Source of the DNA: Candidatus Eiseniibacteriota bacterium
GTDB taxonomy: Bacteria; Eisenbacteria; RBG-16-71-46
Reading direction: 5' to 3'
Length of the DNA stretch: 64,000 bases
Assembly (NCBI GenBank): GCA_963717935.1
Contig: CAVQXP010000004.1
Location: 224,001 to 288,000 of the forward strand
Shown here: one piece after another, positions 1-64,000 of the stretch
Layout of the letters: each line of letters begins with the position of its first letter
How positions within the stretch are numbered: the first letter of the stretch is position 1
Program-made: the position numbers and the translations under genes
The notes under the pieces: generated by a model
The model's database searches: none
Told to the model about the DNA's origin: nothing
Seen by the model: the letters and a program-made list of their open reading frames with translations, nothing else

Positions 1-204
1 GGCGATGACCTCGTCGAGCAGGCCCCGCCAGAGCATGTTGATGACCGCGCGCGGGGGGTACTCCATGTACTCCCCGTACGGGCACGCTCCGGCGCACGTC
101 CCGCACTGCAGACAGGTCATGATCTGGCGACCCTCGGGCGTGGCCAGCAGGGTCTCCAGTGTGGTGTCGGTCGGACAGGTGACAGTGCGTTCAACGAGAG
201 CCAT
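1..204 (-). CDS. 4Fe-4S dicluster protein, heterodisulfide reductase subunit C-like (5' part; runs off the window)
   Basis: Not in the ORF track. Manual translation from ATG 204 gives MALVERTVTCPTDTTLETLLATPEGRQIMTCLQCGTCAGACPYGEYMEYPPRAVINML, with CxxCxxCxxxCP followed by the M(D/E)xxPR segment typical of HdrC. Purine-rich RBS upstream. Confidence 0.8.
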   Translation of the reverse strand, partial: MALVERTVTCPTDTTLETLLATPEGRQIMTCLQCGTCAGACPYGEYMEYPPRAVINMLWRGLLDEVIA

Positions 205-217
205 GGGTCGTCCCTTC

Positions 218-2256
<2,039 letters not shown>

Positions 2257-2260
<4 letters not shown>

Positions 2261-3243
2261 GCGCCGGCCTTCCGGGCCTCGATGGCGGCCTTCAGGGGCT
2301 CGACCAGATCGAAGAGGTCCATGACCGCACCGTACTTGGCGACATCGAAGATCGGAGCGCTGGGGTCGGTGTTGATGGCGATGATCATCGGCGAGTCCTT
2401 CATGCCCTCCTGGTGTTCCGGAGCGCCGCTGATCCCCAGTGCGAGGTAGAGCCTGGGCTTGACGGTCATGCCGGACTTGCCGACCTGACGGGTCAGCGGA
2501 AGCCAGCCCTGGTCGATGACCGGGCGCGAGCCGCAGACCGCGCCACCCAGCAGCGCGGCGAGCTCTTCGCCCAGGGCGATGTTGTCCTGGGTCTGGATGC
2601 CGCGGCCGAGGGCCACGAGGATGTTCTGCTTCGTGATGTCGACGTCGCCGGCCGGGGGCGCGATGAACGCCTTGAACGTCACCGGCGAGGCCTCCAGCGG
2701 AACCTCCACGTTCCGTACGGGCGGCGTCTTCTCGCTTCGGCCCGCGTCCGCGGGGAAGGAACCCGGATTGACGCCGATGATGCCGCGTCCCGCCGGGAGA
2801 CGGACATCCGTGAGGATCTTCCCGCCGAACAGCTGGCTGGTGACGAGCACGTCGGGCCCGTCCGCCTTCGCGTCCTTGCAGTAACTGACGAAGGGGAGGT
2901 CCATCCGCGCCGAGAGGATCGAGCCGACCCCCATGGTGACGTTCGTCCCGCCGAGCAGGACCAATCCGACCGACTCCTTCTCCATCAGGCTCTTGAGCAG
3001 GGCCCCGAGCGTGGCGGCCGCCGGCATCTCGAGCGCGGGAGCGGACACGACCAGGACCTCGTCGGCCAGGCCCAGGCCGGATGCAAGGGAAGCGACGTCG
3101 CTGCCGACCAGCGCCACGCGAAGGGGCACGCCCCGCGCGTCCGCCAGTCTCCGGCCCGCACCGAGCATCTCGAACGTGATATCCGCGACCTCGCCCCTGA
3201 GGTGCTCCGCCAGGATGAGGATTCCGTCTGCCATGGTCGTCAC
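2257..3243 (-). CDS. etfA: Electron transfer flavoprotein alpha subunit
   Basis: GSRPVID, RQVGKSGMTVKP, GISGAPEH, IAINTD motifs; the start may be ATG 3234. Confidence 0.95.
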
Positions 3244-3248
3244 CCCCC

Positions 3249-4019
3249 TCAGATCAGGCTCTGGTTCGCGAGCAGGTCCACGAGACGGCTCGCCACCTCT
3301 TCCGGCGAACCCTCCAGCATCTCCGCGCGTCCGGCGCTCTCCGGCTTGAACATCTTCTCGATCGGGAAGCGGGCGGGTCGATCCGGCGTCACGTCCACGG
3401 TCTCCAGGGTGGAGGACTTCATGGCCGCGCGCACCTTCGCGATGGGCACGTACCGCGGCGGCTTCTCGGCCGCCTGGATCCCCAGCACCGCCGCCATCGG
3501 AAGGCTGAACTCCCCGCGCAGGCCGCCGGCGAATTCCTTCGTCACCACGAGCCCGCCGTCGCCGGGTGCGACCACCACCACCACACCCACGTACGGCAGC
3601 CCCAGCAGGTCCGCGAGGAAGGGACCGATCTCACCCTCGATGTCGTCGATCGCCTGGCTGCGCAACAGGATCAGGGCGTCCCCCCCGACCGCGCCGGCCG
3701 ACTTGAGGAAGTCGGCGAACAACTTCGCCGCCGAGAGACTGCGCACCTCGCCCAGATCTCCGGTGAGCTTGACGGCACGATCCGCGCCCTTGGCCAGCGC
3801 CTGGAACAGCGCCTCTTCCACCTCGGGGGCGTCGAGGGCCACGACGGTCACCGTGCCCCCGTGCCTCTCCTTCAGCAGCAGGGCCTGCTCGAGGGCATGT
3901 TCGTCGGAGTCGCTGAGCTTGAATCTCAGCCACTCCGCGTCCAGCGACTTGTTGTCCGCGGCGACGGCCAGCTCTTCGACCGTATCGGGAACCGTCTTCA
4001 GCAGGACGAACAGGTTCAT
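3249..4019 (-). CDS. etfB: Electron transfer flavoprotein beta subunit
   Basis: LLKTVPD, DEHALEQAL, ALAKGADRAV, PRY motifs; directly upstream of etfA. Confidence 0.95.
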   Translation of the reverse strand: MNLFVLLKTVPDTVEELAVAADNKSLDAEWLRFKLSDSDEHALEQALLLKERHGGTVTVVALDAPEVEEALFQALAKGADRAVKLTGDLGEVRSLSAAKLFADFLKSAGAVGGDALILLRSQAIDDIEGEIGPFLADLLGLPYVGVVVVVAPGDGGLVVTKEFAGGLRGEFSLPMAAVLGIQAAEKPPRYVPIAKVRAAMKSSTLETVDVTPDRPARFPIEKMFKPESAGRAEMLEGSPEEVASRLVDLLANQSLI

Positions 4020-4308
4020 GGGCCGATACCTCGCTTTGGGCGATCCTCACTGTGACGTGATCTGTCGAACGACATGGGGTGTCTCGGTCATCGCCGGCCC
4101 ACGGGCAGAGGCAGGTGCTGGGGCGCGACGAAGCGACGGTGTCCCCGCGGATGCCGTCGCCGGACTCGAAGCCGGACAATAGCAGCGCAGGCCGTGATGC
4201 TCTATCCGGCGCGACGCCGACCGAGGCATCGAGCCCCTGTCGGCATCGGATCGGCAGCGCCCCGCGGCCTGCACCTTGAAGCGGGACAACAGTTCCGCGT
4301 ATCCAGCT

Positions 4309-4325
4309 TGCATGGAGGGTGCCAA
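4309..4325 (-). promoter_or_regulatory. Putative sigma54 (-24/-12) promoter for the etfBA operon
   Basis: Minus strand TTGGCACCCTCCATGCA fits TGGCAC-N5-(T)TGCA with exact GG-N10-GC spacing, about 290 bp upstream of etfB. Confidence 0.6.
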
Positions 4326-4941
4326 CACCGCTGGGGAACTGGAGGGCCATCGCCCGCCTCCATCACGCGTCCGGAGCGGCGTTCTTCGGGGTTCGCCCGG
4401 CGTTCGCGTCCCTGTCCGGCCACCACCCCCTGCCCCACCGGCTTTCCCCCGTCGGGCACCCGGCGCGGCGCTCTGCGCGACTCCTGGAACCAGATGGGTC
4501 CGCCTAACCTCATGTCGTTCATCCGATTCCTCGAATCAACGAGGCTCGGTGGATTCGGCCGGCCGCCTCCAGGTCCCCGTCGGGGGCCCCGGCCTTCATG
4601 CGCGATCGTGCCAGAAACCACCGTTCTCCCGGGAAGAACAGGGATGTCCCCCGGCATGACGCCCCTGACAGACCTGACAGCCAGACCGACCGTGGCCGCG
4701 GGCTCTCGAGCCTGCGTGGGACCCCGATTCGTGGAGCAGCCTCGCGCGTCTCCCGGTGATCGATGTCCGCGCGAGACCGCGACCTCGCGTGAGCGAGGAG
4801 GAGCGCGCGGAATCGCTCGGCGTGGCTACAACGCTCCGGGCATGCGCTCACGTTGACGTCGCGACGCACGGAAACAGATACTCCGATGAGCTGAGACGAT
4901 GGGCGCCGTCGCGACGACGGCACCACCACCAGGGGGGACTC

Positions 4942-7314
4942 ATGGCATTCCAATTCGGGCCGCGCCGGGGCCGCTACGTCGAGGTCGCCGCCGCGACGCG
5001 CGACCAGGCACCGGCACTCCCGCCGCAGGAGCTGGAGCACTTCGAGGCCTTCGACCTCATCTACCGCTCGCTCTGCGCGGTGCTCTACAACTACGTCCCC
5101 CTGTCGGGGCACCCTGGCGGCTCCATCTCGTCGGGCCGCTTCGTGGCCGGCCTGCTCTTCGACGCGATGGACTACGACGTCAGCAGCCCGGACCGTGACG
5201 ACGCCGACCTGATCTCGTACGCGGCCGGGCACAAGGCTCTCGGCCTGTACGCCATGTGGGCGCTGCGAAACGAGTTACTGCGAGCCGGCGCACCCGACCT
5301 GCTGCCGCGCGACGAGAGACACCAGTTGCGGCTCGAGGACCTGCTCGGCTTCCGTCGCAATCCCTCCAGCCGCACTCCCCTGTTCCTGAAGTTCAAGGCC
5401 AAGCCGCTCGACGGCCATCCGACGCCGGGCACGCCCTTCCTCCGGCTCTCGACCGGCGCCTCGGGCGTGGGCGTGTCGGCCTCGCTGGGCCTGGCGTTCG
5501 GCGCTCGCGACTACTACGGCGCGGGCGCCCCGCGCGTGCACATCGTCGAGGGCGAGGGCGGCATGACGCCCGGCCGCGTCGTGGAGGCCCTGGCCGGCGC
5601 CGGCACCGCCTCGCTCGACAACGCCGTGCTCCACGTGGACTGGAACCAGGCCTCGATCGACTCGAACCAGGTCTGCCGCGACGGCGAGAAGCCCGGCGAC
5701 TACGTGCAGTGGACGCCGGCGGAGCTGGCCTACCTGCACGACTGGAACGTCGTGTTCGTGCCCGACGGCAAGGACTTCCAGCAGGTGCTCGCCGCCCAGC
5801 GCCTGGCGGTCACGATGGGCAACTCGCAGCCCACGGCCATCGTCTACCGCACCGTCAAGGGCTGGCAGTACGGCGTCGAGGGCCGCGGCTCGCATGGCGC
5901 CGGCCACGCGCTCTGCTCGGACGGCTTCTACCAGGCGGTGCAGCCGCTGCTCGGCGACGCGAAGCAGGCCCTGCCCTGCTGCCAGGGCCTCGACGCGCGG
6001 CGCTGCGCGGGACCAGGCGGCCCGGCGGTCGTGGAGGCCTGCTTCTGGGACGCGCTGCAGGTCATCCGCAAGGCCGTCGAGACGAGGCCCGCGATGGTGC
6101 AGCACCTCGCCGGCCGGCTGCGCGCCGCACGCGAGCGGCTCGACGCCCGGGCGCGCAAGCCCCGCGCGGGCGCGCCCCGCGTCGAGGCCGTGTACGAGAG
6201 CATCGCGCAGGACGGCGGCGCGATCCCCGCGCCCCTGCGGCTCGCCCCCGGCACCGTGACCACGCTGCGCAACGAGCTGGGCCGCACGCTCCACCACCTC
6301 AACCAGGCCAGCGGCGGCGCGTTGTTCGTGGCTTCGGCCGACCTGCTGGGCTCGACCAGCGTGAACAAGGTCACCGAGGGCTTCCCCGCCGGCTTCTGGA
6401 ACACCACGACCAATCCCGGGTCGCGCACGCTCGCGATCGGCGGCATCTGCGAGGACGGCATGAGCGGCGTCGTCTCGGGCCTCGGCAACTTCGGCCGGCA
6501 CATCGGCGTGGCCTCCTCCTACGCGGCCTTCCTCGCCCCGCTCGCCCACGTCTCCGCCCGCCTGCACGCCATCGGCAACCAGGCGCGCCGCGGCGTGGAC
6601 GGCGGGCCGTACCGGCCGCTCATCCTGATCTGCGCGCACGCCGGGTTGAAGACCGGTGAGGACGGCCCGACCCACGCCGACCCGCAGGCGCTCCAGTTGC
6701 TGCAGGAGAACTTCCCGCCCGGGACCGCCATGACGCTCACGCCCTGGGACCCCGCGGAACTGTGGCCGCTGGTCTCCGCCGCGCTCGCGCGACGGCCGGC
6801 CGTGCTCGCGCCGTTCGTCACGCGACCCAGCGAGACCGTGCCCGACCGCGCGAAGCTGGGCCTCGCTCCCGTCGAGGCGGCCCGCACCGGCGTCTACCGG
6901 CTGCGCGCGCCGAGGGCGAAGGCCGACGGCACGCTGGTGCTCCAGGAGAGCGCGGTCACGCTGGCCTTCGTCGCCGACGTGCTGCCCCGCCTCGAGCAGG
7001 AAGGCGTGGACCTGGACATCTACTACGTGGCGAGCGCCGAGCTGTTCGACGCGCTGCCGGCCGCGGAGCGCGAGCGCATCTTCCCCGAGGCGGGCGCCCG
7101 GGAGGCCATGGGCATCACCGGCTTCACCTTCGCCACGATGTACCGCTGGGTGAGGTCCGACCGCGGGCGGGCGGCCACGCTGCATCCCTACCTCAAGGGC
7201 CACTACCCGGGCAGCGGCCAGGGAGCGGCCGTCCTGCACGAGGCGGGGCTGGACGCGGAGGCGCAGCATGCGGCCATCCGCGGCTACCTCGACGTGAAGG
7301 CGAGGAGCCGGTAG
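4942..7314 (+). CDS. Transketolase-like ThDP-dependent enzyme (divergent)
   Basis: SGHPGGSIS, AAGH, LDGHP, STGASGVG, DWNQASID, TVKG, SHG, SADL, GICEDGM, GEDGPTH motifs; start set at ATG 4942 after a G-rich RBS. Confidence 0.85.
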   Translation: MAFQFGPRRGRYVEVAAATRDQAPALPPQELEHFEAFDLIYRSLCAVLYNYVPLSGHPGGSISSGRFVAGLLFDAMDYDVSSPDRDDADLISYAAGHKALGLYAMWALRNELLRAGAPDLLPRDERHQLRLEDLLGFRRNPSSRTPLFLKFKAKPLDGHPTPGTPFLRLSTGASGVGVSASLGLAFGARDYYGAGAPRVHIVEGEGGMTPGRVVEALAGAGTASLDNAVLHVDWNQASIDSNQVCRDGEKPGDYVQWTPAELAYLHDWNVVFVPDGKDFQQVLAAQRLAVTMGNSQPTAIVYRTVKGWQYGVEGRGSHGAGHALCSDGFYQAVQPLLGDAKQALPCCQGLDARRCAGPGGPAVVEACFWDALQVIRKAVETRPAMVQHLAGRLRAARERLDARARKPRAGAPRVEAVYESIAQDGGAIPAPLRLAPGTVTTLRNELGRTLHHLNQASGGALFVASADLLGSTSVNKVTEGFPAGFWNTTTNPGSRTLAIGGICEDGMSGVVSGLGNFGRHIGVASSYAAFLAPLAHVSARLHAIGNQARRGVDGGPYRPLILICAHAGLKTGEDGPTHADPQALQLLQENFPPGTAMTLTPWDPAELWPLVSAALARRPAVLAPFVTRPSETVPDRAKLGLAPVEAARTGVYRLRAPRAKADGTLVLQESAVTLAFVADVLPRLEQEGVDLDIYYVASAELFDALPAAERERIFPEAGAREAMGITGFTFATMYRWVRSDRGRAATLHPYLKGHYPGSGQGAAVLHEAGLDAEAQHAAIRGYLDVKARSR

Positions 7315-7363
7315 CGCAGGCGGCCCGCGTCCGGCCGCCCGCCACCTGCGGCGCTCCGAAGCG

Positions 7364-7401
7364 ACGAGCGACCCGGGCCCTCGCGGACCCGGGTCGCTCG
7401 T
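7364..7401. terminator. 14-bp hairpin between convergent genes, possible bidirectional terminator
   Basis: ACGAGCGACCCGGG (7364-7377) pairs perfectly with CCCGGGTCGCTCGT (7388-7401); no U-tract. Confidence 0.5.
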
Positions 7402-7417
7402 TCACGGCCGGCGCGGA

Positions 7418-7885
7418 CTACTCGGACTGGTTGGCGAGGTAGACCTGCAGGCCCATCTGCGCGATCTGCGCCCGCTGCACCTCGGCCCAGTCCACGTGCT
7501 CCTCTTCCATCTTGAGGATCTTCGTGAGCAGGTCCGCGGTGGCCTGGTCCTCGGCCTCGCGCGCCACGCGGATCGCGGAGTTGTAGGCGCGCACCGCGCT
7601 CAGTTCGGCCTCCTCGTCGTGCGCGACCATCTGCGTGACGTCCTTGCCGATCTTCATGGCGTTGAGCTTCGAGACGACCGGCATGCCATCGAGGAACAGG
7701 ATCCGCTGGATGAGCCACTCGGCGTGCTTCATCTCCTCCATGGCCTGCTTCTCGATGGCGCCGTGGAGTTTCTTGTAGCCCCAGCTCTCGCACATCTCCG
7801 AGTGCACCATGTACTGGCTGATGGCGGTCAGCTCCTCCGCCAGCAACTCGTTCAGGACGGCCAGCACCTTGTCGTTGCCCTTCAT
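7418..7885 (-). CDS. bfr: Bacterioferritin
   Basis: MKGNDKV, ELTAISQYMVH, EEMKHA (ferroxidase ligands and heme Met), RILFLDG, EEEHVDW. Confidence 0.95.
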   Translation of the reverse strand: MKGNDKVLAVLNELLAEELTAISQYMVHSEMCESWGYKKLHGAIEKQAMEEMKHAEWLIQRILFLDGMPVVSKLNAMKIGKDVTQMVAHDEEAELSAVRAYNSAIRVAREAEDQATADLLTKILKMEEEHVDWAEVQRAQIAQMGLQVYLANQSE

Positions 7886-8093
7886 CGTCCGTTCCCTCCT
7901 TGCGATGTGAACGCAGCGTATCCGGGCACGGTGCTCGCCTGCACGTTGCCCGTCAAGTCGGCCTCGATGCCACCGCGGCGCACGGCCGCTGCGCCCACCC
8001 CGACACCCGTCATCCAGCGGGACTTCGCGATGGACTCCCTCCCGCCCGGCCGCCCCCGCTCACCTGCGGGCGGAGAGCCGCAGCCCCGCGCCG

Positions 8094-8597
8094 TCAGCGC
8101 GCCGGGCGCCCCAGCAGCAGCCGGCGCGCGTACGGGATCAGGCCGCCCGCGTCGATGATCGCCTGCCGCGCCTGCGGCAGGGGCTCGATCGCGAACGACT
8201 TGCCCGAGGTCCGGTTCCAGACCTTGCCGTCCTTGATCTCGAGCTCGTCGCCCTCCTCCGCCTCGATCGTCGGGCAGATCACCATGGCGAGCCCGACGTT
8301 GATCGAGTTCTGCAGGAAGATGCGCGCGAAGTGCCGCGCGATGACGGTGACCTCGTAGCCCTTGATGCACGAGGCGGCCTGCTCGCGGGAGGAGCCGCAG
8401 CCGAAGTTGCCCCCCGCCACGATGAACGAGCCGGGCGGGATCTCCTTCGCCTTCAGCCTCCGGTTGAACTCCGCGTCGTCCACGAAGGCGAACTGCGGCG
8501 TCTCCGTCGGCAGCACCGTCGCCATGAACCGGCCCGGGTAGATGATGTCGGTCGAGACGTCGTCGCCGAGCTTGCGCACGACCTTGCCGGTGGCCAT
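8094..8597 (-). CDS. Isopropylmalate isomerase/homoaconitase family small subunit (LeuD-like)
   Basis: DDVSTDIIYPG, NFGCGSSREQA, FARIFLQNSINVGL, AGGL. Confidence 0.9.
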   Translation of the reverse strand: MATGKVVRKLGDDVSTDIIYPGRFMATVLPTETPQFAFVDDAEFNRRLKAKEIPPGSFIVAGGNFGCGSSREQAASCIKGYEVTVIARHFARIFLQNSINVGLAMVICPTIEAEEGDELEIKDGKVWNRTSGKSFAIEPLPQARQAIIDAGGLIPYARRLLLGRPAR

Positions 8598-8598
8598 C

Positions 8599-9888
8599 TC
8601 AGTCCACTCCTCTCGGGTCGGAGATCACGCCGGTGATCGCGCTGGCCGCCGCAACCGCGGTCGAGCACAGGTAGACCTCGGCGTTCGGGTTGCCCATCCG
8701 CCCCTTGAAGTTGCGGTTGGTGGTGGCGAGCGCCGTCTCGCCGTCGGCCAGCGCGCCCTGGTGCACGCCCAGGCACGGGCCGCAGCCGGGATTGCACACC
8801 ACCGCGCCGGCCGCGACGATGTCGCGCAGGTAGCCCAGGCGCAGCGCCTCGGAGTAGATGCGCCACGAGGCCGGGAACACCAGCATGCGGGTGCTGTCCG
8901 CCACGCGCTTGCCCTTGAGGATCTTCGCCGCCACCTCGAGGTCGTCGAGCCGGCCGTTGGTGCACGAGCCGACCACGATCTGCTGCACCTTCTTCCCCTT
9001 CACCTCGCCGATCGGCTTGACGTTGTCCACCGTGTGCGGGCAGGCGATCTGCGGCCCCAGCGTCGTCACGTCGATCTCGATCACCTGGTCGTAGACCGCG
9101 TCCGCGTCCGGCCCGAACAGGTCGAGCGCGTCCTTCACGCCGGCCTCGTCGCGCAGGTAGCGCTCGGTCTCGGCGTCGGGCGGCACCACGCCGGCCGTGG
9201 CGCCGGCCTCCACGGTCATGTTGCAGAGCACCAGCCGGCCCGAGGTCGGCATGGTCCTGATCGCCTCGCCGTGGAACTCGATGACCTTGTAGTTCGCGCC
9301 CTCGGCCGTGAGCTTCCCGACCAGGTGGAGGATCAGGTCCTTCGGGTACACCCCTCGGGGAAGCGGCCCGTTCACCACGACCTTGATGGTGCCGGGCACT
9401 TCCACGTTGAGGATGCTGCCCAGCGCCCACACCGCGGCCATCTCGGTGGCGCCGATGCCGAAGGCGAAGGCCCCGAGCGCGCCGTGCGTCGTGGTGTGGC
9501 TGTCGGTGCCCACCAGCACGAAGCCCGGCCGCACGTAGCCGTTCTCGGGCAGGATCTGGTGGCAGATGCCGCCCACGTCGCCGCGGATGTCGTGGAACTT
9601 GGTGATGCCCTGCTTCGCGATGAAGTCGCGGATCTTCTTCTGGTTGGTCGCCGTCTTCGACGACTCCGCCGGCACGCGGTGGTCGAAGATGATGGCGATG
9701 CGCGACGGATCCCAGACCTTCGGCTCCCGGCCGGTGCCCTGGAAGATCTCGTTGAACTGGTTGATGACGAGCGCGCCGTTCTCGTGCGACATCGCCAGGT
9801 GGACCGGCGGCTCGAGGACGTCGCCCACCGCCACCGCGGGCTTGCCGCAGGCGCGGGCCAGCAGTTTCTGCACGTAGGTCATGCCCAT
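8599..9888 (-). CDS. Isopropylmalate isomerase/homoaconitase family large subunit (LeuC-like, short archaeal type)
   Basis: IFDH, GICHQ, GTDSHTTTHGA, GSCTNGR, PGCGPCLG, TNRNFKGRMG; true start MGMTYVQK at 9888 after AGGAGG. Confidence 0.9.
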   Translation of the reverse strand: MGMTYVQKLLARACGKPAVAVGDVLEPPVHLAMSHENGALVINQFNEIFQGTGREPKVWDPSRIAIIFDHRVPAESSKTATNQKKIRDFIAKQGITKFHDIRGDVGGICHQILPENGYVRPGFVLVGTDSHTTTHGALGAFAFGIGATEMAAVWALGSILNVEVPGTIKVVVNGPLPRGVYPKDLILHLVGKLTAEGANYKVIEFHGEAIRTMPTSGRLVLCNMTVEAGATAGVVPPDAETERYLRDEAGVKDALDLFGPDADAVYDQVIEIDVTTLGPQIACPHTVDNVKPIGEVKGKKVQQIVVGSCTNGRLDDLEVAAKILKGKRVADSTRMLVFPASWRIYSEALRLGYLRDIVAAGAVVCNPGCGPCLGVHQGALADGETALATTNRNFKGRMGNPNAEVYLCSTAVAAASAITGVISDPRGVD

Positions 9889-9917
9889 CGTGATCCCTTC
9901 CTCCTTCAGCGGCCGTG

Positions 9918-11118
9918 TCAGACGATGCCCTTCGACTTGAGCGCTGCCAGCTCCTCCGGCGTCACGCCGACGCCCGCCAGCACCTCCGCGGTGTGCGCGG
10001 ACAGGCGCGGCGGCGGCGCCGTGATGTCGCCCGGGGTCTTCTCGAACTTCGCGGTCAGCCCGAAGAGCGGCAGCGTGCCGAGCCCCTCCGCGGGCACCTG
10101 CTTGAGCGTGCCGCGGTGCCGGATCTGCGGCTGCTGGAGCGCGTCCTCCAGGCTCAGGATCTCCCCGCTCGGGACGTCCTTCGCGTTGAGCAGGTCCACC
10201 CACTCCTTCGTGGGGCGCTCGGCGAGCTTCACCTCGAGCAGCGGCGTCAGCACCTTGCGGTTCTGCTTGCGGATGTCGCGCTTCTGGAAACGCTCGTCGG
10301 TCTTGAGCTCCGGCACGCCGAGCACGTCGCAGACCGACTCCCACTGCTCCTGCTTGTTCGCGGCGATGTTGATGAAGCCGTCCTTCGTCCGGAACATGCC
10401 GGACGGCGCCGCGGTGAAGTTGTCGTTGCCCATGAGCACCGGCTGCTGCTTGCCGATCAGCAGGTTCGCCGCGACCCAGCCCATGAGCGGCATGATGGAA
10501 TCGAGCATCGCGACGTCGATGAACTGCCCCTCGCCCGACCGCTCGCGGTGGTAGAGGGCCGCCATGACGGCGAAGGCCGCGTTGAGCCCGCCCACCGTGT
10601 CGCACACCGGGAAGCCGGCGCGCAGCGGGTTCAGGCGCTCGTCGCCGTTGACGGCCATCTCGCCGCTCAGGCCCTGGATGATCTGGTCGTAGGCCGGCTT
10701 GAACGCGTCCGGCCCGGTCTGCCCGAAGCCCGAGATGGCGCAGTAGACCAGCCGCGGGTTGATCTGCCTTGAGGACGTCGTAGCCGAGCCCGAGCCGACC
10801 CATGACGTCCGGGCGGAAGTTCTCGACCAGCACGTCCGCGTCCTTCACCAGCCGCTTGAAGATCTCCTTGCCCTCGGGAGACTTGGTGTTGAGCGTCACC
10901 GACTTCTTGTTGGCGTTCTGGGCGAGGAAGCTGGTGCCCATCAACTGCTCGTTCAGCGCGGGCACGATGCCGAGCTTGCGGGCCAGGTCGCCGTCCTTCG
11001 GGTTCTCGATCTTGATGACCTCGGCGCCGAGCAGCGCCAGGTGCAGCGTGCAGAACGGCCCCGCCAGCACGTTCGTCAGGTCGAGGACCCGCACTCCGGA
11101 AAGGATGGACCTGCTCAT
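9918..11118 (-). CDS. Class III CoA-transferase (CaiB/BaiF family), +1 frameshift near 10767
   Basis: RVLDLTNVLAGPF, GAEVIKIE, NANKKSVTLN, ENFRP, then in the next frame NPRLVYCAISGFGQTGP, AYDQIIQG, GEGQFIDVAM. The span is 1201 nt = 3n+1. Confidence 0.85.
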
Positions 11119-12029
11119 GAAGGCTCCTTCGTCGCGATGGGCCCCGTCCGGTGGACGTAGCCCTGCATGTCACGTCCGAAATGCGCCGCCACGTCGCGCG
11201 CGACCGCGATCAGACGCTCGAGGTCCACGTCAGGGCGGAGGCCCTGCCGGTGCAGGACGTGGACGAGATCCTCGGTGGCCACGTTGCCGGCCGCCACCTT
11301 CGTGAAGGGGCAGCCGCCCGAGACCCGCGAAGGAGGTCTCGAACGACGTCACGCCCGCGCGCCGGGCCGCGAAGATGTTGGCCATGCCGAGACCGTAGGT
11401 GTTGTGGAAATGGCAGGTGCACTCGACCGCCGGGATCGAGGCCGAGCACCGACGCCGAACAGCCGCTCGACCTGCGCCGGGTCGGCGTGCCCGGCCGTGT
11501 CGGCCAGGCTGATGCTCCCGAGCCCCGCCTCGAGGTAGGCGCGCACCATGCCGAGCACGCGCTCCTCGGGAACCGGCCCTTCGAAGCCGCAGCCGAAGGC
11601 CGACTGCACCGAGACCTGCACCTTCTTCCCCGCCGCCACGGCCTGCTTCGCCGCGCCGATGATGCGCTGCGTGGCCTCTTCGGTCCCCATGCCGGTGTTC
11701 TTCCGGCTGTGGGTCTCGCTCGCCGAGGCGCCCAGGCAGAACATCTCGACCCCGCACTTCAGTCCGCGCTCGAGCCCCTTCTCGTTCAGCACCAGGCCCG
11801 AGAGCACCGTGGCGGAGGTCTTGCCCGCCGTCAGCCGCCGGAACAGCTCGTCGGTGTCGGCCATCTGCGGGACCTTCTCCGGGTGGACGAACGAGCCCAC
11901 CTGGACGATGTCCACGCCGGCGTCCATGACCCGGCGGATCCAGCCCTCCTTCGTCTCGAGCGGGACGACCTGCTTCTCCATCTGCAGCCCGTCCCGCGGG
12001 CCGACTTCGTGGATGACGATGCGCGTCAT
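11115..12029 (-). CDS. HMG-CoA lyase family (DRE-TIM) acyl-CoA lyase, three +1 frameshifts (about 11453, 11433, 11318)
   Basis: EVGPRDGLQ, SFVHPEKVPQMAD, AFGCGFEG, SLADTAG, HFHNTYG, GGCPF and GNVATEDLV are spread over three frames. Confidence 0.85.
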
Positions 12030-12045
12030 GATCTCCCCGGCCGCG

Positions 12046-13167
12046 CTAGAGCTTCGCGGCGATGGCCTCGGCCATCTCCAGCGTCTTCGCCGCACCGCCC
12101 ATGTCGTAGGTGCGCACCTTGCCCTCGCGCACGACCTCGGCGACCGCCTTCTCGACGCGCGCTCCCGCGTCGGTCTGGCCCAGCCAGTCGAGCATCATCT
12201 TGGCCGCGAGGATCGTGGCGATCGGGTTCACCTTGTACTGCCCCGCGTACTTGGGCGCCGAGCCGTGCGTGGGCTCGAACACCGCGAGCTTCTCGCCGAT
12301 GTTGCCCGAGCAGCCGAACCCCAGCCCGCCCACCATCTGCGCGCACAGGTCCGAGATGATGTCGCCGTAGAGGTTCGGCGCCACCAGCACGTCGTAGTTG
12401 AACGGGTTCTTGAGCAGCCACATCGTCATGGCGTCGATGTTGGCGTCGTCCATGGCGATCCCCGGGTAGTCCTTCGCCACCTGCTTCGCCATCTCGAGGA
12501 ACAGCCCGTCGGTGGCGCGCACCACGTTCGCCTTGTGCACCACCGTGACCTTCTTGCGCCCGAACTTCTTCGCGAACTCGAACGCCGCGCGGACGATGCG
12601 CTCCGAGCCCTTCTTCGTGTTGATCTTGCAGGAGATCGCGTACTGGTCGCCCGGCAGGTCCTTGAACGCCTTGAAGGGCGGCGACAGCTCGGTGAGCGTG
12701 TCGCGCAGCTTGTCCGGCACCGTGTTGAACTCGACGCCCGAGTAGAGGTCCTCGGTGTTCTCGCGGAACACGACGAGGTCGATCCCCTCCTTGAAATTGA
12801 GCGGGTTCTGCGCGTAGGCCTTGCACGGCCGCAGGCAGACGTAAAGATCGAAGAGCTGCCGCATGCGCACGATGGGCGAGCGGTAGACCAGGCCCTTGCC
12901 CTGCAGCGCCGGCACCAGCTCCTTCTCCGCCGCCTTCACGGGCTTCGAGGTGATGGCGCCGAACATCGCGGCGTCGACGCTCTTCAGCAGGTCGACCGTG
13001 CGCGCCGGGAAGGCGTCGCCCTCCCTGCACCAGAACTCCCAGCCGATGTCGCCGTGGATGTATTCGGCGTCGAGGCCGACCCTGTCGAGCACGAGCTTCG
13101 CCGCTTCCATCACTTCGATGCCGACGCCGTCACCGGGCAACCATGCGATCTTGAACTTCTTCGCCAC
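12046..13167 (-). CDS. Isocitrate/isopropylmalate/homoisocitrate dehydrogenase family protein
   Basis: PGDGVGIEV, YRSPIVRMRQ, RENTEDLY, VHKANV, NLYGDIISD, EPTHGSAP, NPIATIL; GTG start after AGGAGG. Confidence 0.92.
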   Translation of the reverse strand: MAKKFKIAWLPGDGVGIEVMEAAKLVLDRVGLDAEYIHGDIGWEFWCREGDAFPARTVDLLKSVDAAMFGAITSKPVKAAEKELVPALQGKGLVYRSPIVRMRQLFDLYVCLRPCKAYAQNPLNFKEGIDLVVFRENTEDLYSGVEFNTVPDKLRDTLTELSPPFKAFKDLPGDQYAISCKINTKKGSERIVRAAFEFAKKFGRKKVTVVHKANVVRATDGLFLEMAKQVAKDYPGIAMDDANIDAMTMWLLKNPFNYDVLVAPNLYGDIISDLCAQMVGGLGFGCSGNIGEKLAVFEPTHGSAPKYAGQYKVNPIATILAAKMMLDWLGQTDAGARVEKAVAEVVREGKVRTYDMGGAAKTLEMAEAIAAKL

Positions 13168-13271
13168 GGAGCAACCTCCTCGTTGGGCTCTGCGCTGCGG
13201 GTCCGGACACATCCACGGGTGCTGCCAGGCGAGCGGAGCCGTCGCGACCCGCTCGAACTTGAGTGCGGGGG

Positions 13272-13301
13272 ACTCTAAGGCCTCGGACGACCGATGGACA
13301 A
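13272..13301 (-). promoter_or_regulatory. Possible sigma70 promoter for the dehydrogenase-lyase operon
   Basis: Minus strand TTGTCC-18 nt-TAGAGT. Confidence 0.35.
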
Positions 13302-13485
13302 TGCGAGGAGGGGGCCGCGGGCGCCGAAATTCATTCGGCCGGAGCGAACGCGCCGGCACGGCGCTCGAGGCGGGAGCCGCAAGGGAGGCAAGGGGCTACA
13401 GGAGCGGAAGGCCGCGTGGAGATGCCACGGGGGCCGCCCGGTCAGGCGGACAGGACGGCCCCTGCTGTCGGTCACGGGGAGTGCG

Positions 13486-13740
13486 TCACTCCTCGACCCG
13501 TTCGACGACGACCGTCAGCTTGCTGACCACGGCGGCGATCGCGCCCACCGCGATCAACGCCGGCGCGAGAACCGCACCCACCACACCGACACTGAGCGGA
13601 ATCTCGATGAGCACCCTGCCCTCGGCATTCTTGAGGGTGATCCGTCGGATGTTGCCCTCGTGAACCAGGGCCTTGACCTTGGCCAGAAGCTCCTCGCCGC
13701 TGACGTGGAACTCCTCCGTGCGAGCCGTCTTGTCCGCCAT
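13486..13740 (-). CDS. DUF4342 domain small protein
   Basis: EEFHVSGEELLAKVKALVHEGNIRRI, LIEIPLSVGVVG pattern. Confidence 0.85.
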   Translation of the reverse strand: MADKTARTEEFHVSGEELLAKVKALVHEGNIRRITLKNAEGRVLIEIPLSVGVVGAVLAPALIAVGAIAAVVSKLTVVVERVEE

Positions 13741-13821
13741 TCTTGAGATCCTCCGCCTGTGTTCGCCGCGACGCGCGAGGCCGGCCGCCGACCGTGGATG
13801 CCCCCTGCTTGTCCCCTTCCC

Positions 13822-14190
13822 TTACGCCTTCACGTTGAAGAACAGCTCTCGCGACCGGTGCCGTCCATCGATGCTTGCCCGGCCCGTGGCGACCAGGACA
13901 TAGAGCATGTTCAGCGCGGCCAGGTGCGAGGGCACCTGGCGCCGGCTCTTGGAACGTGTGAAGACGACCTTTGCCGTGAGTCCCTGCTGACCTCGAAGCC
14001 GGCGGTAGAGCTTGTCCACGGCGGCCCTGCCGACGAGGTTGAAGTTGCCCGCGCTCCGCTTGCTGATGGAGACCGACATGACGAAGTACTGCCGCGCGCT
14101 GGACAGGACATAGTAATGCTGGCGCTTGCCTTCCACTTCTCCGTGGAATTCCAACCCCGTGGTCAGGCTCTTGACGCTTAGCCTCATCAC
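13822..14190 (-). CDS. Hypothetical protein
   Basis: 122-aa ORF with protein-like composition and an RBS (GGAGGG); no family recognised. Confidence 0.65.
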   Translation of the reverse strand: MMRLSVKSLTTGLEFHGEVEGKRQHYYVLSSARQYFVMSVSISKRSAGNFNLVGRAAVDKLYRRLRGQQGLTAKVVFTRSKSRRQVPSHLAALNMLYVLVATGRASIDGRHRSRELFFNVKA

Positions 14191-14378
14191 TCGCCCTCCG
14201 CTCGATCACCGACTCCAGTCCACAGGACGCGAAGGCGATCCGGGGGGCGGAGCCGGTTGCCCGTCCTCATCCCCGGCCCCACCCGTGGAAGCCCGCCGCA
14301 CTCGGAGAATCCTACTTCGTCCGACGCGGGGCTTGCACGCAAAGACCGCGGCACGGCCCCTGTCAGCCTCCTGCGGCG

Positions 14379-14720
14379 CTAGCGGTAGCCCCGCTCCCCC
14401 GGCCGGCCGAGCTTCTCGAGCCACAACTGCTCGAGCATCCGCAGGTCCGCGGCCGGGTCGTGGCCCGGCTCCTCCGGCGGCTTGAGCGTGTCCAGCGTCT
14501 CGAACTCGAAGGCCTCCGGGCCGGACTCGTTCCAGTCCTGCTGGAGCGCCCGGTCCGGATGCCCGCCGGCCCCGAGCTGGAAGCGCTGCCGGTTGAGCAT
14601 CCCCGGCACGTCCACGCTCGAACCGATCAGCGACTTCCCGTTCACCGTGTTCCGCACCCGGAACACGCCCATCTGCCGCGGGGATTCCTTGTAGGCGCGG
14701 ATCTGCGCTTTGCGGTCCAT
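14379..14720 (-). CDS. Small GIY-YIG nuclease family protein
   Basis: MDRKAQIRAYKE, MGVFRVRN, SLIGSS, LQQDWNESG, FEFETL; AGGAG RBS. Confidence 0.8.
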   Translation of the reverse strand: MDRKAQIRAYKESPRQMGVFRVRNTVNGKSLIGSSVDVPGMLNRQRFQLGAGGHPDRALQQDWNESGPEAFEFETLDTLKPPEEPGHDPAADLRMLEQLWLEKLGRPGERGYR

Positions 14721-14769
14721 GGCGGGCGCTCCTATGGGACTCCGACGCTCGAGCGAGGGGTCAGGCCCC

Positions 14770-14838
14770 GCCGAACGTCTGAAGTGAACGGACAACTGGC
14801 GGCAAGCCGGCTGCGGCCGCTCGGTGAGAGGCTCAGCC
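14770..14838 (-). repeat. Degenerate attC-like imperfect palindrome
   Basis: Minus strand GGCTGAGC..CCGAGCGG...CCGTTCACTTCAGACGTTCGGC has an R''-L''-L'-R' layout ending in GTTCGGC about 50 bp before the next gene. Confidence 0.4.
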
Positions 14839-14961
14839 TAGGGCTACACCCAGGAGGCCCTCGTGGACCGCGCGGTCGGCGGTCGAGTAGCGGCAGAAGA
14901 CTACCACCTCAACGACGGGGAACTCCCACACCGACGAGCGGCCCTGAGAATGGGGCGGCGG

Positions 14962-15666
14962 TCAGTCCTTCACGCAGCGGACGCAGAAGCCGCTGGCCTT
15001 GTGGCCCGCGTTCCTGCTGACTCCAGCGTTGCCGTGGTCGAGGCCGACGTGCCAGGCGTAGGCAGTGTCCTCTTCCGTCGCGGACCACCACGTGCCGTGG
15101 CTGCCCCGGTCACCGAACCACCCCGCCCGGGCACGGCCACCACCGGGAAGGCCACCGAAGCCGCTGCGATTCGTCGCGCCCCGGTTGGGACGACTCCAGT
15201 GGCTCGCGAGCGTGTCCTTCAGCTTGCCGCCGGCCACCCGCGGGCCGCCCATGCGCTTCACCAACGCCGCCCATTCCGCATCGGAAGGGACGTGCCAGCC
15301 TGCCGGGCACAGGCCGCGCGCGTCGGTGACCGCGTGGAAGTTGTACAGGGCGCCATACATGGCCCGGTATCCCGCACGGTCGTTCTCGTACCAGCAGTAC
15401 GCACCGGTCGTCGCATCGCGCCACTTCGCGTCGTCGGTCGTCAGCGACAACGGGCTGCCATCGCGGTAGCGGGTGACTCTCAGGTCCTGGGCCATCCAGA
15501 CCTGGGCCCCGATCCTGACCGCGCGATAGAGATTTCCGTCGCGGTCCCTCACGGGCTCCTGCGCCGGTGCGGCGCAGGCTGGCAGGCGAGCGTCCACGCC
15601 GGGCAGGCAGCAGAGCGCAAGGCAAACGATGCTCGCTCCCGCGATGCGAGAACGCTTCCAGGTCAT
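14962..15666 (-). CDS. FISUMP (Fibrobacter succinogenes major paralogous) domain secreted protein
   Basis: DRDGNLYRAVRIGAQVWMAQDL, YGALYN, GLCPAGWHVPSDAEW, GFCVRCVKD; signal peptide. Confidence 0.9.
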   Translation of the reverse strand: MTWKRSRIAGASIVCLALCCLPGVDARLPACAAPAQEPVRDRDGNLYRAVRIGAQVWMAQDLRVTRYRDGSPLSLTTDDAKWRDATTGAYCWYENDRAGYRAMYGALYNFHAVTDARGLCPAGWHVPSDAEWAALVKRMGGPRVAGGKLKDTLASHWSRPNRGATNRSGFGGLPGGGRARAGWFGDRGSHGTWWSATEEDTAYAWHVGLDHGNAGVSRNAGHKASGFCVRCVKD

Positions 15667-15715
15667 GGCACCTCGTCCTCTCCGCCGCAGCGCGGTCGTC
15701 CGCCACCAGCGCGGG

Positions 15716-16366
15716 TCAGGTCGCGTAGCGTAGCACGGCGATGAAGTGACACGCCGTGCCCGCGAGCACGAACAGGTGCCAGACGAAGTGGGCGTACCGC
15801 ATCCGGCGGGCCGCATAGAAGCCCACCCCCGCCGTGTACGCGACCCCGCCGGCCGCGAGCCAGAAGAGACCCCACGCCGGCATCGCGTGCCACAACGGCC
15901 GCGCCGCGGCCAGGATCAGCCACGCCATGCCCAGGTACAACCCGGTCGACAGCCGCGGATGCCGCAGGCCACCGACCGACTTGACGACGATCCCGGCCAC
16001 GGCGAGGGCCCAGATGACCCCGAAGAGCGTCCACCCCCACGGGCCACGGAGCACGCCCAGCGTGAACGGCGTGTAGGTGCCCGCGATGAGCAGGTAGATC
16101 GCGCCGTGGTCGAGGATGTGCAACACGCGCTTGGCGCGGTTCGGGGCCAGCGCGTGGTAGAGCGTCGAGGCCAGGTAGAGGAGCGCCATGGTCGCGCCGA
16201 AGACCGCCGCGCCCACGGTGGCGGCCGCGCCGTGCCGGATCGCGCCGAGCACGAGCACCGGCAGGGCGATCAGCGCCGCGAGGAATCCCGTGCCGTGGCT
16301 GATGCTGTTCGCGATCTCCTCCCCGGGGGACTGCGCCCGAGGCCGGACGGCCGGCGCTTCGACCAT
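15716..16366 (-). CDS. Hemolysin III / PAQR family membrane protein
   Basis: EEIANSISHG, STLYHA, LDHGAIYLLIAGTYTPF, HFVWHLFV. Confidence 0.92.
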   Translation of the reverse strand: MVEAPAVRPRAQSPGEEIANSISHGTGFLAALIALPVLVLGAIRHGAAATVGAAVFGATMALLYLASTLYHALAPNRAKRVLHILDHGAIYLLIAGTYTPFTLGVLRGPWGWTLFGVIWALAVAGIVVKSVGGLRHPRLSTGLYLGMAWLILAAARPLWHAMPAWGLFWLAAGGVAYTAGVGFYAARRMRYAHFVWHLFVLAGTACHFIAVLRYAT

Positions 16367-16492
16367 GGAGTCTCCTTCGTGCGCGGCCAGCGGACTTGCG
16401 CTCGGCTGCGGGACCCCGCCGTGCCTGCCTGACCGCGATGAAGCCATCTCCCGGGCGCCCGCTCCACCTCGGCGCTCCGGGAGACCGGTCGC

Positions 16493-17755
16493 TCAGTGCC
16501 CGAAGCCGAAGCCCACTTCCACGTCCCACTGGTCCATGCGCAGCGCGATCTCCTGCTGGCCGGGCGCTTCGAGGACGTTCGCGCCCTTGACCTCGTTCGA
16601 GAATGCGCGCGTCAGGGCGAAGTGGATGTCGCGGCCGCCTGCGAGCGTCTTGCTGAAGCCGACGGTGGCGTGCTGCTGGATTACGCCGGGCGCCAGGATG
16701 TTGAACAGCATCTCCTTCTCCGGGATCGGCTGCTGGCCGTACGAGTAACCGGCGCGCCAGGTCCAGCCATTCGCGGCGTGCAGCTGGACGCCGCCCTTCA
16801 CGATGGTCATGTCCTGCCAGCCGAAGCCCGCGCCGCCGTCGTTGCCGAGCGTTGCCGGCGCGAGGTTCGGCAGGATCGGATTCGCCACCGACTTGACCTC
16901 GGAGTAGCGGACCTGCTGCACGTCCACGACGAAGTCCACCTTCGGGTTCGGGGTCACGACCACGCCGGCCACCCAGTTCGACGGGATGTCGAAGTCACCC
17001 TGCTCGGCGTACAGGCCCTGGTAGCTGTCGAACGGGCTCATCCACGTGCGGCTCTGGTAGGACGCGCCGAAGGCCAGCTGTGGCGTCCAGCGCCCGAGGT
17101 ACCCGACGCGCACGCCGCCGCCCAGGGAACTGGCGTAGCCGTTGTCCGTGAGGTCGTTCGCCGCGCTCGAGAACGACGCGAAGGCCGCGAGGCCGGTCGC
17201 CTTGAAGCGCTGGACCGCCAGGACCGGCGTGAGGCCGAGCGCGTTCTTCTCGTCCAGCTTCCGCGCGTAGGTCACGGCGACGAAGAGCTGCATGAGGTCC
17301 ACGCCGGTGGGCTCGAAGCCGAAGGTGGGCTCCGCGTAGTTCGTGTTCATGCCACCGTTGCCGTAGAGGCTCACGCCCACGCTCTGGTCCCCGTCCAGCG
17401 GATGGTTGTAGCCCAGCGACGGCACGGGGAAGTAGCGGCTGTCGCTCTCCACCTTGCCGGGGGCGAGGCCGAAGGTGCCGGGATAGCCCGAAGGGGCGCC
17501 GGTCACCGTGTAGTCGCGGTTGGGGTTGAACAGCGCGAGCGCCACGTCGAAGCGCTCGCCGACGAACGCCATGGCCGCGGGGTTGGTCGCCGCCGCGAGC
17601 GAGCCCAGGGGCAGCGCCACGCCGGCGCCCGCGAGGGCCTTGTAGTCGGTGCCGTAGCCGTGTTCGAAATAGCCGTTGGTCGCCCGCACGACCGACGGAG
17701 TGAGGATCACCGCCAGCGCCAGGAACAGGGGAAGCGTCCGCGTCAACCGTCTCAT
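16493..17755 (-). CDS. OmpP1/FadL/TodX family outer-membrane transporter
   Basis: Signal peptide, ATNGYFEHGYG, NPAAM, YGNGGMNTNY, GFGWQD, NILAPG. Confidence 0.88.
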   Translation of the reverse strand: MRRLTRTLPLFLALAVILTPSVVRATNGYFEHGYGTDYKALAGAGVALPLGSLAAATNPAAMAFVGERFDVALALFNPNRDYTVTGAPSGYPGTFGLAPGKVESDSRYFPVPSLGYNHPLDGDQSVGVSLYGNGGMNTNYAEPTFGFEPTGVDLMQLFVAVTYARKLDEKNALGLTPVLAVQRFKATGLAAFASFSSAANDLTDNGYASSLGGGVRVGYLGRWTPQLAFGASYQSRTWMSPFDSYQGLYAEQGDFDIPSNWVAGVVVTPNPKVDFVVDVQQVRYSEVKSVANPILPNLAPATLGNDGGAGFGWQDMTIVKGGVQLHAANGWTWRAGYSYGQQPIPEKEMLFNILAPGVIQQHATVGFSKTLAGGRDIHFALTRAFSNEVKGANVLEAPGQQEIALRMDQWDVEVGFGFGH

Positions 17756-17855
17756 CTGGGTTCCTTTCGTTCGATGATTCCCGGCGCAGACTGCGGCGCT
17801 GCGCCCGGCGCATGCCTCCGCTGCATGCCTGAGCGCTGCATCACCCGCGCGCCAA

Positions 17856-18521
17856 TCAATGCGGGAGGATCGCCACCACTCCATCCTCCAGATCATAACG
17901 TGCACCGACGACGGTCAAGTCGCCCTTCCTGACCGATTCCTTCAAGATCGGGGCGGAGGACTTCACCTGCTGAACGACCCTGGCGACATTGGCCCTGACG
18001 GCATTGTCCAGCAACTCGCCGGGCTCGTTCCTGGCCTTGTCGACGGCTGGTTGGATGGCCTTGATCAAGCTGCCGATGTGCCCGGGGGCCTTGCCGCCCT
18101 TCACCGCTGCCTCCACGGCGCCACATCGTTCGTGACCGAGGACCATGATGTACCTGACGCCCAGATGTTCCACGGCATATTCGATGCTGCCCAGAGCCGC
18201 ATCGTCCAGGATGTTCCCCGCCAGACGGATGACGAACAGATCGCCCAATCCCTGGTCGAAGAGGACCTCCGGAGGCACCCTGGAGTCGGCGCAACTCACG
18301 ATGACGGCAAAGGGATGTTGCCCCTTGGCGACTTCGGCGCGACGCTCGGCCGTCTGGTTCGGGTGCAAGGGTCCCGCATCGACGTACCGCTTGTTCCCAT
18401 CCATCAATGTCTGCTGCGCGACGTCGCCTGCGGCAGCCGAGCCCTCCGTGGCGACCAGCGCACGGCCACTGAACGAGACCAGCACGATCAGGCCGATCCC
18501 CACCGCGATCCCTCTCTTCAT
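17856..18521 (-). CDS. Beta-class carbonic anhydrase with N-terminal signal peptide
   Basis: GQHP, SCADSRVPPE, GDLFVIRLAGN, SIEYAV, GHERCGAV. Confidence 0.92.
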   Translation of the reverse strand: MKRGIAVGIGLIVLVSFSGRALVATEGSAAAGDVAQQTLMDGNKRYVDAGPLHPNQTAERRAEVAKGQHPFAVIVSCADSRVPPEVLFDQGLGDLFVIRLAGNILDDAALGSIEYAVEHLGVRYIMVLGHERCGAVEAAVKGGKAPGHIGSLIKAIQPAVDKARNEPGELLDNAVRANVARVVQQVKSSAPILKESVRKGDLTVVGARYDLEDGVVAILPH

Positions 18522-18610
18522 GATCTTCCTCCTTTATCTGTCTGCGGGCCCCGGCATGCCGGACGACTACGCCCGCTCCAGGTCCACGCAAGCACTCTTC
18601 GATCACTTCT

Positions 18611-19345
18611 TCAACGGGGCCGGCGCCCGGTCGACAGGCCACGGTTCTGCAACTCCTCGATACAGACCCCCGCGGGCTTCCTGGTCGGGAACGTCTTCAG
18701 CGTCCCCAGGATCCTGCGGACGAGCGCCGGGTCGATCTTCTCCTTCGCCGGCTGCACCCGCGGATCGACCCCGGCAGGATCGGCCACCAGGATCCGCTTC
18801 ATCCACGACGGTGAGATATCGACGAAATACGTCGGGCCCTTCTTGCCTTCCGGCGTCATGACGGGGCCCGCGTCGGCCGTGGTGGGTTCGGGTCCGGTGT
18901 CGTCCAGGTCGTCAGGGGACCCCGGATACGTCACTCGCGTACAGGTCAGTTCCAGTTCGTAGATCTTCGCTCCGTGAAGGGACGTGGATTCGCGGACCGT
19001 CACCGGATCCCCGCAGGACGAGGATTCCTCCGGACCGTCGGCCTCTGTCACGACCTGGGCGCGCCTGATCCCGATCTCCCTCGCCACCACGCCGGCCGGT
19101 TGCCGTGGACACTCGCCCGGGGGCCATACCTCGAAATCGATCAGTCTGCGCCCCGTGCCGGCGCGTTTCAGCTCTCCGCTCGCCCCGTCGACGTACGCCC
19201 GGTATTCCAGGTCGGCGGGATACGACAGCTCGTAGCCGAATCTCTCGTTGCGGTAGGTCTTCCAGCCCTCCGGGTTCTCCTCGGCGGCGCCCGCCACTCC
19301 GGCGAGCAGCAACAGGCACAGTCCGATCATCGAGAACCGCTTCAT
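18611..19345 (-). CDS. Hypothetical secreted protein
   Basis: Signal peptide MKRFSMIGLCLLLLAGVAGA, then WKTYRNERFGYELSYP (PsbP-like N-terminal pattern). Confidence 0.7.
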   Translation of the reverse strand: MKRFSMIGLCLLLLAGVAGAAEENPEGWKTYRNERFGYELSYPADLEYRAYVDGASGELKRAGTGRRLIDFEVWPPGECPRQPAGVVAREIGIRRAQVVTEADGPEESSSCGDPVTVRESTSLHGAKIYELELTCTRVTYPGSPDDLDDTGPEPTTADAGPVMTPEGKKGPTYFVDISPSWMKRILVADPAGVDPRVQPAKEKIDPALVRRILGTLKTFPTRKPAGVCIEELQNRGLSTGRRPR

Positions 19346-19565
19346 GGCGTCTTCCCCGGCAAGGCCGGCGCTCCGGCCGCCATGCCCGATGAATACGAGG
19401 GGTCCGGCCGTCGACAGAAGGTCCACGGCATCAGACGAGAGTCCCGGCTTTTCGGGTTCGGCCAGGGTCTGTCTCTTCTTCGTGACCAGCTTCCAGCCTC
19501 GACGAAAAGCGCTCGTCGATCTTGAATCCGCCGAACGACCACGCTCACTCGTCACGAAGCAGAGA

Positions 19566-20954
19566 CTACAAGCATCGCAGGAAGGCAACCAGGTCCTTCT
19601 TCTCCTCGGCGTTCAGGTGGAGTTGCTGGACGAGGTTGAAGTACTCCACCGCGTCCTCCAGGGTGAGGCAACGACCGTCGTGCAGGTAGGGCGGGGAGTC
19701 CTTGATGCCGCGGAGCGGGAAGGTCTTGATCGGGCCATCGTGGGCCATCATCATGCCGTTCACCAGTTCCTGCTTGTAGAAGCGCTCCGCCATGAGGTTG
19801 CTCATGCTGTTGTCGGTGTAGTACGGGCCCGGGTGGCACTTGGCGCACTTCGCCTTGCCGTTGAAGAGCGCTTCGCCCCTGCGCTCGGCGCGTGTCGCCT
19901 TGGCCGGATCGAGCTCGCAGTAGATGTCCAGCTTCGGGGCGGGCGGGAAGTCCAGGATTGCCAGGAACTCCGCCATGAAGTGGACCTGCGTCCCCCGCTC
20001 CAGGGTGTTGATGCCCTTCTTGGCGGCCATGCAGATGTCGCCATCGAAATACGCGGCCCGCTGCTCGAACTCCACGAAGTCCTCGACGGTCTTGAGCGCC
20101 CGCTGCGAGCCGAAGAGCCGCTGGATGTTCATGCCGCGCAGGGACGGCGTGTTGATGCGGTGGCGGAACTCCTGGGGCCGGATGTCACCCACCAGGTGGG
20201 TGGCGTCGTTGGTGTGCCCGTTCACATGGCAGTCGAAGCAGGTTACGCCGAGCATGCCGTCCGGCCGGTCGGTCCGCCGGTCCTCGGTGGCGTTGAACTG
20301 CTGCTGCGGGAACTGGGTGAGCAGGAGACGGAGCCCTTCGAGTTGCTTCGGGTTCAGGATGCCGTTGAAGATCTCGTAGTAGTTGTTGATCGTGATGAGC
20401 CGGCCCCTGGCCACGTCGCCCAGGTCGGGCCGAGTGGTGAGGTAGATGGCCGGCACCGGGTCGGGCAGGAACTGTTCGGGCAAATCGAAGTCCAGGTCGA
20501 AGCGGGCCAGCCTCGGCAGGGCCTTCAGCGTCATCTCGGGGAAGAGCATGCCCCCCTCGGCGTGATCGGGGAAGGGCAGAGGCTTGTAGGGAAAGAGCCC
20601 TTTTTCCTTGATCTGCCCCGGCGTCAACCGGTCGAGTTCCTCCCAGGTGACGCCCGAGAGCTTGGCCGTCGGCCCCACGGGGACGGACTTGCCGCCCGAC
20701 ATCCTCACGTCCGGATCGGTCTTGACGTCGAGGTTGTACCTCGCTCTGAGCAACTCCGCGTGGGCCGTTGCCAGCTCCGCCTTGACGGCCAGGCGTGCGG
20801 CCTTGATCTGCTCGAAGGTCATGGCCTGGTTCGTCGGGCCGTAGCTGGACGAGACCTTTCCCTGCTGCGCCTGAACGGTGGCGACAACCGCCATCGCGAG
20901 CACCAGCAGGAAGACGCCCATCAGAAGCATGCTGCGACGCGTTCGTGCCTTCAT
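19566..20954 (-). CDS. Periplasmic di-heme cytochrome c, cytochrome c peroxidase/MauG superfamily
   Basis: Signal peptide; CFDCH and CAKCH; NTPSLRG; LRGIKDSPPYLHDG; DLVAFLRCL. Confidence 0.85.
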   Translation of the reverse strand: MKARTRRSMLLMGVFLLVLAMAVVATVQAQQGKVSSSYGPTNQAMTFEQIKAARLAVKAELATAHAELLRARYNLDVKTDPDVRMSGGKSVPVGPTAKLSGVTWEELDRLTPGQIKEKGLFPYKPLPFPDHAEGGMLFPEMTLKALPRLARFDLDFDLPEQFLPDPVPAIYLTTRPDLGDVARGRLITINNYYEIFNGILNPKQLEGLRLLLTQFPQQQFNATEDRRTDRPDGMLGVTCFDCHVNGHTNDATHLVGDIRPQEFRHRINTPSLRGMNIQRLFGSQRALKTVEDFVEFEQRAAYFDGDICMAAKKGINTLERGTQVHFMAEFLAILDFPPAPKLDIYCELDPAKATRAERRGEALFNGKAKCAKCHPGPYYTDNSMSNLMAERFYKQELVNGMMMAHDGPIKTFPLRGIKDSPPYLHDGRCLTLEDAVEYFNLVQQLHLNAEEKKDLVAFLRCL

Positions 20955-21051
20955 CTCAAAGCCCTCCCTCGCTCCGGTTCCGTGCTCTGCACACGCCTGT
21001 GGCCGGTCTCCCGAGTCGTCCTCGTTCGCAGCACCGCCTCCTTTCAGCGTC

Positions 21052-21122
21052 GCCTGACGTTCGCGCTCACCTGCCGCCGTCGAGCGCAGCGGAATGACGG
21101 CCGGGTGAAGCGCGGAGCCGGG
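21052..21122 (-). repeat. Degenerate attC-like site immediately after the stop of the 21125-21865 gene
   Basis: Minus strand CGCGCT(T)CACC..CCGTC-loop-GACGG..GGTGAGCGCGAACGTCAGGC: a stem with one bulged base and a near-GTTAGGC core. Confidence 0.5.
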
Positions 21123-21124
21123 TC

Positions 21125-21865
21125 TCAGGAGCCGTCGGTCGCGACTTCCCCACGAGCCCCGTCAAGCCGGACCCGTACCTCTCCGTGGTTGTCGGCGATG
21201 TGTTCCAGCAGCGCCCAGATGAAGACGATGGCGCCCGCCATCTCGAGGCTCTCCTCGACGGTCGCCACGATCATGTACGGCACCCTGTAGTCGGGCGATG
21301 GAGCGCAGCAGCCCCCGATCAACTCGAGACCGATGGCCCCTCCGACGTAGAGGATCGCAGCCATCAGGAACCGGAGTCTCGTCTTCACAGGGAGGTGCAG
21401 CAGGAATTTCAGGAAGACCACCGCCAGAACGACCACAAGTGCGATGCCAGGAACGACCCAGGCAAGACGAAAGACGCCGGAAGCGCCATCGCCCAACAGC
21501 CTGGCTGCGGGTCTGGTCAGCATCTCGTGAAGGGCGACCGCCTCATCGACGGCCATGAACAGGAATCCGAATGAAAGGGCCACCCAATGTGAAACGTAGG
21601 CAGCCTTCCGGCGTCTCTCCAACACGGCGATCGCCGCAAGGAGCAACGCTGCGGAGAGCAGCAACAGCGTGGAGAAGCAGGTCGGGAGGCTCATTTCTGC
21701 ATCGACGTTGAAGAACCGGACGAGCCCGCAAAGACAGTCATGCCCGGTCAGGAAGACTGTCACCTGCATCGCAACGCTGGCAAGAACCAGAAGAACGGCC
21801 ACCGCCCCCAGCGCGCGAGCGATTGCAGCCGGGTTCAGTGCTATCTGGCCAACTGGCGGCTCCAT
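21125..21865 (-). CDS. Hypothetical multi-pass membrane protein (cassette-like)
   Basis: About six TM segments, conserved-looking AVDEAVALHE and VEESLEM; visibly more A/T-rich codons than its neighbours. Confidence 0.8.
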   Translation of the reverse strand: MEPPVGQIALNPAAIARALGAVAVLLVLASVAMQVTVFLTGHDCLCGLVRFFNVDAEMSLPTCFSTLLLLSAALLLAAIAVLERRRKAAYVSHWVALSFGFLFMAVDEAVALHEMLTRPAARLLGDGASGVFRLAWVVPGIALVVVLAVVFLKFLLHLPVKTRLRFLMAAILYVGGAIGLELIGGCCAPSPDYRVPYMIVATVEESLEMAGAIVFIWALLEHIADNHGEVRVRLDGARGEVATDGS

Positions 21866-22205
21866 GAGTGCTTCTCCTGCTGTTGGTCGGGCCTAACGCA
21901 AGTCAGACGGTCCCGCGCAGCCGGATGCCGGCTCCCGCGTGGCAGCGCGACGGCACTCGAGCGGCGGCGGGACGACGGGACGGCCCACGCCCGGCGTCGG
22001 GCCCTCGCGCGCGAGGGCGGGGGTGGGCGGGGACACGCGATGCGGATCCTGTCCGAGGCAGGCCGCGGCTGGCATCGATCCTCCACGTCGGGGCTTGACG
22101 AGGCGGATTGCTCAAGCGGCGAGTATCTACCCGGGCGCGGTCACCGGACAAGGAACATCGGGGATGTGGTTGTGATTCGCGGCGTTGGGTCCACCACGCG
22201 TCACC

Positions 22206-23777
22206 TCAGTATCCCGGCAGCCGCATCATCACGCCCGGCCCGATGGGCCAGTGCAGCCAGTAGAACACCAGCAGCAGCGCCGTCCACGACACCAGGAAGG
22301 CGATCGAGTAGGGCAGCATCATCGAGATGAGCGTGCCCGCCCCGGCCTTCGGGTCGTAGCGCCGGGCCGCCACGATGAGGATTGGCAGGTAGGGGAAACA
22401 GGGCGTGATGATGTTCACCACGGATGCCCCGATGCGGAAGACGACCTGGGTGCACTCGGGGGTGAAGCCGAGCATGGCGAACATCGGCACGAACACCGGG
22501 GCCATCATGGCCCACTTGGCCGAGGCCGAGGTGATGAAGAAGTCCAGCGAGGCCGAGAAGAGGATCAGCCCCACCAGCAGCGGCGCGCCGTGGAAGCCCA
22601 TGCCCTTGAGGAAGCGCGCGCCCGAGATGGCGACGATGCCGCCGAGGTTCGACCAGCCGAAGAAGGCGATGAACTGCGCGGCGGTGAAGGCGAGCACGAT
22701 GTAGGTGCCCATGGTCGCGAGCGTGTCGCCGGTCATCCTCGTGACGTCGCGGTCACTGCGGATCTGCCCCGAGGCGATGCCAAACGTGAGCCCGGGGATG
22801 AAGAAGAGCAGCATGATGAGGACGATGATGCTGTCGAAGAACGGCTTGGCCTGCTCCAGGACCGTCGCCCCGGGGCCGCGCAGCGGCGCCCAGGCCGGCA
22901 GCACGAGCACCAGGAAGAGCGCCACGGTCAGCGCCAGGGCCAGGCCCGCGGCCCGCAGCCCGCGGCGCTCCGCGCGCGAGACCTCTCCGAGCGCGTGCGC
23001 GTCCGGCGGGGCGCCCGGCGCGGGCTTCCAGGGCCCGAGCCGCGGCTCGACGAAGCGGTGCGTGACCCAGGTCCCGACCACGGTGAGTACCGGGGCCGTG
23101 ACCGCGAGGAAGAAGTAGTTGCCCAGCACCTGCGGCTCGTAGCCCGGCAGCAGCTTCGAGGCCCTGGTCGCCTCCTGCGTGAACCCGATGAGCAGGACGT
23201 CGAGCGGCGACGGCAGCACGTTCGCGCTGAAGGCGCCGCCGACCCCCGCGAAGGCCGCCGCGAGGCCCACCAGGGGATTGCGCCCGGCGGCGGCGAACAG
23301 CATCGCGGCGATGGGCGGCAGGATGATCACGCCGGCGTCGGCAGCGAGGTGCGCGAGCATCCCCGCGAAGATCACGGCCGCGGTGAGCAGCGTGGGCGGC
23401 ATGCTGGTCACGAAAGTCCGCAGCGACAGCGTGATGAGCCCGGTCTTCTCGGCGACGCCGACGCCCATCATCGCCACCAGCACGATGCCGAGCGGCGCGA
23501 AACCCATGAAATTCCTCACCGCCTCGGTGAAGATGCGCCGCAGCCCATCGCGGTCGAGCAGGTTGACGGCCGCGATGACCGAGCCGTCGCGGGGGTGGAC
23601 GACCGTGACCCCGAGGCGCGCGGTGATCCACGAGGCGACGAGGACGAGCCCCGCCAGGATCAGGAAGATCGTGATGGGATCGGGCAACCGGTTGCCGACG
23701 CGCTCGATGGCGTCGAGCGCGCGGGTGAATGCAGGTCGGCGCGGGAGCTTCGACGGGCTGGGGCGGCGCTCGCTCAT
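22206..23777 (-). CDS. AbgT family transporter
   Basis: IERVGNRLPDPITIF, NFMGFAPLG, GGAFSAN, SASAKWAMMAPVFVPMF, GTLISMMLPYS. Confidence 0.92.
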   Translation of the reverse strand: MSERRPSPSKLPRRPAFTRALDAIERVGNRLPDPITIFLILAGLVLVASWITARLGVTVVHPRDGSVIAAVNLLDRDGLRRIFTEAVRNFMGFAPLGIVLVAMMGVGVAEKTGLITLSLRTFVTSMPPTLLTAAVIFAGMLAHLAADAGVIILPPIAAMLFAAAGRNPLVGLAAAFAGVGGAFSANVLPSPLDVLLIGFTQEATRASKLLPGYEPQVLGNYFFLAVTAPVLTVVGTWVTHRFVEPRLGPWKPAPGAPPDAHALGEVSRAERRGLRAAGLALALTVALFLVLVLPAWAPLRGPGATVLEQAKPFFDSIIVLIMLLFFIPGLTFGIASGQIRSDRDVTRMTGDTLATMGTYIVLAFTAAQFIAFFGWSNLGGIVAISGARFLKGMGFHGAPLLVGLILFSASLDFFITSASAKWAMMAPVFVPMFAMLGFTPECTQVVFRIGASVVNIITPCFPYLPILIVAARRYDPKAGAGTLISMMLPYSIAFLVSWTALLLVFYWLHWPIGPGVMMRLPGY

Positions 23778-23868
23778 CGCGGATTCCTGGGGCGGACTCC
23801 CGAGGTTGTCAGAGGGCGCAGATTGGAGCAGGCTGCCGCTTTCCGCAAGCCCGAAAGGAGTCCGCTCC

Positions 23869-25020
23869 ATGCTCTGCATGCGTTTCGCGCCGACACTGTC
23901 CCTGGTGCTCGCGCTCTGCCCACCTGTGTTCGCGCAGGCCGCCCTGCAGCCGCAGGCTGCGGCCCCGCCCACGCTCGAGCAGGTCCGCGCGGGCATGAAC
24001 ATCCCGTCGCTCTCGCTGGATCTGCGCGGGCAGATGGATTCTGTCGGCTTCGCCTCGACCGCCACGCAGATGGCGAAGGTCTGGGAGCTTTCGGCCACGC
24101 CGCCCGCGCCCGACTCGTTCGGCGTGCGCCCTGCGCCGGGCGTGGCCGCGGTCATCTGCCCGCACGACGACTACCTCTATGCCGGCCGCGTCTATCGCAG
24201 CGTGCTGCCGCTCATCACCGCGCGCACGGTCGTGCTGGTGGGCGTCTTCCACCGCTACCGACGCTTCGGTGCGCACGACCGGCTGGTCTTCGACAAGTAC
24301 CGGACCTGGCGCACGCCCGACGGGCCGGTGCCGGTCTCGAGCCTGCGCGAGGCGCTCCTCTCCCACCTGTCGCCCGACGACTTCGTGCAGAGCACGGCCA
24401 TGCACGATTCCGAGCACTCGCTCGAGGCGCTGGTCTACTGGCTCAGGCACCTCCGCCCTGACCTGGAGATCCTGCCCATCCTCGTCCCGGCGTCGAAGTT
24501 CGACCGCCTCGAGGAACTGGCCGGTCATCTCGCCGCAGCGCTCGGCACCACCCTGATGGCGCACGACTGGCAGTTGGGGCGCGACGTGGCCATCGCGATC
24601 TCGACCGACGGCGTGCACTACGGGCCGGACTTCAAGTACGTGCCCTACGGCGACGGCGGGATCGCGGCCTACCAGAAGGCGACGGAGAGGGACCGCGCGC
24701 TCCTCGCCGGGCCGTTGAGCGGCACGCTGACCGCCGGGAAGGTGCGCGGGCTGTACGCGACCTTCGTCAACCCCGAGGACCCGGACGAGTACCGCCTGAC
24801 GTGGTGCGGCCGCTTCGCCGTGCCGTTCGGGCTGCTCCTGCTCGAGCGCATGTCCCGTGACCTGGGCCCGCTCACCGGCCGCCCGCTTGCGTACGCCACG
24901 TCGGTCGGCTGGCCCGAGTTGCCCGTGCGCGACCTCGGTCTGGGCGCCACCGCACCGGCCAGCCTCTACCACTTCGTCTCGTACCCGGCGGTGGCATTCA
25001 CCTTCGGGCGTGTGAAGTAG
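23869..25020 (+). CDS. MEMO1 family protein (AmmeMemoRadiSam protein B-like) with predicted signal peptide
   Basis: ICPHDDYLYAG, WRTPDG, EHSLE, STDGVHYG, TWCG, VSY; AAAGGAG RBS. Confidence 0.8.
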   Translation: MLCMRFAPTLSLVLALCPPVFAQAALQPQAAAPPTLEQVRAGMNIPSLSLDLRGQMDSVGFASTATQMAKVWELSATPPAPDSFGVRPAPGVAAVICPHDDYLYAGRVYRSVLPLITARTVVLVGVFHRYRRFGAHDRLVFDKYRTWRTPDGPVPVSSLREALLSHLSPDDFVQSTAMHDSEHSLEALVYWLRHLRPDLEILPILVPASKFDRLEELAGHLAAALGTTLMAHDWQLGRDVAIAISTDGVHYGPDFKYVPYGDGGIAAYQKATERDRALLAGPLSGTLTAGKVRGLYATFVNPEDPDEYRLTWCGRFAVPFGLLLLERMSRDLGPLTGRPLAYATSVGWPELPVRDLGLGATAPASLYHFVSYPAVAFTFGRVK

Positions 25021-25166
25021 CGCCGGTGGACGGGCACGGGGCGGGGCGGGCCCCGCCTCGTCGCCCCGGTACCCGCGTTCGTCGCGATCGGGTCGGTGCC
25101 CCGGGCGAGGCGGGCTACGGTCACCGGGCATCGCGCCATCCCACTCCCACCCGACGAGGCAACCTC

Positions 25167-27206
25167 ATGACGCTCCGCCTGCTCCGCTTCGCCTGTGCAC
25201 TCGCCCTTCTGGCCCTCTGCCTGCCCGCCCTCGCGGCGGCGCAGACGCACGGGCCGCAGCGCGCCTACATGGACACCACCTGCGCACCCTGCAGGGACTT
25301 CTTCCAGTACGCCAACGGCACCTGGCTCGCCACGGTGCAGATCCCGCCCTCCTACCCCGCCATCGGCATGGGCAGGGAGATCTTCGACCGTAACCAGGCG
25401 ACGCTCACCCGGTTGCTCGGACGGCTGGCCTCCGAAGCCGACCAGCAGAAGGACGCCACGCTGCAGAAGGTCGGCTGGCTCTACGCGGCGCTCATGGACT
25501 CGGCCCGCGCCGACCGCGACGGGCTCGCGCCCGTCCAGGAGGATCTCGCACGGATCGACGCCCTCCGCACGAAGGAGGACCTCCGCCGCGAGTTCGCGAG
25601 GGTGAGCGGCTACTCGCCGTTCGTGTTCGCCACCGAGGCGGACCCCGGGCAGAGCACCATGAACATCGGCCAGGTGTCACAGGGCGGTCTCGGACTGCCC
25701 GACCGCGACTACTACTTCCGCACCGATCCCAGGTCCGAGGACCTGCGGCAGTTCTACGTGGGCCACGTCGCGCGCGTGCTGGTGCTCGAGGGGATGGCGC
25801 CCGAACAGGCGAAGGACGCGGCCGACCGGATCATGAAGCTCGAGACCGCGCTGGCCGAGTCGTCGCTCTCCGTCACGGAGCAGCGCGAGCCCGAGAAGCT
25901 CTACCACAAGATGACGGTGAAGCAGCTTCAGGCGCTGGCTCCGGCGATCGACTGGGTGGCGTTCTTCGGCGAGTCCGGCGTGAAGACGATGGCCCGCCCG
26001 GCCGCGCCGGTGGACGTCTCGATGCCGGCGTTCATGCGCCAGCTGAGCGGCCTGATCGAGAGCACGCCCATCGAGGACTGGCGCGCCTACCTGCGCTACC
26101 ACACCCTGCACGGCGAGCTGCCGTGGCTGGGGCAGGCCGCCTACGACGAGGCGTTCTCGTTCCTCTCGAGGCTGTCGGGACAGAAGGTGCCCAGCCCGCG
26201 CTGGAAGCGCGCCGTGAGCGCCGTGGACGGCGCCATGGGCGAGGCCCTGGGCAAGGCCTACGTCGAGACGGAGTTCCCGCCGTCGTCCAAGGCGCGCATG
26301 GTCGAGCTGGTGGACAACCTCCAGGCGGCGCTGAAGGAGCGCATCGAGACGCGGCCCTGGATGAGCGCCGCGACCAGGAAACAGGCGCTCGCGAAGTTGA
26401 GCACGACGCTCCGGAAGATCGGCTATCCGGACAAGTGGCTCGACTACTCTCCGCTGAAGATCGACCCGCGGGAGTCCGCCGCCGCCGGCCTGCGCCGGGC
26501 GCAGGAGTTCGAGCGCATGCGGCAGCTGGCCAAGATCGGCAAGCGCGTGGACCGCAACGAATGGCAGATGACCGCGGCCACGGTGAACGCCTACTACAAC
26601 CCGCCGACCAACGAGATCTGTTTCCCCGCCGGCATCCTGCAACCGCCCATGTTCGACCCGAAGGCGGACGACGCTGCGAACTACGGCGCCATCGGCGCCG
26701 TGATCGGGCACGAGCTGACGCACGGTTTCGACGACCAGGGCCGCAAGTACGACGCCAAGGGGAACCTCAGGGACTGGTGGACCCCGGAGGATGGCCGGGA
26801 GTTCGAGGCGCGCACCCAGAAGCTCGTGGACCAGTACAACGGCTACATCGCCGAGGACACCCTGCACGTGAACGGCAAGTTCACGCTGGGCGAGAACCTG
26901 GGCGACCTGGGCGGCGTCACCGTCGCCTACCACGCCTGGAAGCTCTCGCTCAAGGGCAAGCCGGCGCCACAGGCGGTCGAGGGCTTCACGTCCGAGCAGC
27001 GCTTCTTCCTCAGCTTCGCGCAGATCTGGCGGAACGTGTACCGCCCCGAACTGACGCGGCTCATCTCCCTGACCGACCCGCACTCGCTGCCGCACTGGCG
27101 GGTCGTCGGTCCGCTGGGGAACATCCCCGAGTTCGCGCAGGCGTTCGGCTGCCAGCCCGGCGACCCGATGCTGATCACTCCGGAGAAGCGCACCGACGTC
27201 TGGTAG
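25167..27206 (+). CDS. M13 family zinc metallopeptidase (PepO/neprilysin-like), secreted
   Basis: DFFQYANG, KIGYPDKW, VNAYY, GHELTHGFD, GENLGD, TDPHS. Confidence 0.95.
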   Translation: MTLRLLRFACALALLALCLPALAAAQTHGPQRAYMDTTCAPCRDFFQYANGTWLATVQIPPSYPAIGMGREIFDRNQATLTRLLGRLASEADQQKDATLQKVGWLYAALMDSARADRDGLAPVQEDLARIDALRTKEDLRREFARVSGYSPFVFATEADPGQSTMNIGQVSQGGLGLPDRDYYFRTDPRSEDLRQFYVGHVARVLVLEGMAPEQAKDAADRIMKLETALAESSLSVTEQREPEKLYHKMTVKQLQALAPAIDWVAFFGESGVKTMARPAAPVDVSMPAFMRQLSGLIESTPIEDWRAYLRYHTLHGELPWLGQAAYDEAFSFLSRLSGQKVPSPRWKRAVSAVDGAMGEALGKAYVETEFPPSSKARMVELVDNLQAALKERIETRPWMSAATRKQALAKLSTTLRKIGYPDKWLDYSPLKIDPRESAAAGLRRAQEFERMRQLAKIGKRVDRNEWQMTAATVNAYYNPPTNEICFPAGILQPPMFDPKADDAANYGAIGAVIGHELTHGFDDQGRKYDAKGNLRDWWTPEDGREFEARTQKLVDQYNGYIAEDTLHVNGKFTLGENLGDLGGVTVAYHAWKLSLKGKPAPQAVEGFTSEQRFFLSFAQIWRNVYRPELTRLISLTDPHSLPHWRVVGPLGNIPEFAQAFGCQPGDPMLITPEKRTDVW

Positions 27207-27243
27207 AGGCCCGCCGCCCGGCCGGGCGACGCAGGCGCGGCCC

Positions 27244-27500
27244 GGGGAATCGGGAGCACCGCCAGGATACGGCGCGCGCGCCCCCGAGGTTCGGTCCCGG
27301 CACGCCGCACGCCGAGCACGCGCCGGGGCGCGGGACACGGAGCCCGCAGCGGGGGTCCCGGCCCCGGCCGACGCAGGATGCGGCGGCCGGGGGATTGCCG
27401 GGGAGCGAGCACCGCCAGGATGGCGGCGCGCAGCGTCCCCGCGGAGGGTTTCGTGTCGCACGGCACGCCGCCCACGCACGAGCACGCGACGAGCACGCGG
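27244..27500 (+). repeat. Two degenerate intergenic direct repeats of about 90-100 bp
   Basis: GAGCACCGCCAGGAT..GGCGCGC...CGGCACGCCGC..CGAGCACGCG occurs at about 27250-27325 and 27405-27500. Confidence 0.5.
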
Positions 27501-27514
27501 CGGCCACGCGACCG

Positions 27515-27543
27515 TTGACGCCCTCCAGCGCGGTCATTATGGT
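27515..27543 (+). promoter_or_regulatory. Putative sigma70 promoter for the permease pair
   Basis: TTGACG-17 nt-TATGGT. Confidence 0.5.
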
Positions 27544-27650
27544 CTGCTCGCCCTCATGGGACCCGCGGTCTCGGCCGGCCCGAGCCCGGCCGTGAACCGC
27601 GAGGCGATTCTGCTGTCCGGCGCTCACGCAGAAGCCATCCGGGAGCCTTC

Positions 27651-29153
27651 ATGGCCAATCCGCTCTTCGCCACCAAACCGCTCAGCCTGTTGCTCGAGGA
27701 GATGAGGGGGGAGAACCGGCTTCGCCGCGTCCTTGGCCCCATCCAGCTCACCAGTCTCGGCGTCGGCGCCGTCATCGGGGCCGGCATCTTCGTGGCCACC
27801 GGCGCGGCCGCCCACAACGTGGCTGGCCCCGCGTTGATGCTCTCCTACGTGATCGCGGGCATCACCTGCATCTTCGCCGCGCTCTGCTACGCCGAGTTCG
27901 CCTCGATGGTCCCGGTCGCCGGCTCGGCCTACACCTACGCCTACGCCACGCTCGGGGAGCTGTTCGCCTGGATCATCGGCTGGGACCTGGTGCTGGAATA
28001 CGCCGTCGGCAGCGCGACCGTGGCCACGGGCTGGTCGGGCTACTTCCAGAACGTCCTGCTCAAGCTGAACTACCAGCTTCCGCTGGCCCTGCGCGAGTCC
28101 CCGTGGAAGTACGACGTCACGACCGGGGACTTCATCGCCACGAACTCGATGATCAACCTGCCCGCCATCATCATCGTCTGCATCGTCACGGCGGTCCTGG
28201 TGAAGGGGATCCAGGAGAGCGCGAACTTCAACGCCACCATGGTGGGCATCAAGCTGGCGGCGGTGCTGTTCGTCATCGGGGTCGGCGTGTTCTATCTCAA
28301 TCCCGCGAACTGGCATCCGTTCGCGCCCTACGGCTGGACCGGCGTGGGCTTCTTCGGCCACCACGTGGCGGGCCAGACCGACCCGCAGGGGGCGCCGATC
28401 GGCATGCTCGCGGGCGCGGCGATCATCTTCTTCGCCTACATCGGGTTCGACTCGGTCTCGACCCACGCCGAGGAGGCGCGCGTGCCGCAGCGCGACGTGC
28501 CGATCGGCATCATCGCGTCGCTCCTGATCTGCACCGTCCTCTACATCCTCGTGGTCGCCATCCTCACCGGCATGGTGCGCTACGACCAGCTCGACACCGC
28601 CGCCCCGGTCAGCATGGCATTCCGCCATGTGGGGCTGGGATGGGCCGAGGCCATCATCGCCACGGCCGGCGTGGCCGGCATCACCTCGGTGCTGCTCGTG
28701 ATGATGCTGTCCGGCCCCCGCGTGTTCCTGGCGATGGCGCGCGACGGCCTCGTCCCCAGGAGCTTCTTCGGCGCCGTGCACCCGCGGTTCCGGACCCCGT
28801 ACAAGACCACGATGCTGATCGGCGCGTTCGTCGCGGTCCTTGCGGGCCTGCTGCCGATCGACGCCCTCCTGCACCTGACCAACATCGGCACGCTGCTCGC
28901 CTTCGTGATCGTGTGCACGGCCGTGCTGATCATGCGCTACACGCATCCCGAGGCGGAGCGGCCGTTCCGGGCCCCGCTGGTCCCGCTGGTGCCCATCCTC
29001 GGCATCCTGTCCTGCCTGATGCTCATGTTCTCGCTGCCCGTCGCCAACTGGTGGCGGCTGTTCGCCTGGCTGGGGATCGGCTTCGTCATCTACTTCGCCT
29101 ACGGCCGGCGCCACAGCGTCATGGCGAAGGCCCGGGCCGCCACCGGGCGCTGA
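27651..29153 (+). CDS. APC family amino acid permease (cationic amino acid transporter-like)
   Basis: LGVGAVIGAGIF, LCYAEFASMVPVAGSAYTY, FAYIGFD, AMARDGL. Confidence 0.93.
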   Translation: MANPLFATKPLSLLLEEMRGENRLRRVLGPIQLTSLGVGAVIGAGIFVATGAAAHNVAGPALMLSYVIAGITCIFAALCYAEFASMVPVAGSAYTYAYATLGELFAWIIGWDLVLEYAVGSATVATGWSGYFQNVLLKLNYQLPLALRESPWKYDVTTGDFIATNSMINLPAIIIVCIVTAVLVKGIQESANFNATMVGIKLAAVLFVIGVGVFYLNPANWHPFAPYGWTGVGFFGHHVAGQTDPQGAPIGMLAGAAIIFFAYIGFDSVSTHAEEARVPQRDVPIGIIASLLICTVLYILVVAILTGMVRYDQLDTAAPVSMAFRHVGLGWAEAIIATAGVAGITSVLLVMMLSGPRVFLAMARDGLVPRSFFGAVHPRFRTPYKTTMLIGAFVAVLAGLLPIDALLHLTNIGTLLAFVIVCTAVLIMRYTHPEAERPFRAPLVPLVPILGILSCLMLMFSLPVANWWRLFAWLGIGFVIYFAYGRRHSVMAKARAATGR

Positions 29154-29160
29154 GGCCGCC

Positions 29161-30624
29161 GTGGAGACCGTCCGCGAGTTCAAGCGCGAGCTGCGGCTGC
29201 TCGACTCGACGATGATCGTGATCGGATCCATGATCGGATCCGGGATCTTCATCGTCAGCGCCGACATCGGCCGCACCGTCGGGGGCCCGGGCTGGATGCT
29301 GATGTCCTGGCTCGTCGCCGGGGTCATCACGGTCATCGGCGCGCTCTCCTACGGCGAGCTGGCCGGCATGATGCCGCGCGCCGGCGGCCAGTACGTCTAC
29401 CTGCGCGAGGCGTACAACCCGCTCGTCGCATTCCTCTACGGCTGGACCCTGTTCACAGTGATCCAGACCGGCACGATCGCGGCCGTGGCCGTGGCCTTCG
29501 CCAAATTCACGGCCGTGCTCGTCCCCGCGCTGGGCGAGGACGTCTTGCTGTTCGACGCCGGGCTCTTCAAGGTGACCGCCGCACGCGTGGTGGCCATCGC
29601 GAGCATCGTCCTGCTCACCACGGTCAACCGCCACGGGCTGCACGGCGGCCGGCTGGTCCAGAACGTCTTCACGCTCACCAAGACCATCGCCGTGCTCGGC
29701 CTCATCACGCTGGGGCTCGCGCTCGGGAGCAATGCGCAGGCCGTCGCCGCGAACTTCGGCGACTTCTGGCGCGCGAGCTGGACGCACGTCTCCGCAGGCG
29801 CGGTCACCTCGGTGGAGCCCCTCGCGGGCCTCGCGCTGCTCGGGGCCCTCGGCGCCTCGATGGTCGGCTCGCTCTTCGCCAGCGACGCCTGGAACAACAT
29901 CACGTTCACGGCCGGCGAGGTGGTCGAGCCGAAGCGGAACGTCCCGCTGAGCCTCGCGCTGGGGACCGGCACGGTCGTCCTGCTCTACCTGCTGGCGAAC
30001 CTCGCCTACATCCGGATGCTGCCCGTGGAGGGCGTGCCCGGCGCGCCCGACGTGCTCGGGCGCGGCATCCAGTTCGCGACCTCCGACCGCGTCGGCGTGG
30101 CCGCCGCGACCATGCTCTTCGGCGCGCCGGCCGCGGTCTTCATGGCCGCGCTCATCATGGTCTCGACCTTCGGGTGCAACAACGGCCTCATCCTGGCGGG
30201 CGCGCGCGTCTACTACGCGATGGCGCGGGACGGGCTCTTCTTCGCGAGGGCGGGGCTGCTGAACCGCAAGGCGGTCCCGGGCGCGGCGCTGGTCGTGCAG
30301 GCCGTCTGGGCGAGCCTGCTCTGCCTCACCGGCACCTACGGCAACCTGCTCGATTACGTCATCTTCGCGGTGCTGATCTTCTACGGCCTCACGGTCGCGG
30401 GGCTCTTCGTCCTGCGGCGGAAGCGGCCCGACGCCGAGCGGCCCTACCGCGCCTTCGGCTACCCGGTCGTGCCGGCGCTCTACATCCTGGCCGCGGCGGC
30501 GATCGCGGTGGACCTGCTCATCCTCAAGCCCGCCTACACCTGGCCCGGGCTCGGGATCGTCCTGCTCGGCGTGCCGGTGTATCTCGCGTGGACAAGGACG
30601 ACGAGGACCCGGACGGGAGCCTGA
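29161..30624 (+). CDS. APC family amino acid permease (LAT/SteT-like)
   Basis: GSMIGSGIF, YGELAGMMPRAGGQYVYL, DAWNN, YAMARDGLF, RPYRAFGYP. Confidence 0.93.
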   Translation: METVREFKRELRLLDSTMIVIGSMIGSGIFIVSADIGRTVGGPGWMLMSWLVAGVITVIGALSYGELAGMMPRAGGQYVYLREAYNPLVAFLYGWTLFTVIQTGTIAAVAVAFAKFTAVLVPALGEDVLLFDAGLFKVTAARVVAIASIVLLTTVNRHGLHGGRLVQNVFTLTKTIAVLGLITLGLALGSNAQAVAANFGDFWRASWTHVSAGAVTSVEPLAGLALLGALGASMVGSLFASDAWNNITFTAGEVVEPKRNVPLSLALGTGTVVLLYLLANLAYIRMLPVEGVPGAPDVLGRGIQFATSDRVGVAAATMLFGAPAAVFMAALIMVSTFGCNNGLILAGARVYYAMARDGLFFARAGLLNRKAVPGAALVVQAVWASLLCLTGTYGNLLDYVIFAVLIFYGLTVAGLFVLRRKRPDAERPYRAFGYPVVPALYILAAAAIAVDLLILKPAYTWPGLGIVLLGVPVYLAWTRTTRTRTGA

Positions 30625-30645
30625 CGGCGCCCCCGGGGCGCGGCA

Positions 30646-30990
30646 CTAGCCTGGCGGCCACCTCAACTGGCGTCCGCCGAACAGGTGGACGTGGAGGTGG
30701 TAGACGGACTGGCCGGCCTCCGGCCCCACGTTCGTGACCAGGCGCCACCCCAGGTCGAGCCGCTCGTCGCGCGCGATCTTCGCGGCCAGTCCGAACAGCT
30801 CCGTCAGCATGACGGCGTGCTGCGGGCCCAGGTCGGCCGCCGAGTCGGCGACGTGTTCCTTGGGGATCAGCAGGACGTGGGTCGGCGTCTGGGGGTTGTT
30901 GTCACGGAAGGCGTAGACATGCGTGGTCTCGCCCACCTTCTTCGCGGGGATCCTGCCCGCGGCGATCTCGCAGAAGATGCAGTCGGACAC
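30646..30990 (-). CDS. HIT (histidine triad) family nucleotide-binding protein
   Basis: DCIFCEI, PTHVLLIPK, GQSVYHLHVHLFGGR, WPPG. Confidence 0.93.
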   Translation of the reverse strand: MSDCIFCEIAAGRIPAKKVGETTHVYAFRDNNPQTPTHVLLIPKEHVADSAADLGPQHAVMLTELFGLAAKIARDERLDLGWRLVTNVGPEAGQSVYHLHVHLFGGRQLRWPPG

Positions 30991-31091
30991 CGGAGTCTCC
31001 TTCAGGTCGGATTCGAGCCGGGCTCGACCATATCATCTCGCGCCTCGGGCAACGAAGGGGCGCGGCGCTTCCAGCCGCCTCGCGGGCGGGA

Positions 31092-32060
31092 CTACCGCGG
31101 AGCGACGGCGGCGCCCGCGGCCGGACGCGCAGCCGGCTCCGGGCCGGGCTGCGCCAGCTCCTGCTCGAGCAGGTCCGCCACCCGCCGGGTGAAGACCCCG
31201 GCTCCTTGACGGTTGAGGTGCGCCCGGTCGCGGTAGAGCGCGGCGTGCGCCAGCTCGGGATAGCGCTCGGGCGTCAGGTGGTGGAACGGCACGTCCAGAT
31301 CGCGCGCCACGCGCTCGAACTCGGCCATCGCCTGTGGGCCCACCCGGCCACCCCAGGTCGGGCTCTCGACGAAGACGATGCGCGCGCCATGGCCGCGGAC
31401 GTCGGCCACCAGCTGCCGCAGCTCGCGGCCGAACCAGGGCCCGAGACCGACGTCGGGGCGCGCGGGCCCTCCGGGCACGGCGTCCGCGGGCAGCGCGCCG
31501 TCGAGCGGCTCGAAGCCCCAGGTCATCGGCGGCGTGTCGCGGTTGGCCAGGATCGCGAGCATCAGGCCGTTGTACCGGTAGGCGTGGCTCGCGAGCTTCA
31601 CGCGGTTCCGCCAGTCGCGGCCGAGGATCCGGGTCACCGCCGCGTCGCGGCCGTAGAACGGCGACAGCAACTGGGCCGAGATCCGGTCGCGGTCCAGGTA
31701 GCTCACGTCGAAGACCACGAGCCGCGGCGGGTGGGCCGCGGCGGCCAGCGCCAGCAGCCCGCGCGAGAACACGACGCCGCGGCCATCGACCCCGGCGGCG
31801 AAGGTGCGCAGCCCGAGCCGTTCCGTGAGCGCGCGGTCGTCGTAGTGGTGGAGCGCCGTCGAGGCGCCGAGCACGAGCACGTCCGCGCGCGCGCGGATGG
31901 CCGAGTTCACCTGGCCCACCAGCTGCCCCTCGCCCACCGTGGCGTGGAGCGCGTCCAGCCACCGCCCGGCGCCCGCGTCGAGCAGCACGAGCAGCAGCGC
32001 GAACCCGAGCAGCCGCCCCGCCACCGTCCGCGCGCTCAACGTCGTCTCCCCGGTCACCAC
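31092..32060 (-). CDS. Membrane-anchored SGNH-like protein, partner of the MBOAT
   Basis: N-terminal TM helix; VLVLGAST (GxS-like block I) and YRDRAHLN (DxxH); follows the MBOAT gene. Confidence 0.7.
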   Translation of the reverse strand: MVTGETTLSARTVAGRLLGFALLLVLLDAGAGRWLDALHATVGEGQLVGQVNSAIRARADVLVLGASTALHHYDDRALTERLGLRTFAAGVDGRGVVFSRGLLALAAAAHPPRLVVFDVSYLDRDRISAQLLSPFYGRDAAVTRILGRDWRNRVKLASHAYRYNGLMLAILANRDTPPMTWGFEPLDGALPADAVPGGPARPDVGLGPWFGRELRQLVADVRGHGARIVFVESPTWGGRVGPQAMAEFERVARDLDVPFHHLTPERYPELAHAALYRDRAHLNRQGAGVFTRRVADLLEQELAQPGPEPAARPAAGAAVAPR

Positions 32061-32069
32061 GGTCTCCCT

Positions 32070-33458
32070 CTAGTACTTGAAGTAGATGAACGACAGCCCC
32101 GCCTGGGCGGCGAACATCACGATCAGGGACACGACCAGCAGCCCCAGCGCGAACGTCACCCAGGCCCGCCGCCGCAGCAGCCACTCGTCCAGCTGGAGCG
32201 GGTCCTTCACGATCTCGATGCCGATCATCAGCAGCAGCGGGAACAGCGCGTTCGCCAGCAACGGCTGGTTGAAGAACGGCCCCGGCCGGCCCAGCGCGCG
32301 CAGGGCCTCGCCCGCCTCGGCGAGCGAGCCCGCGCGGAAGAAGAGCCATGCGAACAGCGCCTGGTGGAACGTGACGATGATGGCGATCCAGCGCGCGATC
32401 CCGCGCCGGGGCGGCCGTTTCCCGCGCAGGCGCCAGATCAGCAGGTAGATCCCGTGCAGCGCGCCCCAGATCACGTAGGTCCAGGTCGCGCCGTGCCACA
32501 GGCCGCAGGCGAGGAACACCAGCAGGATGTTGCGCGCCTCGCGCGCGCCCGGCTCGAAGGCCCCGCCCAGCGGCAGGAAGACGTAGTCGCGCAGCCAGGT
32601 CGTGAGCGAGACGTGCCAGCGCCGCCAGAACTCCTGGATGTCGCGCGCCAGGTAGGGCGCCTGGAAGTTGAAGACCAGATCGATCCCCAGGAGCCGCGCG
32701 ATCCCGACCGCCATGTCGGAGTAGCCGCTGAAATCGCAGTAGATCTGGAAGGCGAACAGGTAGGTCGCGAGCACCATGCTCGCGCCGCTGTGGGCGGCCA
32801 GGTTGCCGTAGACCGCGTCCACGTAGGGCCCGAGGTTGTCCGCGACCACGACCTTCTTGAAAAGCCCCCACAGGATGAGGATCACGCCCCGGTAGACGTG
32901 CTCCGCCGTCACCCGCCGGGGGCGCCGGAGCTGCTCGAGCAGGTGGTCGTGCCGCTCGATCGGCCCGGCCAGCAGTACCGGGAAGAACGCCACGAAGCGC
33001 AGGTGGTCGAACGTGGAGACCACTTCCGTCCGGCGCCGGTAGACGTCGATCGTGTAGGCCATGGACTGGAAGGTGAAGAAGCTGAGGCCGACCGGCAGGA
33101 CGAGGTGGAGCAGGGGCAGCGACGGATGCAGGCCGAGCAGCCCGAGCAGGTCGCCGGCCGACTGGACGAAGAAGTCCAGGTACTTGAAGAGCCCCAGCAC
33201 GCCCAGATTGACGCACAGGCTCACGAGGAGCCACGCCCTGCGCCGGCCCGGGTCCTCGGTGGCGCCGATCCGCGCGGACGCGGTCGCGTCGGTGAGCGCC
33301 GACAGCAGCAGGAGGCCGAGGTAACGCCAGTCCCACCAGCCGTAGAAGACCAGGCTCGCGGCGAGCAGCATCAGGTTCTGCCCGCGGAACGGCAGCAGCC
33401 GGTACAGGAGCAGGACCGTCAGGAAGAAGACGAGGAAGTCGAGCGAGGAGAATGTCAT
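32070..33458 (-). CDS. MBOAT family O-acyltransferase (AlgI/DltB-like)
   Basis: LPVGLSFFTFQ, AGPIER, QIYCDFSGYSDMA, EFWRRWHVSL, GLWHGA, FIYFKY. Confidence 0.93.
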   Translation of the reverse strand: MTFSSLDFLVFFLTVLLLYRLLPFRGQNLMLLAASLVFYGWWDWRYLGLLLLSALTDATASARIGATEDPGRRRAWLLVSLCVNLGVLGLFKYLDFFVQSAGDLLGLLGLHPSLPLLHLVLPVGLSFFTFQSMAYTIDVYRRRTEVVSTFDHLRFVAFFPVLLAGPIERHDHLLEQLRRPRRVTAEHVYRGVILILWGLFKKVVVADNLGPYVDAVYGNLAAHSGASMVLATYLFAFQIYCDFSGYSDMAVGIARLLGIDLVFNFQAPYLARDIQEFWRRWHVSLTTWLRDYVFLPLGGAFEPGAREARNILLVFLACGLWHGATWTYVIWGALHGIYLLIWRLRGKRPPRRGIARWIAIIVTFHQALFAWLFFRAGSLAEAGEALRALGRPGPFFNQPLLANALFPLLLMIGIEIVKDPLQLDEWLLRRRAWVTFALGLLVVSLIVMFAAQAGLSFIYFKY

Positions 33459-33575
33459 CGGCGGCCTCCGGGCCACCGGCGCTCGGCTTTCGACGACATG
33501 CGGGACCCTCCTCGATCAGCGGAGGCCCGACAATAGCAGGAACCACGGTCGCGGAGGCAAGGACGGCGGGGAGCA

Positions 33576-33630
33576 CGTGTCCCCGCCCGAGCGGTGCCCT
33601 ACGGCGAGCAGGACCGCGACGGCCCGCTCC
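33576..33630 (+). repeat. 55-bp direct repeat, copy abutting the stop codon of the secreted-protein gene
   Basis: 54/55 identical to 34692-34746. Confidence 0.9.
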
Positions 33631-34278
33631 CTACCGGTAGAGCGACTTGAGCTTCCCCCAGGTCGTCAGCGATGTCGATACGACGGACGACGAACTGACA
33701 CGAAGCACTCCAAGGATCTCCTTCCCCTGCTGGCCGTCCGGCACCTGGACGATGTCCACCTGCACCGGGAAGCGAACCTCCTGGCCACCGAGTGTCATGG
33801 TGATGTCGTAGCACGACGTACCCGCGTAGTCCTGCGGATAGCCAACCATGCACCAAAGCTGCCAGCCGGTCAGCGCCGGAGTGTTCCGGAACACTTCCTC
33901 CGGGCTCAGCATGGTCAGCAGGGTGTCGTTTTCGACATCCACGCAGCCAACCGCCTCATCCGGAAGAAGATCCGAGTCGAGTTCGGCTGACGACGATCCC
34001 ATCATGAAGCTGTACGGTCCCCACGGGATGTACCCCGAGGTCAAGACCCCGGTAACCTGCGCACCGTTGATCTCGGAACCGGCGATCGGCGCCGATCCGG
34101 TGTTCACGATCAGACCGCACGAGAGGCTGATGCCGCCACCGATCGCGATCGGGTCCAGGTAAGCCTTCACCAGGACGTGGTTGATGACGACCACGTCGAG
34201 GCGATCCGCAGCCTCCGCAGCGCCCCCTGCCAGCGTGCAGACCACGAACAGCGCTCCAGCCCAGATGTTCCGCGTCAT
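33631..34278 (-). CDS. Secreted hypothetical protein with C-terminal TTWGKLKSLYR motif
   Basis: Signal peptide ending AAEA; lower GC than neighbours; GGGAGGGG RBS; C-terminal TWG-x-x-K-x-x-YR. Confidence 0.8.
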   Translation of the reverse strand: MTRNIWAGALFVVCTLAGGAAEAADRLDVVVINHVLVKAYLDPIAIGGGISLSCGLIVNTGSAPIAGSEINGAQVTGVLTSGYIPWGPYSFMMGSSSAELDSDLLPDEAVGCVDVENDTLLTMLSPEEVFRNTPALTGWQLWCMVGYPQDYAGTSCYDITMTLGGQEVRFPVQVDIVQVPDGQQGKEILGVLRVSSSSVVSTSLTTWGKLKSLYR

Positions 34279-34613
34279 GGACAGGCCCCTCCCCCGGTTC
34301 TCCCTGCCCGGTCCGACCGTGACATGCACATCGCCAAGCGCAGTCCTCCCGAAGAGACCGGTCCGCGCTCGGTGAGGCAATGCAGGGTCGTCCTTGAGCC
34401 GGGAAAGCGCGGCCGAAACAGCAGGCGGGGGATCAGCACTCCCAGGGACCCAGGACGCCGTGCTCAGATGACCCTACGCCTTGACCTCGGACTGGTCCAT
34501 GCAAGTCTTCGTTGGAGGCTCAGGGCCGGGCCGGTTGCACGCGGGTCGCGTCCCGCCTCGCCAGAGCGGGGCCTGCCTGCCTCAGGGTCGTCCACCCGCG
34601 GTGCTGGAGCCGC

Positions 34614-35453
34614 TCATCGCGCCCCACGGCGCCCGGGCCGCGGCGGCGCCCCTCGCGCGACGCGCTCCAGCGCGGCGCTGATCCCGCGCAGCGTGTCCCC
34701 GCCCGAGCGGTGCCCTACCGCGAGCAGGACCGCGACGGCCCGCTCCAGCGCCTTCGCACCCGGCTTCGGCAATGCCAGCGTCTCCAGCACCCCCAGCACC
34801 GGCTCCGCGTAGAAGCCCGCCTGCGCGGCGTCGAGCATCTGCGCCGCGAGGCGCGTGGTGCGGGACGTGCCCCGCTCGAGCTCCGCGCCCAGCCGCTCGC
34901 GCAGGGCGGCCGCGGCGCCCGATGCCTCGCGCGCCGCGTCGAGCCCGGCCAGCACGCCCACGAGCACGTCGTCCCCGGAGGGCGTGAGCCCCTCGCCCAA
35001 CCCGACCAGCGTGGCGAGGCCCCGGACCTCGCCACCCGCCCGGAAGCGCTCGAGCGCGGCGGCGAGCGCGGGCTCGAAGGATGGGGCCGTCGGCTGTGCC
35101 GCCGCACCCCGCGCGAGCGTCCGCAGCCCGGCGGCGGGCAGCGCGCGCAACCGGCGCCGCAGCCGCAGGTCCACGACCTCGAGCCCCGCCAGCTCGATCC
35201 TCAGCGCCCCCGCCTCGACCACGCCGTCCGCGACGCGCACCGGCGCACCCTCGGCGATGCGCCCGAGGTCGCGCCGGGTGAGCGGGACGGCGACGGACCA
35301 GGGATGCAGGGGCGACTTCGCGGGCAGCAGGGCCACCAGCGGACCATCGTCGAGCAGCAGGTTGACCGCCCGGGCGTGGACCGAGACGACGAAGCCGCGC
35401 CGGTCGCCGATCAGCGCTTCGGCGGCGAAGGGTCCGGCGCGGCGGGCGCTCAT
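34614..35453 (-). CDS. DUF2877 protein (YahE/YlbF/AllH-like)
   Basis: LVGLGEGLTPSGDDVLVG and VGHRSGGD motifs. Confidence 0.85.
   Translation of the reverse strand: MSARRAGPFAAEALIGDRRGFVVSVHARAVNLLLDDGPLVALLPAKSPLHPWSVAVPLTRRDLGRIAEGAPVRVADGVVEAGALRIELAGLEVVDLRLRRRLRALPAAGLRTLARGAAAQPTAPSFEPALAAALERFRAGGEVRGLATLVGLGEGLTPSGDDVLVGVLAGLDAAREASGAAAALRERLGAELERGTSRTTRLAAQMLDAAQAGFYAEPVLGVLETLALPKPGAKALERAVAVLLAVGHRSGGDTLRGISAALERVARGAPPRPGRRGAR
34692..34746 (+). repeat. 55-bp direct repeat, copy inside the 3' end of the DUF2877 gene
   Basis: 54/55 identical to 33576-33630; encodes ERAVAVLLAVGHRSGGDT. Confidence 0.9.
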
Positions 35454-35467
35454 CGCTTCGGCGCGGC

Positions 35468-36376
35468 TCAGCGCTTCGGCTTGCGCTTCGCCGCGGCTCC
35501 CCGGGCCGGCGTGGGCCTGCGGCCGTGCAGTTGCGGCGCCAACGCCCCGGCGATGTCGCCGTACTTCGTGAGCTTGCACTTCGCCTTGATCTTCATGAGC
35601 TGCTCGTAGCGCTTGTCGTCCACGAACGCCACGATGCGCGAGATCGAGGACTCGCCGTCCACGAAGCGCCAGGGGAAGCAGCCGACCTCCACGCGCTGGT
35701 TCAGCAGCAGGTCGATGTCCCCGCCCAGGCACTCGGCGTGGATGATGCCCTTGTTGAACATCTCGAGGTGCATCAACTGGTACTTGCTGTCGTCGAAGAA
35801 CTCGGCCAGCGGCTTGCCGTACTTGGCCCGGAAGTGCTGGTCGGCCTGGCGCGCCTGGCGGGGCATCCAGTCGCGGATGATGGTGTTCATCGGGTGGTCG
35901 GCGCTGCCGCAATCCACGCCGATCCAGCGCAGCTTCTTCTTCTTGGCCCACTGGGCGAACTCCCGGTCCGGCCCCGGGTGCTTGACCATGTAGGCGATCT
36001 CGTCGGCCGTGGGCTGGTCCCAGCCGTGGTGGTGGAAGCCGGTGTGGATGATGAGGATGTCGCCGGTGCGGACCTCGACGCGCTCCTCGACCATCTTCGA
36101 GGTGTAGACGTCGTAGGCGCCGCACACGTCCGAGAGGTCCACGATCGCCGCGTCGTGCACCAGGAAGTCCAGGTCGAGCGAGGCGATGTCCTTGCCCGGC
36201 GTGTAGAAGTGGATCTCGCCGTCGAGGTGCGTGCCGAGGTGGTTCGAGTGCGTGAGCAACTGGCCGTTGGCGCCGTTGGGCGCGAGCCGCTTGAAGTACT
36301 TGATCTGCAGCGGCTCGTAGGTCGGCCAGGCCGGCGTGCCGATGCCGAGGGGGATGGTGAGGTCGATGAGCTTCAT
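35468..36376 (-). CDS. Cyclase family metal-dependent amidohydrolase (KynB/isatin hydrolase-like)
   Basis: MKLIDLT, NHLGTHLD (HxGTHxD), GDILIIHTG, IGVD, IHAECL. Confidence 0.88.
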   Translation of the reverse strand: MKLIDLTIPLGIGTPAWPTYEPLQIKYFKRLAPNGANGQLLTHSNHLGTHLDGEIHFYTPGKDIASLDLDFLVHDAAIVDLSDVCGAYDVYTSKMVEERVEVRTGDILIIHTGFHHHGWDQPTADEIAYMVKHPGPDREFAQWAKKKKLRWIGVDCGSADHPMNTIIRDWMPRQARQADQHFRAKYGKPLAEFFDDSKYQLMHLEMFNKGIIHAECLGGDIDLLLNQRVEVGCFPWRFVDGESSISRIVAFVDDKRYEQLMKIKAKCKLTKYGDIAGALAPQLHGRRPTPARGAAAKRKPKR

Positions 36377-36402
36377 GGTCTCCTCCGAAGCGTGACGGCG
36401 CG

Positions 36403-37854
36403 TCAGGCCCTGGCGGCCGGCGCGCCGAGCGACTCTGCGAACGCGAGCAGCGCCTGGCGGAAGCACGCGAGCGGCGGCTTCACCAGGCCGGCGCCCACCA
36501 TGCCGATGCCGGGCTGCTTGTGCGCGATGCCGGTGTTGACGACCGGCACGACGCCGCTCTCGACCACCTTGAGCAGGTCGATGCCGGTCGCCGTGCCGCG
36601 GAAATCGAGCGCCGGGATCTTGTAGACCGGGTGCTCGGCGAGCGTGATGTCGTACATGCGGCGCGTGTAGCCGAGCGCCTGCGCGGCGCTGCCGCCCACG
36701 AACTGGACGATGGCGGGCGCGGCGGCCATGGCCATGCCCCCGAGCCCGGCCGTCTCGGTGATGACCGAGTCGCCGATGTCGGGCGCGGCGTCCGCGGCGC
36801 TGAAGCCCGGCAGGTAGAGCCCGTCCACCATGGGCGCGGGGGCCGTGAACCAGCGCCCGGGAAGCCCCGACACCTGGATGCCGAAGTCGGTCCCGTTGCG
36901 CGCCATGACGCTGACCATGGCCGAGAGCGGGATGCCGGCCGCCGGGTCGAGCGAGCACTTGCTCGCCGCCATGGAGAGATTCAGGAAGAAGTGGTCGTTG
37001 CCGTCGAGGAAGCGCAGGACCGCCGCGATGTCGTCGGCGCCGGCCTTGATCCTCACCAGGTGCGGCGCCAGCGCACGGATGAGCAGCGAGGTGGCCGCGC
37101 GGTTGCGGTTGTGCACCTCGTCGCCCATCTGGAGCGCCTGGGCGATGACGTTGCGCAGGTCGAGCGGCCCGTGCGAGGCCAGCGCCTCGCGCAGCGCAGG
37201 GGCCAGCACCTGCTCCATCCAGCGCAGGCGCACGAGGACCTCGTCGTCGTAGGCGCCGTAGCGCAGCACCTTGCCGAGCCCCTCGTTGAGCGTGGAGAAG
37301 GCGCGGTTGCCGAAGGCCGTGTTCTCGAGAATCCACACCGGCATCGAGGCGGTGACCACGCCGGCCATCGGCCCCACCGTGGCGTGGTGGTGGCAGGGCG
37401 CGAACGCCACCTTGCCCGAGGCCGCGAGCCGCGCGGCCTCCTCGGGCGTCTTCGCCAGCCCTTCGTAGACCAGGCCGCCCATCACCGCGCCGCGCGTCGG
37501 CCCGCTCATGCGCTCCCACTCGACCGGCGGGCCGGCGTGGAGCACGAGGTCCCGGCGCATGCCGGGGACGGCGTCGAGCGCCGTGCCGATGCCGACGATG
37601 ACCGGCCGGGCCGCGAGCAGCCGCTCGACCGACTGGCGGGTCGCCGCGGCGATGTCGGCGCGCACCGCGCCGTCCGCGCCGAGGCAGGCGTCGAGCGCGG
37701 CGAGCACCGCGGGGTCGCCGCCCGCGGGGGGCCGCCAGTCCACGTCCACCGCGCTGCCGCCCGCGCGGCGCAGGTCGGTCGCGAAGGAGGCCAGGCCGAC
37801 ATTCACGACCGACAGCTCCGCGCCGAAGAGCGCGAGCACCTGCTCGACGTTCAT
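36403..37854 (-). CDS. DUF1116 protein (YahG/YlbE/AllG-like) with N-terminal extension domain
   Basis: VLHAGPP, VGPMAG, NEGLGKVLRYGA, MGDEVHNRN, NDHFFLNL, DIGDSVITE, NTGIAH. Confidence 0.9.
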   Translation of the reverse strand: MNVEQVLALFGAELSVVNVGLASFATDLRRAGGSAVDVDWRPPAGGDPAVLAALDACLGADGAVRADIAAATRQSVERLLAARPVIVGIGTALDAVPGMRRDLVLHAGPPVEWERMSGPTRGAVMGGLVYEGLAKTPEEAARLAASGKVAFAPCHHHATVGPMAGVVTASMPVWILENTAFGNRAFSTLNEGLGKVLRYGAYDDEVLVRLRWMEQVLAPALREALASHGPLDLRNVIAQALQMGDEVHNRNRAATSLLIRALAPHLVRIKAGADDIAAVLRFLDGNDHFFLNLSMAASKCSLDPAAGIPLSAMVSVMARNGTDFGIQVSGLPGRWFTAPAPMVDGLYLPGFSAADAAPDIGDSVITETAGLGGMAMAAAPAIVQFVGGSAAQALGYTRRMYDITLAEHPVYKIPALDFRGTATGIDLLKVVESGVVPVVNTGIAHKQPGIGMVGAGLVKPPLACFRQALLAFAESLGAPAARA

Positions 37855-39386
37855 CGCCCGGCCCCCCCCAGCACGGCGGCGGCGAACAGGGCCGCGCGCC
37901 GGTTGTCCGTTTCGACGGTCACTCCGGCGTCCGCGAGCCGGCGCACCTGCGCGTCGTAGCCCTGCGGGTCCTCGCCCGTGCCCGTGACCGAGGCGACCGC
38001 CACCAGTTCGCGCCCCTGCGCCCGGCGCCGCGCCTGGTCCACGCCCGCGGCCAGCACGCCCGCCGGGTCCGGGTGCGAGCCGTAGCCGATCACGCAGTCG
38101 AACAGCAGCAGCCCGGCCGCGGGATCGGCCGACTCGACCGCGAGCCGCTCGTTGCGCAGCACCGGCTCGATCATCGGGTGCGGCCGGCCCCGCGTGAACA
38201 CGTCGTCGCCCAGGTCGAGCAGCACGTGGCCCGGCACCGGCTCGACGCCGTCCACCCGCAGCGCGCCCTGCTTGTGCAGGTTCGAGCGCACCTCGAGCCC
38301 GGCGCGCGCGAGCAGGGCGAGCGCCTCCTGCCCGGTCGTGCCACCGCAGAACAGCGCCTTGAGCGCCGCGCCCGGCCGCAGGAGCGCCGCGGCCGACGCG
38401 ACGCACGACGCATCCGCGACCGGCGGCGGCGGCGTGAAGGCGAGACCGCTCAGCCGGCAGGCCAGCTCCGCCGCGCCGGCCAGCGAATCGGCGAAGACGA
38501 TCCCGTGGGCCGGGTCCTCCGGGCGCGGGGCGTCGCCCACGAAGTGGATCACGCAGGGCTTCGGCGTCGCCGCCAGCGCCGCGACCACCTGTTCCGCCAC
38601 CGCCGGAGCCGGCGGCTTCGAGATCACGACGATCACCTTCGTCTCCGGGTCGGCCGCGAGCGCCTCGATGCCCAGCCGCATCATGAGCCCGCCCACCGCG
38701 GCCGAGAGGTCGCGTCCGCCCGTGCCGATGGCCTGCGAGACGCCACCGCCGAGACGATGGACCAGGCTCGAGACCTCCTGGATGCCCGTGCCCGCCGCGC
38801 CCACGATACCGATGGGACCGCGCCGCACGGCGTTGGCGAAGGCGAGCGGCCGGCCGTCGAGGATGGCGGTGCCGCAGTCGGGGCCCATCATCAGCAGCCC
38901 GCGCGCCGCCGCCTCGCGCTTGAGCGCGACCTCGTCCTCGAGCGTCACGTTGTCCGAGAAGAGCATCACGTGCCGGCCCAGCGCAAGCGCGCGCCGCGCC
39001 TCGCGCGCGGCGTGCTCGCCGGGCACCGAGATGAGGACGAGGTTGGCCTCCGGGTGGGCCCGCACGGCCGCCGCGAGCGACGCCGGACGCGTCTCCTCGT
39101 CCGCGCCCGCGTCGGGCCGGGCCTGCAGCAACCGCTCCAGCTCCGCCTCGACCGCCGCCGGCGAGCCGGCCGCGCCCTTCACCGCGATGAGCAGGTCGTT
39201 GGGCGTGGCCACCGCGAGCGCGGGCCCGCCGTAGCCCTGCGCGCCGAGCAGGTCGCGGTTCTGCGGCGTGCCCATGGCGACCACCGCGTCCTCGACGCCC
39301 GCGAGGCCCTTCAGGGCCTGCGAGACCCGCATCAGGAGCACGGAGTCGTGATACGAGTCCCTGCGGACCAGCACGAAGGCAGCCAC
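37851..39386 (-). CDS. fdrA: FdrA/YahF family acyl-CoA synthetase-like protein
   Basis: YHDSVLLM, AMGTPQN, FSDNV, MMGPDCGT, GTGGRDLS, GGT, DLGDD, GRPHPMI. Confidence 0.9.
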   Translation of the reverse strand: MAAFVLVRRDSYHDSVLLMRVSQALKGLAGVEDAVVAMGTPQNRDLLGAQGYGGPALAVATPNDLLIAVKGAAGSPAAVEAELERLLQARPDAGADEETRPASLAAAVRAHPEANLVLISVPGEHAAREARRALALGRHVMLFSDNVTLEDEVALKREAAARGLLMMGPDCGTAILDGRPLAFANAVRRGPIGIVGAAGTGIQEVSSLVHRLGGGVSQAIGTGGRDLSAAVGGLMMRLGIEALAADPETKVIVVISKPPAPAVAEQVVAALAATPKPCVIHFVGDAPRPEDPAHGIVFADSLAGAAELACRLSGLAFTPPPPVADASCVASAAALLRPGAALKALFCGGTTGQEALALLARAGLEVRSNLHKQGALRVDGVEPVPGHVLLDLGDDVFTRGRPHPMIEPVLRNERLAVESADPAAGLLLFDCVIGYGSHPDPAGVLAAGVDQARRRAQGRELVAVASVTGTGEDPQGYDAQVRRLADAGVTVETDNRRAALFAAAVLGGAGR

Positions 39387-39396
39387 GTCTCCCCCG

Positions 39397-42270
39397 CTAT
39401 CCCCTGGCTCCGCCCGCCGCGGTCTTCGCCGGCTGCGTCCCGCCCTCCGCCGCGCGCTTGAGCGTCAGGAAGACGCGCTCGGGATCCAGCGGCAGCTCGA
39501 AGAACTCCACGCCGGTGGCGTTCGAGACCGCGTTGCCCACCGCGCCCGGCACCGAGATCATCGAGTGCTCGGCCACGCCGCGCGCGCCGTAGGGTCCCTG
39601 CGGATGCGGCGTCTCGACGAAGAACTGCTGCATCACCGCCGGGATGTCCTTCGCGGTCGGGATCTTGTAGTCCGTGAACGAATTGTTGAGCAGCCGGCCG
39701 TTCTGGAACACGAACTTCTCCATCACCGCCGAGCCCAGCCCCTGCACCACGCCGCCGATCACCTGCATGCGGCACTGCTGCAGGTTCAGCACCTTGCCCG
39801 CGTCGAAGGCCGAGACGAGCTTGAGCACCTGGATGTGACCGGTGTCGGTGTCCACCTCGAGCTCGACGGCGTGCGCACCGTAGGTCCAGTTGAGCGCCGG
39901 CAGTCCCTGGCCCGTCTGCGGGTCGAGGTTCGTGAGGCCGGTCGCGATGTAGCGGCCCTTGCCGATCACCGGCCCGCCGATGCTGCTGCCATCCGGGTAG
40001 GTGTAGCCCAGCACGAGCTGGCTGTAGTCGAGCGTGCGGGCGGGCTTGCCCTTCACCCAGACCTTGCCGTCGCCGCACTCGATCTGCTCGGGCGGGGCAT
40101 GGAGCGCCTGCCCGGCGACGCTGCGGATCTGGTCGAGGCACTCCTTCGCCGCCTGGATGACGGCGTTCCCGCCCATCACCGAGAAGCGGCTCGCCACCGT
40201 CTGCCAGTCGTAGGGCGTGTAGTCGGTGTCGCTGTCCCACGGCACGCGCACCTTCTCGAGCGGGAGCCGCAGCTCGTCCGCCGCGATCTGCGCGAGCGCG
40301 GTGTAGGTGCCCTGGCCGTAGTCCACGCCGCTCACCAGCAGGTTCGCCGAGCCGTCGCCGTTGAACAGGATGGTGACCGCGCACGAGGTGTAGGTCGGCA
40401 TGGCGGGCGCCTTGTGCAGCATCGCCACGCCCTTCGCCCGCACCTTGCCCGAGCCCGGCGCGACCGGTCTGGCGGCGCGCACCTTCGGATTCCAGCCGAT
40501 CGCCTCGGTGACGAGCCGCAGGCACTCCTCGGGCCGGCCGTGGCCCGGGGTGAACTCCTCGCCGGTGATGGTGGTCTCGCCCACGCGCAGCAGGTTCTTC
40601 CGGCGGAACTCGACCGGATCCAGGCCCAGCGCGAGCGCCACCATGTCCATGTTCCGCTCGATGCCCCACAGCACCTCGAGGTGGCCGAAGCCGCGGTAGG
40701 CGGTGCCGTGGATCTTGTTGGTGTAGACCACCAGCGAGTCGAGCTTGCAGTTCGGGATCACGTACGGCCCGGCGCCGGAGTAGGCCGCCGCGCGCCCGAC
40801 GTTGACGCCGTAGTCGGCGAAGGCGCCGGCATCCCACAGGTAGGTGACGTCGAGCGCGGTGATGCGCCCGTCCTTCGTGACCCCGGTCTTGATGGTGCTC
40901 TGCAGTCCCTGGCGCGAGGGCAGGGTGTTGAACTCCTCCTCGCGCGTGGCGCTGATCTTCACCGGACGCCCGCCCGCCGCCTTCGACAGGCAGTAGACCA
41001 GCGGCTCGAGGTGGATGCCCGCCTTGCCGCCGAAGCCGCCGCCGACGTAGGGCACCCTCACGCGCACCTTGCCCGGCGCCATGCCGAACGTGCGGCAGAA
41101 CAGCGTCCGCACGGTGAACGGCGACTGGGCCGAGGTGATGATCTCGACCTCGCCGTCGGCGCGCGCGGTGGCGATGGCCACGTGCGTCTCCATCGGCACG
41201 TGCTGCACCGGCGGGTTCTGGAAGTGGAACTCGAAGACGCGGTCCGCCCGGGCCATGCCCTGCTCGACGTCGCCCTTGCGGATCTTCTGGTGGTGGGCGA
41301 TGTTGCGGCCCGGCTCCGGGAAGAACACGCCCTTCATCCACGAGTAGTCCGCCAGGCCCGGATGCACCTGCGGCGCGCCGTCCTTCAGCGCCGCGTGCAC
41401 GTCGAGCACCGGTTCCAGCACCTCGTACTCGACCTCGATCGCCAGCGTGGCGAGCTTGGCCTGGATCCAGGTATCGGCCGCCACCGCCGCGACGGCCTCG
41501 CCCTGGTGGTGCACCACGCCGCGGGCGAGGATGTCCTTGTCCTCCATGTAGAGCCCGAGCTTGTAGGGCAGGTCGGCGCCGGTGAGCACCGCCTTCACCC
41601 CCGGCATCGCCTTCGCCTTCGACACGTCGATGCGCCGGATGCGCGCCGAGGCATGCGGCGAGGTCAGGATGCGGCCGTGCAGCATCCCGTCCAGCGTCAG
41701 GTCGTGCACGAACATCGCCGAGCCCGTCACCTTCGCCGCCGCGTCCACGCGGTTGACCTCGCCGCCCACGTAGGGCGCCGTGGGCGCGGGCTTGGCGCGG
41801 TAGCCGCCCTTCGCCACGGCCTCGACCGCGTCGATGATCGGCTCGTAGCCGGTGCAGCGGCAGTAGTTCCCCGAGAGCGCCTCGACGATCTCGTCGCGGG
41901 TCGGCTTCGGGTTCCGCTTCAGCAGCGCGCGGGCGGAGGCGAGCATGCCCGGGGTGCAGAAGCCGCACTGGATGGCGCCGTGGTCCACGAACGCCTGCTG
42001 CAGCACGGAGAGCGTGCCGGGCTCGCCGTTCTCGGCCTCCGCGGTCTCGATCACCGCGCCGTCGGCCTCGACCGCGAACACCAGGCAGGAATTCACCGGC
42101 TTGCCGTTCAGGATCACGGTGCACAGTCCGCACTCGCCGATGTAGCAGCCCGACTTCACGCTGTGCTGGTGCAGGTCCTCCGTCAGCAGCTGGTGCAGCG
42201 TCCGGTTCGCCGGGACCTCGAGGGTGGAGGTCTCGCCGTTCACCGTCAGGGTGATCGGGTAGAGACTCAT
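39397..42270 (-). CDS. Xanthine dehydrogenase family Mo-hydroxylase, fused 2x[2Fe-2S] and molybdopterin subunit
   Basis: GCYIGECGLC, QCGFCTPG, CRCTGY; GGGFGGK, AYRGFG, DYGQG, GGVVQG, DYKIPT, ARGVAE. Confidence 0.92.
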   Translation of the reverse strand: MSLYPITLTVNGETSTLEVPANRTLHQLLTEDLHQHSVKSGCYIGECGLCTVILNGKPVNSCLVFAVEADGAVIETAEAENGEPGTLSVLQQAFVDHGAIQCGFCTPGMLASARALLKRNPKPTRDEIVEALSGNYCRCTGYEPIIDAVEAVAKGGYRAKPAPTAPYVGGEVNRVDAAAKVTGSAMFVHDLTLDGMLHGRILTSPHASARIRRIDVSKAKAMPGVKAVLTGADLPYKLGLYMEDKDILARGVVHHQGEAVAAVAADTWIQAKLATLAIEVEYEVLEPVLDVHAALKDGAPQVHPGLADYSWMKGVFFPEPGRNIAHHQKIRKGDVEQGMARADRVFEFHFQNPPVQHVPMETHVAIATARADGEVEIITSAQSPFTVRTLFCRTFGMAPGKVRVRVPYVGGGFGGKAGIHLEPLVYCLSKAAGGRPVKISATREEEFNTLPSRQGLQSTIKTGVTKDGRITALDVTYLWDAGAFADYGVNVGRAAAYSGAGPYVIPNCKLDSLVVYTNKIHGTAYRGFGHLEVLWGIERNMDMVALALGLDPVEFRRKNLLRVGETTITGEEFTPGHGRPEECLRLVTEAIGWNPKVRAARPVAPGSGKVRAKGVAMLHKAPAMPTYTSCAVTILFNGDGSANLLVSGVDYGQGTYTALAQIAADELRLPLEKVRVPWDSDTDYTPYDWQTVASRFSVMGGNAVIQAAKECLDQIRSVAGQALHAPPEQIECGDGKVWVKGKPARTLDYSQLVLGYTYPDGSSIGGPVIGKGRYIATGLTNLDPQTGQGLPALNWTYGAHAVELEVDTDTGHIQVLKLVSAFDAGKVLNLQQCRMQVIGGVVQGLGSAVMEKFVFQNGRLLNNSFTDYKIPTAKDIPAVMQQFFVETPHPQGPYGARGVAEHSMISVPGAVGNAVSNATGVEFFELPLDPERVFLTLKRAAEGGTQPAKTAAGGARG

Positions 42271-43121
42271 GACGCCCTCCCCGCGCCGAGCAGCCGGCGC
42301 GCGAGCCGGCGGCACAGCAGCGCGGTCATCTCGCGCCGATACTCGGCCGAGGCCCGCACGTCGTCGATCGGCTGGATGTGCTCCACGGCCAGCGCCGCGA
42401 GGCGCTCGCCGACGTCCTTCGGGTCCGACTTGGGCCCGACGCCCGTGAGCGCCGGCACCAGCGCCGGCCGCACGGCGCACGAACCGATCGCCACGCGCAG
42501 CGTGCCCGCCGCCGGGTCGAAGGCCGCCGCCGAGTTCACGATCGCCAGGTCGTGCCCGCAGGTGCGCTTGATCTTGTCGAAGGCGCTCGCGAGCCCCTTC
42601 GCCGGCTTCGGCACGATCACCGCCGTCACCAGCTCCCCGGGAGCGAGCGCGGTCTTCTTCACGCCCAGGAAGAAGTCCGAGAGCGGCGCCTCCCGCGTCC
42701 CCTGAGAACCCACGACGCGCAGCCGCCCGTCCAGCACGAGCAGCGGCGGGGCGGTGTCCATGCAGGGCGAGGCGTTCGAGAGGTTCCCCGCGACCGTGGC
42801 CCGCCAGCGGATCTGCAGCGAGCCGATCGCCTCCGCCCCCTCCGCGAGCGCCGTGAAGACCTCGCGGATGCGGGCGTCCTCGGCGACGTCCTGCACCCGC
42901 ACGCAGGCGCCGATCTCCAGGTCGCCCGCGGGCGTCCAGCGGACGGTCCCCAGCTCGGGGATGCGCTTGATGTCCACCAGCACGGTGGGTTGCGGACCGC
43001 CGCGCAGCGCGATCATCAGGTCGGTCCCGCCGGCCAGGATCCTCGCGCCTCCGCCGGCCCCGGCCAGCAGCGCGGTGGCCTCGGCCACCGTGCCCGGTCT
43101 CTCGTAGCGGAAGCCACTCAT
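42267..43121 (-). CDS. Xanthine dehydrogenase family FAD-binding subunit
   Basis: LAGGTDL, IGSLQIR, ATVAGNLSNASP, PIDDVRASAEYR. Confidence 0.92.
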   Translation of the reverse strand: MSGFRYERPGTVAEATALLAGAGGGARILAGGTDLMIALRGGPQPTVLVDIKRIPELGTVRWTPAGDLEIGACVRVQDVAEDARIREVFTALAEGAEAIGSLQIRWRATVAGNLSNASPCMDTAPPLLVLDGRLRVVGSQGTREAPLSDFFLGVKKTALAPGELVTAVIVPKPAKGLASAFDKIKRTCGHDLAIVNSAAAFDPAAGTLRVAIGSCAVRPALVPALTGVGPKSDPKDVGERLAALAVEHIQPIDDVRASAEYRREMTALLCRRLARRLLGAGRAS

Positions 43122-43203
43122 GGTCTCTTCTCCCCTGCGGCCTGCGACCCGGAGCGCCGGCGCTCCCGCGGTCGCGAGCGCCGCGGGGCACCGTGGCCTC
43201 CGG

Positions 43204-43542
43204 CTAGACGGCGGTGAAAACCAGCCCGGTGATGTCCTTGCCGTTGATCTCGCGCACCTTGCCGATGTGCGCCCGCACGCGCGCACCGGTCTTCGGCTCG
43301 GCGATCTCCAGCCGGCCGGTCGCACGCACGCCCATGTCCAGCTCGACGATGCCCAGCGTGACGTAGAGTTGAGCGTAGTCCAGCGGCAGCGCGTAGACGC
43401 GCGTCCAGGTCAGCAGCTTGCCCTCGCCCTCGACCGGCACCGGCTCGAACTGCGTGCCACCGCACGAGGGGCAGTAGAAGTGCGTCGGATACGAGAGCTT
43501 GCCGCACTTCTTGCACTTCGCGGCTTCGACGTCCATCGCCAT
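43204..43542 (-). CDS. DUF35 Zn-ribbon/OB-fold protein (thiolase partner)
   Basis: KCKKCG..YP..YCPSCG, GEGKLLTWT, GIVELD. Confidence 0.88.
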   Translation of the reverse strand: MAMDVEAAKCKKCGKLSYPTHFYCPSCGGTQFEPVPVEGEGKLLTWTRVYALPLDYAQLYVTLGIVELDMGVRATGRLEIAEPKTGARVRAHIGKVREINGKDITGLVFTAV

Positions 43543-43543
43543 G

Positions 43544-44731
43544 TCACACCCCCCGCTTCAGGACGGTGGCGACGACGTTGTTGCCGAAACCGCCGAAGTT
43601 CACGGCGAAACCGTGCTTCGGCTGGTTCGGCACCTGGTAGTCACCCGCCTCGCCGCGCAGCTGCAGCGTGAGCTCCACGATCTGCGACACGCCGGTGTTG
43701 CCCACGGGATGCCCGCGGGACTTGAGCCCCCCCGACGGATTGATGGGCAGCTTCCCGCCGATCTGCGTCTCGCCCCGCTCGAGCGCCTTGTGGCCCTCGC
43801 CCTTCTTGAAGAAGCCGGCCTCCTCGCTCTCGACGATCTCGAGGATGGTGAAGGCGTCGTGCAGCTCGGCGACGTGGATGTCCTTCGGGGCCAGCTTCGC
43901 CATGGCGAACGCCCGCTCCGCCGCGAGCCGCACCGCGGTCAGCTCGGTCGGGTCGGGCCGGTCCTGCACCGCCTGCGAGTCGGTCGCCTGGCCCATGCCG
44001 GCGATCAGCACCGGCGTCTTCTTGAACTCCTTCGCCATCGCGGCCGGGGCCAGCAGCACCGCCGAGGAGCCGTCGCTCACCGGGCAGCAGTCGAAGAACC
44101 GCAGCGGCTCGGCGATCCACGGGTTGTTGTTGAGCGCGTCCGGCCCGGTCAGGATGCCCTCCATCGTGACCGGGATGCGCAGGTGGGCCTTCTTGTTCTT
44201 CGCGCCGTTGAGGTGGTTCTTGATCGCCACCATCGCCAGGTGCCGGGACTCGACCCCGTAGCGCTCCATGTACAGGCGCGTGAACATCCCCGCCAGCGCG
44301 GGCAGCGTCACGCCGTAGACGTACTCGGCGTAGCGGTGCGAGAGGAACGAGACGAACTCGGTCGCCTCGAAGTTGTTGACCTCCTGCATGCGCTCGCCGC
44401 CGCACACCAGCACGAGGTCGCAGTACCCCGAGGCGACGGAGTGGACGCCGTGCTTGATGGCCGAGGCGCCCGAGGCCGGGCCGTTCTCGATGGTCTCGGA
44501 GACCGTGTGCGGGTACAGGTTCATCCGGTCCACCAGCCCGCTGGACAGGCCGGCCATGCGGTTGTTGCGCGGCGCGCCCATGTTGGCGACGTAGACCGCG
44601 TCGATCTTCCGTTCGCCGACGCCGGCGTCCACGAGGGCGTCGTTCGACGCCTCGCACATCATCTTGAGCAGGCTCCATTGCGCCCGCCCGAACTGGGTCG
44701 AGCCCACGCCGACGATGGCCACGTCCCTCAT
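43544..44731 (-). CDS. SCP-x type thiolase-like protein lacking the nucleophilic Cys
   Basis: VAIVGVG.T.FG, ENGPASG (in place of ENACASG), CCPVSDG, AELHDAFT, NPSGGL..RGHPVG. Confidence 0.88.
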   Translation of the reverse strand: MRDVAIVGVGSTQFGRAQWSLLKMMCEASNDALVDAGVGERKIDAVYVANMGAPRNNRMAGLSSGLVDRMNLYPHTVSETIENGPASGASAIKHGVHSVASGYCDLVLVCGGERMQEVNNFEATEFVSFLSHRYAEYVYGVTLPALAGMFTRLYMERYGVESRHLAMVAIKNHLNGAKNKKAHLRIPVTMEGILTGPDALNNNPWIAEPLRFFDCCPVSDGSSAVLLAPAAMAKEFKKTPVLIAGMGQATDSQAVQDRPDPTELTAVRLAAERAFAMAKLAPKDIHVAELHDAFTILEIVESEEAGFFKKGEGHKALERGETQIGGKLPINPSGGLKSRGHPVGNTGVSQIVELTLQLRGEAGDYQVPNQPKHGFAVNFGGFGNNVVATVLKRGV

Positions 44732-45477
44732 ATGCGGGCCTCCAGCGTGTGCTCGATCTGCGTCAGCATCACGCGCAGGTCCGGCTCGCGCAGCGGGTAG
44801 GACTTCGCCAGCAGCTCGGCGGAGACCGGGCGCGTGCCCGTGACCAGCCGCGACTTGGCCTTGAAGTAGGTGTCGCGCGTCAGCACCCAGGCGGGCGCGC
44901 CGCCCAGCTCGTGCTGCACCTCGAACTTCTTGTCGAGCGGGTACTCGATCATCCAGCGCCGGTGGCCGATCGGGCTCTCGGCCACGATCCAGACCTCGTC
45001 CTGGCCCAGGTACTCGATGTGGTGCTCCATCTTCGAGGCGAAGAGGTGCGAGCCCACGCGCAGGCCGCGCTTGAGGGTCAGCGTGTGGAACGAGACGCCG
45101 TGCTTCTCGTCCCAGAGCCGGCCGTTCACGATGCCGGCCAGCACGCCGTCGATCACGCCGACCAGGCAGTACTCGTCGCGCACGCGGTGCGTCTTCCAGC
45201 CCAGCAACTCGGCGAACAGGCGGGCCGAGACGATGTCGTAGTAGTCGCGATTCAGCCAGGAGAGCGGCTGGATGACCTTGAGCATCGTGTCCACCTCGTC
45301 CACCGAGGCCTGGCGCACGACCATGGTCTCGCCACTCGCCAGCAGGACGGCCTTGGGGGGATAAGGGGCCATGGGCAGCGCGGGTGGGCGCAGCATGGCC
45401 TCGAGTTCGTCGATCATGCGCTCCTCCTCGGAGGTGAGGTATTCGCCAGCATCCCAGTCGTAGACAGGGGGGCTCAT
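44728..45477 (-). CDS. GNAT-fold N-acetyltransferase-like protein
   Basis: MVVRQAS.DE..., CLVGVIDG.LAGIV, HTLTLKRGLRVG (resembles acetyl-CoA-binding motif A). Confidence 0.6.
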   Translation of the reverse strand: MSPPVYDWDAGEYLTSEEERMIDELEAMLRPPALPMAPYPPKAVLLASGETMVVRQASVDEVDTMLKVIQPLSWLNRDYYDIVSARLFAELLGWKTHRVRDEYCLVGVIDGVLAGIVNGRLWDEKHGVSFHTLTLKRGLRVGSHLFASKMEHHIEYLGQDEVWIVAESPIGHRRWMIEYPLDKKFEVQHELGGAPAWVLTRDTYFKAKSRLVTGTRPVSAELLAKSYPLREPDLRVMLTQIEHTLEARI

Positions 45478-45636
45478 CGAAGGCTCCAGGCTGAAACGGG
45501 TCGCCCGCCCAGAGGGGACCGGGAGGGCGGAAGAGAACCGGATAACACTTCCACGTCGCGGCCGCAACGACAAGGGGACTTTCGGACCGTCCCGGGGCCC
45601 CCATCGGGCGGCTGTGGCCGGCGCGACTCCGCAGGA

Positions 45637-46533
45637 TCAGCGCAGGAACAACACCACGACCCCCGCCACCGCCACCAGCGCGCCGGCCAGGGTCCGCAGG
45701 GTCAGGCGCTCCCCGTGGAAGCGGGACGAGAGCAGCAGGGTGAGCACCGGGTAGATGGCGGTGATGGAGGCGGCCACGCCGGCCTCGATGTACTTGAGCG
45801 CGGTGAGCGACAGGGTCACGCCGAGGAACGGCCCGAAGAAGGCGCCGCCCACCATGAAGGCAGAGCCCGCTCGGTCGCGCAGCGCGTCGAACGAGCGGCG
45901 CACGTCGCGCTGCGCCGCCGCCAGCAGCCAGATGCCGACCGCGGCCGCCACGATGCGGACCACGGTCGCCGAGAGCGGGTCGAGCCCCGTGCGCAGGGCC
46001 AGCTTCGAGAGGACGTAGCCGCCCGCCTGCCCCACCGCGGCCAGCACGCCCGCCACCACCCCCACCAGGATCGAGCCCTCGATGTGAGCCTGCGCCGGGT
46101 GCTCCTGCTCCCAGATGACCCAGGCGATGCCACCCAGCGTGAGCGCCATGCCGAGCAGGATGAGCGGCCCGGGATGCTCGCCCAGCAGCGGCCAGGCGAG
46201 GAGTGCGGTGAAGATGGGCGCGGTCGAGGTGACGAGCGCCGCCCGGCCGGGGCCGAGGATGACGAGCGAGCGGAAGTAGTAGGTGTCGCCGAATACGAAG
46301 CCCACCAGCCCGCTCACCGCGAGCAACCCGACCGCCCACGGGGTCGCCCACACGGGCCAGGGGGAGCCGCGCAGGAAGAACAGCGCGGTGCACAGGAGCC
46401 CGGCGGCCACGGTGATGCGCAGCCGGTTGAGCACGACCGAGCCCATGCGCTGGCCGGCGGCCGCGAAGAAATTGGAGCCGGCCGCCCAGCACGTGGCGGT
46501 GCCGAGGGCGGCGAACTCGCCGGCGAATCTCAC
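45637..46533 (-). CDS. DMT/EamA family transporter
   Basis: Ten TM segments in two EamA-like repeats; SGLVGFVFGD, PIFT, GE. Confidence 0.88.
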   Translation of the reverse strand: MRFAGEFAALGTATCWAAGSNFFAAAGQRMGSVVLNRLRITVAAGLLCTALFFLRGSPWPVWATPWAVGLLAVSGLVGFVFGDTYYFRSLVILGPGRAALVTSTAPIFTALLAWPLLGEHPGPLILLGMALTLGGIAWVIWEQEHPAQAHIEGSILVGVVAGVLAAVGQAGGYVLSKLALRTGLDPLSATVVRIVAAAVGIWLLAAAQRDVRRSFDALRDRAGSAFMVGGAFFGPFLGVTLSLTALKYIEAGVAASITAIYPVLTLLLSSRFHGERLTLRTLAGALVAVAGVVVLFLR

Positions 46534-46594
46534 GGGACGCCCCGGGGCGCGTGGGGGGCGCGGCGGCCGAAACCGCTCGCGGAGTGGCTCGGAC

Positions 46595-46978
46595 TCAAGA
46601 GCGCGGCAGGCCCGCGGACGCGGACTTCACCTCGAGGATGTGGTTCTTCTCGTCCACCAGCACGACGCGCGGCTTGAAGCCGGTCACCTCCGCCTCATCG
46701 AGGGAGGCGTAGGCCGCCACGATCAGACGGTCGCCGGCATTCGCGAGCCGCGCGGCGGCGCCCATCACGCAGATGGTGCCCGAGCCGCGCGGAGCCTTCA
46801 CGACGTAGGTCGAAAAGCGCTGGCCGGTGTTGACGTTGTAGATGTCCACGCGCTCGTACTCGTGCAGGTCGGCCGCCTCGAGCAACGTCTCGTCCACCGC
46901 GCAGGAGCCCTCGTAGTGCAGCTCGGTCTGCGTGACCGTGACGCGATGGAGCTTGGACTTGAGGAGCGTGCGCAACAT
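46595..46978 (-). CDS. panD: Aspartate 1-decarboxylase
   Basis: [19 protein letters not shown] cleavage site, GQRFSTY, GAAARL. Confidence 0.95.
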
Positions 46979-47094
46979 GGGAATCCGCCTCCGTTGGGGA
47001 GGACAAAGGTACCCGAGACCGGGCTTCGGACGCCAACCGGCCACGCCGTGGCGCGATTCAGGCGTGCGGGGGACCGCGTCCGCCCTGGAGAAGC

Positions 47095-47131
47095 GGGGGG
47101 CCCACGGAGCGCGAGACCCCGTGGACCCCCC
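47095..47131. terminator. GC-rich hairpin downstream of pepT
   Basis: GGGGGGCCCACGG...CCGTGGACCCCCC imperfect inverted repeat. Confidence 0.4.
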
Positions 47132-47153
47132 GAACCCTCTGCGGCGGGCCCGG

Positions 47154-48412
47154 CTAAGCCCGCTCCTCCCACACCCGTCGCGATGTTGACGATCACCTCG
47201 ACCGCCTTCCCCATGTCCTGGACCGAGATCCACTCGAGCCGCGAGTGGAAGTTGTGCTCGCCGGCGAAGACGTTCGGCGTCGGCAGGCCCATGAACGAGA
47301 GCCGCGAGCCGTCGGTGCCGCCCCGGATGGCCTGCTCGCGCAACTCGAGGCCCGAGCGGCGCACCGCCTCGCGCGCGTTCTCGACCACCTGCGGGTACTT
47401 GTCGAGCACTTCCTTCATGTTGCGGTAGGACTCCTCGACCTTGCAGACGACGGAGGCGCCCGGCCAGGCCGCGACGGTCTCCTTCGCCAGCTTCTCGAGG
47501 AAGTCCTCCTTGGTCTTCAGCTCCGCGGTGACGAAGTCGCGGATCAGGAACTTGACCGAGGTCTTCTCGACCGCGGCATCGATCACGTACGGATGGACGA
47601 AACCTTCGCGCTTCTCGGTCGTCTCGGGCGAGAGCCGGTCCTTGGGCAGCCGCGAGACGAAATCAGCCGCGATCTTGATGGAGTTGATCAGGCGTCCCCT
47701 GGGCGAAGCCGGGGTGCGTGTTGAAGCCCTCGAACGTGATGGTCATCGAGTCCGCCGAGAAGGTCTCCATCTCGACCTCGCCCAGCTCCTCGCCGTCCAT
47801 GGTGTAGGCGCAGAAGGCGCCGAAGCGCTTCACGTCGAAGTGCCTGGTCCCGCCGCCCACCTCCTCGTCGGGGGTGAAGCCGAGGCGGATCGCGCCGTGC
47901 GCGATCTCCGGGTGCTGCATCAGGTACTCCGCCGCCGCCACGATCTCGGCCACGCCCGCCTTGTTGTCCGCGCCCAGGAGCGTCTTGCCCGAGGCCGTGA
48001 TGATGTCGTTGCCCTTCTGCCGCAGGAGCATCGGGTTGTCCTTGAGCCGCAGCACCGCCGTCGGGTCGTCGGGCAGCACGATGTCCCCGCCCTGCCAGTT
48101 GCGGTGGATGATCGCCTTCACGTTCGCGCCGTCCGCCTCGGGCGACGTGTCCACGTGCGCGATGAAGCCGACGACCGGGACGTTCGCCTTCTTCGTCGTG
48201 GCCGGCACCGTCGCGAAGACGTAGCCGTGCTCGTCGCGCGTGGCGTCCTTGAGTCCGATCTCCCGCAGTTCCTCGACCAGCCTGTCCAGCAGCACGAGTT
48301 GCTTCGCCGTGCTCGGATATGTCTCCGAGTTCTCGTCGGACTGCGTGTCGTAAGTGATGTAGCGCAGGAAGCGCTCGAGCTCGGTGGTCTTGAGCGGGGG
48401 GTTCGAGGGCAT
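47154..48412 (-). CDS. pepT: Peptidase T (M20B), two +1 frameshifts (about 47697 and 47178)
   Basis: [57 protein letters not shown]; restoring the frame gives C-terminus IARVWEERA* at 47154. Confidence 0.9.
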
Positions 48413-48476
48413 GGCAGGACTCCTGGGTTGGGCAGGTCGTTCGTGAAAGCAGATGGGCTCAGGCTAGTCGAGCCCC

Positions 48477-48755
48477 ACCGGCAGAGGCAAATGCCGCACG
48501 CGCGCGCCGAGCACGCGGGACCCGGGGATGGCGGTGGGCGAGCGCATGGTGCCTCTGCTCGCCAACCGGCAGAGGCAAGCGCCGCGCGCGCGCCGCGCAA
48601 GCGGGACCCGGGGGTGGTGGTTGGCGAGCGCATGGTGCCTCTGCTCGCCAACCGGCAGAGGCAAACGCCGCGCGCGCCGCGCAAGCGGGACCCGGGGGTG
48701 GTGGTTGGCGAGCGCATGGTGCCTCTGCTCGCCAACCACCACCCCCGGGTCCCGC
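48477..48755. repeat. Three tandem 84-88 bp palindromic units ending in a perfect 29-bp hairpin (REP/BIME-like)
   Basis: Units 48477-48564, 48565-48650, 48651-48734; arms 48685-48713 and 48727-48755 are exact reverse complements. Confidence 0.9.
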
Positions 48756-48787
48756 ACCACCCGTCCGCACCGGTCCGCGCCGGACGG

Positions 48788-49222
48788 CTAGAGCAGGTCC
48801 TCGAGGATCTCCGCGGCGGTCCTCACAAAGGCGGGGCAGCGGCTCTTGAAGAGGCCCTGCTCGCGGGCGCTCTGCAGCCCCTCGGGTGCGCCGAGGTCGC
48901 AATCGAGCAGTTCCCGGCACACGATCGAGCCGTGCCGCGCCTTGAATCTCGCGAGGAACTCCTGGACCGGCGGATAGGCGCGCTCCTTCGCCAGCGGATC
49001 GTCCGTGGGGGCGCTGCAGTGCCCGAGCCCCAGCGCCATGATCGCGCCGGTCACCGCGCCGCAGGTCTCGCCCGAACGCGCCAGGCCGCCACCGAAGCCG
49101 GCGGCCACGCGCAGCGCCGTCTCGCGCGGGAGATCCGCGGGGTCGGCAAAGGCGGAGAACACCGACTGCGAGCAGGAGAACTCCTGCTCGAACATCCGAA
49201 CGGCCGTCTCGATGCGGTCCAC
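48788..49222 (-). CDS. C_GCAxxG_C_C family putative redox protein
   Basis: FSCSQSV, GFGGG, TCGAVTG, SIVCRELL, RCPAFV; GTG start after GGGAGG. Confidence 0.88.
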   Translation of the reverse strand: MDRIETAVRMFEQEFSCSQSVFSAFADPADLPRETALRVAAGFGGGLARSGETCGAVTGAIMALGLGHCSAPTDDPLAKERAYPPVQEFLARFKARHGSIVCRELLDCDLGAPEGLQSAREQGLFKSRCPAFVRTAAEILEDLL

Positions 49223-49245
49223 TGCGCCTCCCCGGTCCGGTCGAC

Positions 49246-50679
49246 CTACTCCTTCACGCCGTCCAGCTGCTCCTGCAACCACGTCTCGACCTTCCCCATG
49301 ATACCGCGGTCGAGGTTGCTGAGGACGATCAGCGTCCACTCGCCGCGGCGCGCGAGGCTCGCGGAGATGCCGTGGGCGCCGCCCGCCATGGAGTAGCCGG
49401 CGGGCATCGGACCGGCGGCGGCCCCGGGCTCGGGTTTCGGCCCACCGAGCACCCAGCGGCTCCAGGCGGGCCCCGCCAGTTTCGCGTCACGCAGCGCCAG
49501 CTCGAAGCGCAGCAGGTCGTCCACGGTCGAGTAGCCACCGCCCGCCGCGCTGCCGCGGGCCGGCCGCGTGTGGACGTTCTCGCGCAGCGGCCCGTCGCCT
49601 TCACGGTAGTAGCCCATCGCCACGCCGGGCGTGGGGTCGTCCGCCTCGTACGAGTCCGTGCCCTTCATCCCGGCCGGTTCGAAGACGTGCCGGCGCACGT
49701 AGTCGTAATAGTCCTCACCCGAGGCCTTCGCGACGACCTCACCGAGCAGCACGAAACCACCGTTGGAGTAGCGCTGCGAGGTGCCCGGCTCGAACCACAG
49801 CGAATCGTCACGGAACAGGGCCACGTAGTCACGGTTGTGGCGCAGGGTCGAGCGGTCCATGCGCCCGTAGCGCTCGTTGAAGAAGTCCGTCGTCCCGGCG
49901 CGGTGTTCGGCCAGCATCTCGATCGTGATCTTCCGGCCGCTCTCCTTCGGCCAGTCCGGCAACCAGCGCTCGAGCGTGTCGTCGAGCCGGAGCCGGCCCT
50001 GCTCGGCGAGCTGCGCGACGCCCAGCTTCGTGAACAGCTTGCACAGCGAGCCCAGGTTGAAGCGGGTGTCCTCGCGGACCGGCGCGCCGAAGCGGCGCTC
50101 GGCGATCCCGTAGGCCTTGCGGAGCACCGGCGTCCCGTTCCGTGCCACCAGCACCACGCCGGCGAACTCGTCCGCCTGTGTCCGCTCGGTGAGGTAGGCG
50201 TCGAAGCGCGCCGGCAGCTCCGCGGCCGGGAGCGCGGGAGGCCGCGGCCCGACCGCGCCCGGATCGTCGATCCCGTTCAGACGGATGCCCACCAGGCCGA
50301 AGGGCGCCTGGTCCTCGCACAGGAAATCGAGCATCACCCAGGCCCCGGCGCCGTCCTTCGCCACCAGACGGACGAAGCTCGCGTCGGCCTCGACCACGCG
50401 CTCGGGCGTGAAGCTGCCGCCGGCCTGCGCCCGCGTCTGGCGCAGGCGGCCGAGGCGCGCCTCGATGGGCGCCGCGAACGCCCGGGCCGCGAAGTGCTCG
50501 AGCAGCATCTTCCGCATCGCGGCCTCGTCGCCGGAATTGAACGCCTGCAGCCACGCCTTCGCGTGACGGCCCGCCGGCGTGCCGGGCCATGTCACCGGCG
50601 CGCTCGAAGCCGGCGCCGGAGCACCGGCGAAGAACAGCAGGGTCGTGCACACCGCAAGGAACAGCCTGTCGAGCCTCAT
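49246..50679 (-). CDS. Secreted serine hydrolase, beta-lactamase class C / PBP-like
   Basis: FNLGSLCKLFT (SxxK), FEPG..RYSN, SAAGGGYST; signal peptide. Confidence 0.88.
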   Translation of the reverse strand: MRLDRLFLAVCTTLLFFAGAPAPASSAPVTWPGTPAGRHAKAWLQAFNSGDEAAMRKMLLEHFAARAFAAPIEARLGRLRQTRAQAGGSFTPERVVEADASFVRLVAKDGAGAWVMLDFLCEDQAPFGLVGIRLNGIDDPGAVGPRPPALPAAELPARFDAYLTERTQADEFAGVVLVARNGTPVLRKAYGIAERRFGAPVREDTRFNLGSLCKLFTKLGVAQLAEQGRLRLDDTLERWLPDWPKESGRKITIEMLAEHRAGTTDFFNERYGRMDRSTLRHNRDYVALFRDDSLWFEPGTSQRYSNGGFVLLGEVVAKASGEDYYDYVRRHVFEPAGMKGTDSYEADDPTPGVAMGYYREGDGPLRENVHTRPARGSAAGGGYSTVDDLLRFELALRDAKLAGPAWSRWVLGGPKPEPGAAAGPMPAGYSMAGGAHGISASLARRGEWTLIVLSNLDRGIMGKVETWLQEQLDGVKE

Positions 50680-50726
50680 CTCCGCCTCCTCTCGCGCGCG
50701 ATGCGCGCCGGGATCGGCGCCCTCCC

Positions 50727-52208
50727 TCACTCCCCCCGCGCCCGGCGCAGGGTATCGAGGAAGGACGCTTCCATCCAGTAGATGTCGATGTTCCCGTTGC
50801 GGGTCAGGCTGTAGGCCTCCCGCAGGGCCCGGAGGGTCAGGGGCGCCTCCGGCGTCGACGCGACCTCGCGTGGCTTCGTCGAACCGAAGAAGAGGTACTT
50901 CCCGTCCGGCGAGACGTAGGAGGAGCCCGCGTTGCCGCCGACGGGACTCACGTCCTTGCCCAGGCACACCCCCTCGCTCCAGCGGTCCTCCGCGTCGCGG
51001 AAGAAGACGTAGTACTGCGGCCGTCCCGGCTCCGCCCCGTCGGTCCGCCCGTTCACGCACGCGACCAGGTAGCTCTCGTCGGGCGAGACGAACGCGTTGT
51101 AGGGAACCCCCTGTCCGTTCACCGCCGCGGGGAGGGTGTCGGGCTCCTGGTACCGGCCGTCCACGAGCCGCGAGCGCACGATCTTCAACTCGTCGCTCCG
51201 CGGCGCCCCGCGCGTGAAGTAGAGCGTGCCGTCGCGGGTGAGCGAGGGGAAGAACTCGTTGCTCGTCGTGTTGACGGGCGCGCCCAGGTCGTAGGGCTCG
51301 CCCCAGGTGCCGTCCGCCTTGCGGTCGGCCGCGAAGATGTTCTGGTTGGCCCAGCCCCCCTTCGTCTCCTCTCCCGCCGTGGGCCGCGTGGTCAGGAAGA
51401 GCATCCGCTTCCCGTCGGCCGACAGGCAGGGCTCGAAGTGAAAGTAGCGCAGATCGGCGGCGAACGGCGCGACCGCGGGCTCGGTCCAGTGGCCGTCCTC
51501 GAGACGCGTGACCATGATGGTGCTGGTCTGTCCCGACATGACGCCGAAGTAGATCTCCCGGCCGTCCGGCGCGATCGCCACGTCGCGCTCGTTCATCCCC
51601 GTGCAGACGAGGCCGGGGGCGAACAGCTCCGGCGTCCTGCCCGGCGGCTTCTGGCCGAGGTACGGCCCGTCGCAGGCGGCGAAGCTCCTGCCCCCGCGCG
51701 CAGTCGCCTCCACCTGGTCCGATGCCAGCGAGAAGTGCATCTGCGCGATGAGCCACCGGCCGCCGCGCTTCTCCAGCACGCCCGTCCAGCGGGCGTCGTC
51801 CCAGCCCATCTTCACGCCATCCCATTCGCCGTGGTCGTCCAGCACGCACGAGAACCAGGCGGCATCGCCGGACTTCGACAGGTGGATCCGCATCTCCTTG
51901 AACCTCGAATCCAGGGCCTTGAACCTGGGGTCCATGAAGACGTCCTCGGCGAGCTTCCGGAACGGCTCGAACCCGACGATGGTGCTCTTCGAGTCCGGGT
52001 GGAAGATGAAGAAGCCCGAATCCTGCGCGAAGCAGTCGAACAGCGCCTGCCTGTCCTTGGTCAGCGCCCAGTCGATCGAGGTGCGGATGACCTTGTCGAT
52101 CTTCGCCTTCTCGGCGGCTTCGTCCCCCCGCGCGGCCGTGGTGACGGCGGGGACGCCCGCGAGGAGGGCGAGGCAGAACAGCACGATCTGGAGGATCCTG
52201 GCTCTCAT
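50727..52208 (-). CDS. Secreted SnoaL/NTF2-like domain + PD40 (TolB-like) beta-propeller protein
   Basis: RWTGVLEKRGGRWLIAQMHFS; PYLGQKPPG..PELFAPG; repeated (S/A)PDG..L(F/Y)F blades; DIYW. Confidence 0.75.
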   Translation of the reverse strand: MRARILQIVLFCLALLAGVPAVTTAARGDEAAEKAKIDKVIRTSIDWALTKDRQALFDCFAQDSGFFIFHPDSKSTIVGFEPFRKLAEDVFMDPRFKALDSRFKEMRIHLSKSGDAAWFSCVLDDHGEWDGVKMGWDDARWTGVLEKRGGRWLIAQMHFSLASDQVEATARGGRSFAACDGPYLGQKPPGRTPELFAPGLVCTGMNERDVAIAPDGREIYFGVMSGQTSTIMVTRLEDGHWTEPAVAPFAADLRYFHFEPCLSADGKRMLFLTTRPTAGEETKGGWANQNIFAADRKADGTWGEPYDLGAPVNTTSNEFFPSLTRDGTLYFTRGAPRSDELKIVRSRLVDGRYQEPDTLPAAVNGQGVPYNAFVSPDESYLVACVNGRTDGAEPGRPQYYVFFRDAEDRWSEGVCLGKDVSPVGGNAGSSYVSPDGKYLFFGSTKPREVASTPEAPLTLRALREAYSLTRNGNIDIYWMEASFLDTLRRARGE

Positions 52209-52419
52209 GACAGCCTCCTGCGGGGAAGGAACGGCAGCGGGCGGCATCCGCCCGGTGCGGCCCGGCCTCCGTGACGGCGCAGTCGCCAAGCAGACCGATC
52301 CACGCTACCGCCGCACCGCGGACCGGCGACGACGCGTCGAACCGGCGCGGGGAGCGAAGCCCGGACGCGGGCGCCCGGGGGACGAACGGCGGCCCCGCGC
52401 GCGGGTGCCGTTGCGGGCC

Positions 52420-54221
52420 CTATCTTCGCCCCAGCAGCGTGAGCAGCCCCGTCGTGAGCCAGGGCACGTAGGTGATCAGCAGCACGCCGAAGCCCAGGAT
52501 CGCCAGGATCGGGAGCGTGGCGCGCGCGATCTCGAACACCGGACGCTTGAAGCGGTAGGCCGCCAGGAACAGGTTGAAGCCCACGGGCGGCGTCAGGTAG
52601 CCGAGTTCGAGATTGGCCACGAAGATGATGCCCAGGTGCACGGGGTTGATCTCGAACGCCCGCGCGATCGGCACGATCAGCGGCACCACGACCACGGTCG
52701 CGGAGAAGATGTCCATCAGGCAGCCGACCACGAGCAGGAACAGGTTGAGCCCCAGCAGGAACACCGCCGCCGAGTGCACGTGCCCGCGGGTCCACTCGAC
52801 CAGGTGCGCCGGCACCTGCGCGTCCACCAGTAGGAACTCAGCCCCATGGCCGCGCCGAGGATGACGAGCACGCCGCCGCACCAGCACCACGCTCTCGCTC
52901 AACACCCGCGGCACGTCGCGCCGGAGCCCCAGGTCGCGGTGCACGAAGGTCTGCGTCGCGAACGCGTAGAGTGCGGTGAGCGCCGCGGCCTCGACCAGCG
53001 TGGCGAAGCCGCCGAAGATCGCGACCAGCACGATCACCGGCATGAGCAGCTCCCACTTGGCCTCGTTCACCGCGCCGAGCACCTCGCGCCAGGTGAAGGA
53101 CGTGCGGCGCGCCTGGCCGGTCACCCCCTCGCGGATGCCCCAGGCCATGACCAGGCCGAGCAGGAGCAGCCCGGGCAGCAGACCGCCGATGAACAGGTCC
53201 TCGATGGCGACCTGCGCCACGATGCCGTAGAGGATGAGCGGGAGGGCCGGCGGGAACAGCAGCCCGAGCGAGCCGCACCCCGTGATCAGGCCGAGCGAGA
53301 AGCGTTCACGGTATCGCTCTTCCGAGAGCGCCTTCAGCAGCAGCGCGCCCAGCGCCAGGATGGTCACTCCCGAGCCCCCGGTGAAGGCGGTGAAGAACGC
53401 GCAGACCACCGCCACCACCACCGCCGTTCCCCCCGGCAGCCAGCCGACCAGGGCGCGGAAGACGCGCAGCAACCGGCTCGAAGCGTGGCCCTCGGCCAGC
53501 AGGTACCCCGCGAGCGTGAACAGCGGGATCGCGGCCAGCGTCGGTGAGACGGCGAGCCGGTAGGTCTCGGCCGGCACGGCCGCGATCGGCACGGCGTCCC
53601 GCATGAAGAAGACCAGCGCGACGCCCCCGAGCAGCACGAAGAGCGGACCACCCACCGCGGTCGCCAGCAGCACCAGCGCGAGGCCGGGCCAGAAGGACAC
53701 GTCCGCCAGCAGTTCGGGGCGCTGCCCCACCGCCAGGCCGACCGCGATGCCGAGAACCGCGACCAGGCGTCCGGGCCAGCGGGGCGCCGCGAGCCACGCC
53801 ACCCGCAGCGCGATCAGTGCGAACGCGACCGGCAGCACCAGCTGCGCCATCCACACCCGCACGCCGAGCGCGAGGACGGCGCCCGCGCCGCGCTCGATCA
53901 CGACCATGTCCCAGCTTGCGCGGGCGAGCAGGGTCGAGACCGCCGCCGCCACCGCGGCCGAGAAGATCGCCGCGGCGCGGCGCCACGGCCCGTCAGGGAT
54001 GAAGGCGCCGGTCGCCAGGGACAGCAGCCGGCGCTCGCGCGCGGCGAGGGCCGCGCCGAGGAAGCCCACCCACAGCGTGAGGTGCGGACGAACGTCCCCG
54101 AGCCGGGAACGCCGATCTTGAACAGCGCCCGCGAGACGATCTCAGCGAGCGGCAGCAGCACCATCAGCACCAGCGCCGCGTTGGTGATGCCCCGCTCGAG
54201 GCGGCCGGGGAGGTCCTTCAG
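52420..54221 (-). CDS. TRAP transporter fused small/large permease (DctQM), three indels (about 54085, 52880, 52835)
   Basis: LTLWVGFLGA, AIPLFTLAG, FTGGSGVTI, GSLGLLFPP, ELGYLTPPVGFNLF; start uncertain (CTG 54221 overlapping the dctP stop, or GTG 54170). Confidence 0.85.
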
Positions 54222-55282
54222 CGCACGCCTCCGCCGCTCTTCCGGCGGAACGCGTCACGCTCGCGGCGCGCCAGGTCGAGGATGTCCGGCGGCACCCGGA
54301 TGCCCTTCATCCCGTTGGCGAACTGTTCCGCCGTGGCGCGGAACTGCGTGGCGTTCGCGCCGGTCACGGCGTTCACCCTGAGTCCCCGCTTCTTCATCTC
54401 GGCCACCGCGATGGTGTCCTGGCGCGGCACCTCGATCTCGAGCTTGTGCTCGAGCCGGCGGCACGACTCCATGATCCGCGCGCGGTCGGGCTCGGCGATC
54501 TTCGCCCACGCCTGCTTCGTCATGACGAGCCCACCCACCAGCGGCGCCAGTCCCATGCCCACCAGGTTGGGCGTCATCCGGTACCACTGCAGGGTGAGCC
54601 CGAGCAGCGGCGTGGTCGGGTAGGCGTCGATCATGCCGGTCTGCAGCCCGGTCATGATGTCGGTGGCCGCGAGCGCCACCGGCTGGAAACCGAACTGCCG
54701 CCACAGCGCCACCATCTGGTCGTCGCCCGCCCACACGAACATCTTCGCCTTGCGCAGCTCGACCACCGATTCGACCGGTTGCTTGGTGAAGAAATAGACC
54801 CAGCCACCGTGTCCCCAGGCGAGCAACACGAAGCCCTTGGCCTCGAGGCGCTGCCGGAGCAGCGGGGTGAGCTTGTCGAGCGTGGCGTAGAGTTCGGGGT
54901 ACGACGTGAAGAACATCGGGATGTTGAAGACGTTGAAGGCCGGGTCGATGTTGGCGAGCCCGGCGGTGGTGACAGCCGCCGCCTGCAGTTGCCCGATGCG
55001 CATCTTGCGCACCGCGTCGGGCTCGTCGCCCGCCACGCCGCCCGGGTAGACGCGCAGCACGACCCGCCCCTGCGTGCCGGCGGCCCATTGCGCGCCCATG
55101 TCGCGCATGGACTGGTCCCAGACCGAGCCTTCGGGCACCAGGGTGGCGAGCTTGATGACCTGCGACTGCGCCGCCGCAGGCGCGGGCGCGAGCAGGGTGA
55201 CCGCCAGCGCCAGGATCGCGGCGCAGAGCACACCGGCGATGCCGGAACGGAGGGAACGCCTCACCTGCTGGAGGTCTGTCAT
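54218..55282 (-). CDS. dctP: TRAP transporter substrate-binding protein DctP (TatP type)
   Basis: IKLATLVPEGSVW, YPGGVAGDE, RKMRIGQL, GLQTGMIDA. Confidence 0.9.
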   Translation of the reverse strand: MTDLQQVRRSLRSGIAGVLCAAILALAVTLLAPAPAAAQSQVIKLATLVPEGSVWDQSMRDMGAQWAAGTQGRVVLRVYPGGVAGDEPDAVRKMRIGQLQAAAVTTAGLANIDPAFNVFNIPMFFTSYPELYATLDKLTPLLRQRLEAKGFVLLAWGHGGWVYFFTKQPVESVVELRKAKMFVWAGDDQMVALWRQFGFQPVALAATDIMTGLQTGMIDAYPTTPLLGLTLQWYRMTPNLVGMGLAPLVGGLVMTKQAWAKIAEPDRARIMESCRRLEHKLEIEVPRQDTIAVAEMKKRGLRVNAVTGANATQFRATAEQFANGMKGIRVPPDILDLARRERDAFRRKSGGGVR

Positions 55283-56244
55283 CAGTTCTCCTGGATCTGC
55301 GTGGTGTCGGAGGGCGCCGGGTCGTCGAGGAAGAATTCGTCCTCGCGATCGAGCAGCGCCCGGGCCTTGCGCTGCAGGACGATCGTGACCAGACGCTGCG
55401 CCGGATCCCGGTCGGGGTCGAACTCGAGCGCCCGTGCCAGCAGCGTCTCGAACTCCCTGCGGTCCTGCTTGAGCACCGAGACGGTCGTGGCGAGCGTCAC
55501 GTAGGGCGAGGCCCTGGTGTCCTTCGACAGCGCCACCGACCGCGCGAAATGTCCCCGCGCGCGCGCCTCGGAGCCGCCCATCGCCTCGGGCAGCGCATCG
55601 AGCAGGATGAGCGCGTCGTGGATCGCGCCGCCCTCGTAGCCTTCGTCGAGCGCGAGCCCGCGCTCCATCAGCGCGCGGATCGCCGGCAGGTCGGCAAGCA
55701 GCTCGGGGCGGTCCTTGCCGAGCGAGATGGCCGAGCCCCACGAGGCCGCGGTCCAGTAGAGCATCGGGAGGTGGCGTCTCTGGATGCGCGCCGCGGCCTT
55801 CACCGGGTCGAGCTCGAGCTGCCCGGAGATGCCCCGATAGCGCTTCTCGAGGCCGCGCAGCCCGTAGCCGCGCGCGCGCAGGTAGAGCCTGAGCGCGCGC
55901 TCGTGCAGCACCGTGGCGCGCGGGTAGTCGCTGTTCACCAGCAGGTCGCCCTCGGCCTGCACGAACGCGTAGGAGTACTGCGTGAAGCCTTTGCAGAGGG
56001 TGAGCAGCAGGCCTTCGTGCTCCGGCGCTACCGCGAGCAGCGACTCCATGGTCTTCAGGCCGAACGGCAGCGCGTCGCGCACCAGCTCCGGGTCATCGTC
56101 GGTGCCGTAGACGTCCACGCCGCCGGTGAGCGAGTTGGCGACGCTCCCGACCGCCCAGCGCTTGACCGAGCACGAGGAAAGCACCGACGAAAGCGCGAGG
56201 AGCAAGGCGAGCGCGACGACCAGGCGCGGTGCACGGGAGGACAT
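55282..56244 (-). CDS. TRAP-associated TatT (TPAT) lipoprotein
   Basis: Lipobox LSSC; DDDPELVRDALPF.LK..ESLL; AMGG...AR.HF; position upstream of dctP. Confidence 0.85.
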   Translation of the reverse strand: MSSRAPRLVVALALLLALSSVLSSCSVKRWAVGSVANSLTGGVDVYGTDDDPELVRDALPFGLKTMESLLAVAPEHEGLLLTLCKGFTQYSYAFVQAEGDLLVNSDYPRATVLHERALRLYLRARGYGLRGLEKRYRGISGQLELDPVKAAARIQRRHLPMLYWTAASWGSAISLGKDRPELLADLPAIRALMERGLALDEGYEGGAIHDALILLDALPEAMGGSEARARGHFARSVALSKDTRASPYVTLATTVSVLKQDRREFETLLARALEFDPDRDPAQRLVTIVLQRKARALLDREDEFFLDDPAPSDTTQIQEN

Positions 56245-56250
56245 GCCCGC

Positions 56251-56280
56251 ACGCTAGCGCGGGGCCGGAGAGGCGGTCAA
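56251..56280 (-). promoter_or_regulatory. Putative sigma70 promoter giving a leaderless tatT transcript
   Basis: TTGACC-18 nt-TAGCGT ending 6 nt before the ATG; no SD. Confidence 0.5.
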
Positions 56281-56332
56281 GCGCGGTGGGACGTGACCTG
56301 CCAGCGCGTGCGATCGAACCGCGTGGCCGCCC

Positions 56333-56968
56333 TCAGGCCCCGCGGCGGGCGATCAGCACGGCGTAGCCGGGGTTGCCGTCGCGGGGCTCGGAGCCCTCTG
56401 CCTCGATCACGAGCCCGGCTTGCGCGAACCAGCGGCGGTAGGTCCCGACGTCGGCCTGGCTGTAGTACATCCGCACCCCCGGCACGCCGCGCCAGTCCTT
56501 CTCGACCCCGGTCCATGGCTCCTTGCCGACCATGGCGAGGAACCGCCCGCCGGGCACCAGCCAGCCGGCCACGCGCGCGATCAGCGCGGGCTGATCGGCG
56601 AGCGGCACGTTGAAGATGGAGTAGAACGCGACCACCGCGTCGAAGGAGCCCGGCTCGAGCTCGACCGTCGTCATGTCGGCGCAGACGAAACGCGCCTGCG
56701 GCACCAGCGCTCGCGCGCGCTCGATCTGCACCTGCGACAGGTCCACGCCGGTCACGGCGCAGCGCTTCACCAGCTCCTGCGCGACCGGCACGCCGCAGCC
56801 GCAGCCCAGGTCGAGGACGCGCGCGCCGTCCGCCAGCAGGGGAGCGAGCCGGCCGAGCCAGTACGCGTAGCCGGAGCCCGCGAGGTCGAAGGTGTCGCCC
56901 CGGTAGGCGCACGACGCCAGGTCGTACCCCACGCGCACCAGCTCCCGGGGATCGGTGATGTGGTCCAT
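56333..56968 (-). CDS. Class I SAM-dependent methyltransferase
   Basis: RVLDLGCGCG, GVDLS, FVCADM, SFDAVV, LVPGG; alternative start at 56995. Confidence 0.9.
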   Translation of the reverse strand: MDHITDPRELVRVGYDLASCAYRGDTFDLAGSGYAYWLGRLAPLLADGARVLDLGCGCGVPVAQELVKRCAVTGVDLSQVQIERARALVPQARFVCADMTTVELEPGSFDAVVAFYSIFNVPLADQPALIARVAGWLVPGGRFLAMVGKEPWTGVEKDWRGVPGVRMYYSQADVGTYRRWFAQAGLVIEAEGSEPRDGNPGYAVLIARRGA

Positions 56969-57250
56969 GGGGCGCTCCGCCGCCGGCCGTTCCACCGTCA
57001 GTCCTCGCCGATGTCGCCGAGCAGGGTCCTGGCCATGCCATCCTCGCGGGCGAGCGGGTAGGGGGTGATGAGCTGCGAACCGACGCAGCCCGCCGCGGCG
57101 TGATGAGGTCGCCGCGGCTCGTGCGGTCCCAAGGGTCGGCTGAGAATACCACCAGCCGATCGAGCGGCGCGCCCGCCGCGTGAGGGGCTGACGGGCGACC
57201 GCGACCGGGGCGAGGGCCTCGGGCGCACGCGGTGAGCTATGCTACCGGCC

Positions 57251-58399
57251 ATGCGCGACCCCGCCCTGCTCGAGGAATGCCGCGCGCTCCGCCACGCGGT
57301 CGAGCGCCACGCCACCCTCGAGGCGCTGCGCGCCGCGCCCGGGTGGCCGGGGCTCGACGCGCGCCTGCGGCGCCTGCTCGGCGCGACCCGCCTCGTCCCT
57401 GCACGCTCGCTCCCGCCCCCGTCACCCGACCCCACGCGCGTGCGGGCCGTGCATTGGAACCTCGAGCACGGCAACGAGTACCGACAGATCGAACGAGCGC
57501 TGCTCACTCACGCCGAACTGCGCGACGCCGACCTGGTCCTCGTCAACGAGGTGGACCTCGGCATGGCGCGCTCCGGCGACCGTGACGTCGCCGCGGACCT
57601 CGCCCACGCGCTCGGGCTCCACGGCGTCTTCGCCCCGCTCTTCCTCGAGACCACGTCCGGCCGCGACGACGACGTGCGCTCGGCAGCCGGCCGCGAGAAC
57701 GCGGAGGGCCTCTTCGGCGTCGCCATCCTCTCGCGCTGGCCCATCGTCGAGGCGCGCATCGTGGACCTGCCGAGTCCCGAGCGGATCCAGTTCGACGTCG
57801 AACGGATGGTCGGACGGCACATCGGCCTCGTGGCCGCGATCGAGCGCCCCGGCGCGACGTTCGTGGCGGTCTCGACGCACCTCGAGGTCCACCGCACGCG
57901 CATGCACCGTGCGGCACAGGCACGCGCGCTGGCGGGCGCGCTGCGTGACGAGACCCGCCCCGTGATCCTCGCGGGCGATTTCAATTCCCACACGTTCGAT
58001 CGCGGGCTGTGGCACGCGCCGCTGGCGGGCGCGCTCGCCCTGTTGCTGACACCCGGCGGGGCGCTCCAGCGCCGGCTGCTCCATCCCGACCGGGGCCCGG
58101 CGCGCGAGCCGCTCTTCGACGAGCTGCGCGACGCGGGTTTCGAGTGGGCGCCGTTCGTGGACCGCGAGCCCACGCTGCGGCTGCGTTTCGAGCGCCTGGA
58201 CGAACTGCGCACGCTCTTCGGCCCGGCGCACGCGCTGGCGCGCCGGGCGCTGGCCCGGGCCGAGCGGCGCGCGCGGCTGCGGCTCGACTGGTTCGCGGGG
58301 CGCGGCTGGCGCGGCGGCCGCGGATTCACCGTGCCGGACCTCGACGGCCCCGGGCGCGCCTCGGATCACGCGCCGCTCGTGGCGGAGTTCCGGCCGTAG
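57251..58399 (+). CDS. Endonuclease/exonuclease/phosphatase family protein
   Basis: HWNLE, NEVD, AILSRWP, THLE, LAGDFN, LDW, SDHAP. Confidence 0.88.
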   Translation: MRDPALLEECRALRHAVERHATLEALRAAPGWPGLDARLRRLLGATRLVPARSLPPPSPDPTRVRAVHWNLEHGNEYRQIERALLTHAELRDADLVLVNEVDLGMARSGDRDVAADLAHALGLHGVFAPLFLETTSGRDDDVRSAAGRENAEGLFGVAILSRWPIVEARIVDLPSPERIQFDVERMVGRHIGLVAAIERPGATFVAVSTHLEVHRTRMHRAAQARALAGALRDETRPVILAGDFNSHTFDRGLWHAPLAGALALLLTPGGALQRRLLHPDRGPAREPLFDELRDAGFEWAPFVDREPTLRLRFERLDELRTLFGPAHALARRALARAERRARLRLDWFAGRGWRGGRGFTVPDLDGPGRASDHAPLVAEFRP

Positions 58400-58555
58400 C
58401 CGAAACCAGCGCGACATCGGGCGGGTGGCGGAAGGCGCTCCGGGCGAGCGCTCGGTCGCGCCCGTACCCGCCCGCCTTGCCGCGTCCGGCGGCGCCCGGC
58501 TAGAGTCCCGGGTCCGAACACGACCTTCCGGCCCCTTCCCACGCTCGGAGCCCGC

Positions 58556-59678
58556 ATGCCGCTTCCCGCCCCCAACACGCTGGCCATCATCGGCGCCGGT
58601 CCGGTCGGGCTCGAGGCCGCCCTCGCGGCACTCGATCACGGCTTCGACGTGCAGGTGCTCGAACAGGGCGAGGTGGGCTCTCACCCGCTCGCCTGGGGCC
58701 ACGTGCGGATGTTCACGCCCTGGCGCATGAACCTGGGGAAGCACGCGCGCGCGCACCTCGAAGCGACGGGCTGGACCGCGCCCGGGCCCGAGGCCTGCCC
58801 CACCGGGCTCGAGCTGGCCGAGCGCTACCTGCAGCCGCTCGCGGAACTGCCCGAACTGGCCGGACGCATCCACCCGTTCACGCAGGTCGTGCAGGCGAGC
58901 CGGCACGGTCTCCTGCGCGGCGAGGGCTCGGACGCGGGCACGCGCCGCGCGCGGCCCTTCCGCCTGCTGGTGCGCGACCAGGGCGGGCGGGAGAGCTTCC
59001 ATCACGCGTTCTCGCTGGTGGACGCCTCGGGTGTGTACGCCAACCCCGACTGGGCCGGCACCGGCGGCATCCCGGCGCGCGGCGAGCTGTATCTGAGGCC
59101 GCAACTCGCCTATCACGTCGAGGACGTGCTGGGCCTCGACCGCGAGAGATACGCGGGCCGGCGCACCCTCGTGATCGGCGAGGGCGCCTACGCGGCGACG
59201 ACGGTAGCGGCCCTCGCGCGGCTCGCCGACGAGGCGCGCGGGCACGACCGTGGCGTGGGTCACGCGCGCGGTCGCGGCCGACATCTTCCCGGCAGCGGAG
59301 CACGATCCGCTGCCCGGACGACGGGAGCTGCGCACCCGGGCGCGAGCGCTCGCCGCTGGCGCGCACCCGGCGGTGGCGCACGTCGGCGGTGCCGAGGTCG
59401 AGGAGTTCGAGTTCAACTCGGCCACGCACCGCTACCGCGTGATCCTCGCCGCGGGCGACGCGACGCGCACCGAGGAGGCGGACCGCGTCATCGTCAACGT
59501 GGGCTTCGGGCCCGACGAGACGCTCTGCCGCGAGCTCGACGAGGACGAGCCGCAGTTCTTCGCGCTCGGCCAGGGACCGCACGGGCGCGAGCCGGACTTC
59601 CTGCTCGAGACCGGCTACCGGCAGGTCGGGGACGCGGTCGCGCGGCTCGCCGACGGGATGCGCGCGAGCGCTCCGTAG
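58556..59678 (+). CDS. FAD/NAD(P)-dependent oxidoreductase (flavoprotein monooxygenase-like), +1 frameshift near 59238
   Basis: IIGAGPVGL, WGHVRMFTPW, DASG, GIPARGE, then in the next frame VAWVTR, IVNVGF.PD, FLLETGYRQV. Confidence 0.8.
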
Positions 59679-59765
59679 TCTCCCCGCGGCCCCGGCGCGC
59701 CGTGGGCCCCACCGGGCACCCTCCACCACTCCCCCACCCCGGCGCGCGGTGCTACCCTGCGCCGC

Positions 59766-61241
59766 ATGGACTGGACTCCCGGCACCCTCGCCGAGCTGCG
59801 CGCCCTGCTGGGTGACGACGGCGTGCTCGACAGCGAGGCCGCGCGCCTGACCTACGACACGGATGCGCTCACGCTCGAGCACGGCATGCCCGACGTCGTG
59901 GTGCTGCCCCGCTCGACCGACGAGGTCGCCGCACTGGTGCGCTGGGCGCACTCGCACGACGTGCCGGTGACACCGCGCGGCGCGGGCACCGGGCTCGCCG
60001 GCGGCGCCACGCCGCACCACGGCGGCATGCTGCTCGTGTCGAGCCGCATGGACCAGGTGCTCTCGCTCGATCCCGGGCGGATGTTCGCCTGGGTCCAGCC
60101 GGGGCTCGTGAACGCGCGGCTCTCCGAACTCGCCGAGCCTCACGGACTGCACTTCGCGCCCGACCCATCCTCGCAGCCCGTGAGCACGATCGGGGGCAAC
60201 GTCGCCGCCAACGCCGGCGGCCCGCACTGCCTCAAGCACGGCGTCACCGCCAACCACGTGCTCGGCCTGGTCGCCGTGCTGTACGACGGCCGCATCGTGA
60301 CGCTGGGCGGCGAGGCGCCGGATGCGCCGGGCGCGGATCTCGCCTCCGTGATGGCCGGCAGCGAGGGCACGCTCGGCATCCTCTGCGAGATCTGCGTGCG
60401 GCTGGTGCCGCGGCCCGAGGCCGTGCACACCCTGAGTCTCGACTTCGCCGTGATCGAGGACGCCTGCCGCGCGGTCTCCGCGGTGATCGCCGCCGGCATC
60501 GTGCCCGCCGCGATGGAGTTGATGGACCGCCAGACCATGGAGGTGGTCGAGGCCTGGCTCCACCTCGGGCTGCCGCTGGACGCCGCCGCGATGCTCATCG
60601 TCGAGGTGGACGGGCCGGCCGTGAGCCTGCCGGCCCAGGTCGGGCGCATCACGGCCATCGCCCGGGAGCACGGCGCGCGCTCCGTCCGCGCGGCGAGCGA
60701 CGCGGCGGAACGCGCGGCGCTGTGGCGCGGGCGCAAGTCGTCGTTCGGGGCCTACGGGCGCACCGGGCGAGCCTTCTACCTCATGGACGGCACGGTCCCG
60801 CGCTCGCGTCTGGCCGAGGCCGTCACCGCCGTGTACGCGCTGGCGGGCGCACGCGGCCTGGCCGCCGGCACCCTCCTGCACGCGGGCGACGGCAATCTGC
60901 ACCCGCACATCCTCTTCGACACCGACGACCGGACGCAGCGGCAGGCCGCGCTCGAGGTCTCGCAGGAGATCCTGCGCGCCTGCATCCGGCTGGGCGGCAC
61001 CATCTCGGGCGAGCATGGCATCGGCCTGGAGAAGATCCCGATGATGAGCGAGGCCTACGCGCCCGTCGACCTCCGGACGATGAGCCGGCTGCGGCGGGCC
61101 TTCGACCCCGACGGCCTCCTGAACCCGGGCAAGGTCCTGCCGGGAGGCGAGGGCGGCGGTGGGACGCGGGCGCACGTCCGCGCACCGGCGCGACCCGCGG
61201 GCGTCGACGCCAGGAACGATCAGGAGGGACCGTGGAAGTGA
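59766..61241 (+). CDS. glcD: FAD-linked oxidase, glycolate/D-lactate dehydrogenase subunit GlcD-like
   Basis: PRGAGTGLAGG, PDPSS, TIGGNVAANAGG, GSEGTLG, HAGDGNLH, GEHGIG, LNPGK. Confidence 0.85.
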   Translation: MDWTPGTLAELRALLGDDGVLDSEAARLTYDTDALTLEHGMPDVVVLPRSTDEVAALVRWAHSHDVPVTPRGAGTGLAGGATPHHGGMLLVSSRMDQVLSLDPGRMFAWVQPGLVNARLSELAEPHGLHFAPDPSSQPVSTIGGNVAANAGGPHCLKHGVTANHVLGLVAVLYDGRIVTLGGEAPDAPGADLASVMAGSEGTLGILCEICVRLVPRPEAVHTLSLDFAVIEDACRAVSAVIAAGIVPAAMELMDRQTMEVVEAWLHLGLPLDAAAMLIVEVDGPAVSLPAQVGRITAIAREHGARSVRAASDAAERAALWRGRKSSFGAYGRTGRAFYLMDGTVPRSRLAEAVTAVYALAGARGLAAGTLLHAGDGNLHPHILFDTDDRTQRQAALEVSQEILRACIRLGGTISGEHGIGLEKIPMMSEAYAPVDLRTMSRLRRAFDPDGLLNPGKVLPGGEGGGGTRAHVRAPARPAGVDARNDQEGPWK

Positions 61242-62443
61242 GACCGCCGCACACCGCAGCGCGCGCAAGCGAGATCACCCCTGCACCGGCCCCCCACGTG
61301 GCGTGGCCGCTCGCCGTCGTGCTCAGCATCGCGCTCGGCGTCGTCTTCCGGTTCACCGCATGGCGCAGCATGTACGTGTGGGGCCCGGCGGCCGGCGTGG
61401 CGATCCTGCTCTACCTGGGGCTCGCCCGCGGACGGCTTCGGACGGCCGCGACGCACGAGGGAGAGACCGCATCGCCCGAGCCCACGCAGGTCGCGTGGGC
61501 CGTGCTCGTGATCGCCGCCTTCGCCACGAACGCGCTCACGTTCGCGCCGGAGCACCTCGGCCAACTCGCGCAGCTCAGCGCGATCCACCTGCCAGCGCTC
61601 ACCTGGCTCGTCATGGGCGTGGCCGTACTCGGACGCGTGGAGGACCCGCTCGAGCGCTTCGCCGCGGTGGTCAAGTCCATCGAGGTGCTGGTGACGGCCG
61701 CGATCTACGCCGGCGTGGTGGTCATCTTCTCCGGCGTGACGGCCGGCCTGCTGACGGCGCTGCAGGTGGAGATCCCTCCGCCGGCCCGCCAGGCCACCCT
61801 GGCCTTCCTCCTCGGACTCGTCCCCGTCCTCGCGGTGGCGAGTGTCTACGAGCCCGGGCTGCGGCCCTCGGCCCAGCGCTTCGGCGCGGGCGTGACGCGG
61901 GTCTTCTTCATCGCGGCGCGGCTCTTCCTCCCGCTCACGCTCCTCGTGCTGCTGCTCGTGGCGGCCATCCTCCCGGCGCGCTTCGGGGTGCTCGCGGAGA
62001 ACCGGGGGACGCTCCTGATCTTCAACGCGATGCTCTTCGCCGTGATGCTCCTGATCGTGGGCGCCACGCCGCTGCGGGTCGCTGACCTCGCGCCACGCCC
62101 CGGGGCCTGGCTGCGGCGCGGCATCGCCGCCGTCGCGCTCGTCGCCGCCGTGGTCAGCGCCTACGCCCTCGCCGCCGTCCTCTCGCGGACGGCCCACGGC
62201 GGGCTCACGCCCAACCGCCTCACGGTGATCGGCTGGAACGTGGTGAACCTCGTCGCCCTGCTCCTGCTCCTGCTGCGCCAGTTGCGCGCCGGCCGCGAAG
62301 GCTGGGTGCGCGCGCTGCACGCCGCATTCGGTGACGCACTCGCGCTCTACGCGCTCTGGACGGCGTTCGTGCTCGTCGCCCTGCCGCACCTCGCGCGGAT
62401 CGCCCGCTGGCCCGTGTCCGCGGGACGCGGACTCGTGGACTGA
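61238..62443 (+). CDS. Multi-pass membrane protein (DUF4153-like)
   Basis: About 11 TM segments; RGTLLIFNAML, GLTPNRLTVIGWN; GTGA overlap with the glcD stop. Confidence 0.7.
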   Translation: MRPPHTAARASEITPAPAPHVAWPLAVVLSIALGVVFRFTAWRSMYVWGPAAGVAILLYLGLARGRLRTAATHEGETASPEPTQVAWAVLVIAAFATNALTFAPEHLGQLAQLSAIHLPALTWLVMGVAVLGRVEDPLERFAAVVKSIEVLVTAAIYAGVVVIFSGVTAGLLTALQVEIPPPARQATLAFLLGLVPVLAVASVYEPGLRPSAQRFGAGVTRVFFIAARLFLPLTLLVLLLVAAILPARFGVLAENRGTLLIFNAMLFAVMLLIVGATPLRVADLAPRPGAWLRRGIAAVALVAAVVSAYALAAVLSRTAHGGLTPNRLTVIGWNVVNLVALLLLLLRQLRAGREGWVRALHAAFGDALALYALWTAFVLVALPHLARIARWPVSAGRGLVD

Positions 62444-62450
62444 CGGCCGC

Positions 62451-63692
62451 ATGAACGCGCCCTCCGCCCCGCTCGAGCCCGCCCGCTACGCCATCGCGGG
62501 CGTCGAGCCCCTGTCGGTGTCGCGGCCGGCCTCGGGAGAAGAGACGGCCGAGGTCCTGCGCGCCGCCGCGCGCGACGGGCTCACCGCCGTGCCCTGGGGC
62601 GGCGGCGTCTCGCTCGCCCGCGAGCGCGCGCCACGGCGCTACGACCTGGCGCTCGACCTCACGGCGCTCGACCGCGTGGTCGAGTACCAGCCCGAGGACA
62701 TGACCCTCACCGCCGGGTGCGGCGTGACTCTCGCGACGCTGCGCGCCGCGCTCGCCGCGCGCGGGCAGGAGTTGCCACTCGAGGGCGCGCGACCCGACCG
62801 CGCGACGCTGGGCGGGCTGCTGGCCGCCAACGCCTCGGGACCGCGCCGGCTGCGTTTCGGCGCGCCGCGCGACCGCATCCTGGGCGCTCGCTTCGTCCTG
62901 GCGGACGGCACGCTCGCCCGCAGCGGCGGGCGCGTGGTGAAGAACGTCGCTGGCTACGCCCTCCACCGGCTGCTGTGCGGCTCTCGCGGCGGGCTCGCCG
63001 TGCTGCTCGAGGCCAGCCTCAAGCTCGCGCCGGCCCCGGCGCGGCGCGTGGCGCTGGTCTTCGGCGTCGGCGCCCGCGCGCTGGGCGACGAGGCACGCTG
63101 GGCGGTGCTGCCGCGGCTCGAGCCGGCGCTGCTCACGGTCGTCGGCCAGGCGCTCGCCGGCGCGTTGCCCGTCGCCTCGCCCACCGACCCCTTCACCGTG
63201 ATCGTGGGCTTCGAGGACGACGAGGCCTTCGTGGACCAGCAGGTCGCGGCCGTCGTGCACCTGCTGGGCGAGCCCGACGCGCGGCTCGAGGACGACTCGG
63301 CGGCCGGCCTGTGGCAGGCGCTCGCCGACCTCGAGGACCGCGACGGCGCGCGGCTCACCTTCACGGGCGCCGCGAACACGCCCGCGGCGCTCGCGCCCCT
63401 GCTCGAGCGCCCCGAGGTCGCGGCCGGCACGCTGTTCCACGCCGCGGCGGGCCGCCTGCATGTCTTCCCCGGGCGGACGCCGGCGCGGGAGGTCGTGAAG
63501 TCGCTCGACCCCGCCGGCTTCACGCTCCTCGAGACCGTCGCGGGCGGCGGCGACCCCTCGGGCGTCGCCGCGCTCGAGCCGCTCATCGCCCCGCAGGCCG
63601 CGGTGCTCGATCTGCGCGCGCGCATCCGCGGAGCGCTCGACCCGGCGGGCGTGATGGCATACGGAGCGCGCTGGGAGCAGGATGGTCCATGA
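62451..63692 (+). CDS. glcE: FAD-binding subunit GlcE-like
   Basis: EYQPEDMT, ATLGG..AANASGPRR, RDRILG, GGRVVKNVAGY, GSRG, LDPAG. Confidence 0.8.
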   Translation: MNAPSAPLEPARYAIAGVEPLSVSRPASGEETAEVLRAAARDGLTAVPWGGGVSLARERAPRRYDLALDLTALDRVVEYQPEDMTLTAGCGVTLATLRAALAARGQELPLEGARPDRATLGGLLAANASGPRRLRFGAPRDRILGARFVLADGTLARSGGRVVKNVAGYALHRLLCGSRGGLAVLLEASLKLAPAPARRVALVFGVGARALGDEARWAVLPRLEPALLTVVGQALAGALPVASPTDPFTVIVGFEDDEAFVDQQVAAVVHLLGEPDARLEDDSAAGLWQALADLEDRDGARLTFTGAANTPAALAPLLERPEVAAGTLFHAAAGRLHVFPGRTPAREVVKSLDPAGFTLLETVAGGGDPSGVAALEPLIAPQAAVLDLRARIRGALDPAGVMAYGARWEQDGP

Positions 63693-63771
63693 GCCGGCAG
63701 CGCCTCCCGCTGCCGTTCCCCGCCCGTGACGGCCGACTTCCTCGTCTTCACCGATCCGGAGCACCGCCGAC

Positions 63772-64000
63772 ATGCCGCACCTGACCCTGGAGTACTCGAA
63801 CAACCTGCCCGCGCCCGTGGACTTCGGCGCGCTCTTCGCGCGCCTGCACGCCACGCTCGCGGAGACCGGCCCCTTCCCGCTCGCGCAGATCAAGAGCCGC
63901 GCCGTCCCGCTCGACGTCTTCCGCGTCGGCGCCGGGGCGCCGGAGAGCGTCTTCGTCCACCTGACCGTGGCCATCCTGACCGGGCGCGACGACGAGCAGC
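63772..64000 (+). CDS. 5-carboxymethyl-2-hydroxymuconate isomerase-like tautomerase (5' part; runs off the window)
   Basis: Not in the ORF track. MPHLTLEYSNNL (catalytic Pro1), IKSRA, FVHLTVAIL.GR. Confidence 0.85.
   Translation, partial: MPHLTLEYSNNLPAPVDFGALFARLHATLAETGPFPLAQIKSRAVPLDVFRVGAGAPESVFVHLTVAILTGRDDEQ

Follow-up and report, generated by a model that had tools for sequence, protein, structure and literature searches.

How does an operon that joins a beta-decarboxylating dehydrogenase to a LeuCD-type isomerase act on 2-oxoacids when it holds a lyase and a CoA-transferase in place of a synthase? The question is raised by five genes on the minus strand at positions 8094–13167 of the window, the whole 64,000-nucleotide stretch analysed here (contig CAVQXP010000004.1 of a Candidatus Eiseniibacteriota bacterium). 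In gene order they are:

12046..13167, minus strand: beta-decarboxylating dehydrogenase of the Iso_dh family (Pfam PF00180), 373 residues, GTG start, intact
11115..12029, minus strand: acyl-CoA lyase of the HMG-CoA-lyase (DRE-TIM) family (Pfam HMGL-like), in three frames
9918..11118, minus strand: class III (CaiB/BaiF) CoA-transferase (Pfam CoA_transf_3), in two frames
8599..9888, minus strand: large subunit of an aconitase-family hydro-lyase, LeuC/HacA type (Pfam Aconitase), intact
8094..8597, minus strand: small subunit of an aconitase-family hydro-lyase, LeuD/DmdB type (Pfam Aconitase_C), intact

A single ATGA holds both the stop of the lyase and the start of the transferase, and the remaining gaps are 16 nt (dehydrogenase–lyase), 29 nt (transferase–LeuC) and 1 nt (LeuC–LeuD). 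No further HMGL-like, LeuA-type or citrate-synthase-type domain was found among the 47 other window ORFs scanned, and a synthase is absent both from the window and from the 256 neighbour ORFs scanned around related loci. The initial annotation had proposed a compact five-gene operon without a synthase, which is borne out; no description of this operon was found in the literature searched.

Of the relatives of the dehydrogenase confirmed in a one-genome-per-species collection (587), the best 80 were analysed as 17-kb loci. Among these, 42 show the full order dehydrogenase–lyase–CoA-transferase–LeuC–LeuD; in 7 more a contig end truncates the locus, and what is left agrees with that order. The carriers are mostly uncultured bacteria from at least 13 phyla, with 74–92% identity to the window for the dehydrogenase, 60–95% for the other four proteins and a locus GC of 30 to 75%. 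The same gene order in 49 of 80 related loci is far beyond chance and refutes the possibility, admitted by the initial annotation, that the operon is not conserved. In 12 of the best 80 loci the dehydrogenase is found by itself although both flanks extend for 3.4 kb or more, and it may thus have a housekeeping role of its own. A search for a named characterised orthologue found none, all source names being generic.

Neighbouring genes offer few hints, which point in different ways: saccharopine-dehydrogenase-like genes accompany two Elusimicrobia loci, Liv-type ABC transporter genes three Chloroflexota loci and oxidoreductase genes three Bacteroidota/Ignavibacteriota loci. Thermoanaerobaculia loci without a lyase in cis also occur.

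The dehydrogenase covers the whole Iso_dh profile (PF00180; 302.7 bits, profile 1–348 of 348) and shares 38% identity with E. coli Icd and 37% with LeuB. All NCBIfam equivalog scores lie under their cut-offs, the best being those of the homoisocitrate dehydrogenase AksF2 (343.8 of 540) and of LEU3_arch (332.3 of 409.8). Alignment with Icd reveals a common Arg-Ser, an insert after 'ENTEDLY' and the segment 'APKYAGQ.KVNP', as well as common NADP-type cofactor residues K344, Y345, V351 and Y391, of which the first two are Asp-Ile in LeuB. Across 81 sequences, the first cofactor pair is KY in 75 and KH in 6, and the loop 'YRSPIVRMRQ' is present in 77. This loop keeps the Arg-Ser of Icd, carries an invariant extra Arg two residues ahead of the conserved one ('SPIVRMR') and matches the 'SSPIVALR' of fungal homoisocitrate dehydrogenases. 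Indeed, the window segment 'yrspivrmrq' aligns with 'ysspivalrk' of the S. pombe homoisocitrate dehydrogenase (chain 3ty3), which confirms the likeness of YRSPIV to these enzymes first pointed out from the window sequence. The protein has Ile at the Asn115 site of isocitrate dehydrogenases and Val at the Arg85 site of the Thermus homoisocitrate dehydrogenase, and therefore fits the known substrate signature of neither family.

The LeuC-like subunit (332 bits against Pfam Aconitase) passes the NCBIfam subfamily models PRK00402 (539.7 of 385), IPMI_arch (505.8 of 410) and hacA_fam (496.5 of 386), and none of the NCBIfam equivalogs; the LeuD-like subunit scores 118.3 against TIGR02087 (cut-off 108.95). 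The lyase matches HMGL-like in three pieces (profile 2–177, 182–224 and 226–260 of 260; 163, 37 and 29 bits against PRK05692, the HMG-CoA-lyase subfamily), in which the motifs GPRDGLQ, HFHNTYG and GLGGCPF are all legible. Its intact orthologue in L003 scores 271.1 against the same model, over the cut-off of 246, and the nearest solved relative of its first 199 residues is HMG-CoA lyase (1ydo, 8.3e-34). The CoA-transferase matches CoA_transf_3 in two pieces (1–112 and 145–366 of 366); its best solved relative is the succinate-hydroxymethylglutarate CoA-transferase SUGCT (9br6, 1.9e-36), and the top match of the intact L003 protein is succinate-glutarate CoA-transferase (307.6 of 750). The closest characterised relatives of both proteins thus act on hydroxymethylglutarate, the methyl analogue of citrate, or on its CoA ester. 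On chemical grounds, hydroxymethylglutarate can be a substrate neither of an aconitase-type isomerase nor of a beta-decarboxylating dehydrogenase, so that the operon partners speak for a 2-hydroxy acid, for instance citrate, the carboxy analogue of hydroxymethylglutarate.

In 7 of the 80 loci (5 complete and 2 cut) lyase and transferase are replaced by a single PEP_mutase/ICL-family (PEPM) protein with a KRCGH motif, located exactly between dehydrogenase and LeuC. Mapped on the dehydrogenase tree, this character changes seven times, and at least five of the changes are forced by well-supported branches, as where L027 is nested in an Anaerolineae clade of five-gene loci. The best solved matches of the PEPM lyases are the petal death protein (8.5e-52) and methylisocitrate lyases, with 29–34% identity to E. 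coli PrpB. PrpB Thr212, Arg241 and Arg270, presumably contacts of the succinate moiety, are Met, Met and Phe in all six aligned PEPM lyases, which would fit a small leaving acid such as acetate; in the nearest relative (L004), moreover, the gene after LeuD encodes an acetate uptake transporter (AceTr_1, 164.1 bits against a cut-off of 50). PrpB Met232 and Leu234, the latter presumably part of the methyl pocket, are Arg and Ser in the PEPM lyases. Elsewhere the dehydrogenase has other partners: in L045 it comes last, after genes for SucC-like and SucD-like proteins and a citryl-CoA lyase (268.5 bits for the lyase, cut-off 245), and in L069 its companions are a VorB-type 2-oxoacid:ferredoxin oxidoreductase, two further LeuCD-like sets, CitD/E and a CitF-like ORF. 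These exchanges and alternative neighbours define the core as a hydroxy-acid lyase system, an isomerase and an NADP-type decarboxylating dehydrogenase. Since the system can be swapped for a lyase of the free acid, the overall reaction might just liberate or consume acetate.

From these family assignments we predict, with confidence slightly above even, that the operon connects, without a synthase and close to equilibrium, a 2-oxoacid with the next shorter one and an acetyl unit, acting on citrate or homocitrate in the chain-shortening direction. The class III CoA-transferase would place CoA on a tertiary hydroxy-acid resembling citrate, a 2-substituted malate, at its -CH2-COOH arm, and the HMG-CoA-lyase-family enzyme would cleave the ester to acetyl-CoA and a 2-oxoacid, or catalyse the reverse. 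With acetyl-CoA as the CoA donor, the two soluble proteins would together correspond to citrate lyase and, on balance, release acetate. The LeuC/LeuD-type Fe-S hydro-lyase would convert the 2-substituted into the 3-substituted malate, which the NADP-type dehydrogenase would interconvert with the longer 2-oxoacid and CO2. A carboxy-type side chain is favoured by the Arg-Ser and extra Arg of the dehydrogenase, its homoisocitrate-dehydrogenase-like loop, the Arg and Ser of the PEPM lyases and the hydroxymethylglutarate-acting relatives; our best guess is accordingly an acid with a carboxy-alkyl side chain, citrate and/or homocitrate, which would give the pairs 2-oxoglutarate/oxaloacetate or 2-oxoadipate/2-oxoglutarate.

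The same enzymes might instead elongate, which is the forward run of the initial annotation and a reading that we regard as rather unlikely. The lyase would then run in reverse, joining acetyl-CoA and a 2-oxoacid into a hydroxyacyl-CoA, whose CoA would pass to acetate or succinate without hydrolysis before isomerisation and oxidative decarboxylation, as from pyruvate to 2-oxobutyrate (isoleucine) via (R)-citramalate or from oxaloacetate to 2-oxoglutarate (glutamate). The small isomerase subunit speaks for it: its best solved relative is that of the M. jannaschii isopropylmalate/citramalate isomerase (3vba, 1.6e-31), and its loop 'FMAT' ('YLVY' in 3vba, 'YLRT' in homoaconitase 2pkp) has Ala at the site of the Arg by which methanogen homoaconitase reads the distal carboxylate, suggesting that the side chain is small or hydrophobic, as in citramalate. 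The motif 'YPGR[FY]MATVLP' occurs in 47 of 51 LeuD orthologues, with V or H instead of F/Y in two more. In Chloroflexus, Friedmann et al. (2006, 2007) reportedly described a transferase of the CaiB family and a lyase of the HMGL family that are specific for (R)-citramalate and its CoA ester. A review treats this pair (EC 2.8.3.20 and EC 4.1.3.46) as one that might make (R)-citramalate indirectly, by running backward (PMC8307300), and the Chloroflexus genome paper reports no citramalate synthase gene (PMC3150298). The operon moreover lacks a transporter or regulator of its own, and its surroundings vary, as is common for biosynthetic operons. However, its lyase and transferase have repeatedly been swapped for an ICL/PEPM-family enzyme acting on the free acid; the condensation of free acetate with a 2-oxoacid should be unfavourable at cellular concentrations, and the known members of that family cleave. 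Furthermore, the dehydrogenase loop with its Ser and extra Arg is unlike that of LeuB; ordinary citramalate pathways share LeuCD and LeuB with leucine synthesis, so that a dedicated set would be unusual; and the 256 neighbour ORFs scanned include no ilv or leu genes. We thus favour a citrate- or homocitrate-type acid and the carboxylating direction over citramalate and elongation. What stands of the earlier interpretation is a single conserved synthase-free operon with lyase and CoA-transferase at the step that forms or cleaves the C–C bond, whereas its forward run, conserving the thioester, becomes one option among several.

It is also doubtful, although conceivable, that lyase and transferase are genuinely dead here and that recent frameshifts have left dehydrogenase and LeuCD, as in those Thermoanaerobaculia loci that have no lyase in cis. 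The frameshifts noticed initially are indeed present: GC3 frame plots and three-frame translations locate breaks near 10766 in the transferase and near 11452, 11431 and 11320 in the lyase, each a single-base (+1) insertion relative to L001–L003. All four lie within 0.7 kb and none in the window dehydrogenase, LeuC or LeuD, while the remaining 60 kb hold about one or two other candidates, one clear (DctQ, about 54090) and one doubtful (58682–59669), a clustering that random error alone does not predict. L004 has both genes split too, and loci with dehydrogenase and LeuCD only exist (L060, L068 and L073). However, the lyase pieces share one frame in 43 of 44 other loci and the transferase pieces in 45 of 46, L004 being the sole split locus. 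None of the window insertions is shared with L004, which, labelled a chromosome-level MAG, has a dozen single-base gaps of the same kind at other sites, LeuC included, so that such breaks look like a property of the assemblies. In comparison with L004, dN/dS is 0.25 for the lyase and 0.17 for the transferase, similar to the three intact genes (0.15–0.21); GC3 is 0.94–0.99 in every piece, and the corrected frames contain no in-frame stop and lose no catalytic motif. Intact frames in the other loci and the low dN/dS make assembly error the likelier cause, and disfavour dead genes. The four breaks are most likely such errors, so that the organism itself probably has a working operon.

Highly improbable is a chance adjacency of leucine/HMG breakdown (HMG-CoA lyase and hydroxymethylglutarate CoA-transferase) and leucine synthesis (LeuB/LeuCD paralogues), which would suit the public names 'hydroxymethylglutaryl-CoA lyase' and '3-isopropylmalate dehydrogenase', the subfamily score of the intact lyase and the best solved relative of the transferase, but not the position of both genes between dehydrogenase and LeuCD in 49 of 80 loci of many phyla, their start/stop overlap, the in-place replacement by a different lyase with dehydrogenase and LeuCD staying, the lack of other leucine-pathway genes nearby or the failure to reach any of the four LeuB/LeuC/LeuD equivalog cut-offs.

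Comparison with known systems sets the operon apart. The Chloroflexus aurantiacus pair, succinyl-CoA:(R)-citramalate CoA-transferase and (R)-citramalyl-CoA lyase, belongs to the same two protein families and follows the same logic, in which a tertiary hydroxy-dicarboxylate is activated and then split into acetyl-CoA and a 2-oxoacid; in the literature searched it has, unlike the window genes, no fixed place flanked by a decarboxylating dehydrogenase on one side and a LeuCD-type isomerase on the other. Citrate lyase (CitDEF) and citramalate lyase perform the net chemistry proposed here (acyl exchange with an acetyl thioester, C–C cleavage that regenerates it, release of acetate and a 2-oxoacid), and a CitD/E/F set adjoins the orthologous dehydrogenase in L069, but they use a CitF transferase, a CitE of HpcH/HpaI fold and an ACP-bound prosthetic group in place of free-CoA CaiB and HMGL enzymes. 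Citryl-CoA synthetase with citryl-CoA lyase (Hydrogenobacter type) and ATP-citrate lyase also convert a hydroxy-acid into its CoA ester ahead of a lyase, and in L045 a set of the former type immediately precedes the orthologous dehydrogenase; their activation costs ATP and their lyase is a citrate-synthase homologue, whereas the window encodes CoA transfer and an HMGL-family lyase. The elongation modules LeuA-LeuCD-LeuB, CimA, homocitrate synthase/HacAB/homoisocitrate dehydrogenase and methanogen AksADEF have the same isomerase and decarboxylating dehydrogenase steps and families; the operon differs in lacking a synthase, in the NADP-type residues and Icd-type insert of its dehydrogenase and in missing all equivalog cut-offs. 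The four-gene variant with a PEPM lyase resembles the nicotinate-fermentation set of dimethylmaleate hydratase DmdAB and 2,3-dimethylmalate lyase, and the petal death protein, in combining a LeuCD-type hydro-lyase with an ICL/PEPM-family alkylmalate lyase, but it has a decarboxylating dehydrogenase, which to our knowledge the nicotinate-fermentation pathway lacks.

Substrate, CoA donor and direction are what we infer from these families and their exchanges, the chain-shortening direction from thermodynamic reasoning and from the usual role of ICL-family lyases. As a best guess, the operon would carry out reductive carboxylation followed by cleavage, shortening 2-oxoacids in the amino-acid fermentation of anaerobes.

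The initial annotation had proposed a compact five-gene operon at positions 8094-13167, and families, coordinates and tight packing can all be read in the window, as follows.

12046-13167, minus strand: Iso_dh-family dehydrogenase, 373 residues
11115-12029, minus strand: HMGL-like lyase
9918-11118, minus strand: class III CoA-transferase
8599-9888, minus strand: aconitase-family large subunit (LeuC)
8094-8597, minus strand: aconitase-family small subunit (LeuD)

The transferase start overlaps the lyase stop in an ATGA, and the remaining intergenic gaps of the operon are 16, 29 and 1 nt. The module resembles the elongation set built around LeuA, CimA or homocitrate synthase, or the arm of the TCA cycle leading from citrate to 2-oxoglutarate, but it differs from both in that the defining synthase is absent. 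Neither a synthase-type HMGL/LeuA protein nor a citrate synthase occurs among 47 further window ORFs scanned, and a Claisen-condensing synthase of the LeuA/CimA/HCS type is found neither in the window nor among 256 neighbour ORFs of related loci. CitE (HpcH/HpaI), CitF and the ACP subunit of citrate lyase are likewise absent from the window and present only in one variant locus, L069. By analogy, the transferase/lyase pair can be likened in function to the Chloroflexus citramalate enzymes or to citrate lyase. A full-text literature search returned no description of the operon, of a homocitryl-CoA lyase or of a CoA-transferase-based citrate cleavage of this kind. No Rfam match was obtained at window positions 7000-15000 (E up to 1), nor at gathering scores upstream of the operon in eight loci, so that riboswitches give no hint of what the operon ultimately makes. 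The upstream stretch 13200-14380 contains no high-GC3 reading frame, has a G+C content below that of its surroundings (about 70% for the window) and is without Rfam match; within it lies a 122-residue ORF of atypical composition (13822-14190, minus strand).

A relative of the dehydrogenase is encoded in 587 stretches of a one-genome-per-species collection, and the comparative counts given here rest on the best 80 of them, as loci of up to 17 kb, classified by tblastn with the window's protein pieces. Conservation of the five-gene order, which the initial annotation had named as a check, is evident in these loci.

Locus classes among the best 80 of 587 stretches
Five-gene order complete: 42
Order cut by a contig end but consistent: 7 (L006, L007, L010, L016, L022, L056, L063)
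Rearranged or partial: 4 (L026, L041, L048, L050)
Four-gene variant, with a PEP-mutase/isocitrate-lyase-family lyase replacing lyase and transferase: 7 (5 complete, 2 cut)
Dehydrogenase with LeuCD only: 3 (L060, L068, L073)
Dehydrogenase alone, flanked on each side by 3.4 kb or more: 12
Dehydrogenase alone, the available sequence ending within 1 kb downstream of it: 5

Phylum labels of the same 80 loci are Acidobacteriota (19), Ignavibacteriota (10), Bacteroidota (10), Chloroflexota (6), Eisenbacteria (5), Pseudomonadota (4), Elusimicrobiota (3), Bacillota (3), Myxococcota (2), Verrucomicrobiota (2), Gemmatimonadota (2), Thermoplasmatota (2) and Sumerlaeota (1), with 10 unlabelled; the operon is also present in Holophagaceae and Ignavibacteriaceae relatives. 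The dehydrogenase is unusually conserved: the window's nearest relatives, labelled Candidatus Eisenbacteria, share 91-92% protein identity with it, and the best 120 clusters listed from a large protein set are 83-94% identical and carry generic names only. Proteins remain 60-95% identical despite locus G+C contents of 0.30-0.75 and phyla are intermixed on the dehydrogenase tree, which together suggest horizontal spread combined with strong constraint. Among 256 flanking ORFs from 64 loci, no gene accompanies the operon across phyla. On two contigs labelled Methanomassiliicoccales (L076, L077), a dehydrogenase 82% identical to the bacterial ones adjoins an acyl-CoA dehydrogenase; either the gene was transferred to archaea or these are bacterial contigs that were binned wrongly.

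The strongest case for lyase and transferase carrying out the C-C step, in one pathway with isomerase and dehydrogenase, comes from the exchange of lyase systems around the dehydrogenase. In the seven four-gene loci, a protein of about 310 residues occupies exactly the position of lyase plus transferase. It belongs to the PEP-mutase/isocitrate-lyase family and carries the KRCGH motif; among curated families it comes closest to methylisocitrate lyase, with 219.7 bits where 354 are required, and its top solved match is the petal death protein, an alkylmalate lyase (8.5e-52). The variant falls within groups of five-gene loci when mapped on the dehydrogenase tree, where it requires 7 changes, at least 5 of them forced by well-supported branches. 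At the related locus L045, SucC-like and SucD-like genes and a gene for a citryl-CoA lyase, the latter passing its curated cut-offs, form an operon whose last gene is the dehydrogenase, with no LeuCD nearby. Locus L069 (5215-17083) encodes, in this order, a VorB-type 2-oxoacid:ferredoxin oxidoreductase, the dehydrogenase, an HD-domain protein, two LeuCD-like sets (the first a LeuC-LeuD fusion with the loop 'RHLAIT', the second a pair with the loop 'YTYT'), a CitD/CitE fusion and a CitF-like ORF. Its two LeuCD-like sets are distant; five-gene and four-gene forms have their isomerase in common. L069 can be seen as another way of putting together a pathway of this type. Four unrelated means of cleaving or forming a citrate-like acid therefore surround the same dehydrogenase, which is why lyase and transferase are read as the C-C step; such repeated swapping is a clear natural case of non-orthologous displacement.

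Profile searches place the operon proteins in their superfamilies and subfamilies only, every curated equivalog cut-off of IDH, HICDH (homoisocitrate dehydrogenase), LeuB, LeuC, LeuD and HacAB being missed. The dehydrogenase matches Pfam PF00180 over its full length (302.7 bits against a gathering score of 27, profile positions 1-348 of 348) and scores below the equivalogs for E. coli Icd-type isocitrate dehydrogenase (TIGR00183, 223.8 versus 567.3; PRK08997, 291.1 versus 510), homoisocitrate dehydrogenase (AksF2_Meth, 343.8 versus 540; AksF_Meth, 304.4 versus 500) and the isopropylmalate dehydrogenase LeuB (TIGR00169, 203.9 versus 353.2; PRK03437, 277.1 versus 393). The full pair of Icd residues that we take to bind the gamma-carboxylate, Ser113 and Asn115, is not conserved: the Ser is kept and the Asn replaced by Ile ('RSPIV' versus 'RSLNV'). 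Arg85 of Thermus HICDH, presumably a substrate-loop residue, aligns with a Val, and the loop is unlike the hydrophobic 'ERGALLPLR' of E. coli LeuB. At the presumed NADP determinants of Icd, Lys344 and Tyr345, the dehydrogenase has the same pair (window 'APKYAGQYKVNP' versus Icd 'APKYAGQDKVNP' and LeuB 'APDIAGKNIANP'), which is KY in 75 of 81 sequences and KH in 6.

The lyase orthologue of locus L003, which is intact, passes the NCBIfam HMG-CoA lyase subfamily PRK05692 (271.1 versus 246), for which the window's three lyase pieces score 163, 37.2 and 28.7; with the lyase of L039 (labelled Chloroflexia) as query, the matches listed were all 75-100% identical and all named HMG-CoA lyase. The operon partners argue for a lyase substrate other than HMG-CoA. 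Two transferase pieces match Pfam PF02515 (142.4 and 200 bits) and no equivalog is passed, the best for the intact L003 protein being succinate-glutarate CoA-transferase (307.6 versus 750). The large subunit passes the subfamily cut-offs of PRK00402 (539.7 of 385), TIGR02086 (505.8 of 410.15) and TIGR01343 (496.5 of 385.7), and the small subunit that of TIGR02087 (118.3 of 108.95), which places the pair among the aconitase-family two-subunit hydro-lyases of IPMI/HACN type. The methanogen-type homoaconitase equivalogs are missed (HacA_Meth, 472.7 versus 550; HacB2_Meth, 116.8 versus 230).

Evidence on the identity of the acid is conflicting. On a rough estimate it is probably of the citrate or homocitrate type; citramalate or another alkyl-substituted acid is a rather unlikely candidate, and something else altogether is improbable. 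Several features speak for a carboxy-alkyl side chain. The dehydrogenase keeps the Arg-Ser and the insert of Icd, and its top curated scores are those of homoisocitrate dehydrogenases. The initial annotation had likened its 'YRSPIV' segment to HICDH, a resemblance that holds in alignment ('yrspivrmrq' in the window, 'ysspivalrk' in S. pombe 3ty3): the loop is close to 'SSPIVALR' of fungal HICDH. An additional Arg in 'SPIVRMR' is invariant. The lyases of the four-gene variant have Arg and Ser at PrpB (E. coli methylisocitrate lyase) positions 232 and 234, which we assume to lie next to the methyl pocket. The nearest characterized relatives of transferase and lyase use hydroxymethylglutarate, the methyl analogue of citrate, and the gene contexts of L045 and L069 point to citrate itself. 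In two Elusimicrobia loci, saccharopine-dehydrogenase-family genes flank the operon (L017, 13056-15855; L072, 3715-4926 and 11944-13449) and may provide a link to lysine/2-aminoadipate metabolism. No curated NCBIfam match was found for these flanking genes, a weak alanine-dehydrogenase hit far below the cut-off being the only one for an AlaDH/PNT-type gene also present in L017.

A small alkyl side chain is instead indicated by the LeuD loop 'FMAT', without the Arg of 'YLRT' that we take as the small-subunit signature residue of methanogen homoaconitase, and by a top solved match to an isopropylmalate/citramalate isomerase subunit. For citramalate in particular, Chloroflexus offers a precedent with (R)-citramalate (PMC8307300). 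Assignment of a non-carboxylated side chain from the LeuD loop alone was dropped, as both the loop of the dehydrogenase and the lyases of the four-gene variant indicate the opposite. Since both loops are near-invariant (77 of 81 sequences for the dehydrogenase, 49 of 51 for LeuD), all variants probably handle the same acid.

The chemistry of the enzyme families dictates the order of steps. The hydroxy-acid would first be turned into a CoA ester, which would be split into acetyl-CoA and a 2-oxoacid; isomerization would interconvert the 2-substituted and the 3-substituted malate, and the latter would be in equilibrium with the longer 2-oxoacid and CO2. Because a free-acid lyase can replace both proteins, the transferase/lyase pair may, in the manner of citrate lyase, give off acetate while its acetyl-CoA is recycled. 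In L004, the window's closest relative, LeuD is followed, ahead of a bacterioferritin gene, by a gene for an acetate uptake transporter (AceTr_1, 13190-13825, 164 bits with a cut-off of 50), which fits acetate release. The window has no such gene there, and its LeuD and bacterioferritin genes are about 200 nt apart. In six of six aligned lyases of the four-gene variant, PrpB Thr212, Arg241 and Arg270 are changed to Met, Met and Phe, which suits a small leaving acid if, as we assume, the replaced residues hold the succinate part of the PrpB substrate.

Reductive carboxylation followed by cleavage is the mildly favoured direction, because known pathways use ICL-family lyases for cleavage, condensing two free acids is estimated to be unfavourable at cellular concentrations, and the dehydrogenase has the NADP determinants of Icd. 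Each shortening turn would comprise an NADPH-dependent reductive carboxylation, an isomerization and a CoA-recycling (or cofactor-free) lyase step. We tentatively propose, as a reading that is still doubtful, an undescribed ATP- and synthase-independent shortening of 2-oxo-dicarboxylic acids in many uncultured anaerobes, by one acetyl unit per turn (2-oxoadipate to 2-oxoglutarate to oxaloacetate).

The frame breaks suspected in lyase and transferase are indeed present in the window sequence: GC3 frame plots and three-frame translations show that the frame changes twice within the lyase and is broken once within the transferase. Alignment with the intact loci L001-L003 traces this to four one-base insertions, three in the lyase (near 11452, 11431 and 11320) and one in the transferase (near 10766). 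Widespread frameshifting across the window was rejected, the ETF-alpha gene, shortened by GC3 segmentation, being intact. A frameshift ancestral to the window and L004, implied by one MAFFT run, was also rejected, as local alignment puts the extra bases about 12 nt apart. Recent real inactivation of both genes in this organism is possible, because random error leaves the clustering of four insertions within 0.7 kb unexplained. Assembly error is the likelier cause. Among related loci in which all pieces were found, the lyase reads through in a single frame in 43 of 44 and the transferase in 45 of 46. The sole exception is L004 (93% DNA identity over the operon), which is labelled a chromosome-level MAG and shows a dozen single-base gaps, some of them in LeuC and all at sites other than those of the window. 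Values of dN/dS between the window and L004 are 0.25 for the lyase and 0.17 for the transferase, and 0.15-0.21 for the three unbroken genes; the catalytic motifs of both broken genes are all readable. A further clear break of the same kind is found near 54090 in a TRAP DctQ/M gene, and one more, doubtful, at 58682-59669.

Other features of the window are listed here.

356-7311: ETF alpha and beta and a 638-residue Fe-S/CCG-domain oxidoreductase on the minus strand, and a 786-residue transketolase-like protein on the plus strand, a few kb from the operon
34629-43097, minus strand: AllH-like protein, cyclase, AllG-like protein, CoA-ligase-like protein (FdrA-type), xanthine-dehydrogenase Mo/2Fe-2S subunit and FAD subunit
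52429-54224, minus strand: fused TRAP DctQ/DctM gene, the initial part of DctQ out of frame with the rest (the Pfam DctQ match begins at profile position 29)
54233-56229: DctP and TAtT genes, adjoining the fused gene
58682-59669, plus strand: high-GC3 ORFs of 189 and 154 codons in different frames, overlapping by about 40 nt, neither with a Pfam match

The set at 34629-43097 looks like one for purine/oxamate breakdown, and the ORF pair at 58682-59669 could represent two small genes or one more frame break. In L066, L076 and L077, too, the orthologous dehydrogenase has ETF or acyl-CoA dehydrogenase genes as neighbours.

Interest in the operon is high, because it is broad in distribution and the biochemical question is directly testable with a handful of recombinant proteins. 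If the proposed shortening is correct, these organisms could ferment glutamate, and perhaps lysine, with neither B12-dependent mutases nor radical dehydratases, giving acetate and pyruvate, and a reversible acetate-linked C-C lyase route would be added to those known. Run in reverse, the module would be a thioester-neutral substitute for citrate or homocitrate synthase, and for engineering it would offer a compact, cofactor-light means of setting 2-oxoacid chain length. A very widespread gene set would prove to be misnamed 'HMG-CoA lyase', 'CoA transferase' and 'isopropylmalate dehydratase/dehydrogenase' in public sources, and metabolic reconstructions would be altered, for example in calls of leucine degradation or biosynthesis and in TCA-cycle gaps. 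Eisenbacteria, Acidobacteriota, Ignavibacteriota, Bacteroidota, Chloroflexota, Elusimicrobiota, Gemmatimonadota and other phyla known almost only from metagenomes would then possess a distinct part of central or fermentative carbon metabolism.

Follow-up and report, generated by a model that had tools for sequence, protein, structure and literature searches.

A nine-gene set shared by many uncultured anaerobes, with probable breakdown of a nucleobase (most likely uracil)

Introduction

What substrate would call for a molybdenum hydroxylase, an FdrA-type module, a cyclase-family hydrolase and a thiolase-like/DUF35 pair encoded side by side? This question is raised by a run of genes on contig CAVQXP010000004.1 of a Candidatus Eiseniibacteriota bacterium, within a stretch of 64,000 nucleotides that we refer to as the window. 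An earlier note had proposed a pathway that hydroxylates and opens an N-heterocycle and processes the product as CoA esters, and knew of no described pathway linking an FdrA module to thiolase, DUF35 and GNAT proteins. Our literature search likewise turned up no such pathway. We find that many uncultured anaerobes keep the nine genes side by side. Their probable role is to degrade a nucleobase, with uracil the likeliest candidate, along a route that appears undescribed. If so, the route would use several enzymes that had no previously assigned jobs.

Results

Nine co-oriented, intact open reading frames occupy positions 34614-45477 of the minus strand (Table 1). From the GNAT-like gene to AllH, the successive junctions are -4, +1, +82, -4, +10, -4, +26 and +14 nt, and GC3 is 0.9-1.0 in all nine genes. 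The nine co-oriented genes noted earlier are real, and their close spacing speaks for an operon. Directly upstream, on the same strand and 159 nt from the GNAT-like gene, lies an EamA gene, a place it also takes in two close relatives (at 90% identity in L085 and 72% in L004/L086). It is possible that this transporter is a tenth operon gene or the importer.

Table 1. Genes of the operon and the adjacent transporter gene, with their family matches
Feature	Positions	Strand	Length	Match
GNAT-like P0001	44728-45477	-	249 aa	
Thiolase-like P0002	43544-44731	-	395 aa	Pfam Thiolase_N + Thiolase_C_1
DUF35 P0003	43204-43542	-	112 aa	Pfam zf-ChsH2 + OB_ChsH2_C
XDH FAD subunit P0004	42267-43121	-	284 aa	Pfam FAD_binding_5 + CO_deh_flav_C
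Fused 2Fe-2S/Mo subunit P0005	39397-42270	-	957 aa	Pfam Fer2, Fer2_2, Ald_Xan_dh_C, MoCoBD_1, MoCoBD_2
FdrA/AllF-type subunit P0006	37851-39386	-	511 aa	NCBIfam NF004760
AllG/DUF1116-type subunit P0007	36403-37854	-	483 aa	Pfam AllG, 6e-99
Cyclase-family metal hydrolase P0008	35468-36376	-	302 aa	Pfam Cyclase, 1.6e-29
AllH/DUF2877-type subunit P0009	34614-35453	-	279 aa	Pfam AllH, 2.2e-20
EamA (DMT) transporter	45637-46533	-		Pfam EamA, 6e-38

P0006 scores 497.9 bits against the NCBIfam FdrA model (curated cut-off 433) and is 43% identical to E. coli YahF and 41% to AllF, with the motifs MGPDCGT, GTGGRDLS and PHPMI common to both. P0007 is 48% identical to YahG and 47% to YlbE/AllG, and P0009, over its C-terminal half, is 33% identical to YlbF and 32% to YahE. 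According to the available text of PMC11326118, E. coli AllFGH turns oxalurate into carbamoyl phosphate plus oxamate in allantoin (purine) catabolism; it is a carbamoyltransferase that phosphorolyses an acyl-urea, and no other FdrA/DUF1116/DUF2877 enzyme is known to be characterised. This makes activation through a succinyl-CoA-synthetase-like complex, as previously suggested, the less likely chemistry. That suggestion had the FdrA complex acting as an NDP-forming acyl-CoA synthetase on the ring-opened acid and a thiolase cleaving the CoA ester. FdrA does share its CoA_binding and Ligase_CoA domains with succinyl-CoA synthetase alpha, and its NCBIfam family is named 'acyl-CoA synthetase FdrA', but the characterised relative is no CoA ligase, and the thiolase-fold protein has lost both catalytic cysteines. 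We therefore regard this version as quite unlikely.

The closest solved chains to P0002 are 7yvy_A, 6esq_A (the archaeal thiolase from the thiolase/HMGCS/DUF35 complex) and 4yzo_A. At the nucleophile site P0002 reads ENGPASG, compared with CASG in 7yvy and 6esq, placing proline at the catalytic cysteine, and its HDCF motif has become HDAF, with alanine for cysteine. Both losses were present in 21 of 21 cluster-linked homologues. P0002 thus keeps the thiolase fold without either catalytic cysteine, which leaves thiolase chemistry unsupported and contradicts the thiolase step of the earlier note. In the P0003 protein a zinc ribbon precedes an OB fold, and C10, C13, C24 and C27 are invariant in the 16 sequences compared. 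DUF35 proteins hold thiolase-fold enzymes to the enzyme of the next step, with a CoA site that is shared, as described in the available parts of two sources (PMC12329534; bioRxiv 10.1101/2024.07.05.601840).

Eight of the nine family calls made earlier were borne out by Pfam or NCBIfam; the ninth, 'GNAT', fails in Pfam and is carried by the predicted fold. P0001 has no Pfam or NCBIfam family match above cut-off (Acetyltransf_1, E=0.079, 13.7 bits, cut-off 20.7). It has 1999 homologues at E<=0.001, and the 120 of these that were listed all lack a Pfam domain and are unnamed or called 'hypothetical protein'. An alternative start, the ATG at 45417 with GGAGGAG upstream, gives a protein of 229 aa and agrees with most homologues. 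The AF2 model (pLDDT 90.3, pTM 0.86) adopts a GNAT fold (Foldseek prob 1.00) and superposes on 1yre_B with CoA (VIA Z 14.7, rmsd 3.1 over 168 residues), assigning P0001, on its predicted structure, to the GNAT fold as a member of an unnamed family. Near-invariant residues include D78, Y80, D81, R86, E90, R98, R120, S129, H131, T132, K149, E167, S168, H189 and E190.

We sampled 80 AllG-anchored and 80 GNAT-like-anchored loci, and refer to the GNAT-like, thiolase-like and DUF35 genes as the trio and to the XDH/FdrA genes as the block. Of the 80 AllG-anchored loci, 75 had a cyclase-family gene following AllG, 72 had FdrA, 50 an XDH subunit and 21 the full trio; 12 held all nine families together. 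Related loci show at least five gene orders, in metagenome-assembled genomes labelled with about ten phyla, which supports a conserved catabolic unit joining the Mo-hydroxylase, the FdrA/DUF1116/DUF2877 module, the cyclase-family hydrolase and the trio. In GNAT-like-anchored loci, the thiolase-like and DUF35 genes both followed in 69 of 80, and part of the block lay within the flank in 44. Four loci (L023, L027, L139 and L155) have the GNAT-like gene without the other two, showing that the three proteins are not an obligate unit.

Rare co-occurrence of trio and block, which the earlier note had named as telling against the pathway, was not what we found: the GNAT-like gene and AllG co-occur genome-wide in samples of two phyla, even where unlinked. 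Among 201 genomes of the host's own phylum, the GNAT-like gene was found in 23 and AllG in 22, with both in 22 (GNAT-like alone, 1; AllG alone, 0). Among 151 genomes of a second phylum, the counts were 38 and 44, with both in 33 (alone, 5 and 11); the high-scoring AllG type was present in 30 genomes, 29 of which carried the GNAT-like gene. Given this near-perfect pattern, a trio with no functional tie to the block, such as a lipid or isoprenoid acetoacetyl-CoA module that simply adjoins it in some lineages, is very improbable. The nearest solved relatives of P0002 are indeed acetoacetyl-CoA thiolases, and the trio stands alone in 9 of 28 long GNAT-anchored loci, among housekeeping genes and with none of the block within 10 kb. 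However, AllG was present elsewhere in all five genomes with an unlinked trio, the trio is embedded within the block in several gene orders, no HMG-CoA synthase partner was found, and both catalytic cysteines are gone.

We also observed an amidase in 10 and a CoA-transferase III in 12 related loci, neither ever together with the trio. Neither gene was found in any of the 80 GNAT-anchored loci, and no GNAT-like gene was found anywhere in five of five amidase-variant genomes. The amidase and CoA-transferase III pair looks like an alternative to the trio.

In the Mo-hydroxylase, the top NCBIfam match of P0004 is XdhB (152.7 bits, under the cut-off of 310), and P0005 stays under the cut-off of every equivalog, with XdhA at the top (519 versus 780 bits). 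The C-terminal part of P0005 is nearest to nicotinate dehydrogenase 3hrd_B, and the conserved active-site Glu was aligned in all four printed alignments. P0008 contains HLGTHLDGEIH, and among solved structures it is nearest to kynurenine formamidases (such as 4cz1, E 6e-9).

The context of related loci narrows the N-heterocycle of the earlier note and points to a pyrimidine: each of the 13 linked NCS2 permeases matched a uracil permease or RutG model with a better score than the xanthine permease (pbuX) model, and one exceeded the uracil-permease cut-off (587.6 versus 477 bits). In favour of this substrate we also count the nucleoside phosphorylase gene that adjoins lone trios in three loci, and the PucR-type regulators of related loci. 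We found no NCS2 uracil permease in this genome, which is 93% complete; the EamA protein is the sole transporter at the operon. The EamA gene in place of an NCS2 permease would also fit another heterocycle or ureide (nicotinate-like pyridines, hydantoins, orotate or cyanurate-type rings), with the trio handling a different acyl fragment, as would the unassigned Mo subunit with its nicotinate dehydrogenase-like part and the varied amides that cyclase-family enzymes hydrolyse. This reading is unlikely, because FdrA/AllG/AllH implies a carbamoyl (ureide) group that pyridines lack, related loci carry uracil-type permeases, and nicotinate-pathway genes were not found in Pfam scans of the window and recurrent neighbours.

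A purine (hypoxanthine, xanthine or urate) could be degraded by the same logic of hydroxylation, ring opening and phosphorolysis of the ureide, with the FdrA module taking the carbamoyl group off a ring-opened ureido-imidazole or oxalurate. The PucR-type regulators, encoded in 19-20 related loci, take their name from purine catabolism, and an adenine deaminase gene just upstream in L023 hints at purines. The top matches of the Mo enzyme, although below cut-off, are xanthine dehydrogenase subunits, and AllFGH belongs to purine catabolism in the available text of its source (PMC11326118). By contrast, the 13 permeases fit uracil-type models better, the AllG clade is distinct from E. coli AllG, and Pfam scans of the window and recurrent neighbours were negative for allantoinase, allantoate amidohydrolase, ureidoglycolate dehydrogenase and enzymes of the imidazole pathway. 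We consider a purine doubtful.

For the substrate and every reaction, we infer tentatively the following route, which may quite possibly be correct: uracil or thymine is degraded with the help of a Mo-hydroxylase, and barbiturate and ureidomalonate are the intermediates. The nine genes would form one operon for a self-contained, oxygen-independent breakdown of a ureide-containing heterocycle. The XDH-family Mo/FeS/FAD enzyme would hydroxylate C6, converting uracil to barbiturate, and the cyclase-family metal hydrolase, rather than an AtzD-type barbiturase, would open the ring to ureidomalonate, an N-acyl-urea and the malonyl homologue of oxalurate. FdrA/AllG/AllH would then phosphorolyse ureidomalonate to carbamoyl phosphate and malonamate, with the chemistry that AllFGH applies to oxalurate. 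ATP could next be gained by a carbamate kinase from another part of the genome; the only one found (369.5 bits, cut-off 358) lies on another contig within a ygeW/ygeX/ygeY-like cluster and may belong to the pathway of that cluster.

Finally, the GNAT-fold, cysteine-less thiolase-fold and DUF35 proteins would process malonamate to a CoA ester, taking the place of the amidase and CoA-transferase III carried by other lineages. Our guess for this weakest step is a DUF35-scaffolded complex in which the GNAT-fold subunit would transfer malonyl from the amide nitrogen to CoA, and the thiolase-fold subunit would decarboxylate malonyl-CoA to acetyl-CoA, pulling the uphill transfer forward. Both the amide-to-thioester transfer and the cysteine-less decarboxylation are analogies from polyketide enzymology.

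Discussion

A close characterised system is the E. coli oxamate (oxamic) carbamoyltransferase AllF-AllG-AllH, in which the same three families are encoded by adjacent genes and the carbamate kinase is AllK, as given in the available text of Kim & Kim 2024 (PMC11326118). The FdrA protein shares its conserved motifs with AllF, and ureidomalonate, the substrate we predict, stands one step above oxalurate in the homologous series. However, identities to AllF, AllG and AllH are no closer than those to the uncharacterised YahF, YahG and YahE, the domain layout is YahF/YahG-like, and in the tree very long branches set the E. coli sequences apart from the tight cyclase-linked clade, outside which they fall. 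Here, neither allantoin genes nor a neighbouring carbamate kinase were found, and it is a cyclase-family gene that follows AllG.

Oxidative pyrimidine degradation in aerobic actinobacteria proceeds through uracil/thymine dehydrogenase, barbiturase and ureidomalonase. The proposed first intermediates, barbiturate and then ureidomalonate, are the same, and a molybdenum hydroxylase acts first in both. The AtzD-type barbiturase and amidase-signature ureidomalonase were not found among the open reading frames scanned in the window; here a cyclase-family hydrolase would open the ring, and carbamoyl phosphate would be formed by phosphorolysis in place of urea by hydrolysis. The hosts also differ, here being mostly uncultured anaerobes.

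The trio resembles DUF35-scaffolded thiolase-fold systems, which in the available parts of two sources include the archaeal thiolase/HMG-CoA synthase/DUF35 complex (6ESQ/6ET9), PhlABC, BbsAB, the Ltp2/Sal aldolases and the Sulfolobus KT/DUF35 fatty-acid synthase (PMC12329534; bioRxiv 10.1101/2024.07.05.601840). With its proline at the nucleophile and HDAF in place of HDCF or YDxF, P0002 fits neither the thiolases nor the Tyr-based aldolases described in the available text of PMC12329534. As in those complexes, and judged here from the genes, a C4 zinc-ribbon/OB DUF35 protein comes after a thiolase-fold protein, a third, pathway-specific protein accompanies them, and the thiolase of the archaeal complex is among the closest solved chains to P0002. 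The third partner here is a predicted GNAT-fold protein of an unnamed family, where the known complexes have HMGCS, PhlA or a hydratase.

Structure of the nine-gene operon

The window is about 70% G+C, so spurious frames crowd its raw ORF lists, and we picked one frame per gene by third-position G+C. The nine co-oriented genes of the earlier note proved to be nine intact minus-strand genes (see the table of coordinates). The junctions between them (in order, -4, +1, +82, -4, +10, -4, +26 and +14 nt) lie between -4 and +82 nt, so a single transcription unit fits. An EamA transporter gene, identified by Pfam, lies 159 nt upstream of the operon on the same strand. An Rfam scan of 30000-50000 matched no family, and scans of 33400-47000 returned 0 promoter-like sites and 2 terminator-like sites, the latter not above shuffled sequence.

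Several further features of the window were recorded in passing. An ORF that lies 233 nt downstream of the AllH gene had no Pfam match, and tblastn found no relatives of it among the fetched loci. A peptidase M20 gene of the window apparently runs in two frames. In a relative with about 90% identity (L085) both parts lie in one frame, and the split reflects a frameshift or an assembly error. The window also encodes a CCG/4Fe-4S protein with EtfA and EtfB, and genes matching Aconitase_C, CoA_transf_3 (profile positions 145-366 only), HMGL-like and isocitrate/isopropylmalate dehydrogenase.

Coordinates of the operon and of associated features in the window and in related sequences
Feature	Sequence	Positions	Strand	Remark
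Nine-gene operon	window	34614-45477	-	
Start codon at residue 21 of P0001	window	45417	-	ATG; GGAGGAG upstream
ORF downstream of AllH	window	33631-34380	-	up to 249 aa
Peptidase M20 gene	window	46798-48412	-	two frames
M20, N part	window	47663-48412	-	
M20, C part	window	46798-47586	-	
M20, both parts	L085	6236-6952 and 7061-7468		one frame
CCG/4Fe-4S protein, EtfA, EtfB	window	218-4019	-	
Aconitase_C to dehydrogenase genes	window	8094-13359	-	
Adenine deaminase gene	L023 (Thermoflexia MAG)	4521-6272	+	just upstream of the related cluster
Stretch with ORF after GNAT-like gene	L139 and L155 (Eisenbacteria-type loci)	10001-11051	+	ORF of 123 aa, no family
Carbamate kinase cluster	own genome, contig C2	44993-52824		L083 3993-11824
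AllG match in two pieces	genome G037, contig C1	2183244-2183890		same genus, single-contig genome

Conserved linkage of the trio and the XDH/FdrA block

We scanned one genome per prokaryote species for relatives of AllG, found more than 342 loci, kept the best 80 and scored their gene content by tblastn with the nine proteins. AllG was present in all 80 loci, the cyclase in 75, FdrA in 72 and an XDH subunit in 50, and many of the gene misses in these loci fall at contig ends. The full trio of GNAT-like, thiolase-like and DUF35 genes was found in 21 loci, with 3 more partial trios, and all nine families, for which the earlier note had proposed a joint search, lay together in 12 of the 80. The gene order of the window recurs in Eisenbacteria-, Sumerlaeota- and Phycisphaerales-labelled MAGs. 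Other orders were FdrA-AllG-cyclase-trio-AllH-XDH (Sphaerochaeta, Acidobacteriota), trio-AllH-FdrA-AllG-cyclase-XDH (Bacteroidota) and XDH-FdrA-AllG-cyclase-trio (Pelolinea-type Chloroflexota), and a second Eisenbacteria group has a divergent arrangement. Genes for PucR-type regulators recurred in 19-20 of these loci and NCS2 nucleobase permeases in 14-17; a family III CoA-transferase was nearby in 11-12 and an amidase in 10.

We also scanned from the GNAT-like gene with a 10-sequence alignment, which gave 598 pattern matches, 589 of them encoding relatives, and kept the best 80. Thiolase-like and DUF35 genes both followed the GNAT-like gene in 69 of these loci; most of the 11 exceptions lie at contig ends, and L139 and L155 are truly without both. 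In 44 of the 80, the flank contained one or more genes of the XDH/FdrA block. Of the 28 loci of at least 15 kb, 17 had at least two of the three genes FdrA, AllG and cyclase, and 9 had none of them. These lone trios came mostly from Bipolaricaulota-type MAGs and sit among housekeeping genes, with a PNP/UDP-type nucleoside phosphorylase adjoining the trio in three loci. AllG was encoded elsewhere in five of five lone-trio genomes, tens of kilobases off or on another contig.

At the genome level, we give co-occurrence as counts, the genomes being related to one another and many of them incomplete. In the window's phylum (201 genomes), 23 genomes had the GNAT-like gene, 22 had AllG and 22 had both, leaving one with the GNAT-like gene only and none with AllG only; the positive genomes fall in 11 of 82 genera. 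In the phylum of a second genome, G001 (151 genomes), the corresponding counts were 38, 44 and 33, with the GNAT-like gene only in 5 and AllG only in 11. Ten of these 11 AllG-only genomes had only a lower-scoring AllG type (~190-254 bits), and the GNAT-like gene was present in 29 of the 30 genomes whose AllG was high-scoring (at least 328 bits). Of 14 control genomes, only one had an AllG match. The earlier note had named rare co-occurrence of the trio and the XDH/FdrA block as the outcome that would speak against their linkage, and such rarity was clearly not seen. In G037, the AllG match is interrupted, with adjoining pieces that cover profile positions 1-164 and 164-215, which suggests that the gene is frameshifted.

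Additionally, we observed that the trio alternates with a second module. The amidase and the family III CoA-transferase never share a locus with the trio, and the amidase occurs only in trio-less variants among the AllG-anchored loci. None of the 80 GNAT-like-anchored loci contained an amidase or CoA-transferase III homologue at E<=1e-20, and none of five genomes with the amidase/CoA-transferase variant encoded the GNAT-like gene anywhere. The trio label required four changes on a quick AllG tree, which argues that the downstream module was swapped repeatedly on a conserved FdrA-AllG-cyclase core. Mainly because the two modules exchange on this core, we propose that the trio follows the FdrA step and takes up the intermediate that the amidase and then the CoA-transferase would process.

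A GNAT fold in a family without a profile

Pfam recovered eight of the nine families assigned in the earlier note; the GNAT-like gene falls outside Pfam families and is GNAT by fold only. Its product, P0001, scored 13.7 bits with Acetyltransf_1 (E=0.079; cut-off 20.7), no NCBIfam model matched it, and the best value from a profile search of PDB sequences was only E=0.98. The protein has 1999 relatives at E<=0.001; among the 120 listed, no Pfam domain occurs and 'hypothetical protein' is the only name given. A search of 1.84 billion representatives clustered at 50% identity gave only 172 relatives at E<=0.001, with many fragments among the 150 listed, so the family is compact and self-contained. 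An AlphaFold2 model from 31 sequences (pLDDT 90.3, pTM 0.86) returned 252 Foldseek matches at E<=0.001, the top ones listed being GNAT acetyltransferases or uncharacterised proteins. VIA-align superposed the model on 1yre_B (PA3270 with CoA) with a Z of 14.7 and an rmsd of 3.1 Å over 168 aligned residues, and its look-alikes in the ESM Atlas were GNAT clusters as well. Thus, the GNAT call holds for the predicted structure but not for sequence-profile membership in Pfam or NCBIfam. The KRGLRVGS stretch of P0001 only partially matches the R/Q-x-x-G-x-G/A loop, which we take to be the GNAT motif. Most homologues start at the position of residue 21.

A search for fused forms among longer proteins gave two matches. 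P0280 (536 aa, with GNAT-like and thiolase-like parts) was ruled out as a true fusion by frame-garbled stretches, and P0281, an EamA protein with 33% query coverage, is probably a gene-calling merge. The GNAT-like gene stands alone in L023, L027, L139 and L155, which shows that the family is able to work without the thiolase-like and DUF35 proteins. In L139 and L155, an ORF replaces the thiolase-like and DUF35 genes after it (see the table).

A thiolase fold without catalytic cysteines

The thiolase-like protein P0002 has the fold and domains of a thiolase (Thiolase_N 1.9e-24, Thiolase_C_1 9.2e-46), and the solved chains nearest to it are acetoacetyl-CoA thiolases, among them 7yvy and 6ESQ/6ET9, the latter from the archaeal thiolase/HMG-CoA-synthase/DUF35 complex. 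In residue-level alignments, P0002 has proline (ENGPASG) where 7yvy and 6esq have the nucleophilic cysteine (CASG). The HDCF motif of 6esq, presumably the position of the second catalytic cysteine, is HDAF. Both substitutions were found in all 21 cluster-linked thiolase-like homologues, and the earlier note's 'thiolase' therefore fails in its catalytic sense. According to an excerpt of PMC12329534, thiolases rely on paired catalytic cysteines, and in DUF35-associated aldolases the YDxF position is occupied by Tyr or Tyr/Cys; P0002 matches neither pattern. The DUF35 protein P0003 has the DUF35 zinc ribbon and OB fold by Pfam, and its four zinc-binding cysteines are retained in 16 of 16 sequences. 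The current database label of the pair is acetyl-CoA acetyltransferase.

The hydroxylase, the cyclase and the FdrA core

The hydroxylase has the expected domain set. P0005 (957 aa) fuses Fer2, Fer2_2, a/b hammerhead, MoCoBD_1 and MoCoBD_2, that is, two 2Fe-2S domains and the Mo domains, and a FAD_binding_5/CO_deh_flav_C subunit accompanies it. The glutamate of its GVAEHS motif aligns with that of 3hrd_B, 7dqx_A, 1rm6_A and 1t3q_B in all four printed alignments, and we take this conserved C-terminal active-site residue of Mo-hydroxylases to be catalytic. P0005 fell into no characterised substrate class: all 20 NCBIfam matches were below cut-off, the best being XdhA at 519.3 against 780 bits. 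P0008 belongs to the cyclase family PF04199 (Pfam 1.6e-29) and carries a His/Asp-rich motif, HLGTHLDGEIH, presumably the metal-binding motif of that family; its closest PDB entries are kynurenine formamidases.

FdrA P0006 has CoA_binding and Ligase_CoA domains and scored 497.9 bits with NCBIfam FdrA, above the curated cut-off of 433, and Pfam placed P0007 in AllG (DUF1116; 6e-99) and P0009 in AllH (DUF2877; 2e-20). Identity of the three subunits is 41% to AllF, 47% to AllG and 33% to AllH, and 43, 48 and 32% to the uncharacterised paralogues YahF, YahG and YahE, respectively. These values do not assign them to AllF/G/H over YahF/G/E, and the domain layout is of the YahF/YahG type. The MGPDCGT, GTGGRDLS and PHPMI motifs of P0006 are common to AllF and YahF. 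On the quick AllG tree with SH-aLRT support, both E. coli proteins fall outside a tight cyclase-linked clade, although their long branches (YlbE 2.95 and YahG 2.09, against at most 0.92 in the clade) make their placement unreliable. Given the near-equal identities, the common FdrA motifs and the position of the long E. coli branches, we treat the window's FdrA/AllG/AllH as a third subfamily, one that probably retains carbamoyl-transfer chemistry on another acyl-urea.

The only carbamate kinase above cut-off in the window's own genome lies in a ygeW/ygeX/ygeY-like cluster on contig C2, with an M20 dimerisation-domain peptidase, a 429-aa OTCase-family protein, a PLP enzyme and a second OTCase. 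Possibly this cluster forms a fermentation module of its own, for ureides or purines.

A proposed route of pyrimidine breakdown

Permeases beside related clusters point to uracil. All 13 NCS2 permeases examined scored higher with uracil permease or RutG models than with the xanthine permease model, and that of a trio-bearing Holophagaceae locus reached 587.6 bits, above the uracil-permease cut-off of 477. The Eisenbacteria relative L088 carries, at most 10 kb from the nine-gene cluster, an NCS2 permease homologue that is 37% identical over 403 aa to the Sphaerochaeta permease. Counting against uracil, or leaving the substrate open, are the failure to find an NCS2 uracil permease in the window's own genome, the placement of the carbamate kinase in the C2 cluster, the below-cut-off scores of P0005 and the adenine deaminase of L023. 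This last gene, the sole pointer to purines among the related loci, is a hint only; the L023 cluster itself runs AllH, FdrA, AllG, cyclase, GNAT-like, NCS2 permease, XDH.

In the aerobic oxidative pathway, barbiturate arises by C6 hydroxylation of uracil, and its ring is then hydrolysed open to ureidomalonate, a homologue of oxalurate with a malonyl group. We infer that the reactions of the operon combine oxidative pyrimidine degradation with carbamoyl transfer of the AllFGH type. Phosphorolysis of ureidomalonate would leave malonamate, which the amidase and CoA-transferase of variant loci would turn into malonyl-CoA. By analogy, the GNAT-fold subunit of the trio would move malonyl from amide to CoA, an uphill step, and the cysteine-less thiolase-fold subunit would decarboxylate malonyl-CoA, a downhill step, releasing acetyl-CoA or, with thymine as the substrate, propionyl-CoA. 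Precedents exist in cysteine-less decarboxylases of the ketosynthase type and in malonyl decarboxylases with a GNAT fold. Excerpts of PMC12329534 and bioRxiv 10.1101/2024.07.05.601840 describe DUF35 proteins as scaffolds that join thiolase-fold enzymes to the next pathway enzyme, and an archaeal complex in which two enzymes have one common CoA site and an exergonic step pulls an endergonic one. The mechanism suggested for the trio is the weakest part of this reading.

A stronger version, which we consider rather unlikely, would make the nine genes a complete, undescribed energy-conserving module of pyrimidine fermentation, converting uracil to carbamoyl phosphate (with ATP formed via carbamate kinase) and acetyl-CoA. 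It would require three unprecedented functions: a cyclase-fold barbiturase, an FdrA/DUF1116/DUF2877 ureidomalonate carbamoyltransferase, and a DUF35-scaffolded complex in which GNAT-fold transfer of malonyl from amide N to CoA is driven by decarboxylation on the cysteine-less thiolase fold.

Significance and comparison with known systems

A full-text literature search, with subscription journals outside its scope, found no paper linking these families or describing such a route, in keeping with the earlier note's claim of novelty. Contributed here are the loss of the thiolase cysteines, the fold of the GNAT-like family, the reciprocal and genome-level co-occurrence, and the mutual exclusion of the trio and the amidase/CoA-transferase module. 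The operon has real potential to yield new enzyme functions. If the proposed route is true, it would be a further, oxygen-independent way of breaking down pyrimidines that recovers energy from the ring. It would also give functions to widespread orphan families, namely the FdrA/DUF1116/DUF2877 clade linked to the cyclase, the unnamed family of GNAT-fold proteins, with about 2000 members detected, and the cysteine-less thiolase-fold/DUF35 pair. Hundreds of uncultured anaerobes of sediments, digesters and soils carry these genes, and the route would then bear on the recycling of nucleic-acid nitrogen and carbon there. The alternation of the trio with the amidase/CoA-transferase module provides a natural experiment on the last steps of the pathway.

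The window differs from the oxidative pyrimidine pathway in lacking that pathway's barbiturase and ureidomalonase families: no Pfam family of an AtzD-type barbiturase or an amidase-signature ureidomalonase occurs among the scanned ORFs. Also absent from these ORFs are allB/C/D/E and an adjacent carbamate kinase, allK. AllFGH genes of nitrifier MAGs are discussed in PMC12625717. According to PMC11326118, the AllF-AllG-AllH enzyme of E. coli, the only characterised one of the FdrA/DUF1116/DUF2877 type, interconverts oxalurate plus phosphate and carbamoyl phosphate plus oxamate, and carbamate kinase is encoded in its operon. The operon of E. coli and that of the window both co-encode three subunits of the FdrA, DUF1116 (AllG) and DUF2877 (AllH) families.
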